64,000 nucleotides of DNA, taken from positions 559,998 to 623,997 of the forward strand of contig QPGO01000015.1 in assembly GCA_008632985.1 (NCBI GenBank), in the 5' to 3' direction. The position numbers and the translations under genes were made by a program. The stretch comes from Psammoneis japonica. Taxonomy: Eukaryota. Shown here piece after piece: positions 1 to 64,000 of the stretch. The number at the start of each line of letters is the position of its first letter. The stretch's first letter is position 1. The notes beneath the pieces are model-generated. The model ran no database searches and was not told where the DNA came from. It was given only the letters and a program-made list of their open reading frames with translations.

Positions 1-3000
1 TCCAAGTCTTTTTGTGCACTGGCCACATTGCAGCTCCATGCAAGATGCAACCTTGTGGAAGTCAGGCCAAACAGTCTTGTGCTGCAAGCTGCTTGCACTC
101 AAATTGCATCAAAAGCGAGTGTGACAACAGTGTCTTGCCTTTCTTCTTGCAAAACCAATTCTTGCCCATCTCCCAATCTTGTCTTTTTTCAGCTTTTTGT
201 GTGCCTTTGGTGCTCAATGACAAGCAAAAAAGAATGTCTTCTGCTGTGGAGTGGCTTGAACATGTTGTCGGTGGATTGCACTCCATTTCTTGGCAAGCTG
301 CAGGGATTGAAGACACAACCTGCATGAGCATGCAGTGATTGCTTCATGGACCCAAACCTTCAGCAGCCACCTGTTGACGTTGAAAGTGGCTGCAGTGCTG
401 GGGTGAAAGAAACAGGGAAACTCAAAGCCACTCCCCCCAAATGTTTTCAAGGAATGGCATTTGGTTGGGCCACAATTGTCAGAGAGAAATGAAAAAAATG
501 TGATGGTCATGTGCCCATTGATTTCTGTCATGTTGTTGCAGCATGTGTGGGCACTGTGGACCTTCTTGCAGCAAGCAGCAGTCTGCTTGTGACACCGAGC
601 CCCATGCCATGTGTAGAGTCTTGCTTTTGAGATGTGTGCTTTGTGTGCCAATGGCATTTGTCAGCTTCTGGTTGATTGCCAAGATGCACGCACTGCGCCA
701 AAATCTGGGGTCAACACAGAAGAAGGAGAACACCCTGAAGAGAGGTTGAATTGGTGGGTCCATGTCTTCTTCACATTTTTGTGCTTGGCACAGCATGAGG
801 AAAACTCTCACTTTTTACACTCTGTGCAGAATTGCAGGCAATGATTGACCCCTTTGCTTGTGACTTTTGTTCTGTTTTGTGGAAGTGCTCCTCCGCTGTC
901 CATGCCAACAATGCAAGGCAGCAACTGGCTCTGAACTTGTTGCCAACATCTCAGATGCAAGGATTGTTGTGATGTGAAAACAGAGCTCTGACAGCAATGC
1001 GGCACACAGAGATCTCAGACATGACACTTGGACAGATTGCACAAACAGAAATGAGACATTTGAATTGCTCTGTGGTGGAGGAGAAATCCTTCAGAGGCTT
1101 GTTCTTTTCCTTTCTCATGGCAATGATGGCGATCAGCTCAAAAAATAAAGAAAAGCATTTGAGTGTGTGTCACAAAGTTTCAACATCAGGAATTTTGAAA
1201 ACAATGCTGTGGTTGCAGTGCTGACAAAAAGAAGCAAGTTCAGTCATTGAGGTGAGCATGTTGCTTGCCAACAATGGAGCTGTGGAGTGTTCCATGCAAG
1301 TGGATCCAGAGTGAGTTGCCTCTCTTCATGGAGGGTGAGTTGCAGTTTGACACAGTGAGAAAAGCTTGGCTGTCCAACAAAGAGAGCAGCACATCAGGTG
1401 TGCTGCAAGCATGCAACCTTCAGGACAACCTTTTCTGCTTGCCGGTCATGTCATTGAGTTGACAAAGCTGTGGTGGTTGCATTTTGATGCAGCTCATGCT
1501 CTGGGGAATGCAGAGCAACTTGAGTGAAAGGTGCTCAGCAGAGCTTTTCAAGTTGTCAAAGCTTCCAATGGAGGCCACAGGCATTGATTGAGCTTTGAGG
1601 AAGATTTGCTCATTCAACATCCCACGGAGACATGGGCAATCTGATGGGTTCTCCATGTGCCAACACTTTGCAAGCAAAAGATGTCGAAGCTTGGAATGCC
1701 ATCATCTTTGGTGTGGTGACAGACCAAGCAATGAATCCTTGAGAGTCACAAATTGCAACACTGTCCAAGCAGTGTGGGACTCAATGTGGCTGGAACTTGA
1801 AAACAGCCAGCTGTCACCACACCTGGAGTGGCACTGCAAAGGCAAGTCAGGTTCACCACAACAGCTTTCTCTTCTTTTTGGAGATGGTCAGCCTTGTCAG
1901 CTCTAAGTGCTGAGCATTGAGTGCACAGATGCCACTTTGGACCCTCAATGATCTCTTGGTGACTTGAATGTTAGAATGTTGGAGCACTCATTTGGCTCAA
2001 AAATGGAGGGCTGAAGCTTTTTGTTGCTGGTGTTTTCTTCAGTTGTGTCTTTGCTGATGGAAGCTGCTTTGAGAGTGTCTTGAGATGTGGATGCTCACTT
2101 GAGTCCTGAAGCCCTGCTTTGACAAAGCACAGGAAAAGACCATTGCAGCATCAACAGCTTTGTGTCCTTGCAGCATCAAAAAAAAGGGGGCAAGTCAAGA
2201 GCCACAGAAAACAAGAGACACAAGTCATCGTCAAAATCAGCAGCTTGCGACATGGACAATTTTGCAAGTGTGGCTTCTTTGCTGTTGTTGCATTCCTCCA
2301 TTCACATCATCTGCTCAAAACAGAAATCAAATCTGAAAAAAGAGTTTGATTTCAAAGTGCAACTCAGCAAGATGGCCACAATCACAAATGAAAAAAAAAA
2401 CTGGTCTTCAAGTGGCGTGCTGGGATGCAGAGCATGTGGCTGATTGAAACAGGCCAGTGACCCAAAGACTTGTCAGGCCTGTTGGAATTTAGATGTGAGA
2501 TGCTCAAAGAGTCACTCAAGCAGTCAGAAGCACCTCACAACCTTGACAAAAAAGGCTGCTCTCTGTCATGCACACCTCCTTGGTCTGTGTGGGATGTCAA
2601 CAGGTGTTCAGAGCACACACCTCACAAAACACAGCAGACCTCACATGGCTTCAATGCTTGGACAACACAAGCACTCAAAAAGTGCATTGGTTGGCAACAA
2701 TCACTGTCCTGTTGGACCTGTGCAAGCATTTGATGCACACGCAAGCAAAAGGCGAGTTTGCTGGCTGTCGCACTGGCTCTCATGTGTTGCCCCCCCCCCC
2801 CCCTCACTGGAGCCACATGGTTGGTGGACTGCTTTCATCGTGCACATTTTACCTTTGACCAACTTCCAAACACACATGCAACCAAGTGCACAGAGGAAAA
2901 CCATCAAGGACCCAAGCCCTCAGGTTTGCATGGAAGTCATGTGCAGACAACTCTCAACAACTCAGCTCTGGCAGATCTGGCTTGCACAATGAGAGTGAGA

Positions 3001-3060
3001 GGATCGTCCCACCTTTTTGGCAGAAAATTGAAGCACCAGCCGTGGAAATCAAGAGAGTGA
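1..3060. mobile_element. Decayed repeat/transposon-like block, TpA- and CpG-depleted, family not identifiable
   Basis: Very few TA or CG dinucleotides. Overlapping ORFs in all frames are nearly Tyr-free and rich in Cys/His/Gln. Same signature as the recognisable retroelements at 47.6-56.3 kb. Confidence 0.6.
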
Positions 3061-3303
3061 TGTGTTTCAAAAGGTCAAATGGCAATTTTTGTGTGCTCGT
3101 GCAACAATGAGAAGAAGTGATTCGGAATTCTATTTTTTTGTGTTGTTCCTTGCATGTGCGTGCGAACCCCTGATGATGACGTCGGCGCGCGCGCTCCTCC
3201 ATTGTCGTTTCTCGTTTTTTTTTGTCCCTTTTGTCGTTAGGTGTGCCTTCGTCCTTCGTCCTTCGTGGGTTGTAAATAGGAGACAGTCAAGAGTTGTCCG
3301 ATA

Positions 3304-4037
3304 ATGTTTGAAATCTCTTGGGGAGAGTTGTTCGTGTTGTCAGCTGTTGGTGTTTCGCTGGTGGGAAGGAGGGATCTACCTAAAGCTTCCCGAGTCGTTG
3401 GAACTCAAGTCGGGCGAGTTGTAGGATTGTTGCAGGGGGCAAGAGCCCGTGCCGATAAATTTACAGCACAAAATGAGTTGCGTCAACTACAAAACGAACT
3501 GCGTGCGGGATTGCGAGAGTTGGATGCGGTAAAATCAGAAATTGCGGTAGCTGCAAGTGGGCCTGTAGGAATTGTGGGCAAGAATCTAGGGGCGACAGTC
3601 ATGTCCGCTAATCGTAAACCTCCGGGAGCACTGACCCCCGAGGTATCAATGTCCCATAATACTGATGGATTCTCTTTGGGAAGCTCCTCCATCGGGAAGA
3701 ATTTTGTCCACGGAACATCGACCAGCGGTGACTCACCACCCGCAAGTACCGTGGCTGTCCGAGAACTCGCTCCGCCAGCACAAGCCGTGGCTGCTGTAGC
3801 CGAAGAAGAATGGGAAAAGCAAGGTATCGGTTTTCATCCCGTGCAGAACGAGGCAATGGAATGGATAATGGAGTGAATGGCAGCACAATCTTAGCCAACC
3901 TACTGCAGCAGTCGCTCATTCATGACCAATACGATCGGGTAGTTCAGGAGCAAGACCAAGCTCTGCAGTCAAGAGTGCAAAGAATAAAGGAAAAAGAACG
4001 AGGATCCGCTGGGAGAAACGAAAAAGAAGACGAATGA
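3304..4037 (+). CDS. TatB-like twin-arginine translocase subunit (possibly mitochondrial); apparent 1-nt frameshift near 3835
   Basis: MFEISWGELFVLSAVGVSLVGRRDLPKASRVVG matches the TatB N-terminal TM helix, hinge and amphipathic helix. ORF 3304-3876 continues sensibly into the 3810-4037 frame (GIGF-x-SRAERG...QYDRVVQEQD) across a T-run. Confidence 0.7.
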
Positions 4038-4285
4038 TTTTGTCCAGCTCGTCGATTGCTCATCATTGTGCGTGCTTTTCACGCGGAAGAAGAGAATAGC
4101 AATACACAAGATCAAAGTGGATGATTTACAAAGCTTTCATTAACTGCACCGGCATTGTGGTTGAACGGGAAAGGACCCCTAAAGTAGTGTCTGTTGCACT
4201 GCACAGCAACAATGGTATCACAGAGATTGATTCAACCAAGATTCGGTGGACTTGCGGTTTGAGCGGTATGTTGGAACCCGTTGTT

Positions 4286-5076
4286 TCTAAAGTAGCGAAT
4301 TCGCAGTGATTCTAGAGTTTGTAGAAAGGCACACTCTAGCTGTAATTGATAATGCTAGCTAGAGAGACTCTCTTCTACGGTAGCAAGGTGCCAGTGCAGA
4401 AACGAGATAGACCCTCTAGCTAGAGCTAGTATTCCTACTACAAGTAAAAAACCGGTCTGTCCTCTACTTTTTGGTATCTTTGTAAAAGTCGATTTTGTTT
4501 CCAAAATCGATGGGTTTTTCACTTTACAATGCTTCTTACGTCTTCTAACATTGTCGATTGACATGTTCCCATGGCTAACTTCACCAGAATCACGGTTCTG
4601 AACGCCATAACTAGTGTCGCAAGAGGGGCCTTTTTTCACTCCAAGAGGACAGACCGGTCGTCAGTGGAGTTCTACGTGGAAATGTGCCGAGAAATTTACA
4701 GAGTTTTTTTTTGCTTGCTCGTGGCCATTGTCTCTTGAAACGGCAGCATGGCAAGTCCATGGCACACACTCATTTCGAACAACATGGGCCCACAAGCTCT
4801 CATTGATTGTTGTTTTGCTTTGTCACCAGCACTGCACATGCAGGTTTTTGTCACTGGTCATCATGACACGGTGCAACTTCTTCATGTCGTCGGTGGAGAA
4901 ATCAACAAAACGCGATACGATATTAAAAATATTAAAATANTCTAAAGTAGCGAATTCGCAGTGATTCTAGAGTTTGTAGAAAGGCACACTAGCTGTAATT
5001 GATAATGCTAGCTAGCTAGAGAGACTCTCTTCTACGGTAGCAAGGTGCCAGTGCAGAAACGAGATAGGCCCTCTAC
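4286..5076 (+). repeat. About 135-bp direct repeat (4286-4420 and 4941-5076) either side of a single N at 4940
   Basis: tctaaagtagcgaattcgcagtgattctagag...cgagatag occurs twice with small indels. The second copy starts immediately after the N, suggesting a scaffold-join overlap of haplotypes. Confidence 0.85.
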
Positions 5077-5427
5077 TACCGGTACCGTAGAGACAAGAGG
5101 TTACTTCGGGACAACTCCGGGTGGCGGTTGGACGGGCATTCCACAGAATCCAGAATCAATCTTGAGGGTTGTGAGATAAAGCGAGCAGATGATCCATCTA
5201 CAGTACCGGTAAAGATTCCATGATCTGGAGATCCATGAGCCATGAACCATGAGCACCGGCAACAAAACACTCAACACTCAACACGATCAGAAGCAGTAAA
5301 CCTTAGCAGAAAAAGGCAGAAGCAAATAGAAGGCCGACGCTCTAGGCTCTCAACCTACCAAAACCAACCTTATTGTTCGTGTTTCGCATTGGAGTGAGCT
5401 ACAGCTCCTTGTTGTAAATAGTAAACC

Positions 5428-8400
5428 ATGTCGAAGAGCGCGGCTCAGGCAGCCCTCGCGGCAAAAGTCGCTGCAATGTCGTACCCTGACTTGCTGGAAC
5501 GTAAAGAAGAAATCGGCACCCGTCTAGCTGTGATTGGATTGGACGATGTACGTGGTCCGAAACGAAAAAGCGCAAGTAAAAAACGTTCCAAGACGGAGGT
5601 TACCTCCACAACTCTCTCAAGCAATCAGGTTGTTCCTTTTGAAGGCAAGTCCGACACTCACTGGGACTTTCTCATGAAGGAAATGATGTGGCTGGCCGCA
5701 GACTTCCAGTCTGAGCGGAAACGACAAATGTCCATGGGGAAAAAGGTTGCCGGTGGCATGAAGCAGTTCCACAAGACGAAGGAATCGAGAAGGCTTCGCG
5801 AGCTGACAGAGGCGGAAGTGAAGAGACGACGATTGGCGGGGAAGATCGGTCGCGAGGTCAGGGGGTGGTGGACCAAGATTGAGAGGGTTATCGCATACAA
5901 GCAACGCATCGATGCCGACTTGGCTCGTCAAAAGGCTATGGATAAGCAGCTCGTGCATTTAGTCAAGCAAACGGAACGATACGGAGAGTCCCTCGCTTTT
6001 CATGATAGCGACAGCAGAAGCAGCAGTAGCGAAGAAGACTCGAACTTACAATCCCCAAGTCGCCGGAGGCGAAGGAGACACCGCTTGACAATCGAAGAAG
6101 CTCTTGCCGAAGCCAACAAACCCAAAAGACGAGCCAAAAACATCTTTACGGACTACACGCGTATCAACGAGAATTTGGTAGAAAGTGAGCTGTATGGAGA
6201 ATCGACGGCATCAGACACTGGTTCCGACAATACATTCATTGTTGATAGCGACGACGACTTTTCGGACGATGAAACAACTTTGCTAGAGGAGGAAGCGAGG
6301 GAAACAATGGAGAGAACATCATCGAACCGTAAACGGCGTGGAACTGCTAGTCGTAGCTCAGGCGAAGCTTTCATTGCGGATGTGGAGGAATTGCGCAAGC
6401 TGCAGGAAGAAGCGGAAATGGAGGTACATGAAGTCATTGAGAGGCTTATGCTAGAAGGAAAACAAGAAGATACATCGCAAGAGAGCAGCCACACAGCTGT
6501 CTCCACTGAAAAGAGCGTCACATTTGCTGCCAGTCTCGCTACTGACGGTACCAAGGAGCGAAAACCAACTCGATCTATGTATTCCCAGAGACGAGAAGCC
6601 GGGGACCCTGGAAATGATGCAGACGATGATGCAGATGCTAGCGATGTTGAAGACTTTATGATCGTTGACGAAGCGGAAGACGCATCCGATGGTTCTGGTG
6701 AGTTTGAAGCTGACCATGATCCCGTAGACGATGAAACGACAATCGAGGCAGAAGAAAAACTCGGACGAGATATGAGCGCGGATGAGGAAATAAGATTACT
6801 GCAACAGGAGAACGAAATGTCACTCGAGGATTTAAGGAGGCTTTACGGTGCCATCGAAGACAGGACGGAAGACGCAGAGACAGGTAGATCTCCTGACTCC
6901 GCCGCAGAAGAGGATTCGCCGAACGAATCAAATTCGGCTTATCTGGAGATGCTTGAAACCGATGATTACAAGGATGAATTTAAGCCGTCGCCCAACGAGG
7001 TTGACGATGAAACGACCCTCGAGGCAGAAGAACGGCTTGGACGTGACATCTCTTATGAAGAGGAGATGGCACTGCTTCAGACTGAAAGTGAAATACCAAT
7101 CGAGGAGCTCCGAAAGATGTACGAGCGTATTGAAGATGTGCAGGAATCTTCTGACGATCAATCTCTGCCTTTAAACGACTCTTCGGATCACGATTCAGCC
7201 AACAATGCTGTGGCTGCTATGTTCACTGGCACAGACCACGACGATGCTGTGGGAGAAGAATTTGAGCCCGATGAGAACGATGCAGTCGACGACGAAACTA
7301 CCATCGATGCCGAAGAAAGGCTTGGACGAGACATGTCCTACGAGGAGGAGTTAGCGGTGTTGCAAAGGGAAAACGAAATGTCAGTGGAAGAACTAAGAAG
7401 GATGTACCTGGGCGAGTTGGGCTCCAGCGATAGTCCACGGAGCGCCGCAAGGGACGACACGTCTCTGTCGGCGGCCGTGTCAATGTTCGAAGAAGATGAC
7501 AATCGTGTTGAAGACGAGTTCTGGCCTGATGATAAAGATATAGACGACGAAACGACTCTTTTGGAAGAAGAGAAGCTCGGTCGTGAAATGAGTCACGAGG
7601 ATGAGATTGCCCTCTTGAAACAGGACAGCGAAACTCCAATCGAAGAGCTTCGCAAATTGTATCCTAATGTGGAGAATGTTGGTGGTCAATCTATCCAGGA
7701 AGTTGGATCATCTGCAAAGAGAAAGTGGAGCGGGGATGCGGTTGACCTACCATCGAAGAAACAACGTTCCACTTCCAGCGGTACGTCGGAAGAACAGGAG
7801 CAGGACAACGGCGACGATGACGGGGATGCTGCTCTCCGTGCACTGAAGATATTAGAAGAAAAAGTGCGGCAGACAAAAGCAAGCAGGCCTTTCCTACTCT
7901 CAAACTGGGTAAAGCTTCGACAGTATCAGCAAACGGGGTTGAATTGGCTTGTATCGATACAGACTCGACGTCTGAACGGTATCCTTGCGGACGAAATGGG
8001 ATTAGGCAAGACCTGCCAAACAATATCGTTACTTTCCTACCTGGCTGCCTACAAGGGCATATGGGGTCCTCATCTTGTGATTGTGCCAACGTCGTGCATT
8101 GTCAATTGGGAGACGGAGTTCAAGCGTTTTTGCCCGGCATTGAAGGTTCTATGTTACTACGGATCAGCTAAGCGTCGAAAAGAGCTAAGGACTGGATGGA
8201 CAAAAGTAAGTACTTCTTTTTTTGTAGGTTTTCTTTATCGACAAGCCAAAAGCCAAATCAATTTTTTGTTATCTTTCGAAGGCCAACTGGCATCACGTGA
8301 TCGTGACATCCTACCAGCTCGTGGTACAAGACTCTTTCGCGTTCAAGAGAAAAAAGTGGTACTACATGGTAAGTTAATAGAGTTTAATTGGAATTGGTTT

Positions 8401-11400
8401 GTGATAGGGCAGGCTCAGGTGTTGACAGCCGTCGATTCTTGTTTGATGCGGGTGTTCGTCGATGTTCCGTGCTTTGTTCCAATTTCTTTCCTGTGGCGCC
8501 TTTTCCCCGCGATAGTTCTTGTTTCTTTGCTTCTTTGACACGACCTGACATGTCAACCGCGTTGCACAGATACTCGATGAAGCGCAAAATATAAAGAACT
8601 TTCAGAGCCAACGATGGCAAACGCTGATCAACTTCAACTCCCAGCGTCGACTGCTCCTTACAGGGACTCCACTGCAGGTATGTGCATGCTTAACTATTGC
8701 CGAAGTCGAAGCAAATGAGCCAAAAGAACTCACGAAGCGCACCTCTTCTTCCGAACGATTGTCGTACAGAACAATCTCATGGAGTTGTGGTCCCTCATGC
8801 ACTTTCTCATGCCCCATGTGTTTCGGTCCCGTAAGGAGTTCTCATACTGGTTTTCCAATCCTATGAACAACATTATAGAAGGAAACTCTAGTCGTAATGA
8901 CGAGCTCATTGGTCGTTTACATGGAATAATTCGACCATTCGTGCTTCGCCGGTTGAAGAAGGATGTCGAAAAGCAGATGCCAGGGAAATTTGAGCATATC
9001 GTCAAGTGCAAAATGTCTCGTCGGCAGGTGAGTGTTTAGTTGTGTTGCGTCTCCTCAAGTCAGATTCCTTCTCACAGGTACTACTGGCTTTTTTAGATGT
9101 TTCTCTATGAAGAGTTCATGGCTCGATCCTCAACTCGACAGTCACTACGAAAGGGGGCAAATTTCATGGGAATGATGAACGTGCTAATGCAATTACGCAA
9201 GGTCTGCAACCATCCAGATTTGCATGAACCGAGATCTGTAGTTACTCCATTCGTCACAGAAAGAATTTCGATTGACATCGCTTCGTGTGTCCTAGACATG
9301 GGATCTTCGTGTTCTGCCCTCGAAGGCGTGAGCAGCCAGTTGCTCAAGCCCTTGTGGTGCGGAGGTTGTGGACTTCCCAGCACTGAAACGTGTTACGGTC
9401 ACAATATCATTAGAGCCCAGCAAATTTGCTATCTGGAAATGCCGCCTAACACAATTCTTGAATCAGTGCTGGATTCCGACATAGACGAGCCTAGGGTGGA
9501 AGAAGAGTCGGATCCTTCTTTGTCACTACTTCTTGAAAGCGTGTGGAAGGAAGCAAGGAGTGGTAAAGAAGCGCATGCTTCTTCGGTTGCACGCATTAAC
9601 CAATGGCGCTGTCGCTCTCCAGCATTTGCATTCCCAGCTAGTCTCGTCGACTTGCTAACGCTTGCTGATCGCCCACTCGACCGCGAAGAGGCTGAGCAGC
9701 TTTCTGGGGTGAGAATAATTTCGACTCCTTCGCAGCTGTTGGCCATGCGTCGTTCTCAGCAGGAGAGGGCAAATGACATGTCAAATATCATCAAAAAGTT
9801 TGTCTTTTGCGTTCCCAAAGCCGGAGCGCACCGGCCGCGGCTTGGTTTACGCAACATGGATGTTCTGCAGGAATCAATGGAGTCGGACGTGTCACCAACG
9901 ATGTTGGAGCAGATTGAGCGTCTTTTCGATCCTTTTAGAAATGCACAAGCACGTCTTTCCTCCTTTTTTCCAGACAAGAAGCTCGTGCAATTCGACGCAG
10001 GGAAACTTCAGACGCTGGCAGGATTGTTGCGCGACCTTAAGCACGATGGTCATCGAGCACTGATATTTACACAGATGAGCAAAATGCTGGACATTCTTGA
10101 AGCGTTTCTCAATTTGAATGGACACACTTACTTGCGCCTTGACGGCGGTACGGGTGTGGATCGTCGCCAGCGACTCATGGATCAATTTAACAACGACACA
10201 CGTGTCTTTTGCTTCATACTGAGTACACGAAGTGGTGGGCTTGGCATCAACCTGACGGGTGCAGACACTGTTATTTTCTATGATAGGTACGACGGATTAT
10301 TGATAATCGCAGTGTCACATTGTCGCATCAAAACTAACTCAATGATTTATTCTATTGCGATGTAGTGACTGGAATCCGGCGATGGACGCGCAAGCCCAAG
10401 ACAGAGCTCATCGAATTGGTAATTGGCTTTTTATTTCATCGCCCCCACTGGTAGTTTTGTCGATCATGCTAAATTCTCTCTTCTCACATGTATGCCACTT
10501 CTACCACAGGTCAAACCCGTGACGTCCACATCTACAGACTAATTACAGAGCAGAGCATCGAGGAAAACATTCTCACCAAGGCACAACAGAAGCGAAATCT
10601 AGACATCATGGTCATGGACGAGGGTAAGTTCGACGCATCTCAGCTTCAAGCCGATGAAGGCGGGAGGAAAATGAATGGTGACGGAGAGACATCGCAGGAC
10701 TTGTTCTCTAAAGGTGGATTAAGAGACATCTTGGGTCTGCAAGCTGAAGGCACCGACGATGTCGACAACGACGAGGTTGTCGATGACGAGGGGAACAGGG
10801 AGACTAGCCAAGACATGAGCAAGGAACAAATGGAAAAAGCTATGGCATCTCTCGAGGATGAAGAGGATGTTTTGGCGATGCGCGGAGCGCAAAAGGAAGC
10901 TGCCGAGGAACTTCAAGAGTTCGACGAAACAATTGCGCTAAAAAAAGACACTGAGTCTGCAGGTGATAGCCAGGACGAAACGGGAGAAGACGAAACTGGA
11001 GAATCTAAATCAGAAGAAGAGCAAGATGAAAAAAAAGATTCGAAAACTTCCACTGAGGAAATGGAAAAAGAATTCGCTGCGTGGCAGAGCAAAGTTGGCA
11101 TGGATGCTTCGGCAATTGAGGCGTCCCTCACTCCGTCTGAGCGCTACGGGCTCAATTTTAGAGAGAACATTGACCCGTTTTGGTCTATCTTTGCCATCAA
11201 TGAGTATCGACGCAAAATGGAAGCAACTGAGGAGGAGGAAGAGATCGACCCGGACGACATTGAGCGGACGAAGGCTGAAGAGGAACGTCGTGCTATTGAT
11301 GACGGAGATCTTCTCGGAACTCGTCCTCGTCCTGAAGCACTGCCGCACCAAAGACATCTTTATATCAGAGAGAAGGCGCGGCTAAGATCAAATAAGAAAC

Positions 11401-12725
11401 GACGGAAACTCAATGGAGAAAACTGGAAGAGAAAGATCGACGGATTGACTAAGCTTCCTTTTTGGTATAACGACGATACCGGGGAAGCGCTGTGGGATAA
11501 ACCAAAGGTCTTGGTCGCCCTCGAGGCTGATGAATTGGCTCGCAAAAAGCTATGGTCCGCTTTGCCCATCAAGCCGTTGGTCCATGTCATGGAATTTTTG
11601 CTCCCGTTTCCCGAACGAACTAGTTGCTCTACAGTTTGCAAGAACTGGCGTTCCGCAGCTCAAGATATCTCTTTTGTGCGACACGTGTATCCTGTTGAAA
11701 TGAGTCCACTGGAATCTGACGACAGAAAACTGGAGCACAACCACTATCGTACAATCGCTGAAGCGCTGAGTATCGCGCTTCCCGGCGACACAATTGGTGT
11801 GTTCTACTGACGACTAACACCGTGAAATTGGTCCACGTATCGTTCGAACTAATATCTTCTTTTTTCTTCCTTTTGCAAGAACTCGGAGACGGCCACTACT
11901 GGGTCAATGAACCTGGGATCGCGGTGGACTTTCCACTGAAGATTGTCGGCGATGAGCACGATCCGTCGCATGTTGTTGTTGAGCTGAGTGGCTCGGTGAA
12001 GTGGAGTGGGAGCAAAGGCTTTGTTGAAGGTGTTACCTTCCGCCGACCACGTATATCGTCTGGGGAGAGCTCAGGTGTCGAAATTCTTCGAATCGAAGAG
12101 GGAAGCAAAGTCGATATGGTACACTGTGTGTTGGATAATGGAGGCACCGAGGCGCCCACGGCAATAGTCCAAGGCTTAGGGTCTAAAGGAGAATGGAAAG
12201 ATGTGAAATGTACTGGTAGCGGTGGTGGAGGCGGCTGCGTCGTAGTTACGTCCGAAGCGAGACTCGATCTTGTTGATGTGAGTCCTGCGGAGTCTATATC
12301 CTTGAGGTTCTTGTTTTTGTTGTCTTGTGCTAAATCGTACCTTCGAAATTTTATCTCAGTGTGTCATCGAAAAGAACATCAGCGCTGGATTAGTCTCCAA
12401 TTCAAAGTCGACGTTCAAAATGCAAGGGTGTGAAATCGGTCAAAACGGTGGTGCGGGAGTAGTGTTACGCGGAGGAAGCAGTGGAGCACTAGCCAGATGC
12501 CAATTCATGCACAATGCGGGTGGAGTCATTGAGAAGGAGGATGGCTGTAGTTGCTCCCCCTGTAGTGGAAACACTTGCATTCTTTCCAGCAGTTGCAAAC
12601 AGAGGCCACTTCCGGGTTTTAGATGTATTGACCGCGCAATCGAGGCGAAGGACGACACGAACGGCACAAGCGAAGCGTCGGCGATGGAAACAGAGTTTCT
12701 CCCCGAGCTCATTTCCTCTACGTGA
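5428..12725 (+). CDS. SWR1: SWR1/SRCAP/PIE1-type chromatin-remodelling ATPase with C-terminal WW, F-box-like and beta-helix extension; about 9 exons
   Basis: HSA-like region ([21 protein letters not shown]), Walker A ([14 protein letters not shown]), [11 protein letters not shown], split ATPase with long insert, FDAGKLQTL and [24 protein letters not shown] introns at about 8206-8281, 8369-8569, 8678-8769, 9028-9096, 10287-10365, 10419-10509, 11797-11879 and 12278-12359 restore the frame. Confidence 0.93.
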
Positions 12726-12891
12726 ATATGATGGCTAGAGATGGGAAATGATAACAGAGACTAGTAGAATAAATGAAACCGCACGAATTCCGCTTCCTGA
12801 TATCCGCATTGGCTATGAGGAACGGGCCACCCGACCAAGATAGTGATCGCAGGAATAGGATAGTCAAAAAAAAAATTTCGAGGTCCGGCGT

Positions 12892-13757
12892 TCAGTTGTC
12901 ATTCAGCATCCACGAGGGCACATCTTGAGCAATTTCCAATGGATCAACAACGAAATCTCGTCGACAGCAAGGGCACGAGTATTGAAACGATGCGCGCTTC
13001 TTTTTCAGCAGCCAGGTCTTGATACATTCATGATGAAAAACGTGTTCACATGATGGGTTTGACGAAAAGACGGCTTTGTCTCCTACCTCATACTCGAGCA
13101 AGCAAATGGTGCAATGGTTTGGTACGAGGCGTAGTCCGTTGTCCATGACACCAGAATGAGCGTTTTCACAGCTCACGAATCCAGGAAACGGTAGTTCGAT
13201 GTACGGAGCGCCGGTGACACGGTTTCTTTCTTCAATACTGGTAGATGTATCACTGACTGAATCATCGTCTTGGACAGTTTCAGAGTCTTCTGATCCAATC
13301 TTTTTTACCCTGCTTGTCAATTTTGCGAGCACCATTGCCTCTCTATCTTTGTCTGTACAAGCCGGGTCCTCGGTCACGTCAACTATCTGCGACACATCTT
13401 CTACGGCTGTTGCATACGATTGCTCATCCTGTTTATCGCTTTCGTAGACAAAGTGATCTGAAGTCAGCTTCTGCAAAAGGAAAAAGGAATTCGCAATCAA
13501 AAGTAAATGAGCACAAGCGTATTGTCAGTTTCCAACTCAATATTGCGACATATCCTCCTCACCACTGTTACGTAACCAAGGAGTTGACGGACTCTAGCGC
13601 TTGTCTCCGATCGTATCCTTTTTGACGTTCTCCTACTTGTAGGTCTTGGTTCATCGATTTCTTCGTCAGTGTCCTGGTCTTGTACCTCTTGTTCTACACT
13701 GACAACGCTCGCGTCCCCGCTCCTCCTTCTCCTGGGGTAACAGAAGCTGCATCCCAT
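12892..13757 (-). CDS. RING-H2 zinc-finger protein (putative E3 ligase), one intron
   Basis: CTICLLEY...CEHVFHHECIKTWL...CPCCRR in ORF 12892-13500. Upstream exon starts MGCSFCYP (ATG at 13757) and joins through an intron at about 13472-13562. Confidence 0.85.
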
Positions 13758-14082
13758 TCTGATCAATTCGACACGGAGGCTCAAAATGAATTTATCTATG
13801 GAGCAATCAGCTGAAACCTGTCAATCAAATGTTGTCTCGGTCACTTTACATAAATCCTGAGGGTTTCAAAAAGTGAGGCCTCGCATTCCACGATAGAAAT
13901 GTCCTTCGTTTATGAATATGAAACTAAATCTAAATTGTATATCCAAATCTTAAGCAATTAAGGATAAATAATAAAACGTCCGTACTGAGGATTTATTTTG
14001 TCTTGCTGTTCGTCCATCGAACCATGCACATTCACGCAGTCGCAACAGCAACACGATGGGAATTTAATCCATCGGCCGCGCC

Positions 14083-15263
14083 ATGAACGAAGGAGTACAA
14101 GAAAGGGATGCTGCGGCAGAGCCTCCCTCCTCGAGTCTACGCATGCTACCTCGATGGGTAGTGATTGCCAAATATATTTTGTTAGCGATTACAGCGTTTC
14201 TTTTGACGTTGCTCTGCCCTGGCACTCGCCTGTGGATTTCTGACATGGATGTAGAAACGCTTGATTTAGAATGCTTCGCAGAATTGACAACAGTGCTACT
14301 CTTGACGTTAATAACTCTCTTCATGGTTCAAGGTAGTGATCCTGGATATTTGAACTCAGAGATTATGGCCAAAGCTTTTGAAGAAGACGAGGTCTGCTTA
14401 ATTCACAATGACGAAGACGGCAACCCTCTCACACAAGAAATTACGAGACGAACAACGATGGCCAACAACTATGTATCAGACACTTCGCTTACATCAGATC
14501 CGCGATTGCACAGTCTGGAAAATGCAAGTGCAAAAGGTCAAGCTGATTTCTTTGAGGGGACACGACGGAAACGATGCGAAACATGCGAGTTTGCACCTCC
14601 GTTGCGTGCGCATCACTGTCGCTTCTGCGACAAATGTGTAGCAACGTTTGATCATCACTGCACGTTTATCGGGACTTGCATCGGTGAACGAAACCATTGT
14701 CGGTTCTGGTGGTTTTTGACTGCTCAACTACTAGGATTTCTGATTTGCTCCTCCATCGTTGGATCGTCGAGCTTGGGCTTCACTTCGCTTTTCAAAGATG
14801 TATCACGTGATGCTTTGCTCGTTGTAGCTGCCAAACTCTACTTGTATCCGCTCGCATGGGCAGCATTGTTTATGTGGTGTGGACACACCTTGTTTGCTTT
14901 GGCGAACCGCACATCTTTTGAATGTGCCAAAGGACCAGCGCACATTGACTACCTCCGTGGTACACTTGATACTGACCTGCCATTTAGCAAGGTGAGTACG
15001 TCATGTGGTGTGCGATACTGAATATTGAGAATGTTTCATTCCTCATAACCCTAGTGATATTCTTTCGTTCCTGTTGATTTTCTCTCTAGGGATTGGACGG
15101 CAACTTGCGGCTCTTTTGTTGTGAGAGAGATACGTGTTGCCTGACTGTTGCAAGTACCAATGAATGGACACCAATCATCTGGAAGGCTCCTGGGAAGATT
15201 GTCCGTGACTCGGAAGATTGGTTCGAGCACCCATGGCAGAATAAATACTGGAGCTGTTGTTGA
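14083..15263 (+). CDS. DHHC palmitoyltransferase, 2 exons
   Basis: SDPG motif and CETC...[34 protein letters not shown], with TM helices. Intron 14992-15089; exon 2 reads GLDGNLR...NKYWSCC*. Confidence 0.93.
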
Positions 15264-15664
15264 ATAACAACAGCGTCCTTCGTTGCGTTCGGTGAGTTCA
15301 ATAACACTGTTCCTCTTCACCGAGGATCGCACGCCGTATCTTCGATTTCAGCGCATTCCCTTCTTTCTACGAGGAGGTCGAGTGCAGTGTTGTCATCGTT
15401 CATTTTGTGTGCTAAATGAAATGGATTGCTAATATAGTTGGACGAGACTGCCTTTCTCCGTGGCAAGACTGTCCTGGATGGCTTCCAACATTTTTCGATT
15501 GTGAAGCGACATCTCATGCTTTATTGCACTTCTTTTTCTTAACTGTGAAGAGATACTAGCCTAAACGCCTCGGCTCCTTAAATGCCACGCACAAGGTACA
15601 CTATGAAACTTAAATAGAATATCGTAATTCGTCCACTCACCCCTCTCAAGACAACACCAGTGGC

Positions 15665-16312
15665 TTACTCAACCAAAGAAATCTTTTCTCGTATCGTTTC
15701 CTCCACCCGGTTCCAATATTGCAGTACAGCTGTCAGCCTCCTGGCTTCCTCCAAATCGTTTCTTTCAAAGGCATCACCCAGTTCCACGTACAGTTTCTCC
15801 ATTCGGCTCTTGTTCTCTGAAAACAACTTCTGCAAGTCTTCGTCTGACGTGGTGTTGTCAATTTCCTCTCGTATTTCCATAACGTCCATCAAGAAGGCTG
15901 GACCTACAAGTGCACCAGTATCTTTTTCATCCATTGGTTTTCCCATAAGTTCCAAGAGATAGAGTGCACGAGACTGTGGATTAGCGACAACGTCGTAGCA
16001 CCGAGTCACTCGAGATGCTTTTCGATGCAAATCATCTCGTTCTGCTTCCGGTTTCGAGGTATGCCTATCTGGATGCAACTCTGACATGAGCTGTCTGTAT
16101 TTTTGTTTCAATTCCTCCGAGGGGATTGAAAATTTCTCGTCGACTCCGAATTCATGGAAGCAGCATTCACAGCAATCTACGACATCATCCTCGCCAGAGC
16201 AGGCAGCATGAGAGAAAGAACTGGAGTACATGCTTAGCGGAGCTGTCCATCGCCGATGACAGCGTAATTCACTCATCCGCTTTTCCAATATCATAGCCGT
16301 GCGATTCAACAT
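15665..16312 (-). CDS. HSC20: Fe-S cluster co-chaperone Hsc20/Jac1/HscB
   Basis: J-domain LKQKYRQLMSELHPDRH, RALYLLEL, FLMDVMEIREEI and a C-terminal LQYW motif. Basic N-terminus resembles a mitochondrial presequence; start codon uncertain. Confidence 0.9.
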   Translation of the reverse strand: MLNRTAMILEKRMSELRCHRRWTAPLSMYSSSFSHAACSGEDDVVDCCECCFHEFGVDEKFSIPSEELKQKYRQLMSELHPDRHTSKPEAERDDLHRKASRVTRCYDVVANPQSRALYLLELMGKPMDEKDTGALVGPAFLMDVMEIREEIDNTTSDEDLQKLFSENKSRMEKLYVELGDAFERNDLEEARRLTAVLQYWNRVEETIREKISLVE

Positions 16313-16622
16313 TTCCAAGAAGCGATAAACAAAGCGAAACAATACAGCTACCAACGCAACCGGTACGGTAGATTGAAGATGCAGGATGAAGGTACGAAAG
16401 TGCGAAGCTTTGCGTGGTGACGACCAAATAATGGCGTCGCAACTCGAAACGTCTCTCGCGCGCCAAAAACGCGGGAATGAACAGAATCAACATGCTGACG
16501 TAGATGGCGAACGCTGACGTGGTAGACGAAGTGGATGCAGAAAAAACAAATCGAAAATGGGCGCACATAGCTACATGCTGTCATTGTTCAATTTGTACCG
16601 GTACGGAGAAGCCCGACACACC

Positions 16623-17819
16623 ATGAGGCTGCGTTTTGCACATTCCGTTCGAATTCTTGCGGTTGGTTTTGTGGTTTTTGTAGCCGTAAGTGGATTCTCA
16701 ACAAACCCAAACGTCCGGGTGGTACTAGAAAAAAGTTCGCCTTCTCGGAAAGCGACGTTGTTGAGGGTAGGTAGTGACGACAGCACAGAAGACGAAGCCG
16801 CTCGCCTTCGAGCCCAAGCTGATGAGTTGAGAGATCAGATCCGTAGAATGGAGGATGCTCTTGGAGATGATCGACCTCGCGGCTATGATGTGCCGCCCTC
16901 TCAACCAGCGGCGCCTGTAGCACAGAAAGAACAGGGCATGTCTTTGAAAAACAAAAGAGTTTTGGTTGTTGGAGCAAACGGGAGACTGGGGTCAATGGTG
17001 TGTCGGTATCTGCTTAGAAATAACGCACAGACTGAGGTCGTAGCTGCCGTCCACTACGTGGGGGAGAATAGCCCAACCGCACGAGGATATGGTCGGCTTT
17101 CGTATGAAGTGGGTGCAGAGGATGGAGTAGGCTCCATCGGTGCAGCGTGGTCGGAAGAAAGGACAGCAACCTTCCGTTATTCAGACGAAATGAAGGATTA
17201 TAACCTACGGAATCTCAGGCTAGTGGAAGTAGAACTTCTGGATCCCGTTCAATGCAACACAGTGACCGAAGGAGTCGATGCTGTCATTTGGTGCGCCACG
17301 GATTTCAACGGCAACAAACCGCGTGCTGTTTCCGGTCTTAACGTGGCTTTTCTGTTTCGGGCTCTCGCTGACCCCACCAAAGGACGTGTTGAAATCGAAG
17401 GCCTTCGCAACATTCTCGGTGGGCTGAAAACCAGCAGAATAAATAGTCCAGGCTCGCAAGCAAGGTCTCCAAATGATCCCATTGACTTTGTACTAGTGTC
17501 AACAGCACCAGAGGCATACAACGACTTTGAGACCCCCTACGGCACATTCAATGGGCTGAAGCGTGAGGGTGAGAAAATTCTGGACGAGTTCCCGAGTATT
17601 TCGAGCGCCGTGCTGCAAATGAGCAAATACGAAGACAACTTTGTAGAAGAAAGTCTCGACCTAATTATGGTTGACTCAAAAAACGATACCGAAGATGATG
17701 AATATTTGAAGAGCAGAAGACGAATAAATCGAAGAGACGCAGCAAGGGCTGCTGTTGATGCACTCACGGATGAATCCTTGCAAGGGAAAACGACTCAAAT
17801 CTGGACTGCGACTAGATAG
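16623..17819 (+). CDS. NAD(P)-binding Rossmann-fold protein (atypical SDR/NmrA-like), probably plastid-targeted
   Basis: VLVVGANGRLG dinucleotide-binding motif, GVDAVIWCA and INRRDAARAAV. Signal peptide ends VAVSG-F, like diatom ASAF-type bipartite presequences. Confidence 0.8.
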   Translation: MRLRFAHSVRILAVGFVVFVAVSGFSTNPNVRVVLEKSSPSRKATLLRVGSDDSTEDEAARLRAQADELRDQIRRMEDALGDDRPRGYDVPPSQPAAPVAQKEQGMSLKNKRVLVVGANGRLGSMVCRYLLRNNAQTEVVAAVHYVGENSPTARGYGRLSYEVGAEDGVGSIGAAWSEERTATFRYSDEMKDYNLRNLRLVEVELLDPVQCNTVTEGVDAVIWCATDFNGNKPRAVSGLNVAFLFRALADPTKGRVEIEGLRNILGGLKTSRINSPGSQARSPNDPIDFVLVSTAPEAYNDFETPYGTFNGLKREGEKILDEFPSISSAVLQMSKYEDNFVEESLDLIMVDSKNDTEDDEYLKSRRRINRRDAARAAVDALTDESLQGKTTQIWTATR

Positions 17820-17985
17820 CCTCGCTATGAAAAACTGACTTAAAGTAGAATTACCCTAGCTTTTCAACCGAGTAGTTCCGGATTTATACAGATGTTTTGT
17901 TCCGATTGTTAATGGGTAGAAACCAAAATATTTGCCAAAAAGGCGAACTTACGCTCACCGTCAAATTCAGTTTCTCATCTAATAT

Positions 17986-18470
17986 TCAACATTTTAATGC
18001 TGTCCGTGACATTTGACGATTCTTGTTCCTCTCGCCGAGACGAAGTTCTTGATCCTGCTGTTGTTTGTTCTCCTTCTTCTCTCTTCCTCCTTCCTCTTTC
18101 CGTTCTGTTCCAAGTAAAGGGACTTCCGGTAGCTCCGCGAGAGACGATTGTTCATCACTTTCACCGGCGCAGTACTCGTCAAAAAAGTCAAACAAGCCAT
18201 CATCTTCCAGTGAGATCTTTTGTCTCTCCTCGTCGTCATTGAAAGACAACTCTGCTTCGTATTCGGATTTTGCTGCATCTTCTTCAGCTGCTTCGTACGC
18301 GGCTATTACACGGACATTTTCAGAAACAGGTTGAAAAAGTAGGTTGGAGAATAGTGCGTCAACACCTCTTTATCTTCTGCGGGTGACGGGCATCGTTTAA
18401 TAGAGTGAGTCCGCTTTGTTCGAACTGGCGTCATCATGCTGGCCGCCTCTTTCATGGCGTCGCATGACAT
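17986..18470 (-). CDS. Small acidic hypothetical protein, probably with one short intron
   Basis: Charged open frame 17986 to about 18330 (AAYEAAEEDAAKSEYEAELSFNDDEERQ...) with a plausible upstream exon. No recognisable domain. Confidence 0.4.
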
Positions 18471-19100
18471 GATCTTCAATCGCTGTCTTCTGCTTTTCTG
18501 CGTTTGGGTGTCAATCGGAAGACTGGCTTCAACGTCTCGAAACTTTCAAAAAGAGTCCGTCGTTCGGGGGTTTCCTTGTAACTTCTTTAGAGAGTGTGTG
18601 TGTGTAAGGTCAAAGGATAGTCGATTGGTGCCATAGCGTAGACATTGGGCAATCTCAAATCGTTATTTTGCAGCTGTTGCTTAGGGCTATGTTTTTTTCT
18701 CGTTTCTCTGCATTTGGCATCTTTGTGCGTGACTCGTACACAATTCACGTTGATTTCTACGTAAGAAGCTTCCTTGTTGCGTTGAACTGAACGTACTGGA
18801 GTTCTACTTGTGCCACGATGGAAATGGAAATAGAGCTACCAGCTACAACTCTAGCTCTAGCTAGAGAGTAGTTATGGCAATAGAGACTATGATGCGTATG
18901 TACAGGTGAAAAAGCCAGCAGTCAAAGTGCTGTTGTCAACCCAGGGCTGATTGCTAATGCCCTACCGTGGAGAGTAGAGACGTCTTGCTAGAGTAAAGAC
19001 TATCTACAATCCTAATCCACACTACCTATTCGGCGACTGAATCAGACTGATTAATCTCCTAAGGGCAGTCCATCGTCAAACTTGACAGAACTAAACGTGC

Positions 19101-21449
19101 CTAAGAATCTGCCTCATCGTCGTCGTTGCGTCCTGTGATTTCAGCAATGAACGCCTCTTCCTCCGACTCGGACGCATCGTCATATGGATGGTTTCGGAAT
19201 AGCTTTTCAATATCTTCGAGCGCAAGTCCCTTCGTTTCAGGAAGGGCGCAACACAGCCAGGCCAATCCAATTCCAGCGACAGCAGCATACAGCCAGAATG
19301 CACCTACCAACGTCGCGACGATGTAGGTGAGCATGACTCAACTTGTTCAAGGATCATCATTGTGCGACGAAAAACACAGCACTCACCATATGCTTCAAGA
19401 GCCGCAGGGCTGCTGATTGACAGGAATGTAGCGCTTACGATCAGGTTACAAATCCAGTTTGTCGCCGTGCTGAAACTGACCGCCAGAGAACGATGCCGCA
19501 GGGGATAAATTTCAGAATTGATTGTCCAAGGCAAAGCCCCCATTCCAATACCAAACGCAAGTAGATAAGACACCATGAAGAACACAGAAGCCCAGCCAAG
19601 CGGGTTTGAACATGTATTATACACCCACTTGGAATCCATGGGACAAATATCGAGTTTAAAGGGTCCCGTTTTGTTGCCTCCAGAACATACTCCGCCACAA
19701 AAGCCACATCCTTCTATACCGACACAATCATAACAGTACGTTGTGATGCCACTCCAAATAGTGGCAGGCTGCGAACCACAGTGACCCACGGCCGTTTCGA
19801 CACTAGGGGAGGTCACTCGCGCGAGGTAAAAGGTCGAGCCAAGCCCGATAAGACAAACGACGACCAATGAAAGAGAGGTAAGGACGAGTCGACGACGACC
19901 CGATCTTTCTACAAGAACAAGACTGAGAGCAATGCCAGCAACCTGAGCCAGAGCTGTAAAGCCGCTGAGCCATACTGACGTTATTTCTGTATATTTCACG
20001 AAATGAAAGATGTAGCTGTATGTGAGAACACGATGCCATCGTCGTGGTCGACATCCAGAAAGGGGCATTCTTACCATCAAATTCGGACATCTCGTATATG
20101 CTTGCCGCATAGTACTGCAACGCAACGAATTTCATTTGTTGTTGTGAGAGATACAGCTAAAAAGCAAAGAGCTGAAACTATTGATGAACTTACCATGACG
20201 GTGTTGATTCCAGAGAGTTGCTGTATCACCATAAGTCCACATCCAAGTGTGAGCGCACGTCGCGTTGGGGCGTCGCGAAGCATGTCAATGACTCGACGAC
20301 AGAAGCTCGCTTCTTTGGGAGCATTGTTTGGTGTTTCCGCAGGGATGTCGAGGGGGGAGAGCGCATCAGGAACTCCTTCATTATCAGCTGTCGCATTGCT
20401 ATCCGTCTTGTTTGGAAGCGTGAGGTTGATATCCACCAACTCTTCACTTGCTGCCGTATCTGTGTCACGCATCGCCTTTAGTACCTCGAGAGCTTCGTGC
20501 TGCTTTCCTTTCATTGCAAGCCAACGAGGCGATTCAGGAAGTGATAGAAAGCCGTGTAACATAATGATACTTGGGACTGAAGCAAGACCAAGCATATACC
20601 GCCATCCAGTGTCGGGTGAAATTTCGTCAAAAAGACCGTCGACAATTCCTGCGATGAACTGGCCCAATGTTACCATAAGCCCATTCACCGTAACAAGCCT
20701 TCCACGTAATTTGGGCACGGCGACTTCGGCAATGTAAATTGGAGTCGTGAGAGAAGCAACGCCAATGCCAACTCCTACAATGATTCGTCCGGCAACCAGG
20801 GTCTGGTAACTCCAAGCAGCCGCCAAGAGAAATGCTCCGACAGTGAATACGAACGCGGCAAAAAGAATGGCTACTCGTCGTCCAAACATTGAATTAAGGC
20901 TACCACCGCAAAGAGAAGAAACAAATGCCGCAAGTACGGTGGAAGAAACAACAACCTCTTCTTGCTCTGGAGTCAAATCAAAAGCTCTTTGGATTGGGAG
21001 AATGGCACCCGAAATCACTCCTGCGTGCATGAGAAAATCATGTTTTAGAATATTCGCTTCTAAGTGCAGCATATTCATTCAACAAACTCACCAGTGTCAT
21101 AGCCAAAGAGGAACCCTCCAATGGCAGCAATGAAAACTAGAAATCTCATCTTTTTGTTGACTTCGGCTTCCCTCATTCTTCTCAATCCTTCTTCATTTAC
21201 ACGTCGGCTGGAAGCGGCACTCAGGGCATAGCTTCCGTATTTTCCATTCGATCCATCTTGGTCGCTCTTTACGCGATGACTTATCATTCGTCGAACCCGG
21301 TCGTTCATTCTACCGGCCAAGTTCTTGCGTCTCGGTCTCTCGGCGTGGTCGCTGTCATTTTCAATCTCCGTCGCTTCGGCTACGTCAGACTCCTCCTCTG
21401 ACAGAGCGACTGGCTTCCAGTCAGGACTAGAATTCTTTCCCAATGGCAT
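19101..21449 (-). CDS. MFS sugar-porter family transporter, myo-inositol (HMIT/INT)-like, multi-exon
   Basis: [21 protein letters not shown] loop, [35 protein letters not shown] and PETKG. Large Cys-rich loop (CYDC..CGFC..C..C) is typical of the HMIT/INT subfamily. Confidence 0.92.
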
Positions 21450-21867
21450 GTTATCAAGTGCAAAAGACTTTTCTTACACCGGTGCTGGAAATAACATGTG
21501 GAGCATAGTCTACCGGTACGAAGTTGGGCAATAAGTCGAGGCGAGAAGCGAAAGCGTGCAGATGCGAAAAAGGAAAAAGCGCTGGGGCGGGCAACGGGCA
21601 AGCCTGAGGCGCGGGCGATAGACGCGCGTGGGAACGACCTCGAGCAATTCTTGCGAAGGACCGCCCGGACTTCGAAGAGCTAAAAAACTGTCTGTAGCAA
21701 GCTGAACATACTTGTAGTATTGAAAACGGCTACACGTACTCTAGTGGCTCATTAAACAAGGATATGGTTACTAACATCTTAGTCTAAGTTGAATTCCTTC
21801 CGAGCTGTTTATAGTCTTCCTGGAGTTTCAGTAGAACGCAAAGCTGAACACTAACTGGCTCGTTCCC

Positions 21868-23595
21868 TTAAAGGTTCGAAGAAATGGAATTCTCGAACGC
21901 CGCTGTAAGGATGTGTGGATAGCAGACAGTAGTGAGAAAGTCGTCAAGCTCTTCCCCCGTTAGCATGTTCTCCACCTGTCAAATCCAGAAAACAAAGCAA
22001 GAATTAGCCACACCGTTTTGCACCTACAGCAAATAGACTAGCTCGTAAATTTGTGATGTACGTACCAACTTTCCAGCTAGGTTCCACTTTCCCGTGTTGC
22101 CATGACGGTTGACCTCTTGTTCAATCAGACTCGAGAGCCTTTCCGACGTGATGGCTTGATTATCATCCTCCGTGGACAATCCTTGAACCCTCCACTGAAA
22201 GATCTGAGCACGACTAATTTCAGCCGTGGCGGCATCCTCCATGGCATTGTTGAGAGGGATGCATCCAACACCACGAAGCCACGCCTCAGTGTAGGCCAAT
22301 ACAATTGCAACTCCACGCTTCAAGCCTGCACTTGTAATAGCCTGTCCACGAGGCACTTGTGGGAGCTTCAAAAGATCCGATTCCGTCACTCGAGCACCCA
22401 CTGTTCCCGGATTGGACTGAATCTGATTCGGTGTCTTCATGTGCTTGTCAAAGACCGTGCGGGCCACTTGAACGAGTGCGGGATGCGCCACCCACGTTCC
22501 GTCGTGTCCGGCGAGGACTTCGCGAAGCTTGTCCTGTTCCACCTTGCTCATGGCCTCGGCATTTTTCTGTGGGTCGTTCTTGACTGGGATTGAGGCACTC
22601 ATCCCCCCCATGGCGAAGGTACCACGTTTGTGACAAATGTGAATAAGTCGCTTGACGTAAGCCTCCATGAGTGGCGTAGTCATGGTGAGATGATTCCTGT
22701 CTGGAGCAGCCTTGTCGGGGTGGTACTTGAACTTCTTGATGTAGCTAAAGAGGTAATCCCATCGGCCGCAGTTGAGTCCGAGCGAGTGGTCCCTGAGCTC
22801 ATAAAGAATCTCCTCCATCTCGAAAGCGGCCGTGATGGTCTCGAGAAGCACCGTGGCGCGAATAGTCCCACGAGGAACTCCAAGGTATTGCTGCGCGGCT
22901 ACAAAGACGTCGTTCCAGAGCCTTGCTTCGAGGTGGCTCTCGAGCTTTGGAATGTAAAAGTACGGCCCCGTACCCTTGCGGATGAGACGATGGACGTTGT
23001 GAAAGAAGTACAGCCCAAAGTCAAAGATGGATCCAGATGCCACTTGTCCGTTGACGGTGACGTGTGCCTCATCAAGATGCCAACCACGCGGACGAACAAA
23101 GAGAACCGACGTGTTTTCTTTCGGGGCGTAGACCTTGCCAGTCTTGGGGTTTGTGTACGTAATTGTACCACGAACAGCGTCGCTTAAGTTCTTCTGTCCT
23201 TCAGTGAGATTGGACCAAGTCGGACTGGTCGAGTCTTCAAAGTCAGCCATGTAAACGTTGGCTCCGCTGTTGAGTCCGTTGATAACCATCTTTCGATCGA
23301 CGGGACCGGTGATTTCGACACGACGGTCCTGAATGTCATGAGGAACAGGAGCACATCGCCACGTGGGATCCGACGCCGCAGGAGAAGTCTTGGAATCGAG
23401 AAAGTGAGGGTTCTCACCGGCGTCAAACTCCAACGCCCGGCCCTTCCTTGCCTCCAAGAGGGCTTGACGACGCTCTCCAAACTTGGCGCAGAGAAAGCCG
23501 ACCAAGCGAAGAGCGTCCGGCGTAAGAATCTCCTCCACTGCTTCGGTGATTGGGGCGTGAACAACCACGTGCACTCCGGGCGAACGGATATCCAT
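21868..23595 (-). CDS. MLS: Malate synthase (glyoxylate cycle), 2 exons, C-terminal -SNL
   Basis: DRRVEITGP, ADFED, VRPRGWHL, GLNCGRWDY, GHDGTWVAHP and MEDAATAEISR. Intron at about 21976-22065; last exon VENMLTGEELDDFLTTVCYPHIL...SSNL*. Confidence 0.96.
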
Positions 23596-24014
23596 GATGC
23601 AGGGATAACTTATGCTACCTAGTCAATCGATGTTGACGAATAGAATATGAGAAGTGTGCCAACACGAGAAGCAGAAACAAAGGATCGTGTCGGTGGATGG
23701 CATCACACTCGAAGCGCGTCACGAGCTTGACACGAAGCACGAGCCAAAACGGGTCCAACCCGGTACTTTATCCGCCACCAACCGATTTAGTCGTGACCGC
23801 GTCACCCAATCAGAGTTCTCAACTGACGTGTAGTACTAGATAACGTAGAAATCCACGAATTGCGTTTTTGAGCGTCCTCCCGTCGCTCCGTCGAATAGCG
23901 CGCCATTTTAGATTTACGTAGAACTTCGTACACTTTCTACGGTGCATCTCCATCGTGCCACCACGCAGACAAATCAGACAAACCTCATTCATCTTCTCTC
24001 ATCATCCCTCGACC

Positions 24015-24634
24015 ATGACAGCCTCCACCGCCTTAGCGTCGCCCCCTTCGTCTGTAAGATACCAAGGACTTCTTGGTGTCATTGACAAGTCTCTTGAAGA
24101 GAGTCGCAAAGCGTTTGACACGGACGCTGCCGTGAAAGAGTGCTATGGAAATGACACAGCGTTGTTTGGTGACGAGAACGGGCCCAACAACACGAGGCTA
24201 CCAACGGTCATTGACGGTATGGTTGATCGCATCAATGATCGAGTCAAGGATCACATTATCGATTTGTTTCAGAAAGAAGGAGTCCCTGAAAATTGGCAAA
24301 GCTGGACGAACTAATTGACTCGTTTGAAAAGGCCGAGACGGAAGCAAAAGAGGCTGATGCAAAAGACTCGCAGTCCGCTGTGGTTGCAGCGACAGATGCA
24401 AAACTCCCTCAGGGTGTCTCTCCGTCCGATGCCATTAGCTACCACGCCTTTTCTGTTATGAAGAGCGAGAAAGAAGCACTGTCGGCTGAAGTTGAAAAAG
24501 TCGAGTCGGAAATCAAGAGCATTGAAGAACAGATTGAAAAGGGGGAGGCTTTTGTCAATGAACGAGTGAAGAAAATTCAACAAGCAGGCAAGAACCTTGA
24601 ATCAGATGCAGACCGATGCACAATGGCCTCCTGA
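24015..24634 (+). CDS. Coiled-coil protein, possibly Nnf1/PMF1 (MIS12 complex)-like; 1-nt frameshift near 24290
   Basis: ORFs 23955-24314 and 24293-24634 join as GVPE-KLAKLDELI across an A-run. The layout (RYQ..L, CY, KLxxLDELI, C-terminal coiled coil) recalls Nnf1; family call is inference. Confidence 0.5.
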
Positions 24635-25116
24635 GTAGAACTACTATTCGATATAAGTGGAAGTTTTTGTGATGTAGACGTTTGTTGGATATTTCCGCGG
24701 CAAGCAAGCGTACAAAGGGAGTACGATAAAGATGCTACACACTCTTTTAAAAGGACACTGTAGGCTTTACTTTTCCGAGTAACACATATGTGTGAGCTAA
24801 GTGTTCGTGAAACTTTAGGAATTGCACCATCTGTAGCCGAGTACTGTCAATCAAACTATGCCTCGGAATCCGCAAGCTCCAGTGCACTTCGTACACTTCG
24901 TACCAGCGTTTGTTGGGAGTGGAAGGATAACAGGACTTAATGGAGCATGATGTTAGCTTCAGACCGACCTTGCACATAAAGATATTGCAACGGTTCTGCC
25001 AATCATTGACTTAACAATCTTGTTGGCCAACTCGAAAAATTGGTCGTCGTTTACACGCCCGGCCGAAAAGCGCACCGTCTGCTCCGATTTGTATATCGAT
25101 CCGTGCATCTCCCCGT

Positions 25117-25530
25117 TCATTCGAAATGGCTAAAGCATTTCTTTGTAAACAGGGCAAAATCCAAATCTTGAGACATTCTATCAATATCTTCCGAAAACGA
25201 CTTCATGGTGTGGGCAACCTGAAGTCCCCTTGTCAAGCTGTCATCAATGGTCCTTTCATCCACCGAGTTCAAACCAAAGTACTGCAGCTCTTTCACCAGG
25301 GTGCTCTTTGGGATCGTTGGTGGCAAACTCACGCTGGCATCACAAAGGTAATCTAGTACGTACTGGAAAACAACACCGTTTCGTTCAATGAAAATCTCGG
25401 ACTCGGGATCTTCCTGCCACTGCTCGGACGCACTACGACAAAGCATAGTGTCCGGATACAGGTTGAGTAGGGACCTGGACACCTCGTATTTGCGTCCACC
25501 AACATTGAAAAACACCGTCTCGGTTGCCAT
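25117..25530 (-). CDS. BTB/POZ (KCTD/T1-type) domain protein; C-terminus probably frameshifted
   Basis: VFFNVGGRKYEVSRSLLNLYPDTML...EIFIERNGVVFQYVLDYL...ELQYFGL. Coding-like frames continue downstream toward about 24.75-25.1 kb. Confidence 0.8.
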   Translation of the reverse strand: MATETVFFNVGGRKYEVSRSLLNLYPDTMLCRSASEQWQEDPESEIFIERNGVVFQYVLDYLCDASVSLPPTIPKSTLVKELQYFGLNSVDERTIDDSLTRGLQVAHTMKSFSEDIDRMSQDLDFALFTKKCFSHFE

Positions 25531-25896
25531 GCTTTGAAAGGTTGATTCGCTTCTACTGTCGTTGTATTCCTCGCGATTTTCAAGTTTGGCTGTGCTCCTA
25601 GTTTTCAAGTGACGCGTACACCAAAGGTCACGCACGTGGCATCGATTTTTTCATTTCAGTTCATGACTTCTTGCGCTCTCTTACGGGTACAACTCTACAC
25701 CCCCTCTGAGTAGTAGATAGACAGTGGTAGGCCAGCGTAAGTTGAAGCGCTTTCTATTCCAGATATTGTACCGCGTTCTCACCTTGAAGAATCATTCAAA
25801 GTTAGTGGGTGTTGTTTTCAGGGCCGTAGCTACTGCGTTCTGTACACATACAACGTTAATTATCATTGGAAGCTCTCCTTTTGTTCAACATCTACT

Positions 25897-26693
25897 TCAT
25901 TCTTGCTTCTTCTGTTGCGTTGAGAGCCTGTCGAAAGGCGTTGCTACGACCTGCCCCAGTTTCGCGTAGCCCTCGCGGTTGTAGTGCTCTCCGCAGGGGT
26001 GGTTACGACACCAATCGCAATCCTTGTATGGTCTCCACAGTGATCAGTGACTACCTTGTACAAATTCACAATATCGATATCATTTCGCTTCATGACGTGT
26101 TTCGCCACTTCATTGAGACGCTGAACAACTCTTCGTCGACGCATGAATGGAGTCGTCGTCGCATAGAGTAATATGGCACTCGTCCGTCTGCGAAGCAATC
26201 CCGCGATCGTCTCAAGCTGCGAAGCGTATGTGTCCAAGTCGGTATCCAAATCATGTAGCCCAAAGTTAAATAGAATCACATCCCAGTCCACAGTCGTCTG
26301 TCGTTGTGATTTCAGAAAGTTACTCAGGCAAGCAACGCCGTGTGCGGTATCTTCTGCTCCTCCATCTCGAAGGTCGTACGGTGCGTGCTGCAATTGACAG
26401 ATATCGTGCAGCAACAAAGTCGCTGTCGGAGTATATCCAATGGACACCGAGTCACCCAGAACTAAACAGTTTCTATTAGTAGCAGTCGGCTCGAGCGCAG
26501 GACCGGGTTTACAGCACACGTCGCCACTAAGGCACCCAAACTGAGTTGGTGAATACTCGGAGTTACAGCAAAATTCATCGTCATCGCAAAATGTCGTTGT
26601 GTTACCGCATTGGCGAGGTTCAGAGTAAACATTCTGCAAGGTGAAAAGGAGGGCAAGAGCGGCGAGCGGAAACTTATGATTCCAAAATCTCAT
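25897..26693 (-). CDS. Secreted SGNH/GDSL-like hydrolase; 1-nt frameshift near 26030
   Basis: Signal peptide, Cys-rich N-domain, LVLGDSVS and NFGLHD. Adding one C gives CGDPYKDCDWC...EHYNREGYAKLG with the catalytic His block. Confidence 0.8.
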
Positions 26694-26936
26694 CGTTCGA
26701 TCTCCTTTATTTGTCAATCTGCTCTTAACCTTAACTGTATCTTCATGAATTTATTGCTTATGAAAGTCAATATAAAAATAGAAACATTCAAAAATGTAGG
26801 AAGATAATCCAAATGGAGGTGTGTAATGTTGTGTTGTGTGAATGAGGCGTCGATCGAACCATGATAATCCTGAGTCCGTGAAGTTGAATGTGGCATCATC
26901 TTTCCTACCTAGCTTAATGTGAGTTGTGTGACTGAT

Positions 26937-27939
26937 ATGGCGCTGCTACTACGATATATCTGCCGTGTTCTGTCTTTTCTCGTAATCCTTGTGGTGCTGC
27001 CTTGGTCGGAAAGGTTCACGCGGATTTCGAGCATTGCAGTGGACGAGTCCACAATCGAAGAAGTTAGTCTTGGCTGCGAATGGCAACCACATAATGACAC
27101 GGAATGCATCAATCTCCTTACACGCCGAATATACAAGAATGCTAATTCTTCGGCACCGGTGGCTCTTTTTTGGAGACTCGACAATGTCTCATACATTTGA
27201 GGGCAGTCCTTTGTCTCCAACCGTATTGAGTCAGTTGAAAGCTGAGTGTTGTAAGCTACTGCATGCCGGTACCTGCAATACAGATTCTGTCTTTCGTCTC
27301 GAAAGAACTTCGCAGTGGAACAAACCCAACTTTTCTGCTGGGGAAGGACCAGTCGCTTACGGCTTAGATCATCCATTCTGTCAAGATTGTTCTGGATGCA
27401 ACTCGCGTTTGCTTCTGTGTACTTGTGATGATAGAGGGGGCGGCTACGCCAGTGTGGAGTTTGCCCGGGATGTGGAACTCCAGTCGGTGCAGTATGGCAC
27501 AACACAAGAGAACTAAGGCCTCCCATCTTGCCAACGAATGGAACTCAAATCCCGAACAACATCGGCCGATCTGTGTACTACAAGCCGGGATTCACGACGC
27601 CGCAATCCCAAATATTACGAGTGAAGTCTACTTGGCGAATGTTGAGTGGTATTTACAGATGATGCATTCACAATGTGAACATATAGTCTGGCTCGGTAAT
27701 ACAAGCCCTCAAACAGATGCGAGGCCTCAGAAGAAGAACCGGACACGGGAATGGAATCATGCCATACGCGACAAGATACTTGCCAAACAGTTTCGAGATA
27801 GCAGTTCTTTTGTTGATGTCCATGTTCTTCCACCGGCTTTCACATGACGGATAATATTCACATGGCTGCACCATGGTACAAAAACTTGGGTACAACTTTT
27901 CTCAAAGTCATGAAGTCTTCTCACTATGACATTGAGTAA
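26937..27939 (+). pseudogene. Disrupted SGNH-fold (PC-esterase/TBL-like) gene, copy 1
   Basis: N-terminal TM, WLFFGDSTM, AGIHD and DNIHM motifs. In-frame TAA at 27514-27516 (TGG in copy 2) plus frameshifts. Confidence 0.65.
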
Positions 27940-28199
27940 AAAGGATCAACATGTTGTGGGATTGGTTTGAAATCATTCATGTTGTTTATCGATTTAGTAT
28001 CACTACTGTTGTAACATTGTTCTCCTTTCAATACACTTACTCTGCATCTAGCTCCGCGGCTAGAGCCATGGATTTGTTCCGCCGCTGACGGGACACTATT
28101 CGTTCTTCTACGCCATCGGAAACAACAAACTGTCTCACTCGCATCTTCGACGGCTGTACTAGACAATCATGAATGACTTTTTAAATCGTCATTTTAGAA

Positions 28200-30950
28200 G
28201 TGCCATCATGCCTCCGCCCAGCAACAGGCTGACCCACACGTGCGGCAAAAGCAAGCGAGCACTGGTGCCACCACGGGGTGTGACCCTGAAGCAACCAACA
28301 TCAGTTCTTGTTTCTTGAAGTGCATGTTCCTTGGCCTCTCAAATGCTCTTCTTGAATGCTTGCTTCATCACAGCCAGTGAATTTTGAGTGCAAGATGCAG
28401 AATGCATGAGATGGTCATCCACCATTGTCACACAGATGCCCACAATCCTGAGCCAAGTGTTCCTGCCACCATTCACAGACAACCATGAGTTCTGCCTTGG
28501 CCAGTCAACAGTGCACCATTTCTTTGGTTGCTCCTTGATTCTTGTGTCCATGATTTGCTGTGTTGCACAACTCCCACAACTTGCTCCACTTTTGCTGATG
28601 CACGTGCTGATTTGAGCTGCCAAGTCAGGAGGTCTGCAGCTTTCCCCCACACCTTTTGCACTTCATGGGAGGTTGTTAACCTTCAAACCAACACTCTTTC
28701 TTGCAAGGATGTGTGCAAACTTTGTCAAAGAGAAGACATCCCAGGGGTGAGAGCAAAGTCAACAAAAACGAGAGCACCAGCATTGTTGGCACAAGTTTCA
28801 ATGGCCAAGCCATGCACGATCTTTTCAACAGCAGCTTGTGCAATGTCATGAGTCATCTTCAAACCCATGTGGTGGAGACAGCAGCTCTTTTTTGCTTTTG
28901 CTGGCTTTGCACAGAGAGCAATGCTGTGCTCAGCTCTCCTCCTCTTGCTGCTCTTGTTGCTCAACTCTGGTTGCCACAAAACATGGTGAGACCAAGCTTG
29001 GTGAAAAGTTTGCAACTGGTGCAACAATTTTGTGGCACATGCTGTTCAGTTGGTTCAGCTGAAAGCGACAAAGATTTCAGTGTTGAGTTTGCACAAATCT
29101 CTGTGAGTCTGGGAGAGCTCTTTTGTGTCTTGCCAGAGGGAATGATGTCACAGCTGAGGCTCCAAGTTTGGCAATGAGAAGATGCCATTAACTCAACAAG
29201 TCTTGTGGCTTGTGCTGCAATGTGTGGAGAGCAGAGTGACAAGTGAGCAGAGGAGAGGAACAAACACCGATGGGCTGAGGATGATGGTGGACAGACACAA
29301 TGCAGTGCAGCTCTGGGCCAGAGGATCCATGTTGTTTTCTTGGCAGCCAGCCCACATGACACAATTGCAGCCATGGCTCTCATGCAATGACCACCAGTTG
29401 CAAAAATCTTGCAACACTGGTGGTCATTTGCAATGTTTGGAATGTTGACTTCCTTTTCCAGAGAAGCCATAATTTTGGCTGGGTGGTGGAGGTGGTTTTC
29501 TTCCACGCGATGGCTTTGTTTTCTGTGCCTGTGTTTTTCCATGAATGTTTTGGAAGACATGCTTTTTCTGTGTTGCCTCTCCTTGAGTCACAACATCTCT
29601 CTTTTTTTGCTCCTGAGTGGGCCATTTTGGACATTGGCGAGGCATGGGGGGGGGCTTTTTTCCTGTGAGTGTGCCCCCACGGACTCTGTGCAGCATGGAG
29701 CATGTGCACCCACAACCCCCTGAGTGCAAATGTTTGCAAGAGGTTTGGCTGTGATGTTGTCACCTCTCCCAGGCACCTCTGAGATCCCTTCAAGTGCCTT
29801 CTCTGGCAACTCAGGCCCTGCCACATCTGCACATGCCTTTCCTGAGTCCTGCCGTGGCCTCACAGGCTTCTGCGGACTTGACTGCCCACCACCTCTGCAC
29901 TGGAGTCTCTTGCTGAACCAGCAGTCTCAGCTTCACCCAAGAGGGAAAGCGCCCTGACTGAAAATCCAAGCCTGCCCCCAAGTCCTCAGAGAGAACCTTG
30001 CCCCCACACCCTCAAATCTTTTGCAAGAGCTTGTTGCTCAAGAAGAAAGGGACACGGGCACATGTGGCTCACTTTTCCAATTTTTGCTGTGTGTGCCTGA
30101 ATGTTCAGCCATTGGGAAGCACCTCCAAGCCTCCTCCATTGGTCTGCAAAGCATTGTTGTGTGCAGGGCCAAAGATCTGGGCATGCTCTCATGACCGTCA
30201 TGGGACAAAGTTGCGCAAAGCCCCGACTGCAAAGGAAGTGGTGGCCAAAGGCATCTGAAGTTGAGATTGGCAGCCACTCTTTTCTGTCAAGAAATGTGAG
30301 TCAAAGCACCCACACCTGAGCCTCAGACCAAGACACTCCCTGGTGCTTGGGTTTTTTGTTGCAAGCAGCAGTTGCTGTCAAGCAAAGCCAAGAAATCCAG
30401 CGGACTTGTTGCGCTCCCTGGTGTGTGATTTTCCACTTGGCTGTTTGGTGCTCTCCAGGTGCAGTTGTCAGTCAATTGTGAGCACAGGTGCTGTCACACA
30501 AATGGCTGGTTTCCCATGGTGAGTTGTTGTCTTCAAGCACACACAACCCTCGTCAGAGCAGTCTCGACACACACAGACACCCACACTCCCTTCCCATTGT
30601 CTTTGCTTGTTTCTCTGTGGAGCACGGAGCTTGTACCTTGCAGACCTGTCAAAGGATGAGTTGATTTGAGTGCCAGGACCTTTGGTTTTGGCAGCAATCT
30701 TTCGTGCTGCTGAGTGATTGCACAGAACCTGAGCTGGGCAGTGTGCTGAGAAACAAGCGTGCCAAGTGTTTCTTTCTTCCTTTCACTGTGAATTTTCTTG
30801 TCTTTGTGAAAAATGGGCTTGACTGTCATCTGATCAGGCATATTTCAGATCAACACATTTGCAACAGTGTGCCTGATCAGATGACAGTCTAGAGTCCATT
30901 TTGCACAAATGGTGAGAAGACAACAGCAGGTTTTGGTGCAAAAAGATGCA
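28200..30950. mobile_element. Decayed repeat block, TpA/CpG-depleted, family unresolved
   Basis: Near-absence of TA and CG and Tyr-free ORFs. Its right end (about 30690-30870) resembles 51487-51655, suggesting a shared element terminus. Confidence 0.6.
30821..30889. repeat. Perfect 20-bp inverted repeat with 29-nt spacer
   Basis: GACTGTCATCTGATCAGGCA (30821-30840) pairs with TGCCTGATCAGATGACAGTC (30870-30889), extending imperfectly about 18 bp further. Confidence 0.9.
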
Positions 30951-31588
30951 GCGCAGTAGTCGCATGGATAGAGGACGTCATGGGTCATTTTCGAAGGATT
31001 CCTGATGTTATGTACAGTATTGTGACAAAAAGACTCTCACGTCATCATCGTTAATTATTTTCATTACGGAAGTCAACTCAAATTTTAAATGGAAAAAGTC
31101 TTCTTCGCGAGGCGGGCGCGACAAATAATGTTCGTTGGCAATTGCAAACGTTTTGTGCGCGGTGAGCCGCGGACCGAGCGACCCGCCCACACAAGTTCAA
31201 AGTCACAAAAAAGTCTCATAAAAACGTTCGGTGTCGTTGTTGACTTGCATCTTGCATGCAATCGGTGAGTGTTGCTCTTTCGCCTTCCCTTCTTCTTGTC
31301 CTTGCGTCTTGTATCCTTGTTCCTTATCTCACGTCTCGCTCGTTACTTTGAAGCTTGTGACAACGTTGGGAGAAGCTCTTTGTCAAAGCACCAAGCACTC
31401 CGTTTGAAACGTCGATTTTCCAAATCGCCGCGAAAAACCGTTGACCATCTTTCTTGGCAAGAGGTAAGAATTGCTTTGTATCACTGTTGTGTTCATTCGC
31501 ACTTCATTTCATCAAGTTTCCCTCTCATGTGAAAGCTTCGTATTCTTCTCAACCTCTAGTGAAACTGCTGGGGACGGGTTGAATTGAA

Positions 31589-34165
31589 TATGGCGAGATT
31601 CACGGCACCGTCATCATCGGATGAAGACTCGCCGTCAGCAAATCCTCTCTATGAGAGACGAACTCTTGCTTCGCACATGTCTAAAAGGAGGAGGGGAAAA
31701 CGAAACAAAGATCAGAATTGGTCTAAGCGGCGGAAGTTATCTGATGAAGCGAAAGCCCCGAAGCAGCATTCAACAGAATCGAAACGGTCTTCAAAGCCGC
31801 TCCGCCCCCGCCAAAGCTCGCGTGAGATGGGCCGCGCCGAAAGTATTCAATATAAAGAACGTCTGACACGGACGGAGACAGATCGAAGTCAAGGACTGTC
31901 AATTGAAGATACTAAAGCTCTGACCACGACTCGAGCTTCGAAGAAGGATAAACAAGTTCAAGAGCCCACTAGTGAAAGTCGAAAACGAAACCAAGGTAAG
32001 AGAATAACGAATGATTCGCTTTTCGTCATGTTGCCGCCGCGATCACGACCTTTCACGACTGTCTTCTCATCGACATTATCTCATTCTTTGAATTTAGGAA
32101 TAGGGAGTGCACCTTCTGTCTGGCATCATTCTGCCTACGGCGTCCCTTTGCCCGGCCAGAACTCAGCCCGCTCTCAAGGCCACCAAAACCATGCTGCCGC
32201 CATAAAATGGGTAAGCGAATTGTACGCTACCAAGGGAATGCACTCTTTGTGTGCAGCATCAGTAAAGCGAACGAGAGAGTTTGCTGACGGATTGCCACAA
32301 ATTGCGAATAGAAGTGCTGAAGCTCGCGGCTTCACAGATGAATCTTCCATGAAAAAGCACCAACGATGTCCAGGTGAGAAAGTGACTCGCTTTGTTTATC
32401 TCCTGTATGATGATGATTGTCATGTCATGGAACTCATTCTTGTCAATTTAATCTCGTTTGTTGAACACAGACACAGACGAAGCTTCCAATGCTGCAACAG
32501 GTTGTGGTATTGCCGCGGAGACACCCGTTGCTGCGACGGGGGGCACAACACTAGCTGGCAAATCTCCTACGGCTGCAAGTTCAATTGATGCAACCGCTCG
32601 TAAGATGAAGGCGACTCTACCTCTTAGAACCCATCGAAGCACGTTTGGGACTAATCGAACCAACAGTCAAAGTAGATTAAAGGTGCACAAGGACACACGA
32701 AGCCATCAAATCCTTGTCGACGGTACAAATCGTCAGAATATCCGCGACACTCGTTCTGGCAATCCCGCTGTCGCTGCTTCGAACAAAACTCGGACGAGTC
32801 GAATTGCATCAGGGGTCACCCCATTCAAGAAGAAAACCAAAGATTCAATGCTAGTTGCAAGTTGCAATTCTGAAATGGGTGTCCCACAGGAAGGATCTTT
32901 CTTGAGTAACCATGCACGAATCAAAGGTAAATGAATGCGACGCTGTACTTCTTTTCCGCGTGAAAATGCTGTTTGTTGTTCATTGGCGCTAAGCTTCTTC
33001 TGTGTTGTCTCATGTATTCAAACTGTAAAAGCAGTTGGAGCGTCCGTCGACGCACGGGCTTCTACGACAGTGGACGTTGTCGCCAGTGGATCAAAATCGA
33101 GGGAGGACACAACTCTGGTTGGCAGTGGATCCGAAGAGCGAAGTGGCGAATCTCCTGCTGCTGCTTCTTCAATTGGTGCAACCATGGGAATAGCAAGCAC
33201 GCCCACTGCTGAAGGACAAGAGCTGGACGCCCTCCAGAAGATACGCGCTTCACCGCGACAGTTTCCTCTGGCCCATGACAACGAAGAGCCAACCGAAGAT
33301 ACCATGACTCCATTGTCTCATTATGGCGATGACCAAATGGGGAGAAACCTTCCGAGCAATAATACTTCCATTTCTCGAATGCGTGTGGACCATGCGGATT
33401 CCCTTCCAATAGATGAGGTGGAGGGAGATATAGAAGCAAATAAAGAAGTCGATGATAACCCCGTCATAACTGCGTCAGTCACACAAGCGCGCAATCTTAC
33501 CTCTGGAGTACCCCAAGTTGCGAACGGATTTCATGAAATGACCAACTTGCAGGGAACATGTTCCGCGAGACTTTGCAACCAAATTCCAGGTAGGAAAATC
33601 GACTCGCTATCTGTTGCTGCCTGTGTGACGATTTTTGTTGTCACGATCTCCTTCTTACCTTGCCGATGTCTTCTCCTTGTTTCAAATAGACGCAAGCAAT
33701 GGATCTTCTTGCGACGGTGAAGGTCTGCTTGCTGTCACCCATGATGAAGAGGGAGAGGAACGGGCCAAGGTACCCACACATTTCATGACAGCCGGTGACC
33801 CTGAATCTAGTGGATTGGGTGGCTCTTCTATCAAAGAAGTGTCCGACGGGTGTGGCCTTGCTTTGAACGCACCCGCTAGTATGACGGAGAACGTTTCCGC
33901 CAATGGGTCAATGGATCCAACCAGCATATCCACTGCCATTTCTTCGACACTTTCTTCCTTGCCTAGTGACATAAGCCCGGCCAAGGCTAACCGAAGAAAA
34001 ATGCGATCTCTTGCAAAAAGAAGACGATTGTCGCTGTGGGCATCGGCTGCCATACATCCCGTTCTAAGACTTCCGACTGCAGGGAGGCATACAAAGTTTT
34101 CCAACAAGGCGGTTACTAAGAATCCCATTCCGGAAGTGGAAGCTGGTTGCTTCTCCTGTATCTAA
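31589..34165 (+). CDS. Low-complexity S/T/A-rich multi-exon coding region, probably the 5' part of the kinase gene
   Basis: Consecutive long + strand ORFs (31584, 32458, 32935, 33635) separated by similar short GT-AG intron-like segments. No recognisable domain. Confidence 0.45.
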
Positions 34166-36946
34166 ACCTGAATCGCTCGAAACATCAACAGCAGAAATAG
34201 CGCTCGGGAATTCCAAGATTCTCGTGTCGATATTTATGTTCTTGACAGAACCGGAATTGGTTCAATCGGCGTCAGCTGTTTCCACCAAGTGGGCTGATGC
34301 ATCAACTGAAGCGTATGCCTCTCTCATGCTCATTAGTGTTGGTTGCTCCGAGCTCTTTGATGATGATCGAAAAGAAGATTATGATTCGGCTGACATTGAC
34401 GACGATGACGAAGATTCCGAGCTCAAAGATCAAGGCAGTGATAGTTACGCAGCTTCGTCGATAGCACGGTCCATGGAGAGGCCTTGGGATTTCTTAACAA
34501 GCAAGTTTCCATGGGCGATGTTTCTGTCGGAGGGGGCTTTCAAAAGCGTTTACAAAGTTTTCAATACCTCCATTCAAGCCTATGAGGCCGTATCCGTTAT
34601 GTAAGTTTATTCGAGTGCAGCACTCGATTTCATCAACGTCTCTCTTTTGATCGTTTCTTACATTCTCTTTTTCTGTTGAAAAAGGGATGTAAACGAAATC
34701 GACTCATTGGGACAGAAGCAAGTGGTGGGGGCAGAGTTAGCGGTTTCAGTAATGTTGTCTTCTTTGACGCGCCGTAACGTCTGCCCTAACTTTGTTATTA
34801 CCCGAGGTGTCTTCACGTGTCCGTTTGCTCCGCCGCCCAAGGTCTGGGGCTGTGAGAAGAAAAAGAATCCAATGGGGAAAACGTATGTGCCAGGCCGCAA
34901 AGGAACCGAAAAAACGTGGAAGGTGAGTAGTAGGGGATTCTGCACTGTGTCTTGGAATAGCGCATCCGTCTCAACGTGCCGTCTTCTTTTACATTTAGGT
35001 TTCAATACATTCGAATGGAGTTATGTTGCAAGGGCGACGCAGAGAACTACATCAAGGAGCTGCCTCATGAAAGAATGGAAACATGGGAAATAAAGTCAAT
35101 TCTATTTCAGATAGCGTTTGCACTGCACGCGGCAGGGGACTGGTACAGCATGAAGCACTATGACTTGAAGTTGTTGAACGTTTTCTTGCAAGACGCAAAT
35201 TCAGGTTGCACGGGCAACGCTGGTTCCCACACAGTACTCCGATATGGACTAGGACGACACGTCTTTGCTATTCGTATGCCTTCTGAGCAGGCTCTCATCG
35301 CCAAGCTGGCAGATTATGGGACAGCCAACGTACAAGCGGAGTCGGATGGCCAACCTGTGAAAATTTCTCAGATTACCACTACAGAAAATACTCCACCTGA
35401 CTTCATGATTCTTGGTGATGCTGCGACACAAGGATATGGTCATGACTGCTTCAATCTTGGCCTTTGTTTGCTCCATCTTTCAACTGGACACAAACCGTAT
35501 GAGGAGATTCTTGAAGATGTAAAGTGTCCTCCAGGATTGCTGAAGAAGCTTCAACGAATCTGGGAGGATGAACGGTCTCCAGGCTACGAGGTGATTCGCA
35601 GTGTCATTCTATCTGACGTTGATTGCGATGAAGTCGGCAGCATGGAGGGAGAGCCCGATCAAGTATTTTATCACACCTTGTACCGCTTTCTCGTCTTGTT
35701 TGGAATCCCCGAGAAGAAATTCAAGATGAAGGAACACGGTAAAGTTTGGCGTGCAATATCATCATGTTTAGATAGTGATAAGACGTCCACGAGGCCTCGT
35801 CGGGGCCGCAAAAATGCCTCAAGGGGAATTGACACTGATCAGTTTGAACGCCACTGTGATCAGTATTCTTTGGCACGTGGAACAAACAAATACATTGCTC
35901 GGGCACGAGAATTGCTGGAGAGCACTGACGGCGGAATGGAACTCCTGTTGTCTTTGGTGGACTTCGATCCTCAAAAGCGTGCGACGGCTCTGGATGTGTT
36001 AAATTCCAAGTTTATGCATGACTTGCCTGAGGAGGCTGGTACCAACACGGTGTATCCGGGGGACACGGTTTACTCATACATGGCCTTCCATTCAAACAGT
36101 GAACGTTGTCCTCAAAAGGAAACGACTGTGACCGACACGGACTCATTTTCAATGCAAGATCCAGACGAGGAAGCGAACGAAGAAGTCGATGACTGCTGCA
36201 AGCCCAACGCCACAGATTCTGCCTTTTCAGAATCAGTGACACAAGCGCGCGCACCGGCCACCAATGCCATCGAAGTCCCGAAACCAACATTCGCTCCCAA
36301 TCCAACTTCGGGCAATGCTGTGGAATTGAAAAAGGCTGCGTGCGCAAACGGACTAGCGTCAAGCGCGAAAGCCGAGAGTGCCTTTGGCTTGGACACGCCT
36401 GCTGTGGCGAGACAGCGTGTGACCAGCCCAGCTAGATTAAAGACGCGAGTGGGCAATGGAGGCCGCCCAGTCCTTGTCAATAGCACGAATCAACAAATCC
36501 TCCGCCGCGCTTGCTCCGGCAATCATTCAACTCGGACAAGGACATTTTCATCTGCAGCCACCCCAATCAAGAAGAAAACGAATCAGCCGCTCTATCCCAT
36601 TCCGGGTGTTTGCGATACGAGCAAAAAGGAAAACCAAGAAGCTGAACCAAACAAACCCAGCTACATGTTGTCCAAGACGCCACCCAACAAAGGTGTCCAT
36701 TCCATTAGCCGTAGTGAAGCCAATTTCGCATCACTTGATAGAGTGCACGCTGCTGCGACAGGGCATGCTAGCCTCGAGACATCCAGCTCCGAACCGAGTG
36801 GTTCTTCCGCGAAAACGAAGTCCGCCACCAATGAAAACGCCTTGACAGCCGCCGTAGATTCAGCGTTAGCCACAAATAAAACTCCCAGAAAGAGTGGCTT
36901 GTCAGTGGATACTGTCTCGAATATTCCAGGTAAGATGTTGGCTTGA
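34165..36946 (+). CDS. Ser/Thr protein kinase (divergent ePK) preceded by an F-box-like segment
   Basis: FLSEGAFKSVYKV, YIRMELC, HYDLKLLNVF, LADYGTA, TTENTPPD, DCFNLG and FDPQKRATA. Introns at about 34601-34684 and 34923-34998. Upstream ILVSIFMFL..PELV.SASAVSTKW resembles an F-box. Confidence 0.85.
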
Positions 36947-37101
36947 TTTGTTTGCATTTTGTTTTTGACACATAACTTGTTCTCATTGATTTCATTTGTT
37001 TTTAATCAGCTGTCCTTTTACCAGAAGGAGCGCCGGCCGCCAATGCCATCGATCCCGAGAGAACCCAAGAGCCTGTCTCTCCTGGTGAAGGTTCTGCTCT
37101 A

Positions 37102-39391
37102 GTGGAGTCCGCCAAATCCGGGCAAAGCCTTGTAGATCGAAATGTTTCAACTCGTCATCATTCGGATGCTTCACCACTGTCATCGACTTTCCTCGGTGCA
37201 CCGTCAGACGAAACTACGGAACAAGAGGACGGCAGTTCCGGCTACAAGCCTTCTGAAAATACTGTCGACTCTGCAGATGGCCTCGGTTCGAGTGCTCTTG
37301 CATGGGAGAAGGAAAGTACTGTCCACGCCATGGTCAACTCTGCAGTTGGGACAACTTCGCCTATAATTGCCTTGGACGAGCCCGATGATAAGACCGGGGA
37401 AGCAGAACTGCCACACGAGGAAGTGGGAACTGACGCTGCGACCGCGAACGACTCTGCAGTTGGCAACGATTCACCTCGAATTGCCTTGGACGATCCTTCC
37501 GTAAAAACGAATCCTGTCACCTTGCCAGTGTCTTCTCCTTTCTTTGAAATTGACGCAAACAATGGAAATTGCGACGGTGAAGGTCTGCTTGCTGTCACCC
37601 ATGATGAAAAGGGAGAGGATCAGGCCAAGGTACCTACGCGTTTCACGACAGCCGGTGACCCTGAATCTAGTGGATTGGTTGGCTCTTCCATTAAAGGAGT
37701 GTCCGACGGGTGTGGCCTTGCTTTGAACGCACCCGCTAGTATGACGGAGAACGTTTCCGCCGATGGGTCAATGGATCCAACCAGCATATCCACTGCCATT
37801 TCTTCGAACAAGTCAGTTTCTACCTTGGATACGGAAATGCCGAAGGGCAAGAGCAGTGAATGTTGTCCTCAAAAAAAGGAAACGACTGTGACTGACACAG
37901 ACTCGTTTCCAACGCAAGATCAAAACGAAGAAGTCGATGACTGCCGCAAGCCCAACGCCACAGACCTTGTCGTTTCAGAATCAGTGACACAACGGCGCGA
38001 TGTCGCCTCTGGATCGTCGCAAGCTGTGAACAGATCCAATGAAATCGCCTCCTTGCACGGAGAAAGCCCCACAAGAAAACGCAATCGAATTACAGGTAAG
38101 AGAATGACTCGCTTTGTTGTTGCTACTCGTATGATCGTGGTTGTTTGTTGACTCGATCTGCTGCAAATCAGTTTCATCTGATGTACGGAACAGAAACGTA
38201 GACAATGAATCTTCTGGTGATTATGAATGGCAGCGGTTTCTTTATGACTCTGATGATGAAGAAGAAGAAGAAGAAGAGGAAGAAGAAGTTGATGCGCCCG
38301 GGTGCTCCATGACAGTTGACGACCGCAGAGCTAGCACTGTGGGCTACTCTGCCGTTGACGGAGCGTCCAATGCTACAACTGTGGATACCGAAACAGCTAC
38401 AATTAGTGACTTGAGTTGCGTACGCTTAGGGGATCCGTCTGCTGCTACGACCGGGGACTCTGAGTTAGTTGCTCCGGTCAACGAACCTTCCAAACAGTCG
38501 AGAAAGCAAGTTGCGCACAAAAGAAACAACGCGGTTGTGGGCGCTAGAATTATGTCCCTAGCCGAGGCTAAAGAAGACGGATTTTGCTACGATAAGGGGC
38601 GCGTGCCTGTTGGATATTGCATTCCGGACACTTCATTTCGTATTCTCAAACGCATGATTCCCAACAAAAAGGAGAGAGAGCAACAAAATCTTTCTAAAAG
38701 GGCGATCCGAAACGAACTAGCTCCGAGACGCGAATGGGTATCGGCCAAGAAATTCATTCCGTTTTTTGAGAGCAAAGGATTCGAAGCGCAAAAGTTACGC
38801 CACCACGAACACCGAAGTAAACTGGCGTTGCTCCGAAAAGAAGAGGGCGTATATCTTGTAATCACGGATTTTTGGGACAAGGCTGGAATGAAAGTTAAAC
38901 ATGCAGTGGCATATTTTGCAGAGAATGGCGTCCTTATGGACACCCAGCCTCGTCTTACCTATGTCAAGCTTGATGAAAAGGATCGGGAGTTGTTGAATCG
39001 CCGAGACAAAGACGCGAAACAGACAGCCAAAGAGATCTTTTGGACGTTATTTGATCAGCGAAGCGCAATCTACGACATATTCAAGATTACAAGAAAAGTG
39101 GATCCGACAGCGGTACCAAGTCAAAGTCAAAAGGAGAAGGAAGACGTGTCTTCAGATGCCAACAAAGTTTCAAGGCAAGTGGAACCGACCGTGGGAGCAA
39201 GTCCAATGGGGAAGGAACATACAGCTTCAGATACATTTAAGAGACAAGAACCCTTAGATGAACGGCAAGAACGGAAAAGAGAAATGAAGAGAGAGAGACG
39301 CGCAAGGAACAAGAAAAGAAGGAAAGAGGCCAAACAAGCCAAGAAGGAAGAAGAAAAACGGCTCTCTGAAATGGCTACATCGAACAAATAG
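37102..39391 (+). CDS. Hypothetical coding region: repeat-derived exon(s) plus a 416-aa ORF, possibly the 3' part of the same gene
   Basis: ORFs 37102-38151 and 38141-39391. The first contains copies of 33685-33947 and 36098-36250. The second has a globular-looking core (GVYLVIT...HAVAY) and a basic tail. Confidence 0.5.
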
Positions 39392-40249
39392 GTGTGGTCG
39401 AATCCTTTATAGTGCAACGACAACGTTTTCATTACACCAAAATAAATTAAAAAATATACACGGTATTGCGAATTGCGACTAGAATCTACTTCTGGCTAGT
39501 ACTCCTAACAGGAACAAATCAGCGGCATCTTATCGTTGGTCGTATGTCGTAATAGTTGAGCAAACCACTAGAAGCGGGCACCAGAAAACAGCCACTTTAG
39601 ATATCACGCCAAGACGTTGCGTGGGTAATTGAGAGTGTGCCAGGACAGCGCCTTAATTTGGGAAAGCCTATCGACGCTTGCCGTTGTCATAACGCATAGC
39701 ACGCCGACTGACCATAAAGCATGAAATTCGTTAATTGCTAGTGAGAAGAATGCGGTGCGTACGCATTTATGAACAGCACTGACATATAGAGAATGATCAC
39801 ATCGATGAGGTCTACAAATGCCGTTGTTCTTCTGGAATTGGTCGAAGTTACATTCGAGACACGCCCCGACGATGCGGAGCCTTGCAGAACGTGAGCCTTG
39901 CTAGATTGCCGTCTTTGTTCTTTGGGACCCCAGGATTTTAAGTGTCCGATCAAATGACACTTGATTATATTTATAAATCAGCAAAACATCCAACATCGAC
40001 CCTTGCAATCAAAACGTCACATAGTGCCCGCGGCCTCTCAACTCTCAACGGTGTGGTGTGTTGAAAAGGTCTCAACTGATGACATTCATTGAGTGCATGT
40101 TATTATGATTGCGTGTCAATCAGGATAAAACAAATTTACCATTGTCAATGGTGCACAAAACTATGAAGATTTAGAGTAAACAATGTACTTGCTCAAATTC
40201 ACCATCATTGGCGACCGTTTTGTGATTTGTGAGCTGAGAGTTTTTCGGG

Positions 40250-42735
40250 GGCTCGCACGATGCGGGTACGATGGCCCACACAAACTTCGAAGGTGGAGTT
40301 CCAGCCGGCAGTGCTGGGAGGTAATGGCCCATATTTTCTGTCCAGTGGGCAAGGTTCCATGGGTGCCAGTGAAGGTGGCTGCACATTGAGCAGCCTCTCC
40401 AAGAATTGGCAGAGCCAGATGCTGGACCAATGTGAAAACCCTTTGTGCAATGATCACTTGGGAGGGTGGGACAGTCATCCAACAGGGTGGTTGCCAGTGC
40501 ATGCCAGGCACAGCTGTTTGGCAGCTTTCGTCAGCAAAGCCTTGAGCTTGAACACCTGGGCCAAGCGGGCATGATAAAGGAGATGGCTGTCATCCATGGA
40601 GAGAACATCTGCAGCTTCAAGTTCATCGCAAAGGGCATCAAAGGCATTGTCAAGTGGGGCCAGAGCATTGTTTGTTGGAGCTGGGAATGACAGGGGTTGA
40701 TTGCTTGGCTGGGATGCAAGCTGTGAGCAATTGAGCTTTGCTCAGAACAAAAGTGCTGAGTGTCCCCACAATTGGCTTTTCTCTCTGTGCACTTGTGTGG
40801 GTGAGCCAGAGAATCACTGGCTCATTTTTGGCAACAGGGGTCAAGAACTTTGAGCACTTGGAATTCTTGACAAAGATGCTCATTCATCACTCGATTGTCA
40901 TCCAGTGCCCAGAGAGGAGTCAGCATCAAAAATGAAGGAAAAGTTGTGTCAAGCAATCAAAAAAGGACTCTGATGTGGCTTCTGGCACAGCACAAAGCAT
41001 CCAGACCATGCCCCAGACTGCAGCACAATCTCCTGGTGCTCATTTGGGTGTGGTGTCAGCTTGCACTGTGATTTTGACACATGCTGCAAGGGGGATTTTG
41101 TCATGGATCTTGATCTCACAAAAGAGGAGAGAGAGAGAATGCACATGGCCAAAGGAGCCAAGAATGGAACAACAGCCTGCTGGCCAGTGCAACTGTCCAC
41201 TCAAGTGCACATTGCTCCTCAGCACAGTGAGCAGGTGCAATCTCTTCCATTGGAGGAGAGAGACCAAGCAATGGTGGCTGTGGAAAAAGAGATTTATGAT
41301 CAAGAAAAGGGCAGTGGTGCTGATGATGTGAAGAAGGCACAGCACCAGATGTGCCAAGCTGCCACCTGCTGTTGCTGCAACTCAAGGAGCAAGACACCCA
41401 GAGTTGACAAAACCAGGCATTGACATCACCTCACATTGGCTTGGTGCAATCTTTGATGAGGCAAGAACAGGTGCCTGTTGGGGTTCCAGAGGTGGTGGCA
41501 CAAGTCAAAGAAAAAAGCGGATGATTGATGATTCGCACGATGTGGGTGCGATGGCTTCGAAGGTCAGTTCCAGCTGGTGCTGGGGGGTGACTGGCCCATT
41601 TTCTGTCCAGTGGGCAAGGTTCCATGGGTGCCAGTGAAGGTGGCTGCACATTGTTGAGCAGCCTCTCCCTTCAAGAATTGGCAGAGCTGGATGCTTTGCC
41701 AATGTGAAACCCTTGACACAACAATCACTTGGCCAGGAGGGTGGTGGGACAGTCGTCGAACAGGGCGGTTGCTGGCGAAGCCTTGAGCTTGAACACCTGG
41801 GCCAAGCTGGCATGATGCAGGAGACAGTTGTCATCCATGGGAGAACACATCTGCAGCTTCAAGTTCATCACAAAGGGTGTCAAAGGCATTGTTGTGTGGG
41901 ATCAGAGCATTGTCTGTTGGAGCTGGGAATGACAGGGGTTGATTGCTTGGCTGGGATGCAAGCTGTTTGCAATCAAGCTTGACTCAGAATGAAGATGCTG
42001 AATGTCCCCACAATTGCTTTTCTGTGCACTTGTGTGGGTGAGCCAGAGAGTCACAAGCTCATTTTTTGGGGCAACATGGGTCAAGAACTTTGAGCACTTG
42101 GAATTCTTGACAAAGATGCTCATCCCTTGATTGTTGTCTGGAGAGGAGCCAGCATCCAAAATGAAGGACAACTTATGTCAAGCAATCAAAAAAGGACTCT
42201 GATGTGGCTTCTGGTGCAGCACAAAGCACCCAGACTGTGCCTCAGACTGTGGCACAATCTCCTGCTCATTTGGGTGTGGTGTCAGCTTGCACTGTGATTT
42301 TGACACACATTGCAAGGGGGACTTCATCATGGCTCTTGATCTCACAAGAGAGAGAGAGAGGAAGCACATGGCCAAAGAAGCCAAGAAAAGAGTGACAACC
42401 TGCTGGCCAGTGCAGCTGTCCACTCAAGCACACATTGCTCCTCAGCACAGTGAGCAGGTGCAATCTCTTCTGCTGGAGGAGAGAGACCAAGCAATGGCAG
42501 CTGTGGAAGAAGAGATGGATGATCAAGAAAAGGGTGGTGGCACTGATGATGTGGAGAGGGCACAGCACCAAAGGTGCCAAGCCACCACACCTGCTGTTGC
42601 AACTCAAGGAGCAAGACACCCAGAGTTGACAAAACCAGGTGTCGACATCACCTCACATTGGCTTGGTGCAATCTTTGATGAGGCAAGAACAGGTGCCTGG
42701 TGGGGTTCCAGAGGTGGTGGCACAAGTCAATGAAA
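40250..42735. repeat. Diverged tandem duplication, unit about 1.2 kb
   Basis: gtcaagcaatcaaaaaaggactctgatgtggcttctgg at 40948 and 42177; gacatcacctcacattggcttggtgcaatc at about 41422 and 42644. Confidence 0.9.
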
Positions 42736-45700
42736 AAAAGATGTTTCACACCAGAGAGTGATGCTGACATTTGTGGCCTGAATCAGGAAGTGCGTGAGAG
42801 GAGACTTCTTGTTGTTCTGAGTGCCAACAATGACAAATCCAAAATGCAGTCCTCAAGAAGATTGTTGTGGCTGTTGGTGGGACAACCTTGAGAAAGAGTG
42901 CAAAGCATTTTGTGGTCAAGTTTGCCATGAGATTCATGTCCAAGGACAGACTGTTGTGCCAGCATTCTTTGCCAGTGTGAAGATTTTTGAGTTTGTGTGT
43001 TCAGACACATGGAGCTTGACAAATCACTGAAGAGCCTGGGCAGCTGACATCAAAGTTGTGTGTGCATGTGTGCAATGCCTCCTCAGCCTAAATGGGGCAA
43101 TTGCTGACCCACCCCCCAGTGTAAACTGGGCTGCTGGCACAGGTCTTTCAAGATGTGCCAATGTTCCTTGGAGCCTTCCACCAGCATTGACACTGACAAC
43201 TTGCTTCTTTCTCTGTTCTTGGTGTCATCAGCTTCCTTGCTGAACCCATCTTCTTTCTTGGCAGTGTGACATTCTTGCCACAGGAGATGTTTTTGCCACC
43301 TCAACCACACACTCACAAACCAATTGCAACAATCTTGAAGCACCTCTCTTTCATCCTGATGGATGAGCAGCAACTGCTTCCAAGCCTTGACTGCCTGGAC
43401 ATGCAGGTTTGTCTTCTCATTTGCATTGAACAAGATTGGCTTGAGAGCTTCCAGCAGTGCCACCATGCCCCACTCCTCTGTGACTCTCATGAACTCTCTG
43501 TCACTCCTTCAATCTCATGACCAATGACCTTTGAACATTGTCCCACAATTGTGCTGAAGAGTGCCTTCACCTTCTTCATCTTGCAGGTCACATTTTGTTT
43601 TGCAAAGTGAGTGCATTGCTTGCCCTAAATTCCCTTGTCCTTTTCTGAGGCAGTGTCTCTCAACAGACAATCTGCTGGCTCCTTTGGCATGCTCTCCTGC
43701 CCCAGAGACACTGGCACCTGTGTCTCTAGCCCAAACATTCTTCCAAAACACTTGCTGATCTTCCTCATGGTCTCTGTGTCATGCACCCACTCCTTTTTGA
43801 ATCTTTCATGCTTCTGCACTCAGCTGTGTCCTTGCCCACATTTTCCAGGACTCAAGTTGGAGTTTCACAGCTTGCCAACAGTCGTGTGCTCAGTCTCACT
43901 GACCCCAACACAACCTTGCTGCATCCTCTTTCAGCAGACCCTTGACAGCTTCTTTGATGGCAAGGCCCTCCAGAGATTGTTTCTTTGCCCTTGTCCAGCC
44001 AGCTTGCTTGCCACAATTCACTGACATGACAAGATGTGCCTTGGGACTCATGTTGACTTCCCAGCCTTTTCCTTTGAATTCTTGATGACTTCCCAGCCTT
44101 TGAATGACACCACTTCTTTGAGTGTCATTCCACGACTTTTCAGCTTCTGTGTTGGAGTTTCATGGCTTGCTGACCAGCACATGCTCAGTCTCCCTGACAC
44201 CAAAGTCACCATGTGGCTTGACTGCAAACACACCCCTGATGCCACCAACCGACTGTTGCTGTGTCAACCAGGTGCAGAAGCCAAAAAGTGAGCACAAGAC
44301 CTGAAACCCAAACCAAGTTGCAAGTGCAAATTCACCATGTTGTCCACAATCATCAGCACATCTTACACTGCAACTTTGTCTGTCCTGTGAACACTGCTCC
44401 AAAACCCCAATGTTCCAACAAAATGGTGCAGGCAACCAACTTAAAGGCTCGACACAAGAGCAAATTTTCAATGGCACAACTGATTTGAAAGCAGCAGCAA
44501 ATGTTGCAACACTTGGTTTGGCCACTGGAAAAAAATGATGAAATGACATGCAACATTTTTGTTCAAACTCAAGATGTGTGCCAGCAAAGTTTTGAAGGAC
44601 CTTCTCAATTTTCATGCATCATGTGCAGCACCTGGACTGCCTGCCTGCCATGATGGTGCCAGTGCCAGTGTGCACTTCTGCTGCACAATCATGTGTGTGC
44701 ACACAAGACCAGGGCTCTGCATGTCTGTGGGCCGTGCCCCCCAGAAGGGCTGCTTGTTTTGATGACATGTGAGAGCCTTGGAAACAGACATGAATTTGCT
44801 CTCCCCATGTGTTCACCACACAGCTTGTGTGCCAGGCAGTGAAAATGAGCTGTTTTCATGGCAACTCACTCAGCCAGCAGACATGCTCCAGCTCCAAGTG
44901 GGACCTGCCTCACTCTGCTGAACTGTGACATCAGAGTTTTTTTTCATGTGCCCCCCCCCGCAGAGTTTTTTTCATGTGCCCCTGCATGTCATGCACTTGC
45001 AATGCACATGCTTTTTTCCACAAAATTTGTTTCATGTTCTCTGTTTTGCAAAGCCACAGGCTTTTTGGTTGTGTCCATTTGTGAGAGGCAGCAAAGATCA
45101 AGAATGAAAGAGGAGATGCAATCTTACAAAATTGCCTCTTTTTCTGTTGGCGATCATCCATGCATTCATTGCCCACCAATGCACTTGCTGTGGAGCTTGT
45201 GCACAAAATTGCATGGGCCCAATGCAATGGGCAGTCTCACCCATGGCTGGAACATGCCAGCAGTGACTCTAAATGTGCACATTGTTTTTGACTTGCACCT
45301 CTTGCACGTGGCACACACATGCCTGCACAGTCTAACATCCATGCACTGTGTGCTCACATGAGATGATGCTTCCTCTGGCAAGTGACATGTGTTCACAAAG
45401 AAAGGCGCAAGTGTCATTTTGTTGAGGCCACAGATCACAGGAGAGTGCTGCTTCCACATCAATTTTTCTTTGTTGCCATTTTGTGCCACCTTTTTGCCCC
45501 ACAAAAAACTGCCAAATGGCCCTGTTGAATCTCTTCTGTTGGCCCCACTGTGGCCCACAATGCCAGTTTGATTTAATGGCAAAATGATGCAGGTGCTCTC
45601 ACGCTGATCCCAAGTGCATGCAACACAATTTTCCAGAGCTGTTGCCTTGTGCAAAACAGTGCTGCTCAAGGTGCAACTCTGACCTGGGATCAAACACCTC

Positions 45701-47500
45701 TCAGCTCTGTTCCAGCTCTGCCATGAGACACACTTGAGCATCCTAACATGAGCAGCACAAGTCATTGGCCAGCACAGAAAGCTCATTGTGACTCCAAAAA
45801 TTGGCCAGGTTGCATGGTTGCACCTGTTTGTCCCAACAACATGTGGCATCTTGCACCTCAGATTCTGCTTTGCTGGATCAAGAAGGTGCTCAATCACCTC
45901 CATCTGAGTCATGAACATGCTGGAAAAACTTCTGGATTTTGCAATGAAGTGTTTGCAAGTCCTCAGCACAACCATCCCCTCCAACACTTGTTGGCTGTGA
46001 ACAAATGACTGGGCAATTGTCCCTCCAGATGATGGTTGCAAATGGGATGAACTGACAGCCACACTGCCCCCCCCCCTGCAAAGAATGTTGTCCCCCACTT
46101 TTAAGCCCTTGCTTTTCAAGACTTTCCCAACCTTGCAAGTTAAAAATGCACTTTCTTGTTTCAATGCCTTGGCTCCTTTGACAAATGGCAGTTGGTCCTC
46201 CTCCATGAGCTGCTCCAACAATGGCACTTGCAGCTCAGTGTCCTGGTGGAAATGTTCCCCAGGATTGGAGAATCTTTGCTGCCTTTTGAAGCACTCATGT
46301 GCAGCAAGCACCAGAGCATGCTTTTCATCAGAGTTGAACCCCATTTTGTTTTGCTCCAGCACCCATTTGTGCATCATCCAATCAGTGGCAGCTTTTGATG
46401 CACCTCAAGTGTGAGCATGAGGATCTGCAAGTGGATTTGCCCCTTTGTTCTTGACCTTGGATGGGGTCAATGTATTTGCAACATTGTGAATGTCACACAA
46501 CAGTCTTCTCTCTGGAGTCTCAAGTTTTAAATTGTTTGTCTCAGCAAGAGCAGCCCACCTGGCAGTGGAGTCCTTGGACCTGTTCATCCACCCCCTCTCC
46601 TTTGGTCATCCTTGTCCAAGGTGCTCCAGCGCTGGGTGCTTCTTCCTGACCCCACTCATCACTCAATCTTTTTGCCTTTGGAAGCAGACCTGCAGCACCT
46701 TTTGGTCTTTGTTGTGCTTCTGTTGCTGCTGTTTTTCCACCATGATGCCATGAAGTCAAGCCCATGTGTTGTGTTGTGTCGTCAAAGTTGGCAGTCATTG
46801 AGCTTTGTTTGCTGAATGCCAACAAGTGCTCACAGACAACAATGCTGGAGAGAGTTGACTTGATGTGACACCAATGCTGGCTCTGTTGCTCACATGGCAC
46901 AAATGACATCAACAGCTCTTGTGTTGACATCAAGTGATCAGACAGACCCAGCTCTTCCTGTTGGGCAATCTCCCATGCAGCACTCTGGCACAACCTGCAC
47001 CAATCATGCACAACCTGTGCAAACACTTGGTTTCAGTTCAGGAGGGTCCATGGTGTGAAAGTGTTGGGGTTGGAGGAAACAAGTGCTGCAGAGCTGCTGG
47101 CCATTGTTGTTGTTGGTGTGTGTGGTGTGTTGTGATGTTGTGCTGATGGTGGCTGCTTTTTGTGGAATTTCCATCCAAGCTGATCACAAACAGACAAAAA
47201 ACTTCAACTTGCAAACCTGGCAGGATGAACCAACCCCAGCTGACAACCCAAAAAGGGAACACTGTGGTGGTTTGGAGCTGTCTCCAGCAAAGCCTGATTC
47301 AAAGAAACCAAGAGCAGAGACTCAAGCCCTGGCGGTGCTTCACAGCACAAAAACATGAGATTCCAAGAAAGCAAGCAAGAAGACATTTTGCAATTTCACC
47401 TTGATGTCAACTTGTCAAACTCTTGGTTGCTCACATTGCAAAATTGACCCTGCTTGTGGTTCAAGTGACAGGAAGTTGGGTGAAAAGCCCGGGAAACTCA
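42735..47500. mobile_element. Decayed repeat-derived DNA, TpA/CpG-depleted, family unresolved
   Basis: Same dinucleotide signature; includes a 403-aa ORF (45166-46377) with no Tyr. Confidence 0.5.
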
Positions 47501-47579
47501 CAACCTCTCTCCAAGGACCAGCCTTCTGCTGTCAAAAATTTGTCAATTTATCAGCAACTCACCCACCCCTGATGTCAAC

Positions 47580-50500
47580 AATGAAGGAGACAAAAACAAG
47601 GCCAATGCCAAAGCCAACAAGCAAGGAAAAAACTGCATCCAACAATCAAGAGAAAGATTTGATGAGGGAAAAGATGGCAAGGAGGTCAGTGCTGTTGCCT
47701 CAAGCAAGAAAAAGAGCACAGGAGGAGAGCCATTGCAACCCATCCAGTGATTTCAAATCAGATGCTGAGTGCACCATTTTCAAGGTGCGTGGCAAAACAC
47801 ATCACCTTGATGATGGCACTCATTTGGGTGGTGGTGGCATGTTGGATGACAAAATTTGGCAGTGACGCTGGTGCCGGCTGACAATGCCCTGCCTGTCACA
47901 GCAGCGCAATGTTCCAAATGGTTCTGCACAAAAACAACTCATTGCAATGCCAGCAGAGCTGCCACATGGAGTCAAGACAAGGAAGTGGAGTTTGAAGGGG
48001 TTGTGGTGTTCCAGATTGTTGTGGTTTTGCAATGTGGTCACAACACAAAGGGAGCCAAGGACATGTGTGAACCCTTCTCACAAGGCACATCATGGATGAC
48101 TGAGATGTGGAGAAACACAAGATGCTTGTCTGGTCCATGGAATGACTGCTTGCCAGTGATCCAAAATTCATTCAGAAGGATGAGATGCCAGAGCAGCAAG
48201 CCAGGACATTCAAATGAATGGCACTGTGAGGAAACCTGCTTGTTGCCACAGTGTGGTGCACTTCAGAGCATGAAAAAGGTGGAGAGCTTGCGCCACATGA
48301 CATTGATGAGAAGACCAAAAGGACACCATGTTTGAGGTTCTAAAGTGAAAACACCCAAACTCAAGGATTCTGGAAGAAGATCATTTTCACATGTTTGACA
48401 AGCTGTCCAAATTCCAAGATGTTGTTGTCACTGACAGGAGTGCTGTTGAGACCTTTGTGCAGAAACTGCCAGGGTCAGGGAGTGTGGGGCTTGCCAGCTT
48501 GGGGGGTCAGACACCAGTGCAGTGCCCAGTGGCTGCTGCATCATGAAAAAGATGGTGGGTTGCTTGGGACATGTGCACATTTGCAAATTGGCCAGCAAAT
48601 GAATCTCCTTCTCAGGCAGCCTGCTGGGCACTCATGGCAAAGCAACCACTCACACTGGACAAAAATCCGGGCATTCAGCATTGGCAAGAATTGACAAGCC
48701 ATGGTCACAGCTCACAGCTGTTTTTTGTTGCCAGAGCAGAGGTCAAAGAGGCTTGTGGCACACAGGTCAGCTGTGCATGGGATTGGAAGCAAGAGCCAAA
48801 AGTGGAGTTTGCATGATGAACTTGCTCTGGGAGCAACACAAGTTTGAAAACAACCACAATTTTCCACTCACCAGTTTTCCACCCACCAATGCCTCCAGCA
48901 GCTTCAACAAGCACAGTGGGATCTTGATCATGTGCAATGCAAGGCAATTCTGGTGATCTGGAGCAAGATTTGCCTTCAACTGCTGTGCATGCATGGGAGC
49001 ATCCCAATCATCTGCAGCCACTCCTGTGGCATGGTTGCCATCCCTTTCAGCAGGAGAGGGTGTCACTCAAGGCAGTCCACTCAGTGTGGCAACACATGGG
49101 CTGGGACTTCTTCCATTGGCATGCAAATTGAGTGAGCAGCTTGCCAGTGCATTCACCTTGTGGCACACAGACAACTCTGCAGCAACAGGCAAGTTCAAAG
49201 TTCTCTGAGAGTTCTTTTTGACCCTGTGTGCTGTCGGACCACAAAGCACGGGGGCTGCCCTGCCAAAGACTCACTCCAAGAACATCCCAGCAGCTCCAGA
49301 GCACATTCTGGACAATGCAAAGAGTTTTTTTGGAGACCTTGGAATCACTGTCACTGCAGGCAACCACCGCCTTGGAGGCTTTGTTGGCAAGAAGGCAGCT
49401 TTTGACACATGGACAGCAATGAAATCCAAGGCATGACATGCAGTCATCCAGGGTCCAGCCAAAATGGCAATTCACCACCTGCAGACCACTTGTGCAGGTC
49501 TTCAAAAGTCCCTGCAGTGCAAGTGGCAATGCATCCAATGTGCAGCAAAGGGCTGTGGCGAGTCATTCCCCAATGCAGAAGATGTGATTGCATTCCAGTT
49601 CCTCCCAGAGAGCCAATTGCCAAGACCTCAGCTAAAGACAACAACCCAAAATTTGCCACCTCGCCCACACTTCCAACCAATTTGCAGGACTGTCCATCCC
49701 TCATCCAGTGGAGTCAATGAAGCAAAACTTTGAAGAGAGTGCTCTCAGCACTCACTTTGCTGTTGCTCCAAAAAGTTCTTCTCAGTGATGGTCTTCACAA
49801 GGACATGATTCAAGATGAGAATCGGGAACCAGCTGAAAGGAAAGCCAAGTTGCATGAGGAAAAATTTAAAATTTGTCTCCGTCCTCCACCCAATGAGATG
49901 GCCCAAGCATCAAGGTGTGGCGCCAATGCCAGTTCACAGCTGTCAGCACCCCCATTTTTGCCAAATGAAGCAGAGCTGGTCATCTTCTTTTGCCAAGAGT
50001 TCCAAGATGCCCCACATGTGCAATGTGGCCATGAGCCTCCAGACCAACTCAAAACATGTGATGGGTCATGTGATTGTAAATGTTCTGTCCAACATTCCCT
50101 TCAATGCAAGAAGGGCAGCCCAGTGATCTCATGACATGTTGAGGTGCATGATGAGTTTAGCAACTTGTTGACCAAGGCTGCCAACCAAGCCATCAGCTGC
50201 TCATCATGAACCAGCCATCAACCCTGGTCACACCATCAGAAAAGTCCTTCAGCCAATGGCAAATCTTGCAGTTTGGTCTGCAAGCACCTGCAAATGGAGA
50301 CCATGGAGACACTCTGCAATGAGGCTGGTGGGAATGCATGACAGCCAGACACCATGTTCTTTGACATCAGAGTTGCCAGTGTGGGTGCCAATCCTCCCCA
50401 CCTTTCCAAGACTCCAGAACATGCCCTGTTGGACCACAAGAAGGAGAACAAGTGTGAGTGTCTCAAGCCATGCCTTGAGAGCAGCATTGTCACTTCACCC

Positions 50501-50850
50501 CCTCTTCACAGTGTCATGCCATGAGTTGTTGGGCAAGGAAGCCAAAGCACCAGCCCTCTGGTGGGCTTTGTCAAAGCTTTCAGACTGATGGCAGAAGCCA
50601 CACTAGATTCGTCAATGCCAGAATGAGCATGGCAACATTGAGGGCTGCTCACCATTCTGTCCAAGAGGCTCAAGAATCCCCTGATCCCAGATCATCCTGC
50701 CAGAGGCACCCTCTCTCTGGGAGGGCAGTGCTGGTCCATCCTTGTGCAGGCACCAGTCTGCTTCCTGCACCAGTTGGCAACATGGCATCGAGGCTCAGCC
50801 TTGACACACCCAAGATCAAGGATGCAACCAAATGTCATCCCCCAAGACCC
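47580..50850 (+). mobile_element. Decayed non-LTR retrotransposon (RT plus C-terminal zinc knuckle/restriction-like endonuclease, CRE-like)
   Basis: LDKNPGI, EVKEACGT-QLC, EGVTQGSPLS, WHTDN (inferred WYADD, 49161-49175), HRLGGFVG, AGLQKSLQCKWQ, CDG..C..SVQHSLQCKKG and RFVNARMSMATLRAAH, in several frames. Confidence 0.85.
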
Positions 50851-52099
50851 CCAACACCACAGGGCTTCAGTTTAAAATGTTGGTGGTGCCAGAGGCAGAT
50901 CACTCAAATTTTCATGTGCAGCACTCAAAACGTCACTCATGCAAGACCCAATTTCTGCATTTGCACATGAAATTAACTGTGCAAATCCACTTTTTGCTTG
51001 TGACTTTCAGGAGGAAGCAATGTCTTGTGATGTCCTTGCTTGTGCACATGAACTGCATTTTGGTTCATGTGCACTTCAGGGTGTGTGCACCCTGCACAAA
51101 ATGCTGCACAGATTTGTGCCAAGTGAATCTGCGCGCAACTCCAGTGCAGTGGACAGCTGTTTTCATGTGTGTCTGACACAAAAGCTGCATGTTTGCACCA
51201 CTTGAAACTTGTCCACTGAGCCAGCAGTCATTTGCTGGCCATTGTGAAAAACATTTTGTCTCTGAGAAAGAGCATGTTGAGGCCAGCAAACAACACACCC
51301 CATGATGCAACTGGTGGAAAATCTGCACAAATGCACAGAAACCAGCATGTGGCTTCTGTGCAAAGCAGAGCTTGAAAAAATGAGCAGGGGCATTGAACAT
51401 TTGATGATGGATTCAAACATCTCACTTGCACCGAAGCCCCAAACTGCTTCAAAAATGCAGCATGCTCCACAGTGCTGCCAGCATGACAGCAATCTTTCAT
51501 GCTGCACAGTCATTGCACAGAAACCATGTGTGGACCAGCACTGAGAAAAACTCAAAATTGACTTTCCATCTTCTGCAGTGAATTTTGTTTCCATCAAAAA
51601 TGGAGAACACTTGCAACTGATCAGGTGCATTTTAGATCAACACATTTGCAACAATGGAGGTGGTCAGCAAAGCACTGCAGCAACTTCTTTGTTGGGGCAA
51701 ATGCCGCCACAACTTTCCTTGCAAAAAACAAATCTGCAGTGCCAGATCAAACACAAGAAACCACACAGCAATGTGTGACAGAGGCAGGAAGACTGTTCAC
51801 CAATCACACCACTGCTTCAAAAGTTCAGAGGCAAGAAGAAGAACATGAGGTCACAAAGTGTCTCAGTGTTGATTGCTTCCCTGGAGGTGTTTGAAGCTAA
51901 AGGCCCTCCTCATCTGTTGTCTCAGAGGGACATTTCCAGTCTTTGCACCCAGTCCTCTTCATTCCATGTTCAATGCACTTGCACAGCTGCAACAAAAAAT
52001 GAAATTTTTGTGAGATGTGTGCATTTTGAGAGACACAAGTTTAAAACTTGGTTGACATTGCATCGAGCCAGAGCATTGTGGGAGAAAAAGAACAGATGA

Positions 52100-52865
52100 G
52101 AATGCCACAAAATTCAGCATCACTGAAAAAGAGGGTGCACACAGAAGATTGGCAGGTGGAAGGCTGGAGTTGGAGGAGAATTGGGAGCAACCTGCACCAC
52201 ACATGAAGAACAAATGAAGTTAAATTGCAGGATTCTGTGCTGATGCTGCAGTTCCTGCGGGGTTGTTCTGGGTGCTGCAGGATTCACACGGGGCTCCATT
52301 GAAACAAGAATGGAGGGGTTGGTCAATTTGGGCTGGAGTTCATTGAGTGCACAGGTGAATCCAATGGAGCCACAAAGGACCTGCACTGCCCCTCCTCTGA
52401 TGCAACCATGAAGCAGTGGAATGAGCTGCCAACTCCCTTTGAGCATTCTGAGAAGAAGAATCCACAGAAGGGTGAGTGCTGGGTGTGCAAGCTGTGCAAT
52501 GATCCTGCAGATCCAGACAGTTCCATGCACAAGCTGAGTTTGCCACACTTTCCTGTGGGAATGTGAGAGAAGTGGACACTCTTCAAGCACAACTCAGGCA
52601 CTGAGCCTGGGGTTGATGTCATGCTCGTGACACTCACAGAAGAAATCAGATGTCAGGAGGATGTGATCATCAAGGATGGAATCCACAAGAATCACATTGT
52701 TCATGACATGGCAGCAATGACAGTTGCCAAATTCATCAAAGAGGTTGGACACGGCATCACACCATTTCTTGGCATCTGTGAACTGGTGGTCAAGCACAGA
52801 TGGGTCCCAGGTGTCATCACCGGGGAGAACCACACAGGGCAGATCATCCCTTTTTTGTTGCAGGT
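52100..52865 (-). mobile_element. Inverted fragment of a Ty1/copia (CoDi-like) pol, pre-integrase/integrase region
   Basis: LPCVVLPGDDTWDPSVLDHQF...WCDA...FDEFGNC resembles the CoDi LPHVVLT.D..WDPSVLD...FDEFGNY segment. QNPA remnant near 52230. Confidence 0.6.
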
Positions 52866-52869
52866 GTGA

Positions 52870-55260
52870 GGATGCATGGCAGACTGCTGCACCCATCATC
52901 AACTCCTGCCATGACTCTGAGGACTTGCTGGATTCACCAGATGGGGAGGAGATTGGGATGCCCAAGATGCCAGTCTTCAACCCCAAGGACATCATTGGAT
53001 GCACCTTCCTCATGAAGCCACAAGAGGATGGACAGTGCCACAGAGCCAGCATTGTCAAGGCCATTGAGGACCAGCATGATTGGGAAATTGGTGACAACCT
53101 GGAACTCATCAAGTTCATTTGTTCAGTTGACAATGATGAACACAAGGAAATCCTTGCCTGCAGTGACATCATCCATCACATGGAGCAAGAAGACAAGGAC
53201 GCCTTTGTTCAGAAATTCTGATGCAGCATTGTCTCACATGAAAGACCATTGAGACCTCACGATCCCTCTTGGAAAGACTCAAGCCACAATGTCATGCTTG
53301 AGTGGGAGAGCAGGGAGATTGCATCTGAACCTCTTGGCATCATTGTCAAGGATGACCCTGTCACTTGTGCCATCTGCGCATGCAAGCACAGTCTGCTCAA
53401 AACCAACAGATAAAAATGCTTCCTTGCCACAGCTCTGTTTCAGAAGAAGCTGTTTGCATGGTCAATCAAGCCAAGCTGCACTTGTTTCATGCTGTGCCAC
53501 ACTGCAAGTGTGGGCATGAAAGTGCCCCAGGACTGCAAGCATGCTTTGGCCCTTGACAAGTGGTGCAATGGCAACTGCAAGTGGGGAGATGCAGTGGATC
53601 TTGAGATGTCTCAGCTTGGTGAGCACAAGGTCTTCCATGATTGTGGACACTGCAAGGACTCCAGCACCCCAGCAGGACACAAGAAGAGATTCAGGTGCAC
53701 CTCGTCTGTGATGTCAAACATGATGGCGGGCACAAAGCATGACTTGTTGCTGATGGACACCTCATGGACATGCCCATCAACAGTGTCTGCTCTGGAGCAG
53801 TGTCCCCCTTGGCCTCTGACTGATGATCTTCCTGGCCAAACTCAATGAGCTAGAGACATGGGCGACCAGCATGGGCAATGCCCACCTTGAAGCCACAACA
53901 AAGGAGAAACTGCTGCACATTGTTGCAGGCCCTGAATTTGGAGAATTGGAAGGACACATCCTTGTCATCCACAAGGCTCTGTGTGGCCTCTGCAGCTCCA
54001 GCCTCAGGTGGCATGGGCATTTTGCTGATTGTCTGTGAGCTGAAGGATTCTTCTTGTGCCATGCTGAACCCAACATCTGGTTGCACCAGAATGGCAACCA
54101 TTGTGAACATGTGGCAGTGTGTGGATGACCTGTCCTTCACCATGAAAGATTCTCAGGCCTTCAGTGACACTCTCACAGAGAAGTGCAAGTTCAAACTCAA
54201 AGGCACTGGACCACTGCAATTTCACCTGTCACAACTTCTCTCATGACTCCAATGGCACACTGTGCCTTGCTCCTTGCAAGTGCATTGAACGCATGGTCGA
54301 AAATTGCACACGCCTCTTTGGGGAGAAGCCTTGTGCTGGTGTGCCATCCCCTCTTGAAAAGGAAGACCACCATGAGCTTGACACCTCCAAACTGCTCTTC
54401 TTGATGGCATCCATCAATTTCAGTCATTGGTTGGTTCCCTGCATTGGGCTGTGTTGCTCAGTTGCATCAACACCACTGCAGCCATCATGTCTTTCTCTAG
54501 TTTGCACACAGCCTGTGGATGCTTGTCCAAGATGCAATGTGGTGCCCTGTGTGTGCACACTGAGGAACATGACTGTTTGGACCTCCCCAAGCCTGTGCAT
54601 GATTGGGCTCAAACCATGAGTGGTGATGTGGAAGAACTGCTTCCAAAATGCATGCCCGGGCCTCTTGGCAAGTTCGTCACCATGACCCATGGTGTTGATG
54701 CAAGCTTTTCGCTGGATGTTCCATGACAGGTGCATCATTCATTTCCTCAACAAGTTTGCAGCTGATTGGTTCTCCAAGAAACAAGCCACAGTCAAGACTG
54801 CAACTTGTGGATCTGAGTTTGTTGCTGCCAGGATGTCTGTTGAACAGATCATTGATCTGCACATCACATGGCATTGCCTCATCATCCTGATCTGTGACAC
54901 CTCTGTTGCATGTTTGGGGACAACAAGTCAGTTGTGGACAGTGCTGCCATCCCACACTCCAAGTCAACACAAACAACACACTGCCCTCTCATTCCATCAT
55001 GTGCACGAGGCAATGGCCTCTGGTTTCCTCAAGTTCCACTTTGATGAAGGTTCTTCCCGCAACCCCGCTGACATCCTCAGCAAACACTGGGGTTGCTCCC
55101 AGGTTTGGAACCTCTTCCATCCTCTCATGTTTTGGAACTTCAATCCCAAGGCCTTTTTAGCCAATCTGACTTTGAACCCATCTCTGTGGACTCCTCAAAC
55201 AAACTTGGGAGTGACAGGATTTGAACAAGATTTTTGTTTGTCGCGCACAACTGTGTGTGC
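52870..55260 (+). mobile_element. Decayed Ty1/copia (CoDi-like) LTR retrotransposon: post-integrase linker, RT, RNase H and PPT
   Basis: IIGCTFL..PQEDGQ, DDPVTCA, GNAHLEA...AGPEFGELEG...KALCGLCSS, CVDDL (54118), WFSKKQATVKTATCGSEFVAAR and NPADILSKHWG. PPT-like GGGAG followed by TGACAG at about 55207-55217. Confidence 0.92.
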
Positions 55261-55379
55261 TGTGATTTGATTTTAAGGCACTCAACTGACAAGAATGACA
55301 ACAGCAGTGCTGACATCATGACACCAGTCTTTTGGCTCCTGCCATGGTCTCTGCACAGAGACTCATGTGCCATTTGGAC

Positions 55380-55700
55380 AGCAGCAAGGAGTCATTGTTT
55401 TTCTTCCACCCATTTTCTCTTAAATTTCTGTCAGAGCATGAGCTCCAGGGACAAAGTGTTGCTGAAGGACTGGCAAAGTTCTTGCTTGTGCGCAGGCTTC
55501 TTGAGGGCAATGCTCTGACAACATTGAAGAACACTGCTGATTGCCAAGCCACCAAAGCCAATGTCACCTTCAAAGCCTGCACAGAGAAAATGATGCAAAG
55601 CTTCTTCCCATGCAGGTTGGTGCTGCTGCAGAGGCATTGTCTGCCATGGTGCTTCGCACACAAGCCCGCTGATGTCAAGACTCATGAGAGTGTGCTGCAG
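55380..55700 (+). mobile_element. Decayed gag-like fragment (probably Ty3/gypsy-type)
   Basis: KFLLVRRLLEGNALTT...FKAC...FFP..LVLLQRHCL...KPADVK resembles diatom LTR gag sequences (recalled pattern, not searched). Confidence 0.5.
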
Positions 55701-56250
55701 ATGCGTTCCAGCCTGGGTGGGACTGCATGTGACATTGGGCCCACAGAATTCACGCGCAAGCTCTGCCACAAAAGCATTGGGTGATGCGTGCACCAACAAT
55801 TGCCAGTGTGGAAAAAGAGGCAATTTTGCAAATGTGCAAGCTCCTCCATGCTTGGAGGGCACAATCTCCAGTTTGCCCGGGTGTGTTGTCCAGACATTGG
55901 AAAATGCCCAGCTGATTTTCACTTGTGTGCAAAGAATGGTCACAAGCATCTCAAGCCTTGTCTTGAGCAATGACATCATTTCATGCCATTTGTCATGTCG
56001 TGCAAGATGATCCACTTAGCAAAAAAGCCAGCCCTGCCAAGACCATGCTCTGCATGATTGCTGCAAAGCCCATGGACAAGTGGCAAATGCCCTGTTCAGA
56101 AGTTTGCAGCTTTGTGAATGTGATGATGAGTGTCACTGCAGTCAGAGCTGCTCATCAATGCATCAGGGGCTCATGCTCCATCTTCACAAATTAGCTCCAG
56201 GTGCCCTCAGTGGGAAGATGGTGCTGGTTTGTCACTCCACAGGCACTGAG
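55700..56250 (+). mobile_element. Second 3' fragment of a CRE-like non-LTR element
   Basis: KWQMPCSEVCSFVNVMMSVTAVRAAHQCIRGS parallels the C-terminus at about 50600-50670. Confidence 0.7.
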
Positions 56251-56803
56251 AAGTGCCATGCAATCTGGATGTCACACACTGGGACAAAGTGCTGAGGCCA
56301 TTTTGCAAGATGCTGTGGACATCTTGTTGTGCGCATGACACAAAAAGCACACAAAAAACACAGCTTCCTCATGTGCAAAACCCAGCTTTCTCCTGTGCAA
56401 GCACCTTGTACATTTTGTTTGGTTTTTGTTGTAGAAACTGTGCCAGCTCTGTGCATGCACATCAGCTGCATGCTTCAGTGCCAATCACAACTTTGATCGC
56501 CAACTGCCAACCGCCAACTTGAGATTGCGCCAACACAAAAAATGACCACAACCATGAAAATCCAAAAAGCAGTCCTGCTCCGAGTGATGCTCAAAGCAGG
56601 ACATTGAGTGCCACACCTGTTCCCAGCTTGGAGACCATTGCTCTAGCATCAATGATTTTGCAGTTGCCGAGTGCAAGTCCAGCTCTGAGGAGCACACCAA
56701 CTCACCCAACAAGACCACTGAGTTGCAATCCTGCACTGAGTGACAAGTCCAGCACACAACTCCAAGCAACAGCCCAGCGCCAAGCTCGAGTCCATGTGCA
56801 GCT

Positions 56804-58325
56804 CCATCACAGCTAAACAACTGCACACTCAATGCAAGCACATTCACAAAATGTGAGCATGAAAAACAGAAGCGTTGCAAAGGCTGACTCATGTTTCTCT
56901 CCTGTTGTTACATTCAAAGTTTGGAATGGACCCTGTCACCCAATCCTGCCCTTGATCTGATGCTGCAGCAACTGTGGAGCCCAACTCACTCCCTGCATCC
57001 AATCCTGCACTAACTCTGAATTGGGCTGGCCCACCTGCTCTGCCTGCTTCCAACCCAAGTCCACAGCCAAATCCTCCTTCTGTGCCAAATCTGATGCCCG
57101 ATCCAAATGCACTGTTGACATTTACAATGCCAAATTTGACAACCAATGCTCCAAGTGGCCTTGCTGATGGATGAAGAAAATGAATGGGAAGAGGACAGTT
57201 GAGGGAATGCCTGCACTTGGATGTGGCTGTCTTCTAGATTTCAATCCCTTGAGTTGGTTGAACCTTGATTCTCTCTTGTCCCAGACAGCTTTGCTCAAAC
57301 AGACAAGGGTCCATTTGTTGGATCCAGCAAGGGAGCACCAACCCCGCACATTTCAACCCAGCATCATTGCCTGCTCTGAATCGGACTTGCCCACCTGCTC
57401 CGCCTCCGTTGCTTCCTCTTGCTTCCCACTTCCTGCTTCCTGCTGCTACTCCCACACCAAATCTGACACTTGATCTGACTCCACTGCCAACATCAGCAAA
57501 TGCTGGCACCAAATCTGATGACCAGTCCTGCACCTGGTCCCACCCCAGCACCATCCCCGCAGCCCATGTCCATCACAGCTAAATGGCTGCACACTCAATG
57601 CAAGCACATTCACAAAATGTGAGCATGAAAAAGAGAAGCGTTGCAAAGGCTGACTCGTGTTTCTCTCCTGTTGTCACATTCAACGTTTGGAATGGACCCC
57701 GTCACCTGATCCCACCCCCGATCTGACGCTGCAGTAACTGCTGAGCCCAACGGACTCCCTGCATCCAATCCCACACTAACTCTGAATTGGGCTACCCACC
57801 TGCTCCACCCACTTCCGACCCAAGTCCGCAGCCTGATCCTCCTCCACCCCAAATCTGACACCCGATCCGAATGCACCGTTGACATTTACAGTGCCAAATT
57901 CGACAACCAATGCTCCAAGTGGTCTTGCGAATGGATGAAAATGAATGGGAAGAGGATAGTCAAGGGAATGCCTGCACTTGGATGCAGCTGTCTTCTAGAT
58001 TTCAATCCCTTGGGTTGGCTGAACCTTGATTCTCTCTCGTCCCAGACAGCTTCGCTCAAACAGACAAGGGTCCATTTGTTGGATCTAGCAAGGGAGCACC
58101 AACCCCGACACATTTCAACCGGCATCATTGCCTGCTCTGAATCAGTCTTGCCCACCTGCTCCGCCTCCGTTGCTTCCTTTTGCTTCCCACTTCCTACTTC
58201 CCACTGCTGCTCCCACACCAAATCCGACACTTGATCCGACTCTACTGCCAACATCGGCAAATGCTGGCACAAAATCCGATGACCAGTCCTGCGCCTGGTC
58301 CACCCCAGCACTGTCCCCGCAGCCT
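56804..58325. repeat. Tandem duplication, unit about 766 bp (56804-57569 and 57570-58325)
   Basis: ccatcacagctaaa...ctgcacactcaatgcaagcacattcacaaaatgtgagcatg begins both copies, which align throughout. Confidence 0.95.
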
Positions 58326-58679
58326 TTGTAATTTCTGTCTTTCACACCAATTGAACTCTACCTCTGGCTCCACCTGCTCCTCCGGCAAGTGCTTCATCAA
58401 GCAGTCCTGCTCCGAGTGCTCCAAGCAGATCAACCGAGTGCAAGAAGCCCTGCCACTGTCTCATTTTTTCCAGATGCACTCTTCCTACACCACCACTGTC
58501 ACCTCCTCCTGCCCTCAATCTAATGGTGAAGCCAAGTTGCACCCAATCCCACTGCATCAAACTCGACGAACTCCATGTTGTGAGACCCTGCAGGTGGAGG
58601 GATGAGGGACATCATCTCATTTCTTGTTGGCAATCTAGCTTGCCATTGTGAGTGTGAGTTTTGTGACTGACATGATAAT

Positions 58680-59814
58680 GCTGCTATGACATCTCTGCCG
58701 TGCTCTGCCTCACCTCATAATCCGGTGTTATTTTGCTCGGAAGGGTTTATGCGGATTTCGAGCGACGGAGTGGGGACCATGATCGAAGTAGGTAGTCTTG
58801 GCTGCGAATGGCAACCATAATGACACGGAATGCATCAATCTCCTTACGCGCCGAATACGAAGAATTCAAATTCTTCGGCATACCGGCAGCATACCGGTGG
58901 CTCTTTTTTGGAGACTCGAATGTATCACACATTGGCGGGCATTCCTTTGTCTCCAACCGTATTGAGCGAGTCAGTCGAAAGCTGAGTGTTGTAGAAGTAA
59001 GCTATGTACTGCGTACCGGTACCTGAAATGCCGGTGGCTCCTTTCTGGAGACTCGACAATGTCTCATACATTTGAGGGCAGTCCTTTGTCTCCAACCGTA
59101 TTGAGTCAGTTGAAAGCTGAGTGCTGTAAGCTACTGCGTACCGGCACCTGCAATACAGATTCCGTCTTTCTTTTCGAAAGAACTTCGCAATGGAACAAAC
59201 CCAACTTTTCTGCTGGGGAAGGACCAGTCGCTTGAGACTTACATCATTTATTCTGTCAAGATTGTTCTGGATGCAACTCGCGTTTGCTTCTGTGTACTTG
59301 TGATGATAGAGGGGGCGGCTACGCCAGTGTGGAGTTTGCCCGGGATGTGGAACTCCAGTCGGTGCAGTATGGCACAACACAAGAGAACTGGGCCTCCCAT
59401 CTTGCCAACGAATGGAACTCAAATCCCGAACAACATCGGCCGATCTGTGTACTACAAGCCGGGATTCACGACGCCGCAATCCCAAATATTACGAATGAAG
59501 TCTACTTGGCGAATGTTGAGTGGTATTTACAGATGATGCATTCACAATGTGAACATATAGTCTGGCTCGGTAATACAAGCCCTCAAACAGATGCGAGGCC
59601 TCAGAAGAAGAACCGGACACAGGAATGGAATCATGCCATACGCGACAAGATACTTGCCAAACAGTTTCGAGATAGCAGTTCTTTTGTTGATGTCCATGCT
59701 GCTTCCACCGGCTTTCACATGGCGGATAATATTCACATGGCTGCACCATGGTACAAAAACTTGGGTACAACTTTTCTCAAAGTCATGAAGTCTTCTCACT
59801 ATGACATTGAGTAA
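58680..59814 (+). pseudogene. SGNH-fold (PC-esterase/TBL-like) gene, copy 2; 5' half disrupted, 3' ORF intact
   Basis: Near-identical to 27150-27940 in its 3' part. The 5' part has indels and a local duplication of the WLFFGDS segment (about 58893-59026 and 59030-59150). Confidence 0.65.
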
Positions 59815-59945
59815 AAAGGATCAACATGTTGTGGGATTGGTTTGAAATCATTCATGTTGTTTACCTATGTATTGACAATACTATTGTAACTTTCAATGCT
59901 GTTACTCTGTGTCTAGCTCCACAGCGGGAAATACTCGTTGTCAGC

Positions 59946-62900
59946 CTAACTAGTCTCCCTCCCAAAAAGTATCTTAAAGTCATCAAGCGTAGGTTGTTGA
60001 GAATTCTCGAGCTCGTCCGCTTCCTGCCTGACGTCACTTAAAATGTCACTAGCCATGGATTTCTTCCTCTTTTGAAGGGCCACTATTCGTTCTTCTACGC
60101 TATCGGAAACAACAAACTTTCTCACTCGTACAACTTCAGCTGTCTGACCAATCCGATGAACGCGATTGACACATTGGTCCTCGACGGCTGTAGGGATTGG
60201 TCAAGAAAAGGGGTCCAGTGTTAGCAAATCTTAAAAGCACCTATTTCGACAACAATGGGAACAAAACAATAATCACATACCTTCATTCCACCACGGATCT
60301 ATGATGAAGACTGACGAAGCGGCGACTAAGTTCAGACCCACGCCCCCAGCTTTCATCGAAACTAGGAGAACGGAACCGATGTTCGACGAAGACTTGCCGT
60401 CCCGCGAATGCGGATTGGAAATGGTATTGAACTCCTCCAGGGCTGCAATGCGCTGCTTAAGATTCATCTTCCCGTCTAAGCGGTTGAATGGGATGTTGTT
60501 CTTCTGCAGTGATGCTTCCAGCAGATTCAAAAATCCGAGAAACTGAGAGAATATGATCACCTTTGATCTGTGGTCACCTCTCCAAATGGCGTGAAGCTCG
60601 TTAATGACCGCGTTCAATTTGGAGCTTTCAGCACCACGAAGTGCATCTTCAAGAGCTTGTCGGGCGCCACCGTTGGCCGGTGCACGTGCTTCCGTCTTGA
60701 CCTGCAAAATACTAGGGTTGGAATTATCCGAGATTAGGTATGTCGTCGTTGTGCGTCCATCGTGAGATGACTTGGACATTGCAACTATTCTGGATGCTCT
60801 GATTGAGCTATTGCAACAAGGGCATTCTCCGTCAGGACAGGAAACCATGATAGCAGCCTTCCGCGTGTCGCTCGTAGTTGGTCGCTCAGTTGGAGATGAT
60901 CGATTACGCAGGACACCCACGAGGCAATCTCTGCAAAAGATATGGGCGCAGGGTGTGATGACTGCATCATTAATCAATGGTCTATCCAGGCAAATCGGAC
61001 ATTCTTCTTCGACGGTGTCTGCGTTCGAGTGAATCGTTTTGCTCAACGCATGGGCCACCTTTGACGTGTAGGCTGACGAAGTACAGTTTTCCTTGTCTCT
61101 TGAAGGATCCGTTGTCTTATTGGCTGACTGTGTCGTATGAAATTTCTCCAACAGACTCTCGAGGAACTTTGGTAGTGATATTAGAACGAACGGCAGCAGA
61201 ATTCGTGTAAGGACATATCGCGAGCTCTCTACACTTCATGACAACTCACGAAGGCGCAACACAACGTACCTCGCCATTAACTGCGTCGACAGTTGGTTTC
61301 GCAGCGGCATCGGGAGACCTACTGGATGACTTTGCAACCGAACTGCCCGGTGGTTGCGAGAATTCTGATTGATCGATTTGTGGTTTCACAGTAAGCGCAA
61401 CATGATCGCACGCCTGTCTTAAACGTTGGAGTAAAGAGAAAATGGCAAACCACGACTTGGTCGCGGTCCCTGATTTGACAAAACCTTCAAACACAGATTG
61501 GGACTTCTCGAGAAGGGAGTTGTAGAAATCTCTTTCAGCCGAAGACAGTGTTACCACCACCGTTTTTGAGTCTACAGGAGGAAGCGTTAATATTGGCTTG
61601 CTTCAGTATCGATCAATAATTACATCATATAGGTTAGATGTACACCACAAGCGTTGCACCTGCGGCTCAGAACAATTACACTCACCCGTCCTTGTTTAAT
61701 GTATCCTTCGTGCGCCTTAGAATGATTGGCGCGAGGAGTCGTCTCACACGATCAACTGCGATCTTCAGGCCAGCACTGCGTTCCGGTTGGATCACGCTGG
61801 TCTCGTGGGACGAAGCATCGCGGCCTGCTTCGGGTTGTGGCTCCAGTTCCTTCGCCATACTACTGATGGCTGCTTTCCAGAATCCCCCTTCACACCAGGG
61901 CTCATGCCTCAGGAATTTAAGTAGTCCGTACACATCTTGAAGTGAGTTCTGGATTGGGGTGCCCGTCACACACCATCTCTTCGTGGCATTCAGAGCACAA
62001 CATGCTTTAGAAACCAATGTGTTTGGGTTTTTGATGCAATGTGCCTCGTCCAGGATAACTGGTGAAACAACAACAACAAAAAAGATTGAGCTCAGAAAGC
62101 CTTCTTCCTCGTGAAAGCAAGCATTTTCTTGGTTGCTACAAACCTCTGTTCCATGTATGCAAAAGAAGGCCCTGTCGTGTCGACTTTCCATTTCCCCCTT
62201 TTCTGGAAGCGAGCTCACCCTGTACCATTCCGTCTTGAGATGGAAACATTCATTGAGTACAAGCATGCACTACAGATAGAACGAACAAAAGTAGTCAACA
62301 ACACTTACAGGTCGTTACGACAACGTCGACACCAGAAGGGATTCCATTGCAAACACTGTCGCCGTAGTGGACACAATGTGATAAGGTGGTCTTTGTTGCT
62401 AGCTCTTCCTCCCATTGAGCTACCAAAGACAAAGGAGCAACCACCAGGGTTGCACCTTGTTCTGGAGAGGCATCGCTCTCTTCCACTTGACAGCCTCCGT
62501 TGGTGTCGTCGGAGTTTGTTGCGACAGCCGCAAATTCCTTGGATTTCAAAATCAACGACATCAACATCACCGTTTTACCCAGCCCCATGGAATCCGAGAG
62601 AATTCCTCCAACGCATTGCTTCGGAGGATTTGGTGCACTGCCTGACGCAACCCCAAGAAGTTCATTAACCTAGTCGTCGGAAACGCAAAATCAATCATTG
62701 AGTCGATAAGTGTGACGAAGGCCATGACAAGGTTGAGCAATAAAAACTTACATAGAACGAGATTGCATCACGCATGCCCTCCTTAGCAAGGAAGCGCCGT
62801 CGCCATAAAGGGTGATTCACGGGATCGGGTTGTCCAGCAACGGTCGTGGATCGTCGGGCGGAAGATTCGGATACAAGAACTGGTCCACACTCGCACGCAA

Positions 62901-64000
62901 TACCATCCGCAATCGTATGGCTTGGAAGGCTTGGAGACCGCTTCAGAGACTTACTGGCTAATTCGGAGAGGAGTTCCAGCTCATTCTCAAGTTCTTCTCG
63001 ATTCTCTTTGTCGCTCTCGCGTTGCATCATCCAATGGAGAGCCTGTTTCTGGTATGGCCTTAGTACGACACCGTTCTTCAACCCGACTGGGTCTGATGCC
63101 TCAGGCAATAACGAAGGAGAGTCGTTACTGCCTGAAAGAGACGGATCGACAACTTTTCGAGCCCATTCTGGTACCGGTGGCTCATCTTCTTTGCTTCCAG
63201 CAGCAGCTTCCTTGTCAAACTGATCCTCCTCGAGGACTGCATCTTCATCGCTATCCTCTGTATCCTCGACCCCTTTTGAGCCAATAGAGTCAGACTCATT
63301 TTCCGATTTTTTGGGAGGTTCAAAGTGAGGCACGTCACCATACTCTGCCCACTGAAGGAGCCCAAAGGCAGCTTCAGCAATAGGAAGCCTCAACTGGCTC
63401 CTTCTTTTCCCCTTGGACGCTTTCGAGGAATTGAAGAAGAGGTCAGCCGAGCTTGAATTGTGACTGCAAGTTTCAGATTCAAAAAGTCCGAAGAATGCCT
63501 CGGGGTCTTCAATGAATATACTCAAAGAGATAGGCACCTCGCCACCAATTGGGACACCCCGGTCTTCCATTAGAGCTTCGCATTTCATCGAGACAAGTGT
63601 GAGTTCAAACCGAAGAAGCGGGGACAGCATCGCGCAGAGATTCGTAGGAAGTGTTCCCTCAATGCTCCGCCCCCTGAAACGAACCATTGGAGGTCCAGAA
63701 GTTGAGCTCGTAAGCGAGAGTGCCTCCTTGTGGTTGACTCCGCCGTGTTTAGATGTGCTCAGTCCAACCAGCCACCGCTGACACAACAGCAAATGTTGTC
63801 CTTGCCCTCCATCATCTAGAATAATTGTATCAGAGTTCTTGGACGCTTCTCTATCAGCCGACGAGGAAGGAATCGTGCGTTTCTTCTTGGCGGCGGGCAC
63901 TGAGGTTGTTGGCACTGACGACGCAGATGCCGCAGCAGCTGATGATGATGAAGACGAATTTGCGGAGGAGAAGAAGTTGTTCTTGATTCCGTTTTTTGGC
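59946..64000 (-). CDS. RAD5: RAD5/HLTF-like SNF2 helicase with RING finger (and probable HIRAN), multi-exon, 5' end beyond window
   Basis: LRPYQKQALHWM, GGILSDSMGLGKT, TLVVAPLSLVAQW, VILDEAHCIKN, TGTPIQN, LRQACDH, C3HC4 RING (CPIC...CAHIFCRDC), FSQF, AGGVGLNL, DPWWN and QCVNRVHRIGQ. Stop at 59946. Confidence 0.92.

Follow-up and report, generated by a model that had tools for sequence, protein, structure and literature searches.

Three discrete blocks of the window (the whole 64,000-nucleotide stretch of DNA that was analysed) are almost free of TA dinucleotides and poor in CG. With a probability of roughly 0.7, we read them as decayed mobile-element domains that appear to have been mutated in place by two dinucleotide-specific processes, one of which acts on TpA and would be of the kind reported in the alga Bigelowiella natans. 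The blocks adjoin normal genes, and a remnant of a copia reverse transcriptase lies inside one of them (Table 1).

Between positions 40330 and 58300 (17,971 bp) there are 59 TA, 122 CG, 2017 TG and 2106 CA dinucleotides, with observed/expected (O/E) ratios, calculated from base composition, of 0.05, 0.11, 1.92 and 1.76, respectively. The ratios are 0.51 for TA and 0.86 for CG in the right flank of this block, and 0.55 and 1.01 in the pooled genic DNA of the window. At the genic ratios ~636 TA and ~1087 CG would be expected (Poisson p ~1e-191 and ~4e-305), and the near-absence of TA and scarcity of CG that a sequence-only reading had reported here are thus confirmed. Over the blocks the ratios are 0.03–0.05 for TA and 0.09–0.17 for CG; depletion is about ten times deeper than in genes, and the two dinucleotides reach similar saturation (0.04 and 0.09). 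GC content is 0.49 in the block and 0.48–0.49 outside it. Relative to genic DNA, the core (40400–57500) has a deficit of ~562 TA and ~930 CG (1492 steps), about equal to its surplus of ~768 TG and ~771 CA (1539 steps), and the share of pyrimidine-purine (Y-R) steps among dinucleotides is 0.239 in the blocks versus 0.236 for genic DNA. The unchanged GC content, the unchanged share of Y-R steps and the balance of losses and gains are together the pattern expected of transitions alone. The two products are gained equally, and either strand is hit. Neither TATA nor AATAAA occurs in the block 3 core.

Table 1. Hypermutated blocks, copia remains, repeats and duplications in the window.
Feature	Position	Strand	Description
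Hypermutated block 1	1..2990		TA 7 (115 expected), CG 19 (165 expected); truncated by window start; content unclassified
Unmutated control duplicate	27156..28055	+	95% identical to 59031-59920; directly beside blocks 2 and 3
Hypermutated block 2	28210..30790		TA 4 (86 expected), CG 28 (165 expected); content unclassified
Tandem duplication A	40253..42738 (40253-41516 + 41533-42738)	+	Both copies in block; 114 mismatches, 87 transitions, including 22 TG/CA double swaps
Hypermutated block 3, core	40330..57500		40400-57500: TA 48 (610 expected), CG 96 (1026 expected), TG 1941, CA 2017
Pile-up of many related X1 contigs	42620..45275		Summed word depth up to about 8,500 vs about 60
Pile-up of many related X1 contigs	52580..55899		Summed depth up to about 22,000; coincides with copia RT region
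Inverted copia polyprotein scrap	52639..52848	-	Homolog residues about 700-775; homology to copia polyproteins
Ty1/copia polyprotein remnant, RT to RNase H	52892..55159	+	Homolog residues about 1087-1880; frameshifts, TGA stops
Tandem duplication B, block edge	56803..58324 (inner 56803-57564, outer 57569-58324)	+	12 TG/CA swaps
Graded right edge of block 3	57500..58700		TA and CG return jointly; 200-bp bins, tandem duplication B

Resolved in 200-bp bins, the left edge of block 3 is sharp (~40330–40400) and its right edge gradual (~57500 to 58700), and TA and CG recover together at every edge of all three blocks. These common edges suggest that both losses are directed by one silent-chromatin or methylation domain. 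The end that the sequence-only reading placed at 58300 falls within the transition zone. Its description of the whole as transposon DNA holds for ~2.5 kb that is demonstrably copia-derived, and ~6 kb is a pile-up of related contigs, while the remainder has no recognisable homology. The TA loss keeps to blocks that carry retroelement remains and lie beside normal genes, but a restriction to transposons is seen in no more than a portion of the 18 kb; out of 22.7 kb of total block DNA, about 2.5 kb is provably from transposable elements. We note that blocks 1 and 2, which carry the same signature, did not feature in that reading.

The direction of change can be read from the copia remnant. Its homolog matches assign it to the RVT_2-type reverse transcriptases of Ty1/copia LTR retrotransposons; PF07727 is carried by four of the five near-length matches and by all 17 of the longer ones, and the best tblastn match of copia homologs to the remnant has E = 1e-141. 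A complete element (gag-PR-IN-RT-RH between two LTRs) was not found, only the two segments listed in Table 1, and self-comparison of the window gave no LTR pair. At conserved columns, defined by at least five intact copia homologs agreeing at 70% or more, none of 30 Tyr residues is kept, 15 of the codons now being TGY and seven CAY. Five of 38 Arg residues are kept, all of them encoded by AGR, and the lost ones include nine CAY, three CAR, six TGY and four TGA; every CGN codon is gone and now specifies His, Gln, Cys or stop. Residues other than Tyr and Arg are 55–80% kept at these columns. There are 94 replacements explained by a single transition, of which 74 are in TA or CG context (CG>CA 28, TA>TG 23, CG>TG 15, TA>CA 8) and 20 are other transitions. 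C>T or G>A changes number 43 in CpG context versus 12 elsewhere, and outside TpA there are six A>G and two T>C changes. A further 144 of 556 conserved columns differ beyond the reach of one transition, which is ordinary divergence or the effect of overlapping frames. The signature is real mutation of formerly normal DNA. As the sequence-only reading had it, the loss runs from TA to TG or CA, the polarity coming from the conserved Tyr codons, and the check that it had proposed, whether A>G is elevated in TpA context, is answered by 23 TA>TG changes versus six other A>G changes. It had also asked whether intact relatives might be equally TA-free, and they are not (Tyr about 4%, TA O/E 0.6–0.7).

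Profile searches recover little from the blocks. Pfam searches of 24 stop-to-stop block ORFs gave a single sub-threshold chance match (Peptidase_C107, 16.1 bits against a cutoff of 25), those of the block 2 ORFs gave no significant match, and a 1500-aa read-through of 51400–55899 matched no family. The longest block ORF (412 aa, 45169–46404, minus strand) has no homolog among 2217 candidates and is probably a chance ORF, since the DNA lacks TAA and TAG.

The TA and CG losses differ in their dependence on flanking bases, which we analysed against genic tetranucleotide frequencies as a stand-in for the ancestral element sequence. Of the 59 surviving TA dinucleotides, 38 are in Y-TA-R context and three in R-TA-Y, with ratios of survivors to genic frequencies of 0.135 and 0.007 (chi-square p about 1e-15), and for surviving CG the flank effect is absent (p = 0.17). 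By arithmetic on the survivor counts with the genic baseline, T-A-Y has mutated ~3 times faster than T-A-R, a preference that can equally be written R-T-A. Strand-coordinated runs of changes are absent (47 runs observed versus 37.9 +/- 4.3 in shuffles). A further case is a Tyr-poor copia protein in an unrelated public record (P0012), for which a metagenome scan recovered not its own contig but intact relatives at 76–82% identity (L001 and L002; TA O/E 0.57–0.70, CG O/E 0.87–1.12). Relative to these references P0012 has an implied 33–39 changes of TA type versus 6–7 of CG type, and both it and a second public copia record (P0005) are Tyr-poor with Arg retained. Which product forms depends on the flanking base: where a pyrimidine precedes the Tyr codon, Cys:His is 10:2 for the window and 7:2 or 7:3 for P0012, and where a purine precedes it the ratio is 5:5 for the window and 4:13 and 4:10 for P0012. 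Taken singly, these product-by-flank tests carry little weight (p = 0.17 for the window; 0.014 and 0.095 for the two non-independent comparisons with P0012), and a simple symmetric T-A-Y rule does not predict the His excess that P0012 has in R-TA-Y context. Judged by these footprints, two processes are superimposed: CpG decay without flank dependence, and conversion of TpA to TpG/CpA favouring T-A-Y. The earlier suggestion that TA is lost by a second route, distinct from deamination of 5-methylcytosine, gains support both from the difference in flank dependence and from the occurrence of TA loss without CG loss in the public copia record.

The B. natans genome is intron-rich, and the host genes in the window are single ORFs of 532–1037 aa covering whole Pfam domains; the window thus apparently belongs to a different host. 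Mutation-accumulation lines of B. natans acquired 231 mutations in two viral regions integrated in the genome, of which 230 are A>G or T>C, all of these on TpA according to the authors, at a rate about 1000 times background (Mettrop et al., bioRxiv 10.64898/2026.01.13.699255). Those data are from Illumina sequencing, the DNA hit is resident and single-copy, and there is essentially no G:C to A:T excess. The long-term footprint reported in the same preprint consists of TpA-poor, CpA+TpG-rich clusters, with RT and DDE Pfams enriched among TpA-poor coding sequences. The likeness to the window lies in A:T to G:C transitions confined to TpA, with both TpG and CpA as products, and in the limitation to discrete blocks of foreign or (as we suppose here) silent DNA. 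There are several differences. The changes here are near saturation, with TA O/E of 0.03–0.05 compared with a Rho of 0.45 given for the B. natans NCLDV region; a copia retroelement block is hit rather than viral regions; a T-A-Y flank preference is visible, whereas the main text of the preprint gives the TpA motif only; and the de novo rate is known for B. natans, whereas here we have the footprint in the sequence. CpG is co-depleted here (CG>TG 15, CG>CA 28), and we interpret the G:C to A:T excess as a second, superimposed process; no CpG effect is reported in the preprint text, in which 'CpG' occurs 0 times, and the coupling with CpG decay is therefore without precedent there. The sequence-only reading knew of no description of such a pattern, but TpA-only hypermutation of foreign DNA had already been measured in B. 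natans, and the window is a second, more extreme example, apparently in a different host, rather than a first discovery. A literature search did not find joint TA and CG hypermutation of transposable elements described, and there is nothing of the kind in the available portions of PMC2806351, PMC4504042 and PMC6604790.

We propose that three silent domains of decayed mobile-element DNA, including the copia remnant, would have been mutated in place by two overlapping, strand-symmetric, dinucleotide-specific transition processes, both under the direction of a common silent-chromatin or methylation domain. The first, CpG to TpG/CpA, would be the ordinary decay that methylated repeats are expected to undergo as their 5-methylcytosine is deaminated; its polarity is demonstrated in the window sequence, and methylation and silence of the blocks are what we infer. 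The second, TpA to TpG/CpA, would be an A:T to G:C change of the same kind as that in B. natans, hitting strands independently and favouring an A with a 5′ T and a 3′ pyrimidine. Together they would remove Tyr codons, TAA and TAG stops, TATA and AATAAA, create TGA stops from CGA, and leave the element irreversibly inactivated. Among the chemical options for the TpA process, the likeliest seems to be that an enzyme deaminates adenine in DNA to hypoxanthine and that this is then read as G, although we put it at slightly under even odds.

Thymine modification has the same sequence outcome as adenine deamination, and the two are inseparable from sequence alone. In this case the T of TpA would be oxidised to 5hmU or 5fU in silent DNA by a dioxygenase of the TET/JBP type, and mispairing with G, as 5fU does, would give T>C, which reads as CA or TG depending on the strand. 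The R-T-A form of the flank preference suits this route equally well, although we know of no thymine dioxygenase or 5hmU in this host and consider it unlikely. Dinoflagellates have TET/JBP-made 5hmU on repeat elements, and older work found TA and TC dinucleotides to be preferred (PMC11572971, PMC11071213), but a base-resolution 5hmU map in Breviolum has no sequence preference (PMC11071213), and the B. natans authors favour an ADAT2-like deaminase, itself only a proposal (bioRxiv 10.64898/2026.01.13.699255).

That one dual-specificity enzyme makes both changes is less probable still. Candidates are a deaminase resembling ADAT2, with A in TpA and C in CpG as its substrates, or a 5-methylpyrimidine oxidase that targets both T and 5mC at symmetric Y-R steps. 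The common edges and similar saturation of TA and CG depletion in the three blocks are as it would predict, and the ADAT2 of amphioxus reportedly deaminates DNA in both ways, C to U and A to I (PMC10354150). Against it are the flank dependence, very strong for TA and absent for CG, the retention of Arg in the Tyr-poor proteins P0012 and P0005, and the TpA mutations of B. natans with essentially no G:C to A:T excess (bioRxiv 10.64898/2026.01.13.699255).

Read support for the window sequence comes from a single run, X1; the runs that contain it belong to one study only, with no RNA run listed, and two other runs, X2 and X3, cover almost none of it. Contigs built from 31-letter words of the X1 reads, at a word depth of ~52–62 (about 57x), reproduce the block nearly letter for letter (3389 bp with 13 differences, 550 bp with none, and 1448 bp with five), and 19 of the 29 listed differences within the block are on Y-R steps, in both directions; the X1 library type is not on record and the sample is possibly that of the assembly, and this is therefore not independent support. 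Most of block 3 is at single-copy word depth, and we interpret the pile-up at 42620–45275 as an unclassified multi-copy repeat family. A technical artefact, in which modified bases in silent DNA are miscalled in sequencing or polishing and TA and CG are read as TG and CA, would also yield the TG/CA mixture if symmetric modified sites were miscalled per strand, and the possible identity of the X1 and assembly samples leaves room for it. We nonetheless regard it as very improbable. The read-derived contigs do not restore TA or CG at the mutated sites, an outcome that the sequence-only reading had named as the sign of a base-calling error, and their near-exact agreement fits accurate rather than error-prone long reads. 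The Tyr>Cys/His signature is also present in proteins of unrelated public records, the edge gradient and the partial states of tandem copies look biological, and the B. natans hypermutation was measured with Illumina reads (bioRxiv 10.64898/2026.01.13.699255).

The tandem copies show where the process acted. At the edge of the block, duplication B has 17 sites at which CG survives in the outer copy and 5 at which TA does, each of them TG or CA in the inner copy, and the reverse, with the outer copy mutated and the inner intact, is seen at one and two sites, respectively. The control duplicates share 36 TA and 31 CG and differ by one TG/CA swap. Adjacent copies that differ by TG/CA swaps, with the edge copy less mutated, show that mutation occurred in place. 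It is very doubtful that editing took place during the retrotransposition cycle (ADAR-like on RNA or APOBEC-like on cDNA) with later integration of edited copies, even though the target includes a retroelement and ADAR reportedly prefers a 5′ U (a statement cited in bioRxiv 10.64898/2026.01.13.699255), a likeness that extends to deaminase-type hypermutation of mobile or viral nucleic acids in general. APOBEC3 and ADAR act on single strands or RNA and leave strand-biased, clustered changes; here the products are strand-symmetric (TG +768, CA +771), unclustered and strictly dinucleotide-bound, on DNA resident in place, and strand-coordinated runs are lacking. Furthermore, how adjacent tandem copies differ depends on where in the block they lie, most of the block is at single-copy depth and not demonstrably retroelement, and the B. 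natans process acts on resident single-copy DNA. Equally doubtful is biased repair of T:G mismatches toward C:G at TpA-like sites in methylated DNA, or adaptively low TA and CG of the sort common in RNA viruses as joint CpG and UpA under-representation: genic TA O/E is already 0.55 in this window, but depletion in the blocks is ~10 times deeper, restoring C:G would oppose the observed CpG loss, and the destruction of conserved Tyr and Arg codons and creation of stops mean that this is not selected coding adaptation.

Two known forms of repeat decay also bear comparison. Decay of methylated CpG in silenced repeats, including the CpG-type 'RIP-like' signatures of some basidiomycetes, has the same CG to TG/CA polarity on both strands and is likewise confined to repeat blocks without flank dependence; it leaves TpA alone, whereas here TpA is lost, and methylation of the blocks is presumed. 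Fungal RIP makes C>T changes mainly at CpA, enriching TpA and lowering GC (PMC2621366). Like RIP (RID/DIM-2), the process in the window irreversibly hypermutates mobile DNA in place by transitions and leaves sharp domain edges, but its pattern is the opposite, as the sequence-only reading had concluded: TpA is erased (O/E 0.05), CpA is enriched (O/E 1.76) and GC is unchanged. As to the duplication dependence of RIP, a 900-bp duplicate of 95% identity is unmutated beside the blocks and most of the block is at single-copy depth, yet two parts of it have many related contigs.

A single report to date, a 2026 preprint on one alga, describes targeted A:T to G:C hypermutation of DNA at TpA (bioRxiv 10.64898/2026.01.13.699255). 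The window adds an independent example, apparently from another host, in which the TpA process has run to completion on a retrotransposon. Domain edges common with CpG decay point to targeting by silent chromatin or methylation, and the other public records indicate that CpG loss need not accompany the TpA route. The T-A-Y flank rule, with strands hit independently, is one that any candidate enzyme has to show. In practice, hypermutated DNA escapes profile searches (Pfam is blank on a real RT) and, having lost TAA and TAG, carries long spurious ORFs, and such DNA will be mis-annotated in algal genomes. The Tyr-poor copia proteins in unrelated public records hint that the TpA process is common in nature. 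We suggest, tentatively and at well short of even odds, that TpA hypermutation, rather than being peculiar to a single chlorarachniophyte, may be a widespread chromatin-directed genome defence of marine protists, operating alongside CpG methylation through a T-A-Y-specific DNA adenine deaminase that would hit each strand independently and bring retrotransposons to a TA-free, CG-free end state.

Counting bears out the loss of TA and CG that the sequence-only reading had reported for block 3, and the extent is wider, with two further hypermutated blocks in the window (Table). The 17,971 bp of block 3 contain 59 TA, 122 CG, 2017 TG and 2106 CA dinucleotides, at observed/expected (O/E) ratios of 0.05, 0.11, 1.92 and 1.76 respectively, compared with 0.55, 1.01, 1.16 and 1.11 in the window's pooled genic DNA; at the genic ratios ~636 TA and ~1087 CG would be expected (Poisson p ~1e-191 and ~4e-305). 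The ordinary genes are themselves already short of TA, with TG and CA mildly raised; hypermutation leaking into them at a low level might conceivably contribute to this shortage. The core of the block (40400–57500) has a deficit of ~562 TA and 930 CG (1492 together) and a surplus of ~768 TG and 771 CA (1539 together), and both GC content and the share of pyrimidine-purine (Y-R) steps (0.239 in the blocks, 0.236 in genic DNA) are unchanged; transitions alone have therefore turned TA and CG into TG and CA. TATA and AATAAA are both absent from the 17.1 kb core (37 and 19 copies in 38.8 kb of genic DNA), and block DNA has 50 TAA and 29 TAG against 888 TGA on both strands. Long block ORFs are expected by chance because TAA and TAG are almost gone, and a protein search found no homolog of a 412-aa example.

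Table. Positions of the blocks, the copia matches and neighbouring features in the window.
Feature	Position	Strand	Remarks
Block 1	1–2990		TA 7 (115 expected), CG 19 (165 expected); block 3 signature
Block 2	28210–30790		TA 4 (86 expected), CG 28 (165 expected); block 3 signature
Block 3	40330–58300		left edge sharp, ~40330–40400; right edge graded, ~57500–58700
Copia homolog residues ~700–775 (scrap)	52848–52639	minus (inverted)	tblastn
Copia homolog residues ~1087–1880	52892–55159	+	tblastn
Duplicated segment, ~1.2–1.5 kb	26918–28141; 58653–60128		78–95% identity; adjoin block 2 on left and block 3 on right
Imperfect palindrome	30803–30909		75% self-complementary over ~107 bp; exactly at block 2 right edge
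Segment beside palindrome	30798–30880		72% identity to 51585–51667 (block 3)
Direct repeat, ~135 bp	4286–4418; 4941–5075		95–98% identical
Sole N of window	4940		immediately before second repeat copy
Repeat pairs	33657–33961 / 37519–37827; 36097–36251 / 37854–37999		81–90% identity
Protein-kinase ORF region	34961–38148		repeat pairs within and beside it
HSA and SNF2 ATPase domains	5425–10362		Helicase_C in next ORF
RING-finger and Helicase_C protein	60276–61235		~1.5 kb past block 3

Pfam searches gave no significant match among 24 stop-to-stop ORFs of the blocks and none for a 1500-aa read-through of block 3. A read-through of 53569–54600 has five near-length homologs, four of which carry PF07727 (RVT_2), and 17 longer ones, all 17 with the domain. 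The two tblastn matches together are a Ty1/copia element fragment, for which self-comparison of the window found no LTRs. In sequencing run X1, whose read-derived contigs match the stretch, many related contigs pile up over 42620–45275 and 52580–55899, and the remainder of block 3 is at about single-copy depth. Block 3 is thus demonstrably TE DNA over only part of its length, and the remainder is unclassified.

The polarity of change was read at 555 columns where at least five intact homologs agree at ≥70%. None of the 30 conserved Tyr columns is kept (TGY at 15, CAY at 7) and only 5 of 38 Arg columns, all AGR, with Arg replaced by CAY (9), CAR (3), TGY (6) and TGA (4); retention of Leu, Gly, Asp, His, Trp, Phe and Lys in the copia remnant is 55–80%. 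A single transition explains 94 replacements: 74 fall within a TA or a CG (28 CG>CA, 15 CG>TG, 23 TA>TG, 8 TA>CA) and 20 are other transitions; the 144 further differing columns that no single transition explains reflect ordinary divergence or overlapping frames. These columns show the polarity of both the TA and the CG changes and their restriction to these dinucleotides. Intact copia homologs have ~4% Tyr and ~1% Cys, and intact metagenome relatives have TA O/E of 0.57–0.70; the ancestors were therefore normal, and the pattern is one of mutation and not of adapted composition. Direct consequences in the remnant are lost Tyr codons and CGA codons turned into TGA stops.

Two in-block tandem copies (40253–41516 and 41533–42738) differ by 114 aligned mismatches, 87 of them transitions, including 22 TG/CA double swaps, each of which marks one ancestral TA or CG resolved independently in each copy after duplication. 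An unmutated control duplicate (27156–28055 and 59031–59920) has one such swap and shares 36 TA and 31 CG. At the edge tandem, the inner copy has TG/CA where the outer has CG (17 sites) or TA (5 sites), with the reverse at 1 and 2 sites respectively. Resident DNA was therefore mutated after duplication within positional limits. No strand-coordinated runs were seen among polarised events (47 runs vs 37.9 ± 4.3). Action in place, independence of the two strands, and domain edges common to TA and CG are all shown. The position-dependent divergence of the tandem copies after duplication and the lack of strand-coordinated runs argue against pre-integration editing, whether of RNA or of cDNA.

A base-calling artefact, a possibility raised in the sequence-only reading, is likewise argued against, as far as long reads are concerned, as the source of the TG/CA calls: X1 contigs (word depth ~52–62) reproduce them in block 3, and the signature recurs in unrelated public records. 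The stretch is present in one study only, and X1, of unrecorded library type and possibly the assembly's own sample, does not count as independent support. Contigs and block differ at 13 positions in 3389 bp, 0 in 550 bp and 5 in 1448 bp, and 19 of 29 listed in-block differences sit on Y-R steps in both directions, either TA/CG in one and TG/CA in the other, or TG versus CA, which fits two haplotypes or strains mutated independently.

Several features lie near the blocks (Table). The duplicated segment, neither copy of which is hypermutated, could represent either a segmental duplication or a member of a gene family that adjoins the silent domains, and the palindrome region is possibly an element's terminal repeat. 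The N and its direct repeat resemble a gap in the assembly or an artefact of joining, and the repeat pairs suggest tandemly duplicated exons or genes. The chromatin-type genes flanking the blocks are probably a coincidence.

The 59 surviving TA sites comprise 38 Y-TA-R, 3 R-TA-Y and 18 in mixed contexts, with survivor/genic ratios of 0.135, 0.007 and 0.024 respectively (chi-square p ~1e-15), and CG survivors lack a flank effect (p = 0.17), showing that the flank rules differ. Scaled for set sizes, the TA ratios fit independent hits on two strands, and with genic context frequencies as proxy for the ancestor the survivor counts would make the A in T-A-Y about three times as vulnerable as that in T-A-R. 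The rule predicts that Tyr codons (TAY) yield more Cys than His after a 5′ pyrimidine, and both products after a 5′ purine. Cys:His is 10:2 after pyrimidine and 5:5 after purine in the window (Fisher p 0.17); for P0012, a Tyr-poor copia protein from an unrelated public record, it is 7:2 and 4:13 against one intact relative, L001 (p = 0.014), and 7:3 and 4:10 against another, L002 (p = 0.095), the last two comparisons being non-independent. The His excess in P0012 is not fully explained by the rule. Set against its intact relatives, the same protein implies 33–39 TA-type changes and just 6–7 of CG type, showing that the TpA and CpG processes are separable. It is one of four copia RT proteins in unrelated public records (P0001, P0005, P0012, P0013) that are poor in Tyr (0.5–2.3%) and rich in Cys and His, P0005 having 0.5% Tyr and 7.9% Arg; of 18 other fetched homologs, 15 have 3–5% Tyr and three short ones (P0002–P0004) 4.6–6.4%.

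The proposal of a second route besides 5mC holds, given the TA polarity, the different flank rules and the P0012 changes, which are mostly without CG. The CpG decay would come from 5mC deamination, and a common silent or methylated domain may target both processes. For the TpA chemistry, adenine deamination is our tentative reading (probability about 0.45). Oxidised thymine is an unlikely source, and a single enzyme making both the TpA and CpG changes is highly improbable; the remaining alternative is some other chemistry.

No description of joint TA and CG hypermutation in TEs was found in the available portions of the literature, diatom papers included. The sequence-only reading knew of no description of the TpA route; a preprint on Bigelowiella natans (bioRxiv 10.64898/2026.01.13.699255) makes it a known kind since 2026. 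Its available text reports ~6e-7 mutations/site/generation in two integrated viral regions of mutation-accumulation lines, 230 of 231 being A>G or T>C, all at TpA according to the authors and yielding TpG or CpA, and limited to some lines. It also describes 124 genomic clusters of TpA-poor, CpA+TpG-rich windows, enrichment of RT and DDE domains in TpA-poor coding sequences, and a proposed ADAT2-like DNA adenine deaminase; that text contains none of the words CpG, LTR, copia and diatom. The window is best filed as TpA hypermutation of the B. natans type superimposed on ordinary CpG decay, and goes beyond the preprint in its co-extensive CpG decay, saturated retrotransposon end state and flank rule. 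The host is probably distinct from B. natans, which is intron-rich, to judge from single ORFs of 532–1037 aa in the window that cover whole Pfam domains. Other organisms or samples probably show TpA hypermutation too.

What the first reader, a model, noticed from the sequence alone, without database searches (positions are those of the whole stretch)
47580..50850. Non-LTR RT active site rewritten by the same two mutation types
Seen: tgg cac aca gac aac (WHTDN, 49161-49175) sits where RT has WYADD. Inference: TAC->CAC (TpA->CpA) and two C|G->C|A changes explain all three substitutions. Nearby ATHGLGLLPL (expected YG) and QTTCAGLQKSLQ (expected YAG) agree. Tyr codons always contain TA, so the process would reliably destroy YxDD.
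Basis: partly seen in the sequence, partly recalled or inferred. Interest (0 to 1): 0.75.

Follow-up and report, generated by a model that had tools for sequence, protein, structure and literature searches.

The report
TA-erasing mutator disables diatom retrotransposons
A dead jumping gene in a diatom-like alga has lost its reverse-transcriptase signature because the host turns almost every TA step in mobile DNA into CA or TG, a process reported so far in one unrelated alga, and in young elements it can be seen spreading from the element's front end.

Summary
Observation confirmed. WHTDN (49161-49175) is the decayed WYADD of an RLE-type non-LTR retrotransposon; none of 113 readable intact relatives has His/Cys there, while 21 of 24 genomic copies do, resolved independently to CAC or TGC. 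The active site is not singled out: the element keeps 7 TpA of 225 expected, and 60 of 162 sampled genome windows are TpA-stripped. The 'two mutation types' are two processes: fast TpA->CpA/TpG and slower CpG decay. In ten young Copia copies, five have 71-92% of TpA converted from the 5' LTR to variable end points, with the 3' LTR largely spared (62/85 versus 11/85), CpG nearly intact, both strands hit without coordination, and a TA-pyrimidine preference like TadA deaminases. Independent contigs exclude an assembly artefact. Two metagenome copies from another organism show the TpA signature without CpG loss. Closest known: TpA hypermutation of viral inserts in Bigelowiella (2026 preprint). This scan noted the process earlier on other DNA of this genome; my look-ups found no note of the 5' polarity. 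Enzyme unproven; a DNA-acting ADAT/TadA-type deaminase is the best guess.

The parts
40400..57500 (.). TpA- and CpG-stripped block of decayed mobile DNA that contains the element
   Evidence: 48 TpA (O/E 0.043), 96 CpG (O/E 0.094), CA 1.79, TG 1.92; sharp left edge near 40350, graded right edge 57400-58600
47296..50760 (+). Decayed single-ORF non-LTR retrotransposon (RT, CCHC knuckle, restriction-like endonuclease); true 5' end not fixed
   Evidence: HMM of 120 homologues matches 47647-50503 in five segments, best E 5e-53; DNA homology to siblings from 47302 to 50753; 7 TpA, 17 CpG
47377..47403 (+).
   Evidence: matches the N-terminal Cys-rich stretch of sibling L011
48765..49610 (+). Reverse-transcriptase core segment
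   Evidence: HMM positions 367-639; family profile hits R2 RT structures 9nl3, 9dou at E 2-3e-7; Pfam RVT_1 on intact P0001
49095..49097 (+). CAT (His) at a column that is Tyr in 99% of homologues
49161..49175 (+). WHTDN, decayed WYADD active-site motif: one TpA change, two CpG changes
   Evidence: no difference listed in independent contig X1 record 4
49488..49493 (+). ACT TGT (Thr-Cys) where homologues have Ala-Tyr
50057..50137 (+). CCHC zinc-knuckle-like segment, with a CGA->TGA type stop at 50132
50348..50473 (+). Restriction-like endonuclease core remnant (D..FDIRV ... KCECLKPC; TGT at 50459 in a Tyr column)
   Evidence: motif label recalled
50754..50756 (+). CAG at the place of the ORF's stop codon; siblings show TAA, TGA, CAA, CAG or TGG here
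1..3000 (.). Second stripped block in the window
   Evidence: 7 TpA, O/E 0.033; CpG O/E 0.115
28300..31000 (.). Third stripped block in the window
   Evidence: 8 TpA, O/E 0.046; CpG O/E 0.165

Best explanation
The stretch is a dead RLE-type non-LTR retrotransposon in a diatom-like alga. Its motif was rewritten, after insertion, by a host process that converts A:T to G:C almost only in TpA steps of silenced mobile DNA (shown, about 0.95), followed by ordinary, slower CpG decay as expected of 5mC (pattern shown, methylation inferred). The TpA process acts on a chromatin domain: in young LTR elements it starts at the 5' end, reaches a few hundred bases into the upstream flank and 1.5-4.3 kb into the element, hits either strand site by site, and so must act over many cell divisions or with repair that fixes each hit (pattern shown, mode inferred). 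The most likely chemistry is deamination of the adenine in 5'-TA(C/T)-3' to hypoxanthine by a TadA/ADAT2-type enzyme, read as G at replication (inferred, about 0.55-0.6). Since every Tyr codon, TAA/TAG stops and many Leu/Ile/Val codons hold TpA, the result is a nearly Tyr-free, often long open but presumably non-functional ORF; CpG decay later removes catalytic Asp, Arg and Ala.
For: 8 Tyr columns in own copies: Y 6, C 119, H 48, R 3, other 3 of 179 cells, against Y 537, H 9, C 5 of 584 in 79 metagenome loci. Siblings 87-92% identical resolve the same site to CA or TG (same outcome 0.45-0.59); minority cells 867/4129 in variable YR sites against 218/13204 elsewhere (subfamily A; the site class is defined by variation). 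TpA-type sites kept 2-30%, CpG-type 15-78% in 20 copies. Young Copia family, hit parts: TA>G 505/1196 strand-sites, CG>A 50/1775, transversions 16/14148; unhit copies 10/792, 10/1194, 11/9291. Fronts at element nt 1528-4304; 5' LTR 62/85, 3' LTR 11/85; in the three hit copies with perfect target duplications 39/51 versus 7/51, P 2e-10. In three further Copia families five copies show an untouched 3' run and none an untouched 5' run (read by eye). No strand coordination: same direction 0.495-0.524 against 0.49-0.51 permuted; sense/antisense 0.91 and 1.2, neither significant. 3' neighbour rates A 1, C 2.4, G 1.6, T 2.9 (CRE-like copies) and 1, 3.2, 1.4, 3.7 (Copia); TadA-derived editors work best at TAY (PMC10879117, passages). 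Low A>G spill-over at AA, CA, GA in hit parts (34/5684) against 12/6721 3' of the front, with non-CpG G>A unchanged (10/5493 against 13/5766). The genome encodes ADAT2, a TadA-like protein and two ADAT1/ADAR-domain proteins. The same spectrum was measured as de novo mutation in Bigelowiella.
Against: No enzyme is tied to the process: all deaminases found are ordinary-looking, the TadA-like one has an N-terminal extension that suggests organelle targeting (inference), and the second ADAR-domain protein is present across diatoms. A>G and T>C cannot be told apart on double-stranded sequence. TadA-type enzymes act on single strands (recalled), yet no clear strand bias is seen. Hit Copia copies share outcomes at 501 of 776 sites (0.65; one pair 0.77), more than a coin toss, so context bias or some shared history contributes. 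Two of ten Copia loci (L238, L245) lack matching target duplications and share a 3' flank with L243, so they may be mis-joined; the Copia interiors were not checked against reads. In the non-LTR copies the polarity is weak: TpA kept per fifth 10/117, 2/148, 22/152, 25/160, 26/158 (A), 11/56, 6/67, 3/72, 6/71, 10/76 (B), and 5'-truncated copies are also fully hit. Methylation was not measured.
Confidence: 0.6

Rival explanations
1. The thymine is the target: T in TpA is modified (hydroxymethyl/formyl-uracil type) or T:G mispairs at TpA are repaired towards C, as very-short-patch repair does in bacteria (recalled).
For: Fits the symmetry with CpG decay (both are pyrimidine-purine steps ending in CA/TG) and the lack of strand bias; read from the T, the context is 'purine before T is fast'.
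Against: No Tet_JBP match in the genome, but that search had no positive control; biased mismatch repair alone is limited by replication errors and cannot convert 85% of sites while other sites change about 1%.
Confidence: 0.15
2. An error-prone polymerase (Pol eta-like, A>G at W-A; recalled) fills repair patches opened in silenced DNA.
For: Both strands hit; AA>G is raised in hit parts (12/1594 against 2/999); CpG decay is raised in the same domains (50/1775 against 10/1194).
Against: TA exceeds AA about 55-fold and CA is as high as AA; transversions are not raised; patch synthesis should give same-strand runs, which are absent.
Confidence: 0.13
3. A RIP-like process that detects duplicated DNA by pairing and mutates it in one sexual cycle, with reversed chemistry.
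For: Restricted to repeats with sharp edges at genic flanks; the genome has several C5-methyltransferases with an HxSPPCQGFS motif that I recall from RID/DNMT4; diatom DNMT4 groups with RID (PMC9998398, passages).
Against: The 3' LTR, identical to the 5' LTR and part of the same repeat, is spared; five of ten near-identical copies are barely hit; upstream flanks without a match among the loci held are depleted; no strand coordination; the DNMT4 label was not confirmed. In Bigelowiella the target is single-copy and mutation is mitotic.
Confidence: 0.06
4. Editing of the element's RNA or cDNA before insertion (ADAR- or APOBEC-like).
For: Two ADAR-domain proteins exist; ADARs prefer U before A (10.64898/2026.01.13.699255).
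Against: CA and TG outcomes are mixed at about 1:1 along single copies; the two LTRs, which are made alike at insertion (established), differ; flanking DNA is hit.
Confidence: 0.03
5. Sequencing or assembly artefact (modified bases mis-called as CA/TG).
For: Random CA/TG outcomes would also follow from strand-specific mis-calling.
Against: Contigs of an independent run carry the same TpA-free sequence: 45706-49092 with 13 other letters, 49153-49961 with 4, none in the motif; platform not on record. The 40 listed differences are themselves mostly TpA/CpG-type.
Confidence: 0.02

Closest known systems
TpA hypermutation of integrated viral DNA in Bigelowiella natans (Mettrop et al., bioRxiv 10.64898/2026.01.13.699255; parts 1-4 of 5 read, supplements closed)
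   Same: A>G/T>C only at TpA, both strands, regional, on foreign/mobile DNA; low-TpA coding sequences there are enriched for RT and DDE domains; ADAT2 proposed
   Different: Here a stramenopile; targets are retrotransposons of both classes; near saturation (O/E 0.03 against 0.45 in the viral insert) over 60 of 162 sampled windows; followed by CpG decay; 5'-anchored fronts, flank context and lack of strand coordination are not in the text I read ('diatom' 0, 'CpG' 0 occurrences); here no de novo rate and no experiment
Repeat-induced point mutation (RIP) of ascomycete fungi (properties recalled; link to DNMT4 from PMC9998398 passages)
   Same: Dinucleotide-specific transition mutagenesis that kills repeats and leaves sharply bounded domains
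   Different: Opposite direction (RIP makes TpA from CpA/TpG; this removes TpA to give CpA/TpG); not strand-coordinated; does not cover the whole duplicated unit
TadA/ADAT2 adenosine deaminases and adenine base editors
   Same: A->G outcome; TAY preference (PMC10879117 passages)
   Different: Editors are engineered and act on exposed single strands; here TA specificity is much stricter and the enzyme is unidentified
AID somatic hypermutation / APOBEC editing of retroelements (recalled)
   Same: Promoter-proximal, decaying mutation domain on both strands (AID); defence against retroelements (APOBEC)
   Different: Those deaminate cytosine; APOBEC cDNA editing is single-strand and pre-insertion
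RLE-type non-LTR retrotransposons (R2, CRE and kin; PMC5348765 passages)
   Same: Single ORF with RT, CCHC knuckle and C-terminal restriction-like endonuclease; profile hits R2 structures
   Different: Copies lie in varied flanks with no shared target seen; clade not fixed

Membership tests
RLE-type non-LTR retrotransposon | RT domain with YxDD motif | tested here: met
   Pfam RVT_1 on intact homologue P0001, R2 structures hit by family profile, WYADD in 103 of 113 homologues and 3 of 24 own copies
RLE-type non-LTR retrotransposon | Single ORF, CCHC knuckle then restriction-like endonuclease after the RT | tested here: met
   conserved C..C/H..C/H and D..D.RV..D, K..Y columns in alignment A1, remnants at 50057-50473; motif names recalled, no Pfam hit for the nuclease
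RLE-type non-LTR retrotransposon | No LTRs; common 3' end with variable 5' truncation | tested here: met
   siblings end at the same 3' position and start at different 5' positions
CRE clade | RT phylogeny groups with named CRE elements | not tested
   no named CRE reference obtained; relatives come from diatoms (Fragilaria, Attheya) and cnidarian/sponge clusters, which fits the range I recall
Bigelowiella-type TpA hypermutation | A:T->G:C transitions confined to TpA | tested here: met
   TA>G 505/1196 against 34/5684 at other adenines in hit parts
Bigelowiella-type TpA hypermutation | Regional, on foreign or mobile DNA, host genes spared | tested here: met
Bigelowiella-type TpA hypermutation | Measured de novo rate about 1000-fold above background in clonal lines | not testable with these tools
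   only relative rates from sibling copies and one other sample
Bigelowiella-type TpA hypermutation | Same enzyme (ADAT2 proposed there, unproven) | tested here: inconclusive
   an ADAT2 with HAE, PCxxC and the Asn of RNDRFGG is present, as expected of any eukaryote
Fungal RIP | C->T at CpA, raising TpA | tested here: not met
   TpA falls to O/E 0.03, CA and TG rise to 1.8-1.9
Fungal RIP | Whole duplicated unit mutated, strand-coordinated | tested here: not met
   3' LTR spared; no coordination
Fungal RIP | RID/DNMT4 methyltransferase present | tested here: inconclusive
   several C5-methyltransferases; Atlas look-up gave only prokaryotic clusters
5mC CpG decay | CpG->TpG/CpA in silenced repeats with methylation shown | tested here: inconclusive
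   spectrum present; methylation not measurable here; transposon CG methylation by DNMT5 is reported for Phaeodactylum (PMC9998398 passages)

The most novel reading that the evidence does not exclude
Diatoms, chlorarachniophytes and other plankton share a mutagenic genome defence that is the mirror image of RIP: a natural DNA adenine deaminase is recruited to the 5' (promoter/primer-site) end of newly silenced mobile elements, spreads along chromatin, and erases TpA on both strands before CpG decay sets in, removing tyrosines and TAA/TAG stops from a third of the genome.
Probability: 0.35. Interest if true: 0.9.

Novelty: new variant of a known kind. Interest (0 to 1): 0.72.

Why it matters
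RIP is the textbook case of mutagenic genome defence and is cytosine-based and fungal. An adenine-directed equivalent was measured once, in two viral inserts of a rhizarian alga. This genome shows it run to completion on transposons in another eukaryotic lineage, and its young Copia copies give a time series: where it starts, how far it spreads, which flanks it prefers and that it precedes CpG decay. That makes the targeting and the enzyme directly testable. A natural deaminase working on chromosomal adenine would be new enzymology of interest for base editing. It also matters practically: such elements look like long Tyr-poor ORFs, escape profile searches (no RVT_1 hit for the 736-aa L008 frame) and distort dating of repeats.

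Tried and rejected
Active-site targeting: rejected, all TpA go alike and WYADD is the column where Tyr survives most often (3 of the 6 surviving Tyr). One joint process for TpA and CpG: rejected (of 162 windows 31 have TpA<0.15 with CpG>=0.3, none has CpG<0.3 with TpA>=0.3). Strand-coordinated bursts: not found. Spreading from old stripped flanks: not supported, copies L242 and L244 sit next to stripped DNA and are unhit. An intact copy of the non-LTR family in this assembly: none seen among 123 matches from 112 scored of 202 candidates; counts are lower bounds. A special deaminase: none found; Tet_JBP blank without control. DNMT4 assignment by Atlas: uninformative. CRE clade from papers: searches gave no usable reference sequence. 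Effect of the Tyr substitution: one search gave nothing on it. Expression: no RNA holder listed. X2 and X3 covered 3 and 1 of 30 bins and were not used. Full-length loci of the other Copia families were not examined, so their polarity rests on 3.2-3.4 kb around the RT. Among 51 metagenome pairs of 84-99.5% identity only L117/L123 has a TpA excess on good counts; L093/L094 (3/150) and L141/L142 (6/90) have high ratios on few events and are not counted as evidence. tRNA scan of the window empty.
Full report
1. The observation. The codons tgg cac aca gac aac (WHTDN) lie at 49161-49175 on the + strand, in frame with ATHGLGLLPL and QTTCAGLQKSLQ. The window is part of a 91.4-Mb assembly (G000, contig C15) with intron-containing algal genes; named relatives of its proteins are diatoms, so I call the host diatom-like. 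A search with a less damaged sibling frame returned 446 relatives, 120 listed. Of these 113 gave a readable motif, 103 WYADD, and none has His or Cys at the Tyr. An HMM of the 120 matches the window from 47647 to 50503 in five segments and three frames; DNA homology extends to about 47300 and 50753. The family has an RT (Pfam RVT_1 on P0001; R2 structures), a CCHC knuckle and a C-terminal restriction-like nuclease (labels recalled). It is an RLE-type non-LTR retrotransposon; CRE is plausible but untested.

2. The motif is one case of a block-wide loss. The element keeps 7 TpA of 225 expected and 17 CpG of 216. It lies in a 17-kb block with TpA O/E 0.043 and CpG 0.094; two more such blocks are in the window, while genic DNA has 0.48-0.57 and 0.88-1.03. 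In a systematic sample of 18 stretches (20 asked, 2 did not exist), 60 of 162 windows of 1.1 kb have TpA O/E below 0.15. Contigs of an independent run cover the element with about 0.4% other letters and none in the motif, so this is not an assembly artefact; of the 40 differences listed (61 more not shown) 7 are TA versus CA/TG, 16 CG versus CA/TG, 6 (three sites) CA versus TG, and 11 other.

3. Sibling copies polarise the change. Among 24 copies with a readable motif (of 28 mapped): WCADD 5, WHADD 4, WYADD 3, WHAND 3, WCAND 2, WHADN 2, WCTDD 2, WHTDN 1, WHTDD 1, WCTND 1. At eight conserved Tyr columns the own copies have Y 6, C 119, H 48, R 3, other 3; 79 metagenome loci have Y 537, F 18, I 13, H 9, C 5, other 2. 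Other conserved residues are mostly kept (F 97%, K 96%, N 95%, G 88%). One further Tyr column (246) is Phe in this family and was set aside. Copies that are 87-92% identical resolve the same site to CA or TG about at random, so each was mutated on its own after insertion. The 3' ends of L057, L066 and L070 still show the TA-rich state that other copies have lost, and the ORF's stop codon appears as TAA, TGA, CAA, CAG or TGG.

4. Two processes, not one. In 20 sibling copies TpA-type sites are kept at 2-30% and CpG-type sites at 15-78%. No sampled window has low CpG with normal TpA, while 31 have low TpA with CpG still at 0.3 or more. TpA goes first; CpG decays afterwards, as expected of methylated transposons (DNMT5-dependent CG methylation of transposons in Phaeodactylum: PMC9998398, passages). 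In the window copy the Tyr fell to the first process, the Ala and second Asp to the second.

5. Young elements show how it starts. A Copia RT search (150 of 804 candidates scored, 30 loci taken) gave a family of 98-99% identical copies with normal TpA and HYVDD. In ten full-length 6.6-kb copies, five are heavily hit from the first TpA of the 5' LTR to a front at element nt 1528, 2207, 3082, 3127 or 4304 (47/66, 79/93, 110/128, 107/127, 159/172 converted; 8/216, 19/191, 17/157, 3/156, 4/110 beyond), two are lightly hit with the same polarity (16/75, 23/111) and three hardly at all. In the five, the 5' LTR is hit at 62 of 85 sites and the 3' LTR at 11 of 85. Seven of ten loci have perfect 5-base target duplications, one has 4 of 5, and two (L238, L245) have none and share a 3' flank with L243, so these may be mis-joined; the three hit copies with perfect duplications alone give 39/51 versus 7/51, P 2e-10. 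TpA also falls in the 400-600 bases upstream of L239 and L240. In hit parts TA>G is 505/1196, CG>A 50/1775, other A>G 34/5684, non-CpG G>A 10/5493, transversions 16/14148. In three other Copia families five partial copies have an untouched 3' run, none an untouched 5' run (by eye, 3.2-3.4 kb only). In the non-LTR copies this polarity is weak.

6. Fingerprint of the mutator. Adjacent hits in one copy go the same way no more often than in permutations. A strand-symmetric rate model gives 3' neighbour C and T two to four times faster than A in two independent data sets, 5' A up to twice as fast as the others, and no significant sense bias. Accordingly 33 of the 48 TpA left in the block are YTAR, against 192 of 977 in genic DNA. 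TAY is also the best context of TadA-derived editors (PMC10879117, passages). Against full independence, hit Copia copies share outcomes at 501 of 776 sites, which context bias explains only in part.

7. Another organism. Metagenome loci L123 (OOGG01000373.1) and L117 (OOFT01002962.1) are 94.5% identical copies of a family absent from G000 (one 43-base match). L123 has Cys/His at 6 of 8 Tyr columns and L117 at 3 of 7; between them 20 of 54 TpA read CA/TG in the other copy, against 8 of 220 CpG and 57 of 1451 other sites. So the TpA process occurs elsewhere without CpG loss. The other 77 loci have TpA O/E 0.33-0.92. The host is unknown.

8. Candidate enzymes. G000 encodes ADAT2 (C26), a TadA-like protein with an N-terminal extension (C38), dCMP deaminase, RibD, two small nucleobase-deaminase-like proteins and two ADAT1/ADAR-domain proteins (C40, C79) (assignments from motifs, partly recalled). 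The C79 protein has relatives across diatoms. No Tet_JBP match, without control. At least eight C5-methyltransferase loci, several with a motif I recall from RID/DNMT4, unconfirmed. None of this ties an enzyme to the process.

9. What is known. Earlier notes of this scan pointed me to Mettrop et al. (bioRxiv 10.64898/2026.01.13.699255). I read parts 1-4 of 5: in Bigelowiella mutation-accumulation lines 231 of 302 nuclear mutations fall in two viral inserts, nearly all A>G or T>C on TpA, about 6e-7 per site per generation; ADAT2 is proposed. The text has no 'diatom' or 'CpG'; its supplements were closed and may hold context data. Searches found no other report of this signature, none in diatoms; the library lacks most subscription papers. 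The scan noted the process many times on other DNA of this genome, including Tyr->His/Cys in Copia and the YTAR survivors; look-ups for polarity or strand coordination returned nothing.

10. Verdict. Observation confirmed; interpretation supported with the qualifications that the active site is a bystander and that two processes of different speed are involved. Shown: spectrum, independence, order, context, strand symmetry, 5' polarity in young LTR elements (pending long-read confirmation), a second organism. Inferred: chromatin-guided, multi-generation adenine deamination by a TadA/ADAT-type enzyme (about 0.6); defence function. New variant of a kind described once; interest 0.72.

Noticed in passing
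window 55955-56258 (+): A second 3' fragment of the same non-LTR family, ending QWEDGAGLSLHRH-stop at 56208-56249.
   Followed up: partly
window about 54100-55100 (+): Decayed Copia-type RT/RNase H remnants (HVAVCG at 54108, WFSKKQATVKTAT at 54767, NPADILSKHWG at 55061), with very high summed contig depth over 52450-56400; labels recalled.
   Followed up: no
window 40300-43100 and 57000-58300: Long internal repeats (units of roughly 1.2 kb and a few hundred bases) seen in the printed translations; not found by Tandem Repeats Finder (period limit 500).
   Followed up: no
window 45166-46404 (-) and 28961-29587 (-): Long Tyr-free open frames inside stripped blocks, no Pfam family above cut-off; open frames are expected once TAA/TAG are erased.
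   Followed up: partly
window 48526 and 48571: The independent contig has one extra T at each place, so two of the frameshifts in this copy may be assembly errors or strain differences; at 49368 it reads TGC where the window reads CGC in a Tyr column.
   Followed up: no
L085, L086, L087 (G000 C301, C297): Repeated copies of a C5 DNA-methyltransferase gene that are themselves TpA-stripped (O/E 0.07-0.10), 37% identical to an unmutated paralogue: duplicated or transposon-borne methyltransferases are hit too.
   Followed up: partly
L181 (G000 C79:344558-345390): A second ADAT1/ADAR-domain gene without known function, conserved across diatoms.
   Followed up: partly
L075 (G000 C79:87006-90176): Nucleobase-deaminase-like domain fused in one frame to a 2OG-Fe(II) oxygenase.
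   Followed up: no
L052/L056/L063/L064/L066/L070: Some subfamily C copies carry a duplicated 3' segment of about 500 bases (second HSP at 68-70%).
   Followed up: no
L139, L141/L142, L093/L094, L096/L098/L155 (metagenome loci): Weak hints of TpA-biased change in other plankton elements (WHADD in L139; high ratios on few events).
   Followed up: partly
window 5425-12433 (+), 22024-23622 (-): Ordinary host genes with normal TpA/CpG, among them a SWR1-like chromatin remodeller and malate synthase (names from motifs, recalled).
   Followed up: no

What the first reader, a model, noticed from the sequence alone, without database searches (positions are those of the whole stretch)
52870..55260. Copia pol with conserved Tyr replaced by His or Cys
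Seen against recalled copia consensus: GNAYL->GNAHL, KALYGLR->KALCGLC, YVDD->CVDD, TATYGSE->TATCGSE, HWGY->HWGC, plus VE->VK (CG->CA). Both TAY->CAY and TAY->TGY occur, so both strands are hit. An unrelated element class shows the same spectrum as the non-LTR element, which points to a host process rather than an element-specific RT bias.
Basis: partly seen in the sequence, partly recalled or inferred. Interest (0 to 1): 0.75.

Follow-up and report, generated by a model that had tools for sequence, protein, structure and literature searches.

The report
Diatom transposons stripped of TA and CG
A dead copia-type jumping gene in a diatom genome, like all the transposon-derived DNA around it, has had nearly every TA and CG dinucleotide turned into CA or TG on both strands, a mutation pattern that matches no genome-defence or decay process I could find described.

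Summary
Window 52727-55135 (+) is a frameshifted Ty1/copia pol remnant. It has 0 Tyr where its best relative has 29; those positions now read 14 Cys, 8 His and 7 others. CGN-type Arg codons have likewise become Cys, His, Gln or TGA.

This is one face of a block-wide change. In three blocks (1-3100, 28200-30950, 40340-56400; 21.8 kb) TA falls from 37 to 2.4 per kb and CG from 58 to 5.9 per kb. CA and TG both rise to 115 per kb, the total of pyrimidine-purine steps is unchanged, and so is G+C. Host genes between the blocks are normal, and four block edges are sharp to about 100 bp.

Both strands are hit, and the hits are interspersed. Two tandem copies at a block edge are converted unequally. 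Residual TA and CG sites differ between the window and an independent read set at the same locus.

TA loss follows a flank rule, TAY to TGY. Database relatives show CG-only decay (24) or Tyr-only loss (4), so there are two separable activities.

Best reading: an in-situ, domain-targeted DNA hypermutation, probably adenine plus cytosine deamination. No report was found in 10 literature searches.

The parts
52727..55135 (+). Degenerate, 5'-truncated Ty1/copia pol (end of integrase, RT, RNase H): 0 Tyr codons, 14 frameshifts, 4 in-frame stops.
   Evidence: Frameshift-aware alignment to RVT_2 polyproteins: P0003 has 419 of 785 codons identical. phmmer of ORF 54686-55267 gives E 6.6e-32.
52600..52893 (-). 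Short inverted fragment resembling the integrase or upstream region of a copia polyprotein. It abuts and overlaps the start of the main remnant.
   Evidence: tblastn hits: P0003 residues 671-734 and P0016 residues 10-110, E about 1e-7.
55136..55850 (+). High-copy sequence downstream of pol, probably the 3' LTR (inferred, not shown).
   Evidence: Summed contig depth is 17,600-26,400 against about 57 for single-copy sequence. It is TA/CG-poor like the rest of the block.
40340..56400 (.). Block C core: 16 kb of TA- and CG-depleted DNA with CA and TG doubled.
   Evidence: No Pfam family reaches its cut-off in 82 ORFs.
56400..58650 (.). Edge of block C. It is fully converted to about 57570. A half-converted plateau (unconverted fraction about 0.21) runs from 57600 to 58600, and the sequence is normal from 58650.
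   Evidence: Tandem copies 56803-57564 and 57569-58324: copy 1 has CA or TG where copy 2 keeps CG (17 sites) or TA (5 sites); the reverse occurs at 3 sites.
40253..42738 (+). Two tandem 1.27-kb units (83% alike), each ending in an A-rich tail. They are possibly non-LTR or SINE-like.
   Evidence: At 22 dinucleotide columns one copy has CA and the other has TG. The outer copy's first 80 nt keep CG and TA where the inner copy has TG.
28200..30950 (.). Block B: a 2.75-kb depleted insertion between normal genes.
1..3100 (.). Block A: a depleted block that runs off the window start.
26918..28141 (+). Control: a GDSL-lipase gene fragment duplicated at 58653-60128 (901 nt at 95%). It directly flanks blocks B and C and is not depleted.

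Best explanation
The copia remnant lies in silenced, transposon-derived chromosome domains of a diatom. Those domains are subject to a DNA-level, post-integration hypermutation with two separable components.

(a) TA becomes TG, with the target motif 5'-TAY-3' going to 5'-TGY-3'. On the other strand this reads RTA to RCA.

(b) CG becomes TG, which reads CG to CA on the other strand.

Each component hits either strand independently, site by site. The process ends when the self-complementary pyrimidine-purine step has become the non-palindromic CA/TG, which is no longer a target. This leaves G+C and the total of pyrimidine-purine steps unchanged.

What is shown: the spectrum, the strand symmetry, the domain limits, the polarity and the flank rule. 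What is inferred: targeting by chromatin domain rather than by repeat pairing.

The chemistry is my best guess only: hydrolytic deamination of adenine to hypoxanthine, which is read as G, at TAY, and of (5-methyl)cytosine at CpG. This could be the work of one dual deaminase of the ADAT2/TadA kind, or of an adenine deaminase working beside ordinary methyl-CpG decay.
For: Spectrum. Blocks hold TA 2.4, CG 5.9, CA 115.2 and TG 115.2 per kb. Gene regions hold 37.0, 57.9, 70.3 and 71.2. The sum of the four steps is 238.7 against 236.4 per kb, and block G+C is 48.6%.

Polarity. Conserved Tyr and Arg codons give the ancestral state. Of 114 mismatched conserved codons, 59 are explained by one CA/TG-to-TA/CG reversion (CG>CA 24, CG>TG 14, TA>TG 14, TA>CA 7), against 14 explained by any other single transition. 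The family-majority letters in run X1 restore CG at 52979, 53000 and 54794, and TA at 54775 (43% of depth).

In situ at DNA level. At the block edge, tandem copy 1 is converted at 22 sites where copy 2 is not; the reverse occurs at 3 sites. At single-copy depth, 16 of 23 listed differences between the window and X1 contigs interconvert TA/CG with CA/TG. That is 7 in each direction plus one TG/CA pair. About 31% would be expected if mutation ignored context (p 1.6e-4).

Domain targeting. TA and CG densities change together within about 100 bp at 3100, 28200, 30950 and 40330. A 901-nt duplicate at 95% identity, lying just outside the blocks, is untouched.

Flank rule. In an additive two-strand Poisson model, the TA loss rate by the base 3' of the A is A 0.41, G 1.26, T 2.37 and C 2.54 (LRT chi2 71.8, 3 df). 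For CG the effect is weak (chi2 16.5). The polarised sites agree.

Two activities. Of 265 classifiable relatives out of 270, 24 show Arg decay with Tyr kept. Four (P0066, P0068, P0106, P0288) show Tyr replaced by Cys or His with Arg kept and the rest of the protein well preserved.

Not an assembly artefact. Contigs of run X1, at k-mer depth about 57, carry the same TA/CG-free sequence; one example is 3389 nt with 13 differences.

Precedent for the chemistry. Amphioxus ADAT2/3 deaminates both C and A in DNA (PMC10354150, abstract read).
Against: No enzyme, base modification or chromatin mark was or could be examined, because the genome is not held.

X1 may be the sample the window was assembled from, so it confirms the reads but is not a second organism.

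The 22 CA-versus-TG discordances in the 1.27-kb tandem pair could come from two separately edited insertions. The unit has an A-rich tail.

The Tyr-only relatives are known as proteins only. Their DNA could not be fetched, so TA depletion there is inferred.

Many copies of this copia family in X1 still carry CG and TA, so being repeated is not enough to be hit.

Flank rates rest on 52 residual TA sites. Some of these may be new mutations. The expectation comes from gene DNA, not from the elements' ancestors.

Deamination is not distinguishable here from changes to the partner bases (O-alkylated or oxidised T and G) or from error-prone repair synthesis.
Confidence: 0.55

Rival explanations
1. 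Passive or repair-driven decay of heterochromatin with no dedicated adenine deaminase. CpG is lost by ordinary 5-methylcytosine deamination. TA is lost by a secondary route: either error-prone patch repair triggered by the T:G mismatches (as Pol eta does at WA motifs in antibody hypermutation), or oxidation of thymine (5-hydroxymethyl- or 5-formyluracil made by a TET/JBP-type enzyme), which mispairs with G.
For: TA and CG depletion share the same domain edges. CG-only decay is common in related elements elsewhere: 24 of 265 relatives, and loci L047 and L039 with CG o/e 0.04 and 0.14 but TA 0.56 and 0.50. CG-retaining islets inside the block (41518-41558, 41754-41776, 28215-28274) look like unmethylated CpG escaping. 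Diatom transposons are known to be CpG-methylated (PMC9998398, passages read).
Against: TA loss (15-fold) is more complete than CG loss (10-fold). It is also ahead of CG loss in the half-converted zone, where TA is 13 and CG 31 per kb against 37 and 58 in gene regions. Tyr-only relatives keep Arg, so TA loss does not need CG loss. AA is not depleted (79 against 85 per kb), and 19 of 22 conserved Tyr changes are transitions, unlike the Pol eta spectrum as I recall it. None of the 80 related loci with CG decay shows TA decay, although that search was biased towards Tyr-keeping copies.
Confidence: 0.2
2. Editing before integration. A host restriction factor deaminates retroelement RNA or cDNA during reverse transcription (APOBEC3- or ADAR-like), so the elements arrive already hypermutated. 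The blocks are then simply nests of such dead-on-arrival copies.
For: Block edges are sharp and could coincide with element ends. The Tyr-only relatives are otherwise well preserved, as expected of a single burst. The 1.27-kb tandem units could be two separately edited insertions.
Against: The pattern is strand-symmetric and interspersed: CA 287 against TG 283, runs z -0.3. RNA or minus-strand cDNA editing would be one-sided. Tandem copies at the block edge differ in dose by position. Residual sites are polymorphic in both directions at the same single-copy locus. Every part of 21.8 kb is saturated, including sequence with no recognisable coding remnant.
Confidence: 0.12
3. Sequencing or assembly artefact: modified bases (5mC, 6mA, 5hmU) in heterochromatin miscalled as transitions.
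For: Modified-base miscalls in long-read assemblies are typically transitions at methylated motifs (recalled, not from any call).
Against: Contigs built from exact 31-mers at depth about 57 in run X1 carry the same sequence. Tyr-free copia fragments also occur in several unrelated metagenome assemblies. Conversion is essentially complete and each site is resolved to either CA or TG, unlike a consensus of mixed miscalls.
Confidence: 0.03
4. Adaptive avoidance: the elements evolved to avoid TA and CG while still active, for example to escape methylation or nucleases.
For: CpG and UpA avoidance under selection is known for RNA viruses (recalled, not from any call).
Against: Catalytic and invariant residues are destroyed (YVDD to CVDD, CGA to TGA stops). 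There are 14 frameshifts. Depletion covers non-coding sequence and differs between adjacent tandem copies.
Confidence: 0.02

Closest known systems
Repeat-induced point mutation (RIP) of Neurospora and other ascomycetes
   Same: It saturates transposon DNA with transitions on both strands, destroys coding capacity and has sharp domain limits. Diatoms possess DNMT4 enzymes related to the RIP factor RID, of unknown function (PMC9998398, passages read).
   Different: RIP changes C to T mainly at CpA. That creates TpA and makes the DNA AT-rich (established knowledge, recalled). Here TpA is destroyed, A:T pairs become G:C, and G+C stays at 48.6%. RIP senses duplication. Here a 901-nt duplicate at 95% is untouched and two tandem copies receive unequal doses.
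Methyl-CpG decay of silenced transposons, and CpG-targeted RIP-like mutation in basidiomycetes (recalled)
   Same: CG to TG/CA on both strands with CpA/TpG excess. The same CG-only signature is seen in 24 related copia fragments and in loci L047 and L039.
   Different: It does not touch TpA. Those CG-decayed relatives keep Tyr and have TA o/e of 0.50-0.56.
APOBEC3 (G-to-A) and ADAR (A-to-G) hyperediting of retroelements and viruses
   Same: Enzymatic deamination gives clustered transitions with a dinucleotide preference. ADAR prefers a 5' U (recalled).
   Different: Those act on single-stranded cDNA or on RNA and leave one-sided spectra. ADAR is confined to animals (recalled). Here the pattern is symmetric, in situ and limited to TA, with a 3' pyrimidine preferred.
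ADAT2/ADAT3 tRNA deaminases with DNA activity (amphioxus; Trypanosoma brucei, the latter recalled)
   Same: One natural enzyme deaminates both C and A in DNA (PMC10354150, abstract read). The natural tRNA target A34 follows U33, i.e. a TA step (recalled).
   Different: The reported DNA sites were TCG and GAA, in hairpin loops, in E. coli and in vitro. No genome-defence role or TAY preference is described there, and no diatom enzyme was examined here.
Very-short-patch repair and CTAG scarcity in E. coli (recalled: Bhagwat and McClelland 1992)
   Same: A T:G-to-C:G repair bias converts TA-containing words into CA/TG words.
   Different: That effect is a mild, genome-wide bias tied to one methylase motif. 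It does not give 15-fold, domain-limited erasure in all 16 flank contexts.

Membership tests
Ty1/copia (Pseudoviridae-type) LTR retrotransposon pol | RVT_2-type reverse transcriptase with the Y[VI]DD motif | tested here: met
   The window aligns over 785 codons to polyproteins that score RVT_2 (PF07727) at E 1e-25 to 1e-31. The motif reads CVDD at 54118. Pfam does not detect the window's own fragments even at E<=10.
Ty1/copia (Pseudoviridae-type) LTR retrotransposon pol | Domain order with integrase before RT and RNase H | tested here: inconclusive
   The remnant is collinear with the last roughly 825 residues of P0003 (1047-1871), where RT is followed by the RNase H region. Gag, protease and most of integrase are missing, and no integrase model matched.
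Ty1/copia (Pseudoviridae-type) LTR retrotransposon pol | Flanking LTRs | tested here: not met
   There is no direct repeat around the remnant in the self-comparison. It is 5'-truncated. The only hint of a 3' LTR is a high-copy stretch at 55136-55850.
RIP (repeat-induced point mutation) | C-to-T transitions, mainly at CpA, raising TpA and A+T | tested here: not met
   TpA is 15-fold depleted, CpA is enriched and G+C is unchanged.
RIP (repeat-induced point mutation) | Triggered by sequence duplication, with both copies hit | tested here: not met
   The 901-nt, 95% duplicate at 27156-28055 and 59031-59920 is not depleted. Tandem copies at 56803-58324 are hit unequally. The age of the duplication is unknown.
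RIP (repeat-induced point mutation) | Dependence on a RID/DNMT4-type protein and on the premeiotic stage | not testable with these tools
   The genome is not held. Diatom DNMT4 is known only from PMC9998398.
Methyl-CpG deamination decay | CG to TG/CA on both strands in methylated DNA | tested here: met
   CG is 10-fold depleted. Arg CGN codons have become Cys, His, Gln or TGA. Methylation itself was not tested.
Methyl-CpG deamination decay | Accounts for the whole spectrum | tested here: not met
   It cannot give TA to CA/TG. Relatives with CG-only decay keep TA.
RNA/cDNA editing by restriction deaminases (APOBEC3/ADAR type) | Strand-asymmetric spectrum fixed before integration | tested here: not met
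   CA 287 against TG 283, runs z -0.3, and in-situ polymorphism.

The most novel reading that the evidence does not exclude
Diatoms possess a previously undescribed genome-defence mutator, a 'reverse RIP'. In this reading a natural deaminase acts on adenine in double-stranded chromosomal DNA at 5'-TAY-3'. It is directed to silenced transposon domains and erases every TpA, and with it all Tyr codons and all TAA and TAG stops. It either pairs with or also performs CpG deamination. It would be the first natural A:T-to-G:C repeat-directed hypermutation and the first natural DNA adenine deaminase with a genomic role.
Probability: 0.3. Interest if true: 0.92.

Novelty: new variant of a known kind. 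Interest (0 to 1): 0.82.

Why it matters
Repeat-directed hypermutation is known essentially from fungi, and always as C-to-T. A saturating A:T-to-G:C process limited to TpA, tied to transposon domains and neutral for G+C, would be a new mutational mechanism in a major group of marine primary producers.

It would give a testable role to orphan diatom enzymes such as DNMT4/RID-like proteins, ADAT- or TadA-like deaminases, and TET/JBP proteins. It could also point to a natural DNA adenine deaminase, an activity so far obtained for base editing only by directed evolution (recalled).

There are practical consequences too. Because TAA and TAG vanish, these blocks are open in all six frames: 151 ORFs of at least 40 aa in 8 kb. 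They can feed spurious 'hypothetical proteins' into databases; Tyr-free copia fragments are already there. The converted elements also escape Pfam-based transposon annotation: none of 117 ORFs reached a cut-off.

Tried and rejected
Pfam on six-frame ORFs of the blocks. I ran 8 and then 74 ORFs of block C and 35 ORFs of blocks A and B; a second call re-ran 7 copia pieces at E<=10. No family reached its cut-off, only chance-level hits such as CTC1 and Oleavirus_coat. The same tool found 14 ordinary domains in host genes of the window, so the failure is due to the mutated sequence.

The longest block ORF (45169-46404, minus strand, 412 aa) has no relatives. The Atlas best score was 0.76, and the word-indexed homology search gave nothing at E<=0.001. 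It is probably a spurious frame. I therefore could not name any second element class.

No whole genome is held for this window, so no search for deaminase, DNMT4 or TET/JBP genes and no genome-wide census was possible.

I did not pursue it.

No RNA holder is listed for the stretch.

Earlier notes of this scan gave nothing on this genome, on the words tried, or on the sequence.

I tried to obtain DNA of TA-depleted relatives. Of 80 metagenome loci, none is TA-poor (lowest TA o/e 0.33). However, the search patterns demanded Tyr or Phe at two Tyr columns, so the search was biased against such copies. A second search used an alignment of the Tyr-free proteins. It found 2 loci in bacterial MAG contigs and 1 in a viral contig, all with normal TA. 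Cluster look-ups gave no organism names.

I ran ten literature searches. They covered diatom or transposable-element terms combined with TpA/CpG, hypermutation, RIP-like, deamination, 5-hydroxymethyluracil and TA/CG dinucleotides. None returned a report of joint TA and CG conversion to CA/TG. The library lacks most subscription journals.

Tandem Repeats Finder does not report the 766-bp and 1.27-kb repeats, because its period limit is 500. Self-BLAST found them.
Full report
**What is at the coordinates**

The stretch 52870-55260 has almost no TA or CG: 4 TA and 17 CG against 276 CA and 284 TG in 2391 nt.

Pfam sees nothing in its reading frames, even at E<=10. A full HMMER search with ORF 54686-55267 finds 1526 relatives, the best at E 6.6e-32. 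The long relatives are RVT_2 (Ty1/copia) polyproteins.

My own frameshift-aware alignment places window 52727-55135 (+) on residues 1047-1871 of P0003. It covers 785 codons, of which 419 are identical, with 14 frameshifts and 4 in-frame stops. So this is a 5'-truncated, dead copia pol.

A short inverted copia fragment sits at 52600-52893. High-copy sequence, probably an LTR, follows to about 55850.

**The observation**

Relatives carry GNAYL, KALYGLR, YVDD, TATYGSEF, HWGY and VETAT. The window reads GNAHL, KALCGLC, CVDD, TATCGSEF, HWGC and VKTAT.

The window has no Tyr on the aligned path, where P0003 has 29. Those positions now read 14 Cys, 8 His, 1 Trp, 4 Phe, 1 Ser and 1 Gly. Cys rises from 9 to 40 and His from 35 to 58, while Arg falls from 33 to 12.

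- In 22 columns with conserved Tyr, none is kept: 12 Cys, 6 His, 1 Trp, 2 Phe, 1 Ser.
- In 26 columns with conserved Arg, only 4 are kept, all as AGR codons. The others are 7 Cys, 7 His, 3 Gln, 3 TGA, 1 Gly and 1 Leu.
- Of 114 mismatched conserved codons, 59 return to the consensus residue by one reversion of CA or TG to TA or CG: CG>CA 24, CG>TG 14, TA>TG 14, TA>CA 7.
- A further 14 do so by any other single transition, and 41 do not.

**It is block-wide, not element-specific**

Dinucleotide profiles show three blocks in the window in which TA and CG vanish together: 1-3100, 28200-30950 and 40340-56400, the last with a partly converted tail to 58650.

| per kb | TA | CG | CA | TG | sum of the four |
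|---|---|---|---|---|---|
| Blocks (21,822 nt) | 2.4 | 5.9 | 115.2 | 115.2 | 238.7 |
| Gene regions (39,100 nt) | 37.0 | 57.9 | 70.3 | 71.2 | 236.4 |

- G+C in the blocks is 48.6%.
- The observed counts are 52 TA and 128 CG, against about 806 and 1263 expected.
- All 16 flanking contexts are depleted.

The pattern is what one expects if every self-complementary pyrimidine-purine step had been turned by one transition into CA/TG.

The DNA between the blocks carries ordinary host genes with normal composition: SNF2/HSA helicase, RING, DHHC, HscB, sugar transporter, malate synthase, BTB, GDSL lipase and a kinase. The malate synthase is 78% identical to that of raphid pennate diatoms, so the host is a diatom.

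**Strand symmetry**

Three measures show no significant strand bias:
- Tyr to Cys 12 against Tyr to His 6 (p 0.24).
- Within-codon sites, 23 purine-type against 16 pyrimidine-type changes on the + strand (p 0.34).
- CA 287 against TG 283 in the element.

Over all 59 polarised sites the ratio is 38 to 21 (p 0.036). Protein-based detection favours first-codon-position purine changes, so this is not clean evidence of bias. Strand choice is interspersed along the element: 27 runs against 28.1 expected.

**In situ and still going on**

1. At the right edge of block C, two tandem 766-bp copies differ in dose. The inner copy has CA or TG where the outer keeps CG at 17 sites and TA at 5; the reverse occurs at 3 sites. 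At 12 sites one copy has CA and the other TG. The unconverted fraction steps from 0.07 to 0.21 at the copy junction and to 0.4 at 58650.
2. The outer 1.27-kb tandem unit keeps CG and TA in its first 80 nt, at the block edge, where the inner unit has TG. The pair shows 22 CA-versus-TG columns. The unit has an A-rich tail, so two separate insertions cannot be excluded.
3. Contigs of a public DNA run (X1, k-mer depth about 57) carry the same TA/CG-free sequence. Of the 23 listed differences at single-copy depth, 16 interconvert TA/CG with CA/TG: 7 in each direction plus one TG/CA pair. About 31% would be expected without context dependence (p 1.6e-4). X1 may be the source sample, so this shows the reads are real and the sites polymorphic, not a second organism.
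4. In the high-copy part, the majority letters in X1 restore CG at 52979, 53000 and 54794, and TA at 54775 (43% of depth). This polarises the window's state as derived. It also shows that many family members are not converted.

**Targeting**

TA and CG densities change together within about 100 bp at four edges. A 901-nt, 95% duplicate of a GDSL-lipase gene fragment lies directly outside blocks B and C and is untouched. Together with the unequal tandem copies, this argues for targeting by chromosomal domain rather than by repeat pairing.

**Flank rule**

Residual TA sites are concentrated in YTAR contexts: 35 of 52, against 20% in gene DNA.

I fitted an additive two-strand Poisson model. TA loss rates by the base 3' of the A are:
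- A 0.41
- G 1.26
- T 2.37
- C 2.54

The likelihood-ratio chi2 is 71.8 on 3 df. The motif is therefore TAY to TGY, equivalently RTA to RCA. CG shows only a weak effect (chi2 16.5), with GCG slowest.

The polarised sites agree: YTAY gives TG 10 to CA 2, and RTAY gives 3 to 4. This accounts for the excess of Cys over His.

**Two separable activities**

Of 270 relatives, 265 could be classified:
- 24 show Arg decay with Tyr kept, which is ordinary CpG decay.
- 4 (P0066, P0068, P0106, P0288) have Tyr replaced by Cys or His with Arg kept and everything else well preserved.
- P0284, P0095 and P0300 are also Tyr-free or nearly so.
- Only the window shows both kinds of loss.

The Tyr-free relatives come from unnamed metagenome or NCBI records, and their DNA could not be reached. 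The nearest DNA relatives I could fetch are normal for TA, but the first of those searches was biased towards copies that keep Tyr.

**Mechanism**

Shown: the spectrum, the symmetry, the polarity, the domain limits and the flank rule. Inferred: action on chromosomal DNA after integration, aimed at silenced domains.

My best guess for the chemistry is deamination of adenine at TAY and of (methyl)cytosine at CpG. A natural ADAT2/3 that deaminates both bases in DNA exists (PMC10354150, abstract). The tRNA target of such enzymes is a U-A step (recalled). Diatom DNMT4 is related to the RIP factor RID and has no known function (PMC9998398, passages).

The rivals are repair- or oxidation-driven TA loss secondary to methylation, pre-integration editing, an artefact, and adaptive avoidance. 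They are set out above with their evidence.

**Comparison and novelty**

It works like RIP in outcome but fails RIP's defining spectrum and its duplication trigger. Methyl-CpG decay explains only half of the pattern. APOBEC- or ADAR-type editing fails on symmetry.

Ten literature searches found no description of this pattern. I rate it a new variant of repeat-directed hypermutation. The TA component is possibly a new enzymatic activity.

Noticed in passing
window 40340-58650, for example 50000-58000: With TAA and TAG gone, the blocks are open in all six frames: 151 stop-to-stop ORFs of at least 40 aa in 8 kb, and a 412-aa ORF at 45169-46404 (-) that has no relatives. Such DNA will yield spurious gene calls.
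   Followed up: partly
window 4286-4418 and 4941-5075, N at 4940: A 137-nt direct repeat (95%) lies beside the single N of the window. It looks like an assembly gap or join artefact just upstream of the SNF2/HSA helicase gene.
   Followed up: no
window 41518-41558, 41754-41776, 28215-28274: Small islets keep several CG (4-5 in 25-60 nt) inside or at the rim of otherwise CG-free blocks, while TA is still absent there. They may be unmethylated CpG patches.
   Followed up: no
window 26918-28141 and 58653-60128: A GDSL-lipase gene fragment is duplicated. One copy ends just before block B, and the other starts exactly where block C ends. Both have normal TA and CG.
   Followed up: partly
proteins P0066, P0095, P0284, P0288 (0 Tyr), P0068, P0300 (1 Tyr): Copia RNase H-region fragments in public metagenome or NCBI protein sets have every conserved Tyr replaced by Cys or His but keep Arg. 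They may be TA-only converted copies in other samples or species.
   Followed up: partly
loci L047, L039, L030: Related copia loci from metagenomes show strong CpG loss (o/e 0.04-0.23) but ordinary TA (o/e about 0.5). These are natural examples of CG-only decay.
   Followed up: partly
window 30803-30909: A 107-nt imperfect palindrome lies at the right end of block B.
   Followed up: no
window 5425-11810: A large SWR1/SRCAP-like helicase gene (HSA, SNF2, Helicase_C) has four internal repeats of an acidic DDETT..EE.LGR motif and an F-box-like end in the last ORF.
   Followed up: no
window 33657-33961 / 37519-37827 and 36097-36251 / 37854-37999: Short dispersed repeats (81-90% alike) lie inside the gene-rich part and have normal TA and CG. 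Small repeats outside the blocks are therefore not converted.
   Followed up: partly

Follow-up and report, generated by a model that had tools for sequence, protein, structure and literature searches.

The window, by which we mean the whole 64,000-nucleotide stretch of Psammoneis japonica DNA analyzed here, contains three blocks that are poor in both CG and TA, at about positions 1-2950, 28300-30900, and 40340-58690. Relative to the rest of the window, CG in these blocks is reduced to 0.12 and TA to 0.09, with CA and TG raised to 1.62 and the other dinucleotides ranging from 0.83 to 1.24. The right end of the largest block carries a tandem pair, flanked on one side by a copia relic and on the other by an SGNH-like duplicate and then a RING/SNF2 helicase gene (Table 1). 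Recognizable content near the pair consists of this relic, for one homologue of which a cluster member bears the Pfam domain RVT_2, together with DNA lacking a homologue, and identified sequence accounts for the lesser part of the block. A Pfam search of 12 frames returned matches for three of them (SGNH-like, RING/helicase, and SNF2) and for none of the nine frames within the block. Elsewhere in the window, the gene at 16557-17816 has three named homologues among the 120 listed, all from diatoms (Attheya, Cylindrotheca, and Seminavis), and a near-identical direct repeat (4286-4418 and 4941-5075), starting just past the window's single N at 4940, may represent an assembly join.

Table 1. Features in and around the right-hand depleted block (coordinates are positions in the window).
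Feature	Coordinates	Strand	Remarks
Left-edge tandem pair (mirror-image control)	40253..42738	.	Copies 40253-41516 and 41533-42738
Depleted block holding the pair	40340..58690	.	Core at 0.07 of normal for both CG and TA
Decayed copia-type pol fragment	54233..55267	+	Inside the block; used for the direction of change
Inner copy A	56803..57568	.	7 CG and 6 TA remain; stop codons in all six frames; contig depth 60.9
Outer copy B	57569..58324	.	26 CG and 10 TA remain; stop codons in all six frames; contig depth 58.1
CG-loss step	57569..57639	.	Best change point 57626, no more than about 60 bases from where the copies meet
Single-copy shoulder, pair to block edge	58325..58690	.	5 CG and 7 TA among 85 YR steps; TA change point 58673
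SGNH/GDSL-like duplicate outside the block	58653..59920	+	Partner 26918-28055; below the Pfam cut-off; 900-base body not eroded

Self-BLAST recovers the 766-bp tandem pair that an earlier note on this DNA had claimed, with copies at 56803-57564 and 57569-58324 that are 89.6% identical over 763 columns at a period of 766, and all nine of the word pairs quoted there occur in the copies to which they had been assigned. Tandem Repeats Finder, with a longest period of 500, did not detect the unit. The duplication is genuine. Contig depth over A and B in run X1 (60.9 and 58.1) matches the full depth of a single locus (56.3 for a 14.7-kb unique contig, as against 106 for a two-copy stretch), records from the same run bridge the upstream flank to A and B to the downstream flank, and 22 background differences separate the copies, whereas none of the nine listed differences between the run and the window is of the background kind. 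These observations make it highly improbable that two haplotypes were joined head to tail during assembly, although none of the X1 records listed spans the join. The contigs of a second run, X2, cover 11 of 30 bins, with the pair outside them.

Alignment of A with B yields 755 ungapped columns and 71 differences, of which 61 are transitions. The transitions concentrate in CG, TA, CA, and TG steps (49 in 330 columns, compared with 12 in 425 columns elsewhere; Fisher p = 1.5e-9), the enrichment of CG- and TA-type swaps that had been predicted for the pair. At 12 sites, on which the earlier note is silent, TG in one copy faces CA in the other, which marks a single CG or TA that mutated on one strand in A and on the opposite strand in B; these double hits are not assignable to a CG or a TA origin. 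At six of them (56947, 57006, 57041, 57045, 57081, and 57441) TG is always in A and CA in B, five lying in a C..C context and B reading CCAC at the remaining one. Independent hits should go either way, and the grouping is post hoc; across all double hits, TG in A outnumbers the reverse by 9 to 3, too few to count. The background differences are themselves unevenly spread, with 17 in the first half of the unit (56803-57183) and 5 in the second (57184-57564). Partial gene conversion or clustered changes may account for this unevenness, and the history of the pair is perhaps blurred.

The decayed copia fragment gives the direction of change. At columns conserved among 120 copia homologues, some of them from overlapping frames near frameshifts, the relic retains Tyr at none of 15 positions (now 8 Cys, 2 His, and 5 other residues) and Arg at 1 of 15; most other conserved residues are retained about half the time or more. 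The replacement of Tyr by Cys or His and the disappearance of Arg indicate that the direction is loss of TA and of CG.

The two copies have lost these steps unequally. B is the less mutated overall (22 vs 3 sites, p = 1.6e-4), as had been proposed for the copy nearer the genes, and only CG shows a significant asymmetry, being retained in B alone at 17 sites and in A alone at 1 (binomial p = 1.4e-4), while the corresponding counts for TA are 5 and 2 (p = 0.45). A sixth B-only TA adjoins a gap, and its addition in the step model described below gives p = 0.25 for TA symmetry. Selection on B as a working gene is a very improbable reason for its surviving CG. An open frame of 174 codons does run through B at 57710-58234, and the 766-base unit is rich in Pro, Thr, and Ser in one frame when read by eye, but none of 57 candidates of near length proved homologous to the open frame, stop codons occur in all six frames of B, and the frameshifting indels that separate the copies include five in B and one in A.

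We modeled the history of each step with four types (CG, TA, CA, and TG), borrowing the ancestral shares from the window's normal DNA. Modeled CG loss per step is 1.7-1.9 in A and 0.46-0.64 in B, with a background of ~0.014 per base, and equal CG loss in A and B is rejected (p = 3e-4 to 6e-4). The full fits need almost no CG loss before the duplication (0.03-0.05). A model that leaves B untouched is rejected with p = 1e-7 or p = 4e-4, depending on the assumed background; together with the 12 double hits, this upholds the proposal that both copies mutated independently after the duplication, and action in place on chromosomal DNA is likewise supported. For TA, the pair alone weakly indicates erasure after the duplication (p = 0.035 at a background of 0.014 and p = 0.36 at 0.03).

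Across the right edge of the block, CG and TA follow different profiles. The CG share of normal is 0.07 in the core, 0.09 and 0.24 in the two halves of A, 0.63 and 0.60 in those of B, 0.24 at 58325-58690, and 1.18 outside; the corresponding TA shares are 0.07, 0.28 and 0.15, 0.35 and 0.40, 0.53, and 1.18. For CG, a sharp step (AIC 911.7) is preferred over a logistic curve (913.4), whose width shrinks to zero, and the shoulder falls below B (0.24; p = 0.04), a contrast weakened in so far as the Pro/Thr-rich unit may have started CG-richer than normal DNA. The single TA change point, 58673, lies about 1 kb beyond that for CG at 57626, and TA is best described by two steps (AIC 691.6; levels 0.010, 0.045, and 0.19), followed by a logistic slope ~2.8 kb wide (695.9) and one step (699.7). 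The right edge is thus a ~1-kb shoulder where TA loss continues after heavy CG loss has ended. Each of the remaining four block edges is sharp, its change points for CG and TA being separated by 34 to 239 bases. The left-edge tandem pair, a mirror-image control, retains sites in its outer and inner copies in a ratio of 3 to 0 outside its step and 3 to 5 inside, with 22 double hits, and is symmetric inside the block. Where the second copy of this pair begins, a small CG cluster (41518-41558) survives 1.2 kb within the block; its counterpart in the first copy is the portion beyond the block edge.

The earlier note had read the asymmetry as one chromatin domain fading smoothly toward the genes, with CG and TA change following a single gradient. 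The part of this reading that stands concerns TA, which tapers at the right edge, its share climbing outward (0.28, 0.15, 0.35, 0.40, and 0.53) such that the ~2.8-kb logistic is favored over one step, though not over two; the lighter mutation of B overall (22 vs 3 sites) and the somewhat higher CG in the outer half of A (0.09 to 0.24) point the same way. The part that fails concerns CG, which drops in a sharp step, stays level over B, and is lower again nearer the genes. Moreover, 1 kb separates the CG edge from the TA edge, four of the five edges are sharp, and the left-edge pair is unequal outside its step (3 vs 0) and not inside it (3 vs 5). We therefore regard a single fading gradient as unlikely. 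An alternative is that the zone grew, so that B and the shoulder entered the methylated zone later than A and the copies differ in exposure time, not in intensity. Such growth predicts an identical step pattern, and B has both lost some CG and come to differ from X1 at the CG site 57724, which implies that it is being hit now or was hit lately. Yet growth leaves the CG-poorer shoulder unexplained (p = 0.04), and the recent CG differences within the pair number two in A and one in B among those listed, despite the more than threefold greater CG content of B, counts too few to decide; on balance, we give growth a modest chance. What makes the two copies unequal is, for the most part, ordinary CpG decay with a stepwise boundary.

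Repetition does not explain where the changes fall. In ascomycetes, RIP converts C to T at CpA, making TA from CA, and senses duplication. The block resembles its products in that dense, dinucleotide-specific transitions destroy repeats, and both tandem pairs in the block show the pattern. However, a duplicate that lies outside the blocks (27156-28055 and 59031-59920; 900 bases, 95% identical) is spared, with no enrichment of CG/TA-type changes (12/432 vs 11/457, p = 0.83), which argues that position, not repetition, decides. The single-copy DNA at 58325-58690 is mutated too, the copies of the pair are hit unequally, and TA is here destroyed (CA 1.62 and TA 0.09 of normal), an A:T to G:C change opposite to that of RIP. 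That a RIP-like sensor mutated the pair as a duplicate thus has very little probability. The SGNH/GDSL-like gene copies to which the spared duplicate belongs (26918-28141 and 58653-60128) each directly adjoin an erased block, and both look frameshifted, yet without erosion; the second contains an internal duplication (58891-59029 and 59028-59154).

We characterized the TA change by the flanks of the sites that remain. Surviving TA sits in YTAR 44 times and in RTAY 4 times, compared with 285 and 405 in normal DNA (p = 2e-12). A model of TA loss by 3' base is ahead of one by 5' base by 42 log-likelihood units; the 3' base is the better predictor for the blocks pooled and for all three subsets as well, and the relative loss rates are 0.33 for TAA, 1.0 for TAG, 2.15 for TAC, and 2.17 for TAT. 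The loss is regional and affects both strands, and the A:T to G:C change is limited to TpA: in the blocks, TA stands at 0.09 of normal while AA is at 0.98 and AT at 0.91, Tyr codons have become Cys or His, and no excess of transitions follows A. CG loss, in turn, proceeds to TG and CA on both strands with little flank preference.

The two losses also occur separately. Among 10 related copia loci on metagenome contigs, six have lost CG only, three are intact (two of them on one contig), and one, L002, has lost TA, with a TA O/E of 0.06, a CG O/E of 0.34, and four of its five surviving TA sites in YTAR. The separate change points, taken with the CG-only loci and with L002, which lost more TA than CG, indicate that CG and TA loss are separable processes. 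This bears on the idea that TA loss arises from an error-prone polymerase of the pol eta type that fills repair patches at deaminated methyl-CpG, with no adenine deaminase involved. The idea would fit the sharing of four of five edges by TA and CG loss (within 30-240 bases) and the excess of TA-transversion-like doublets (7, vs 2 for CG). The motif of pol eta is WA, though, which predicts a loss of AA that is absent (0.98 of normal), and isolated transitions are about as frequent after A as after G (3/164 vs 2/167; 11/267 vs 8/231). Six related copia loci lost CG without TA loss, and single transversions are balanced (14 vs 13). We consider a polymerase origin improbable.

Two further observations concern the TA sites. 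Over both tandem pairs (40253-42738 and 56803-58324), TG/AA and TG/GA doublets total 7, doublets of the CG-derived kind 2, and other TG/CA doublets 0. These counts hint weakly that TA sites undergo transversions, such as abasic sites would leave; we set this candidate aside, given that the doublets (7 vs 2) are not matched by the single transversions (14 vs 13). TA-erased copia copies also appear in other public assemblies, namely, locus L002 and proteins P0004, P0008, and P0020. P0008 has Cys or His at all five conserved Tyr columns while retaining Arg at six of seven, and 105 of the 120 copia homologues lack Tyr/Arg change of this kind. Judged from these sequences, such copies in unrelated assemblies suggest that the process is not confined to one genome.

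Comparison of the X1 contigs with the window over 56000-58554 reveals at least nine differences, and all nine of those listed, at 56000, 56349, 56885, 57052, 57448, 57724, 57794, 58550, and 58554, are swaps among CG, TA, CA, and TG, five at CG and four at TA (p about 1.3e-3, with 48% of bases in such steps); coming from contigs only, these counts yield no rate. Of the eight differences in the four in-block X1 records listed, six are among these nine. At the CG sites, X1 has CG where the window has TG or CA four times and the reverse holds once. At the TA sites, the window has TA where X1 has TG twice and the reverse holds twice, three of the four listed being of the TAC/TGC type. The absence of ordinary differences among those listed speaks against the TA sites being new TAs made by ordinary transitions. 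At 56885 and 57724, X1 reads CG where both window copies read TG, which reveals parallel hits hidden among the identical columns of the pair. At 58550 and 58554, a pair of TA sites with a spacing of three bases in X1 has been altered in the window at both sites, on opposite strands. Erasure thus appears to be recent or ongoing at the locus, in keeping with the claim that the pair captures mutations in progress; X1 may, however, be the window's own sample, in which case the differences may instead be alleles.

The closest known counterpart is found in Bigelowiella natans, for which the main text of a recent preprint describes A:T to G:C hypermutation, at TpA only, in integrated NCLDV and virophage DNA, reverse in direction to RIP (Mettrop et al., bioRxiv 10.64898/2026.01.13.699255). 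There, reverse transcriptase and DDE domains are TpA-poor as well, and the process is active now, at about 1000-fold over background, and on in some lines only; an ADAT-like deaminase, with ADAT2/3 as the candidate type, is proposed and unproven (bioRxiv 10.64898/2026.01.13.699255). As described in that text, both systems convert TpA to TpG or CpA on both strands, regionally, in silent DNA of a SAR alga. Unlike B. natans, the host here is a diatom, TA is erased near-completely (0.07 of normal, vs a Rho of 0.45 in the NCLDV region), and the changes fall on a copia relic and on single-copy DNA of host type, as opposed to integrated viral DNA. The block further departs from the published description in its overlaid CG loss, sharp edges, and TAY preference, and the words CpG, diatom, trinucleotide, boundary, and gradient do not occur in the main text of the preprint (bioRxiv 10.64898/2026.01.13.699255). 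Our literature search, mostly outside subscription journals, found no report of TpA hypermutation in a diatom and, on TpA hypermutation at all, the Bigelowiella preprint alone.

The CG component has a simpler precedent. Diatoms have DNMT5 and CG methylation in repeat-rich islands (PMC9998398), and deamination is not mentioned in the passages of that article covered here. As in decay driven by 5-methylcytosine, CG is converted to TG or CA in repeat-rich islands, and if the DNA is methylated, such decay would explain most of the asymmetry between A and B. That process cannot yield the change of TA to TG or CA.

Taking these lines together, we think it likely that decay of methyl-CpG and a separate, position-dependent mutator, which turns TpA into TpG or CpA with a preference for TAY, have both acted on silenced chromosomal DNA, where we infer the methylation, the link to chromatin, the enzyme, and any defense role from the pattern of changes. 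In this scheme, the ancestral unit would have been host-type DNA next to a dead copia element, rich in Pro/Thr/Ser and probably coding at one time, and its tandem duplication would have occurred while most CG steps were still intact. Two processes would then have struck each copy in place. The first, CG to TG or CA, most probably reflects 5-methylcytosine deamination within a transposon island that is methylated, and would have run about three times faster in A because the heavily methylated zone would end near the join. The second, TA to TG or CA, amounts to an A to G change at TpA on either strand, with TAY favored over TAG and TAG over TAA; it spans both copies and ends ~1 kb beyond the CG step, where gene-like sequence is first met. 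Restricted to silenced DNA, its likeliest agent would be a DNA adenine deaminase of the TadA/ADAT type or an equivalent lesion specific to TpA. The natural site of TadA is UACG, and TadA-derived editors favor a pyrimidine on each side, a context preference for which our literature search found no printed source.

We know of no natural enzyme established for large-scale A to G editing of genomic DNA. Diatoms may possess one, and we put forward only tentatively, as somewhat short of an even prospect, that a natural A-to-G DNA editor, active to this day and preferring 5'-TAY, is directed by position to silenced chromosomal domains, acts beyond CG methylation, and erases whatever DNA is located there, host-derived duplicates as well. 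The pair serves as an internal clock, and it reveals CG and TA zones with different edges; the asymmetry within it is mostly ordinary CpG decay, and the striking feature is the TA process, which appears to be active here. With TpA nearly wiped out in a second lineage, under a readable context rule and within sharp edges, and with some sites still differing between sequence sets, both the enzyme and its targeting become testable. If the editor reading is true, the recent differences at this locus would mean that the process can be caught at work in culture.
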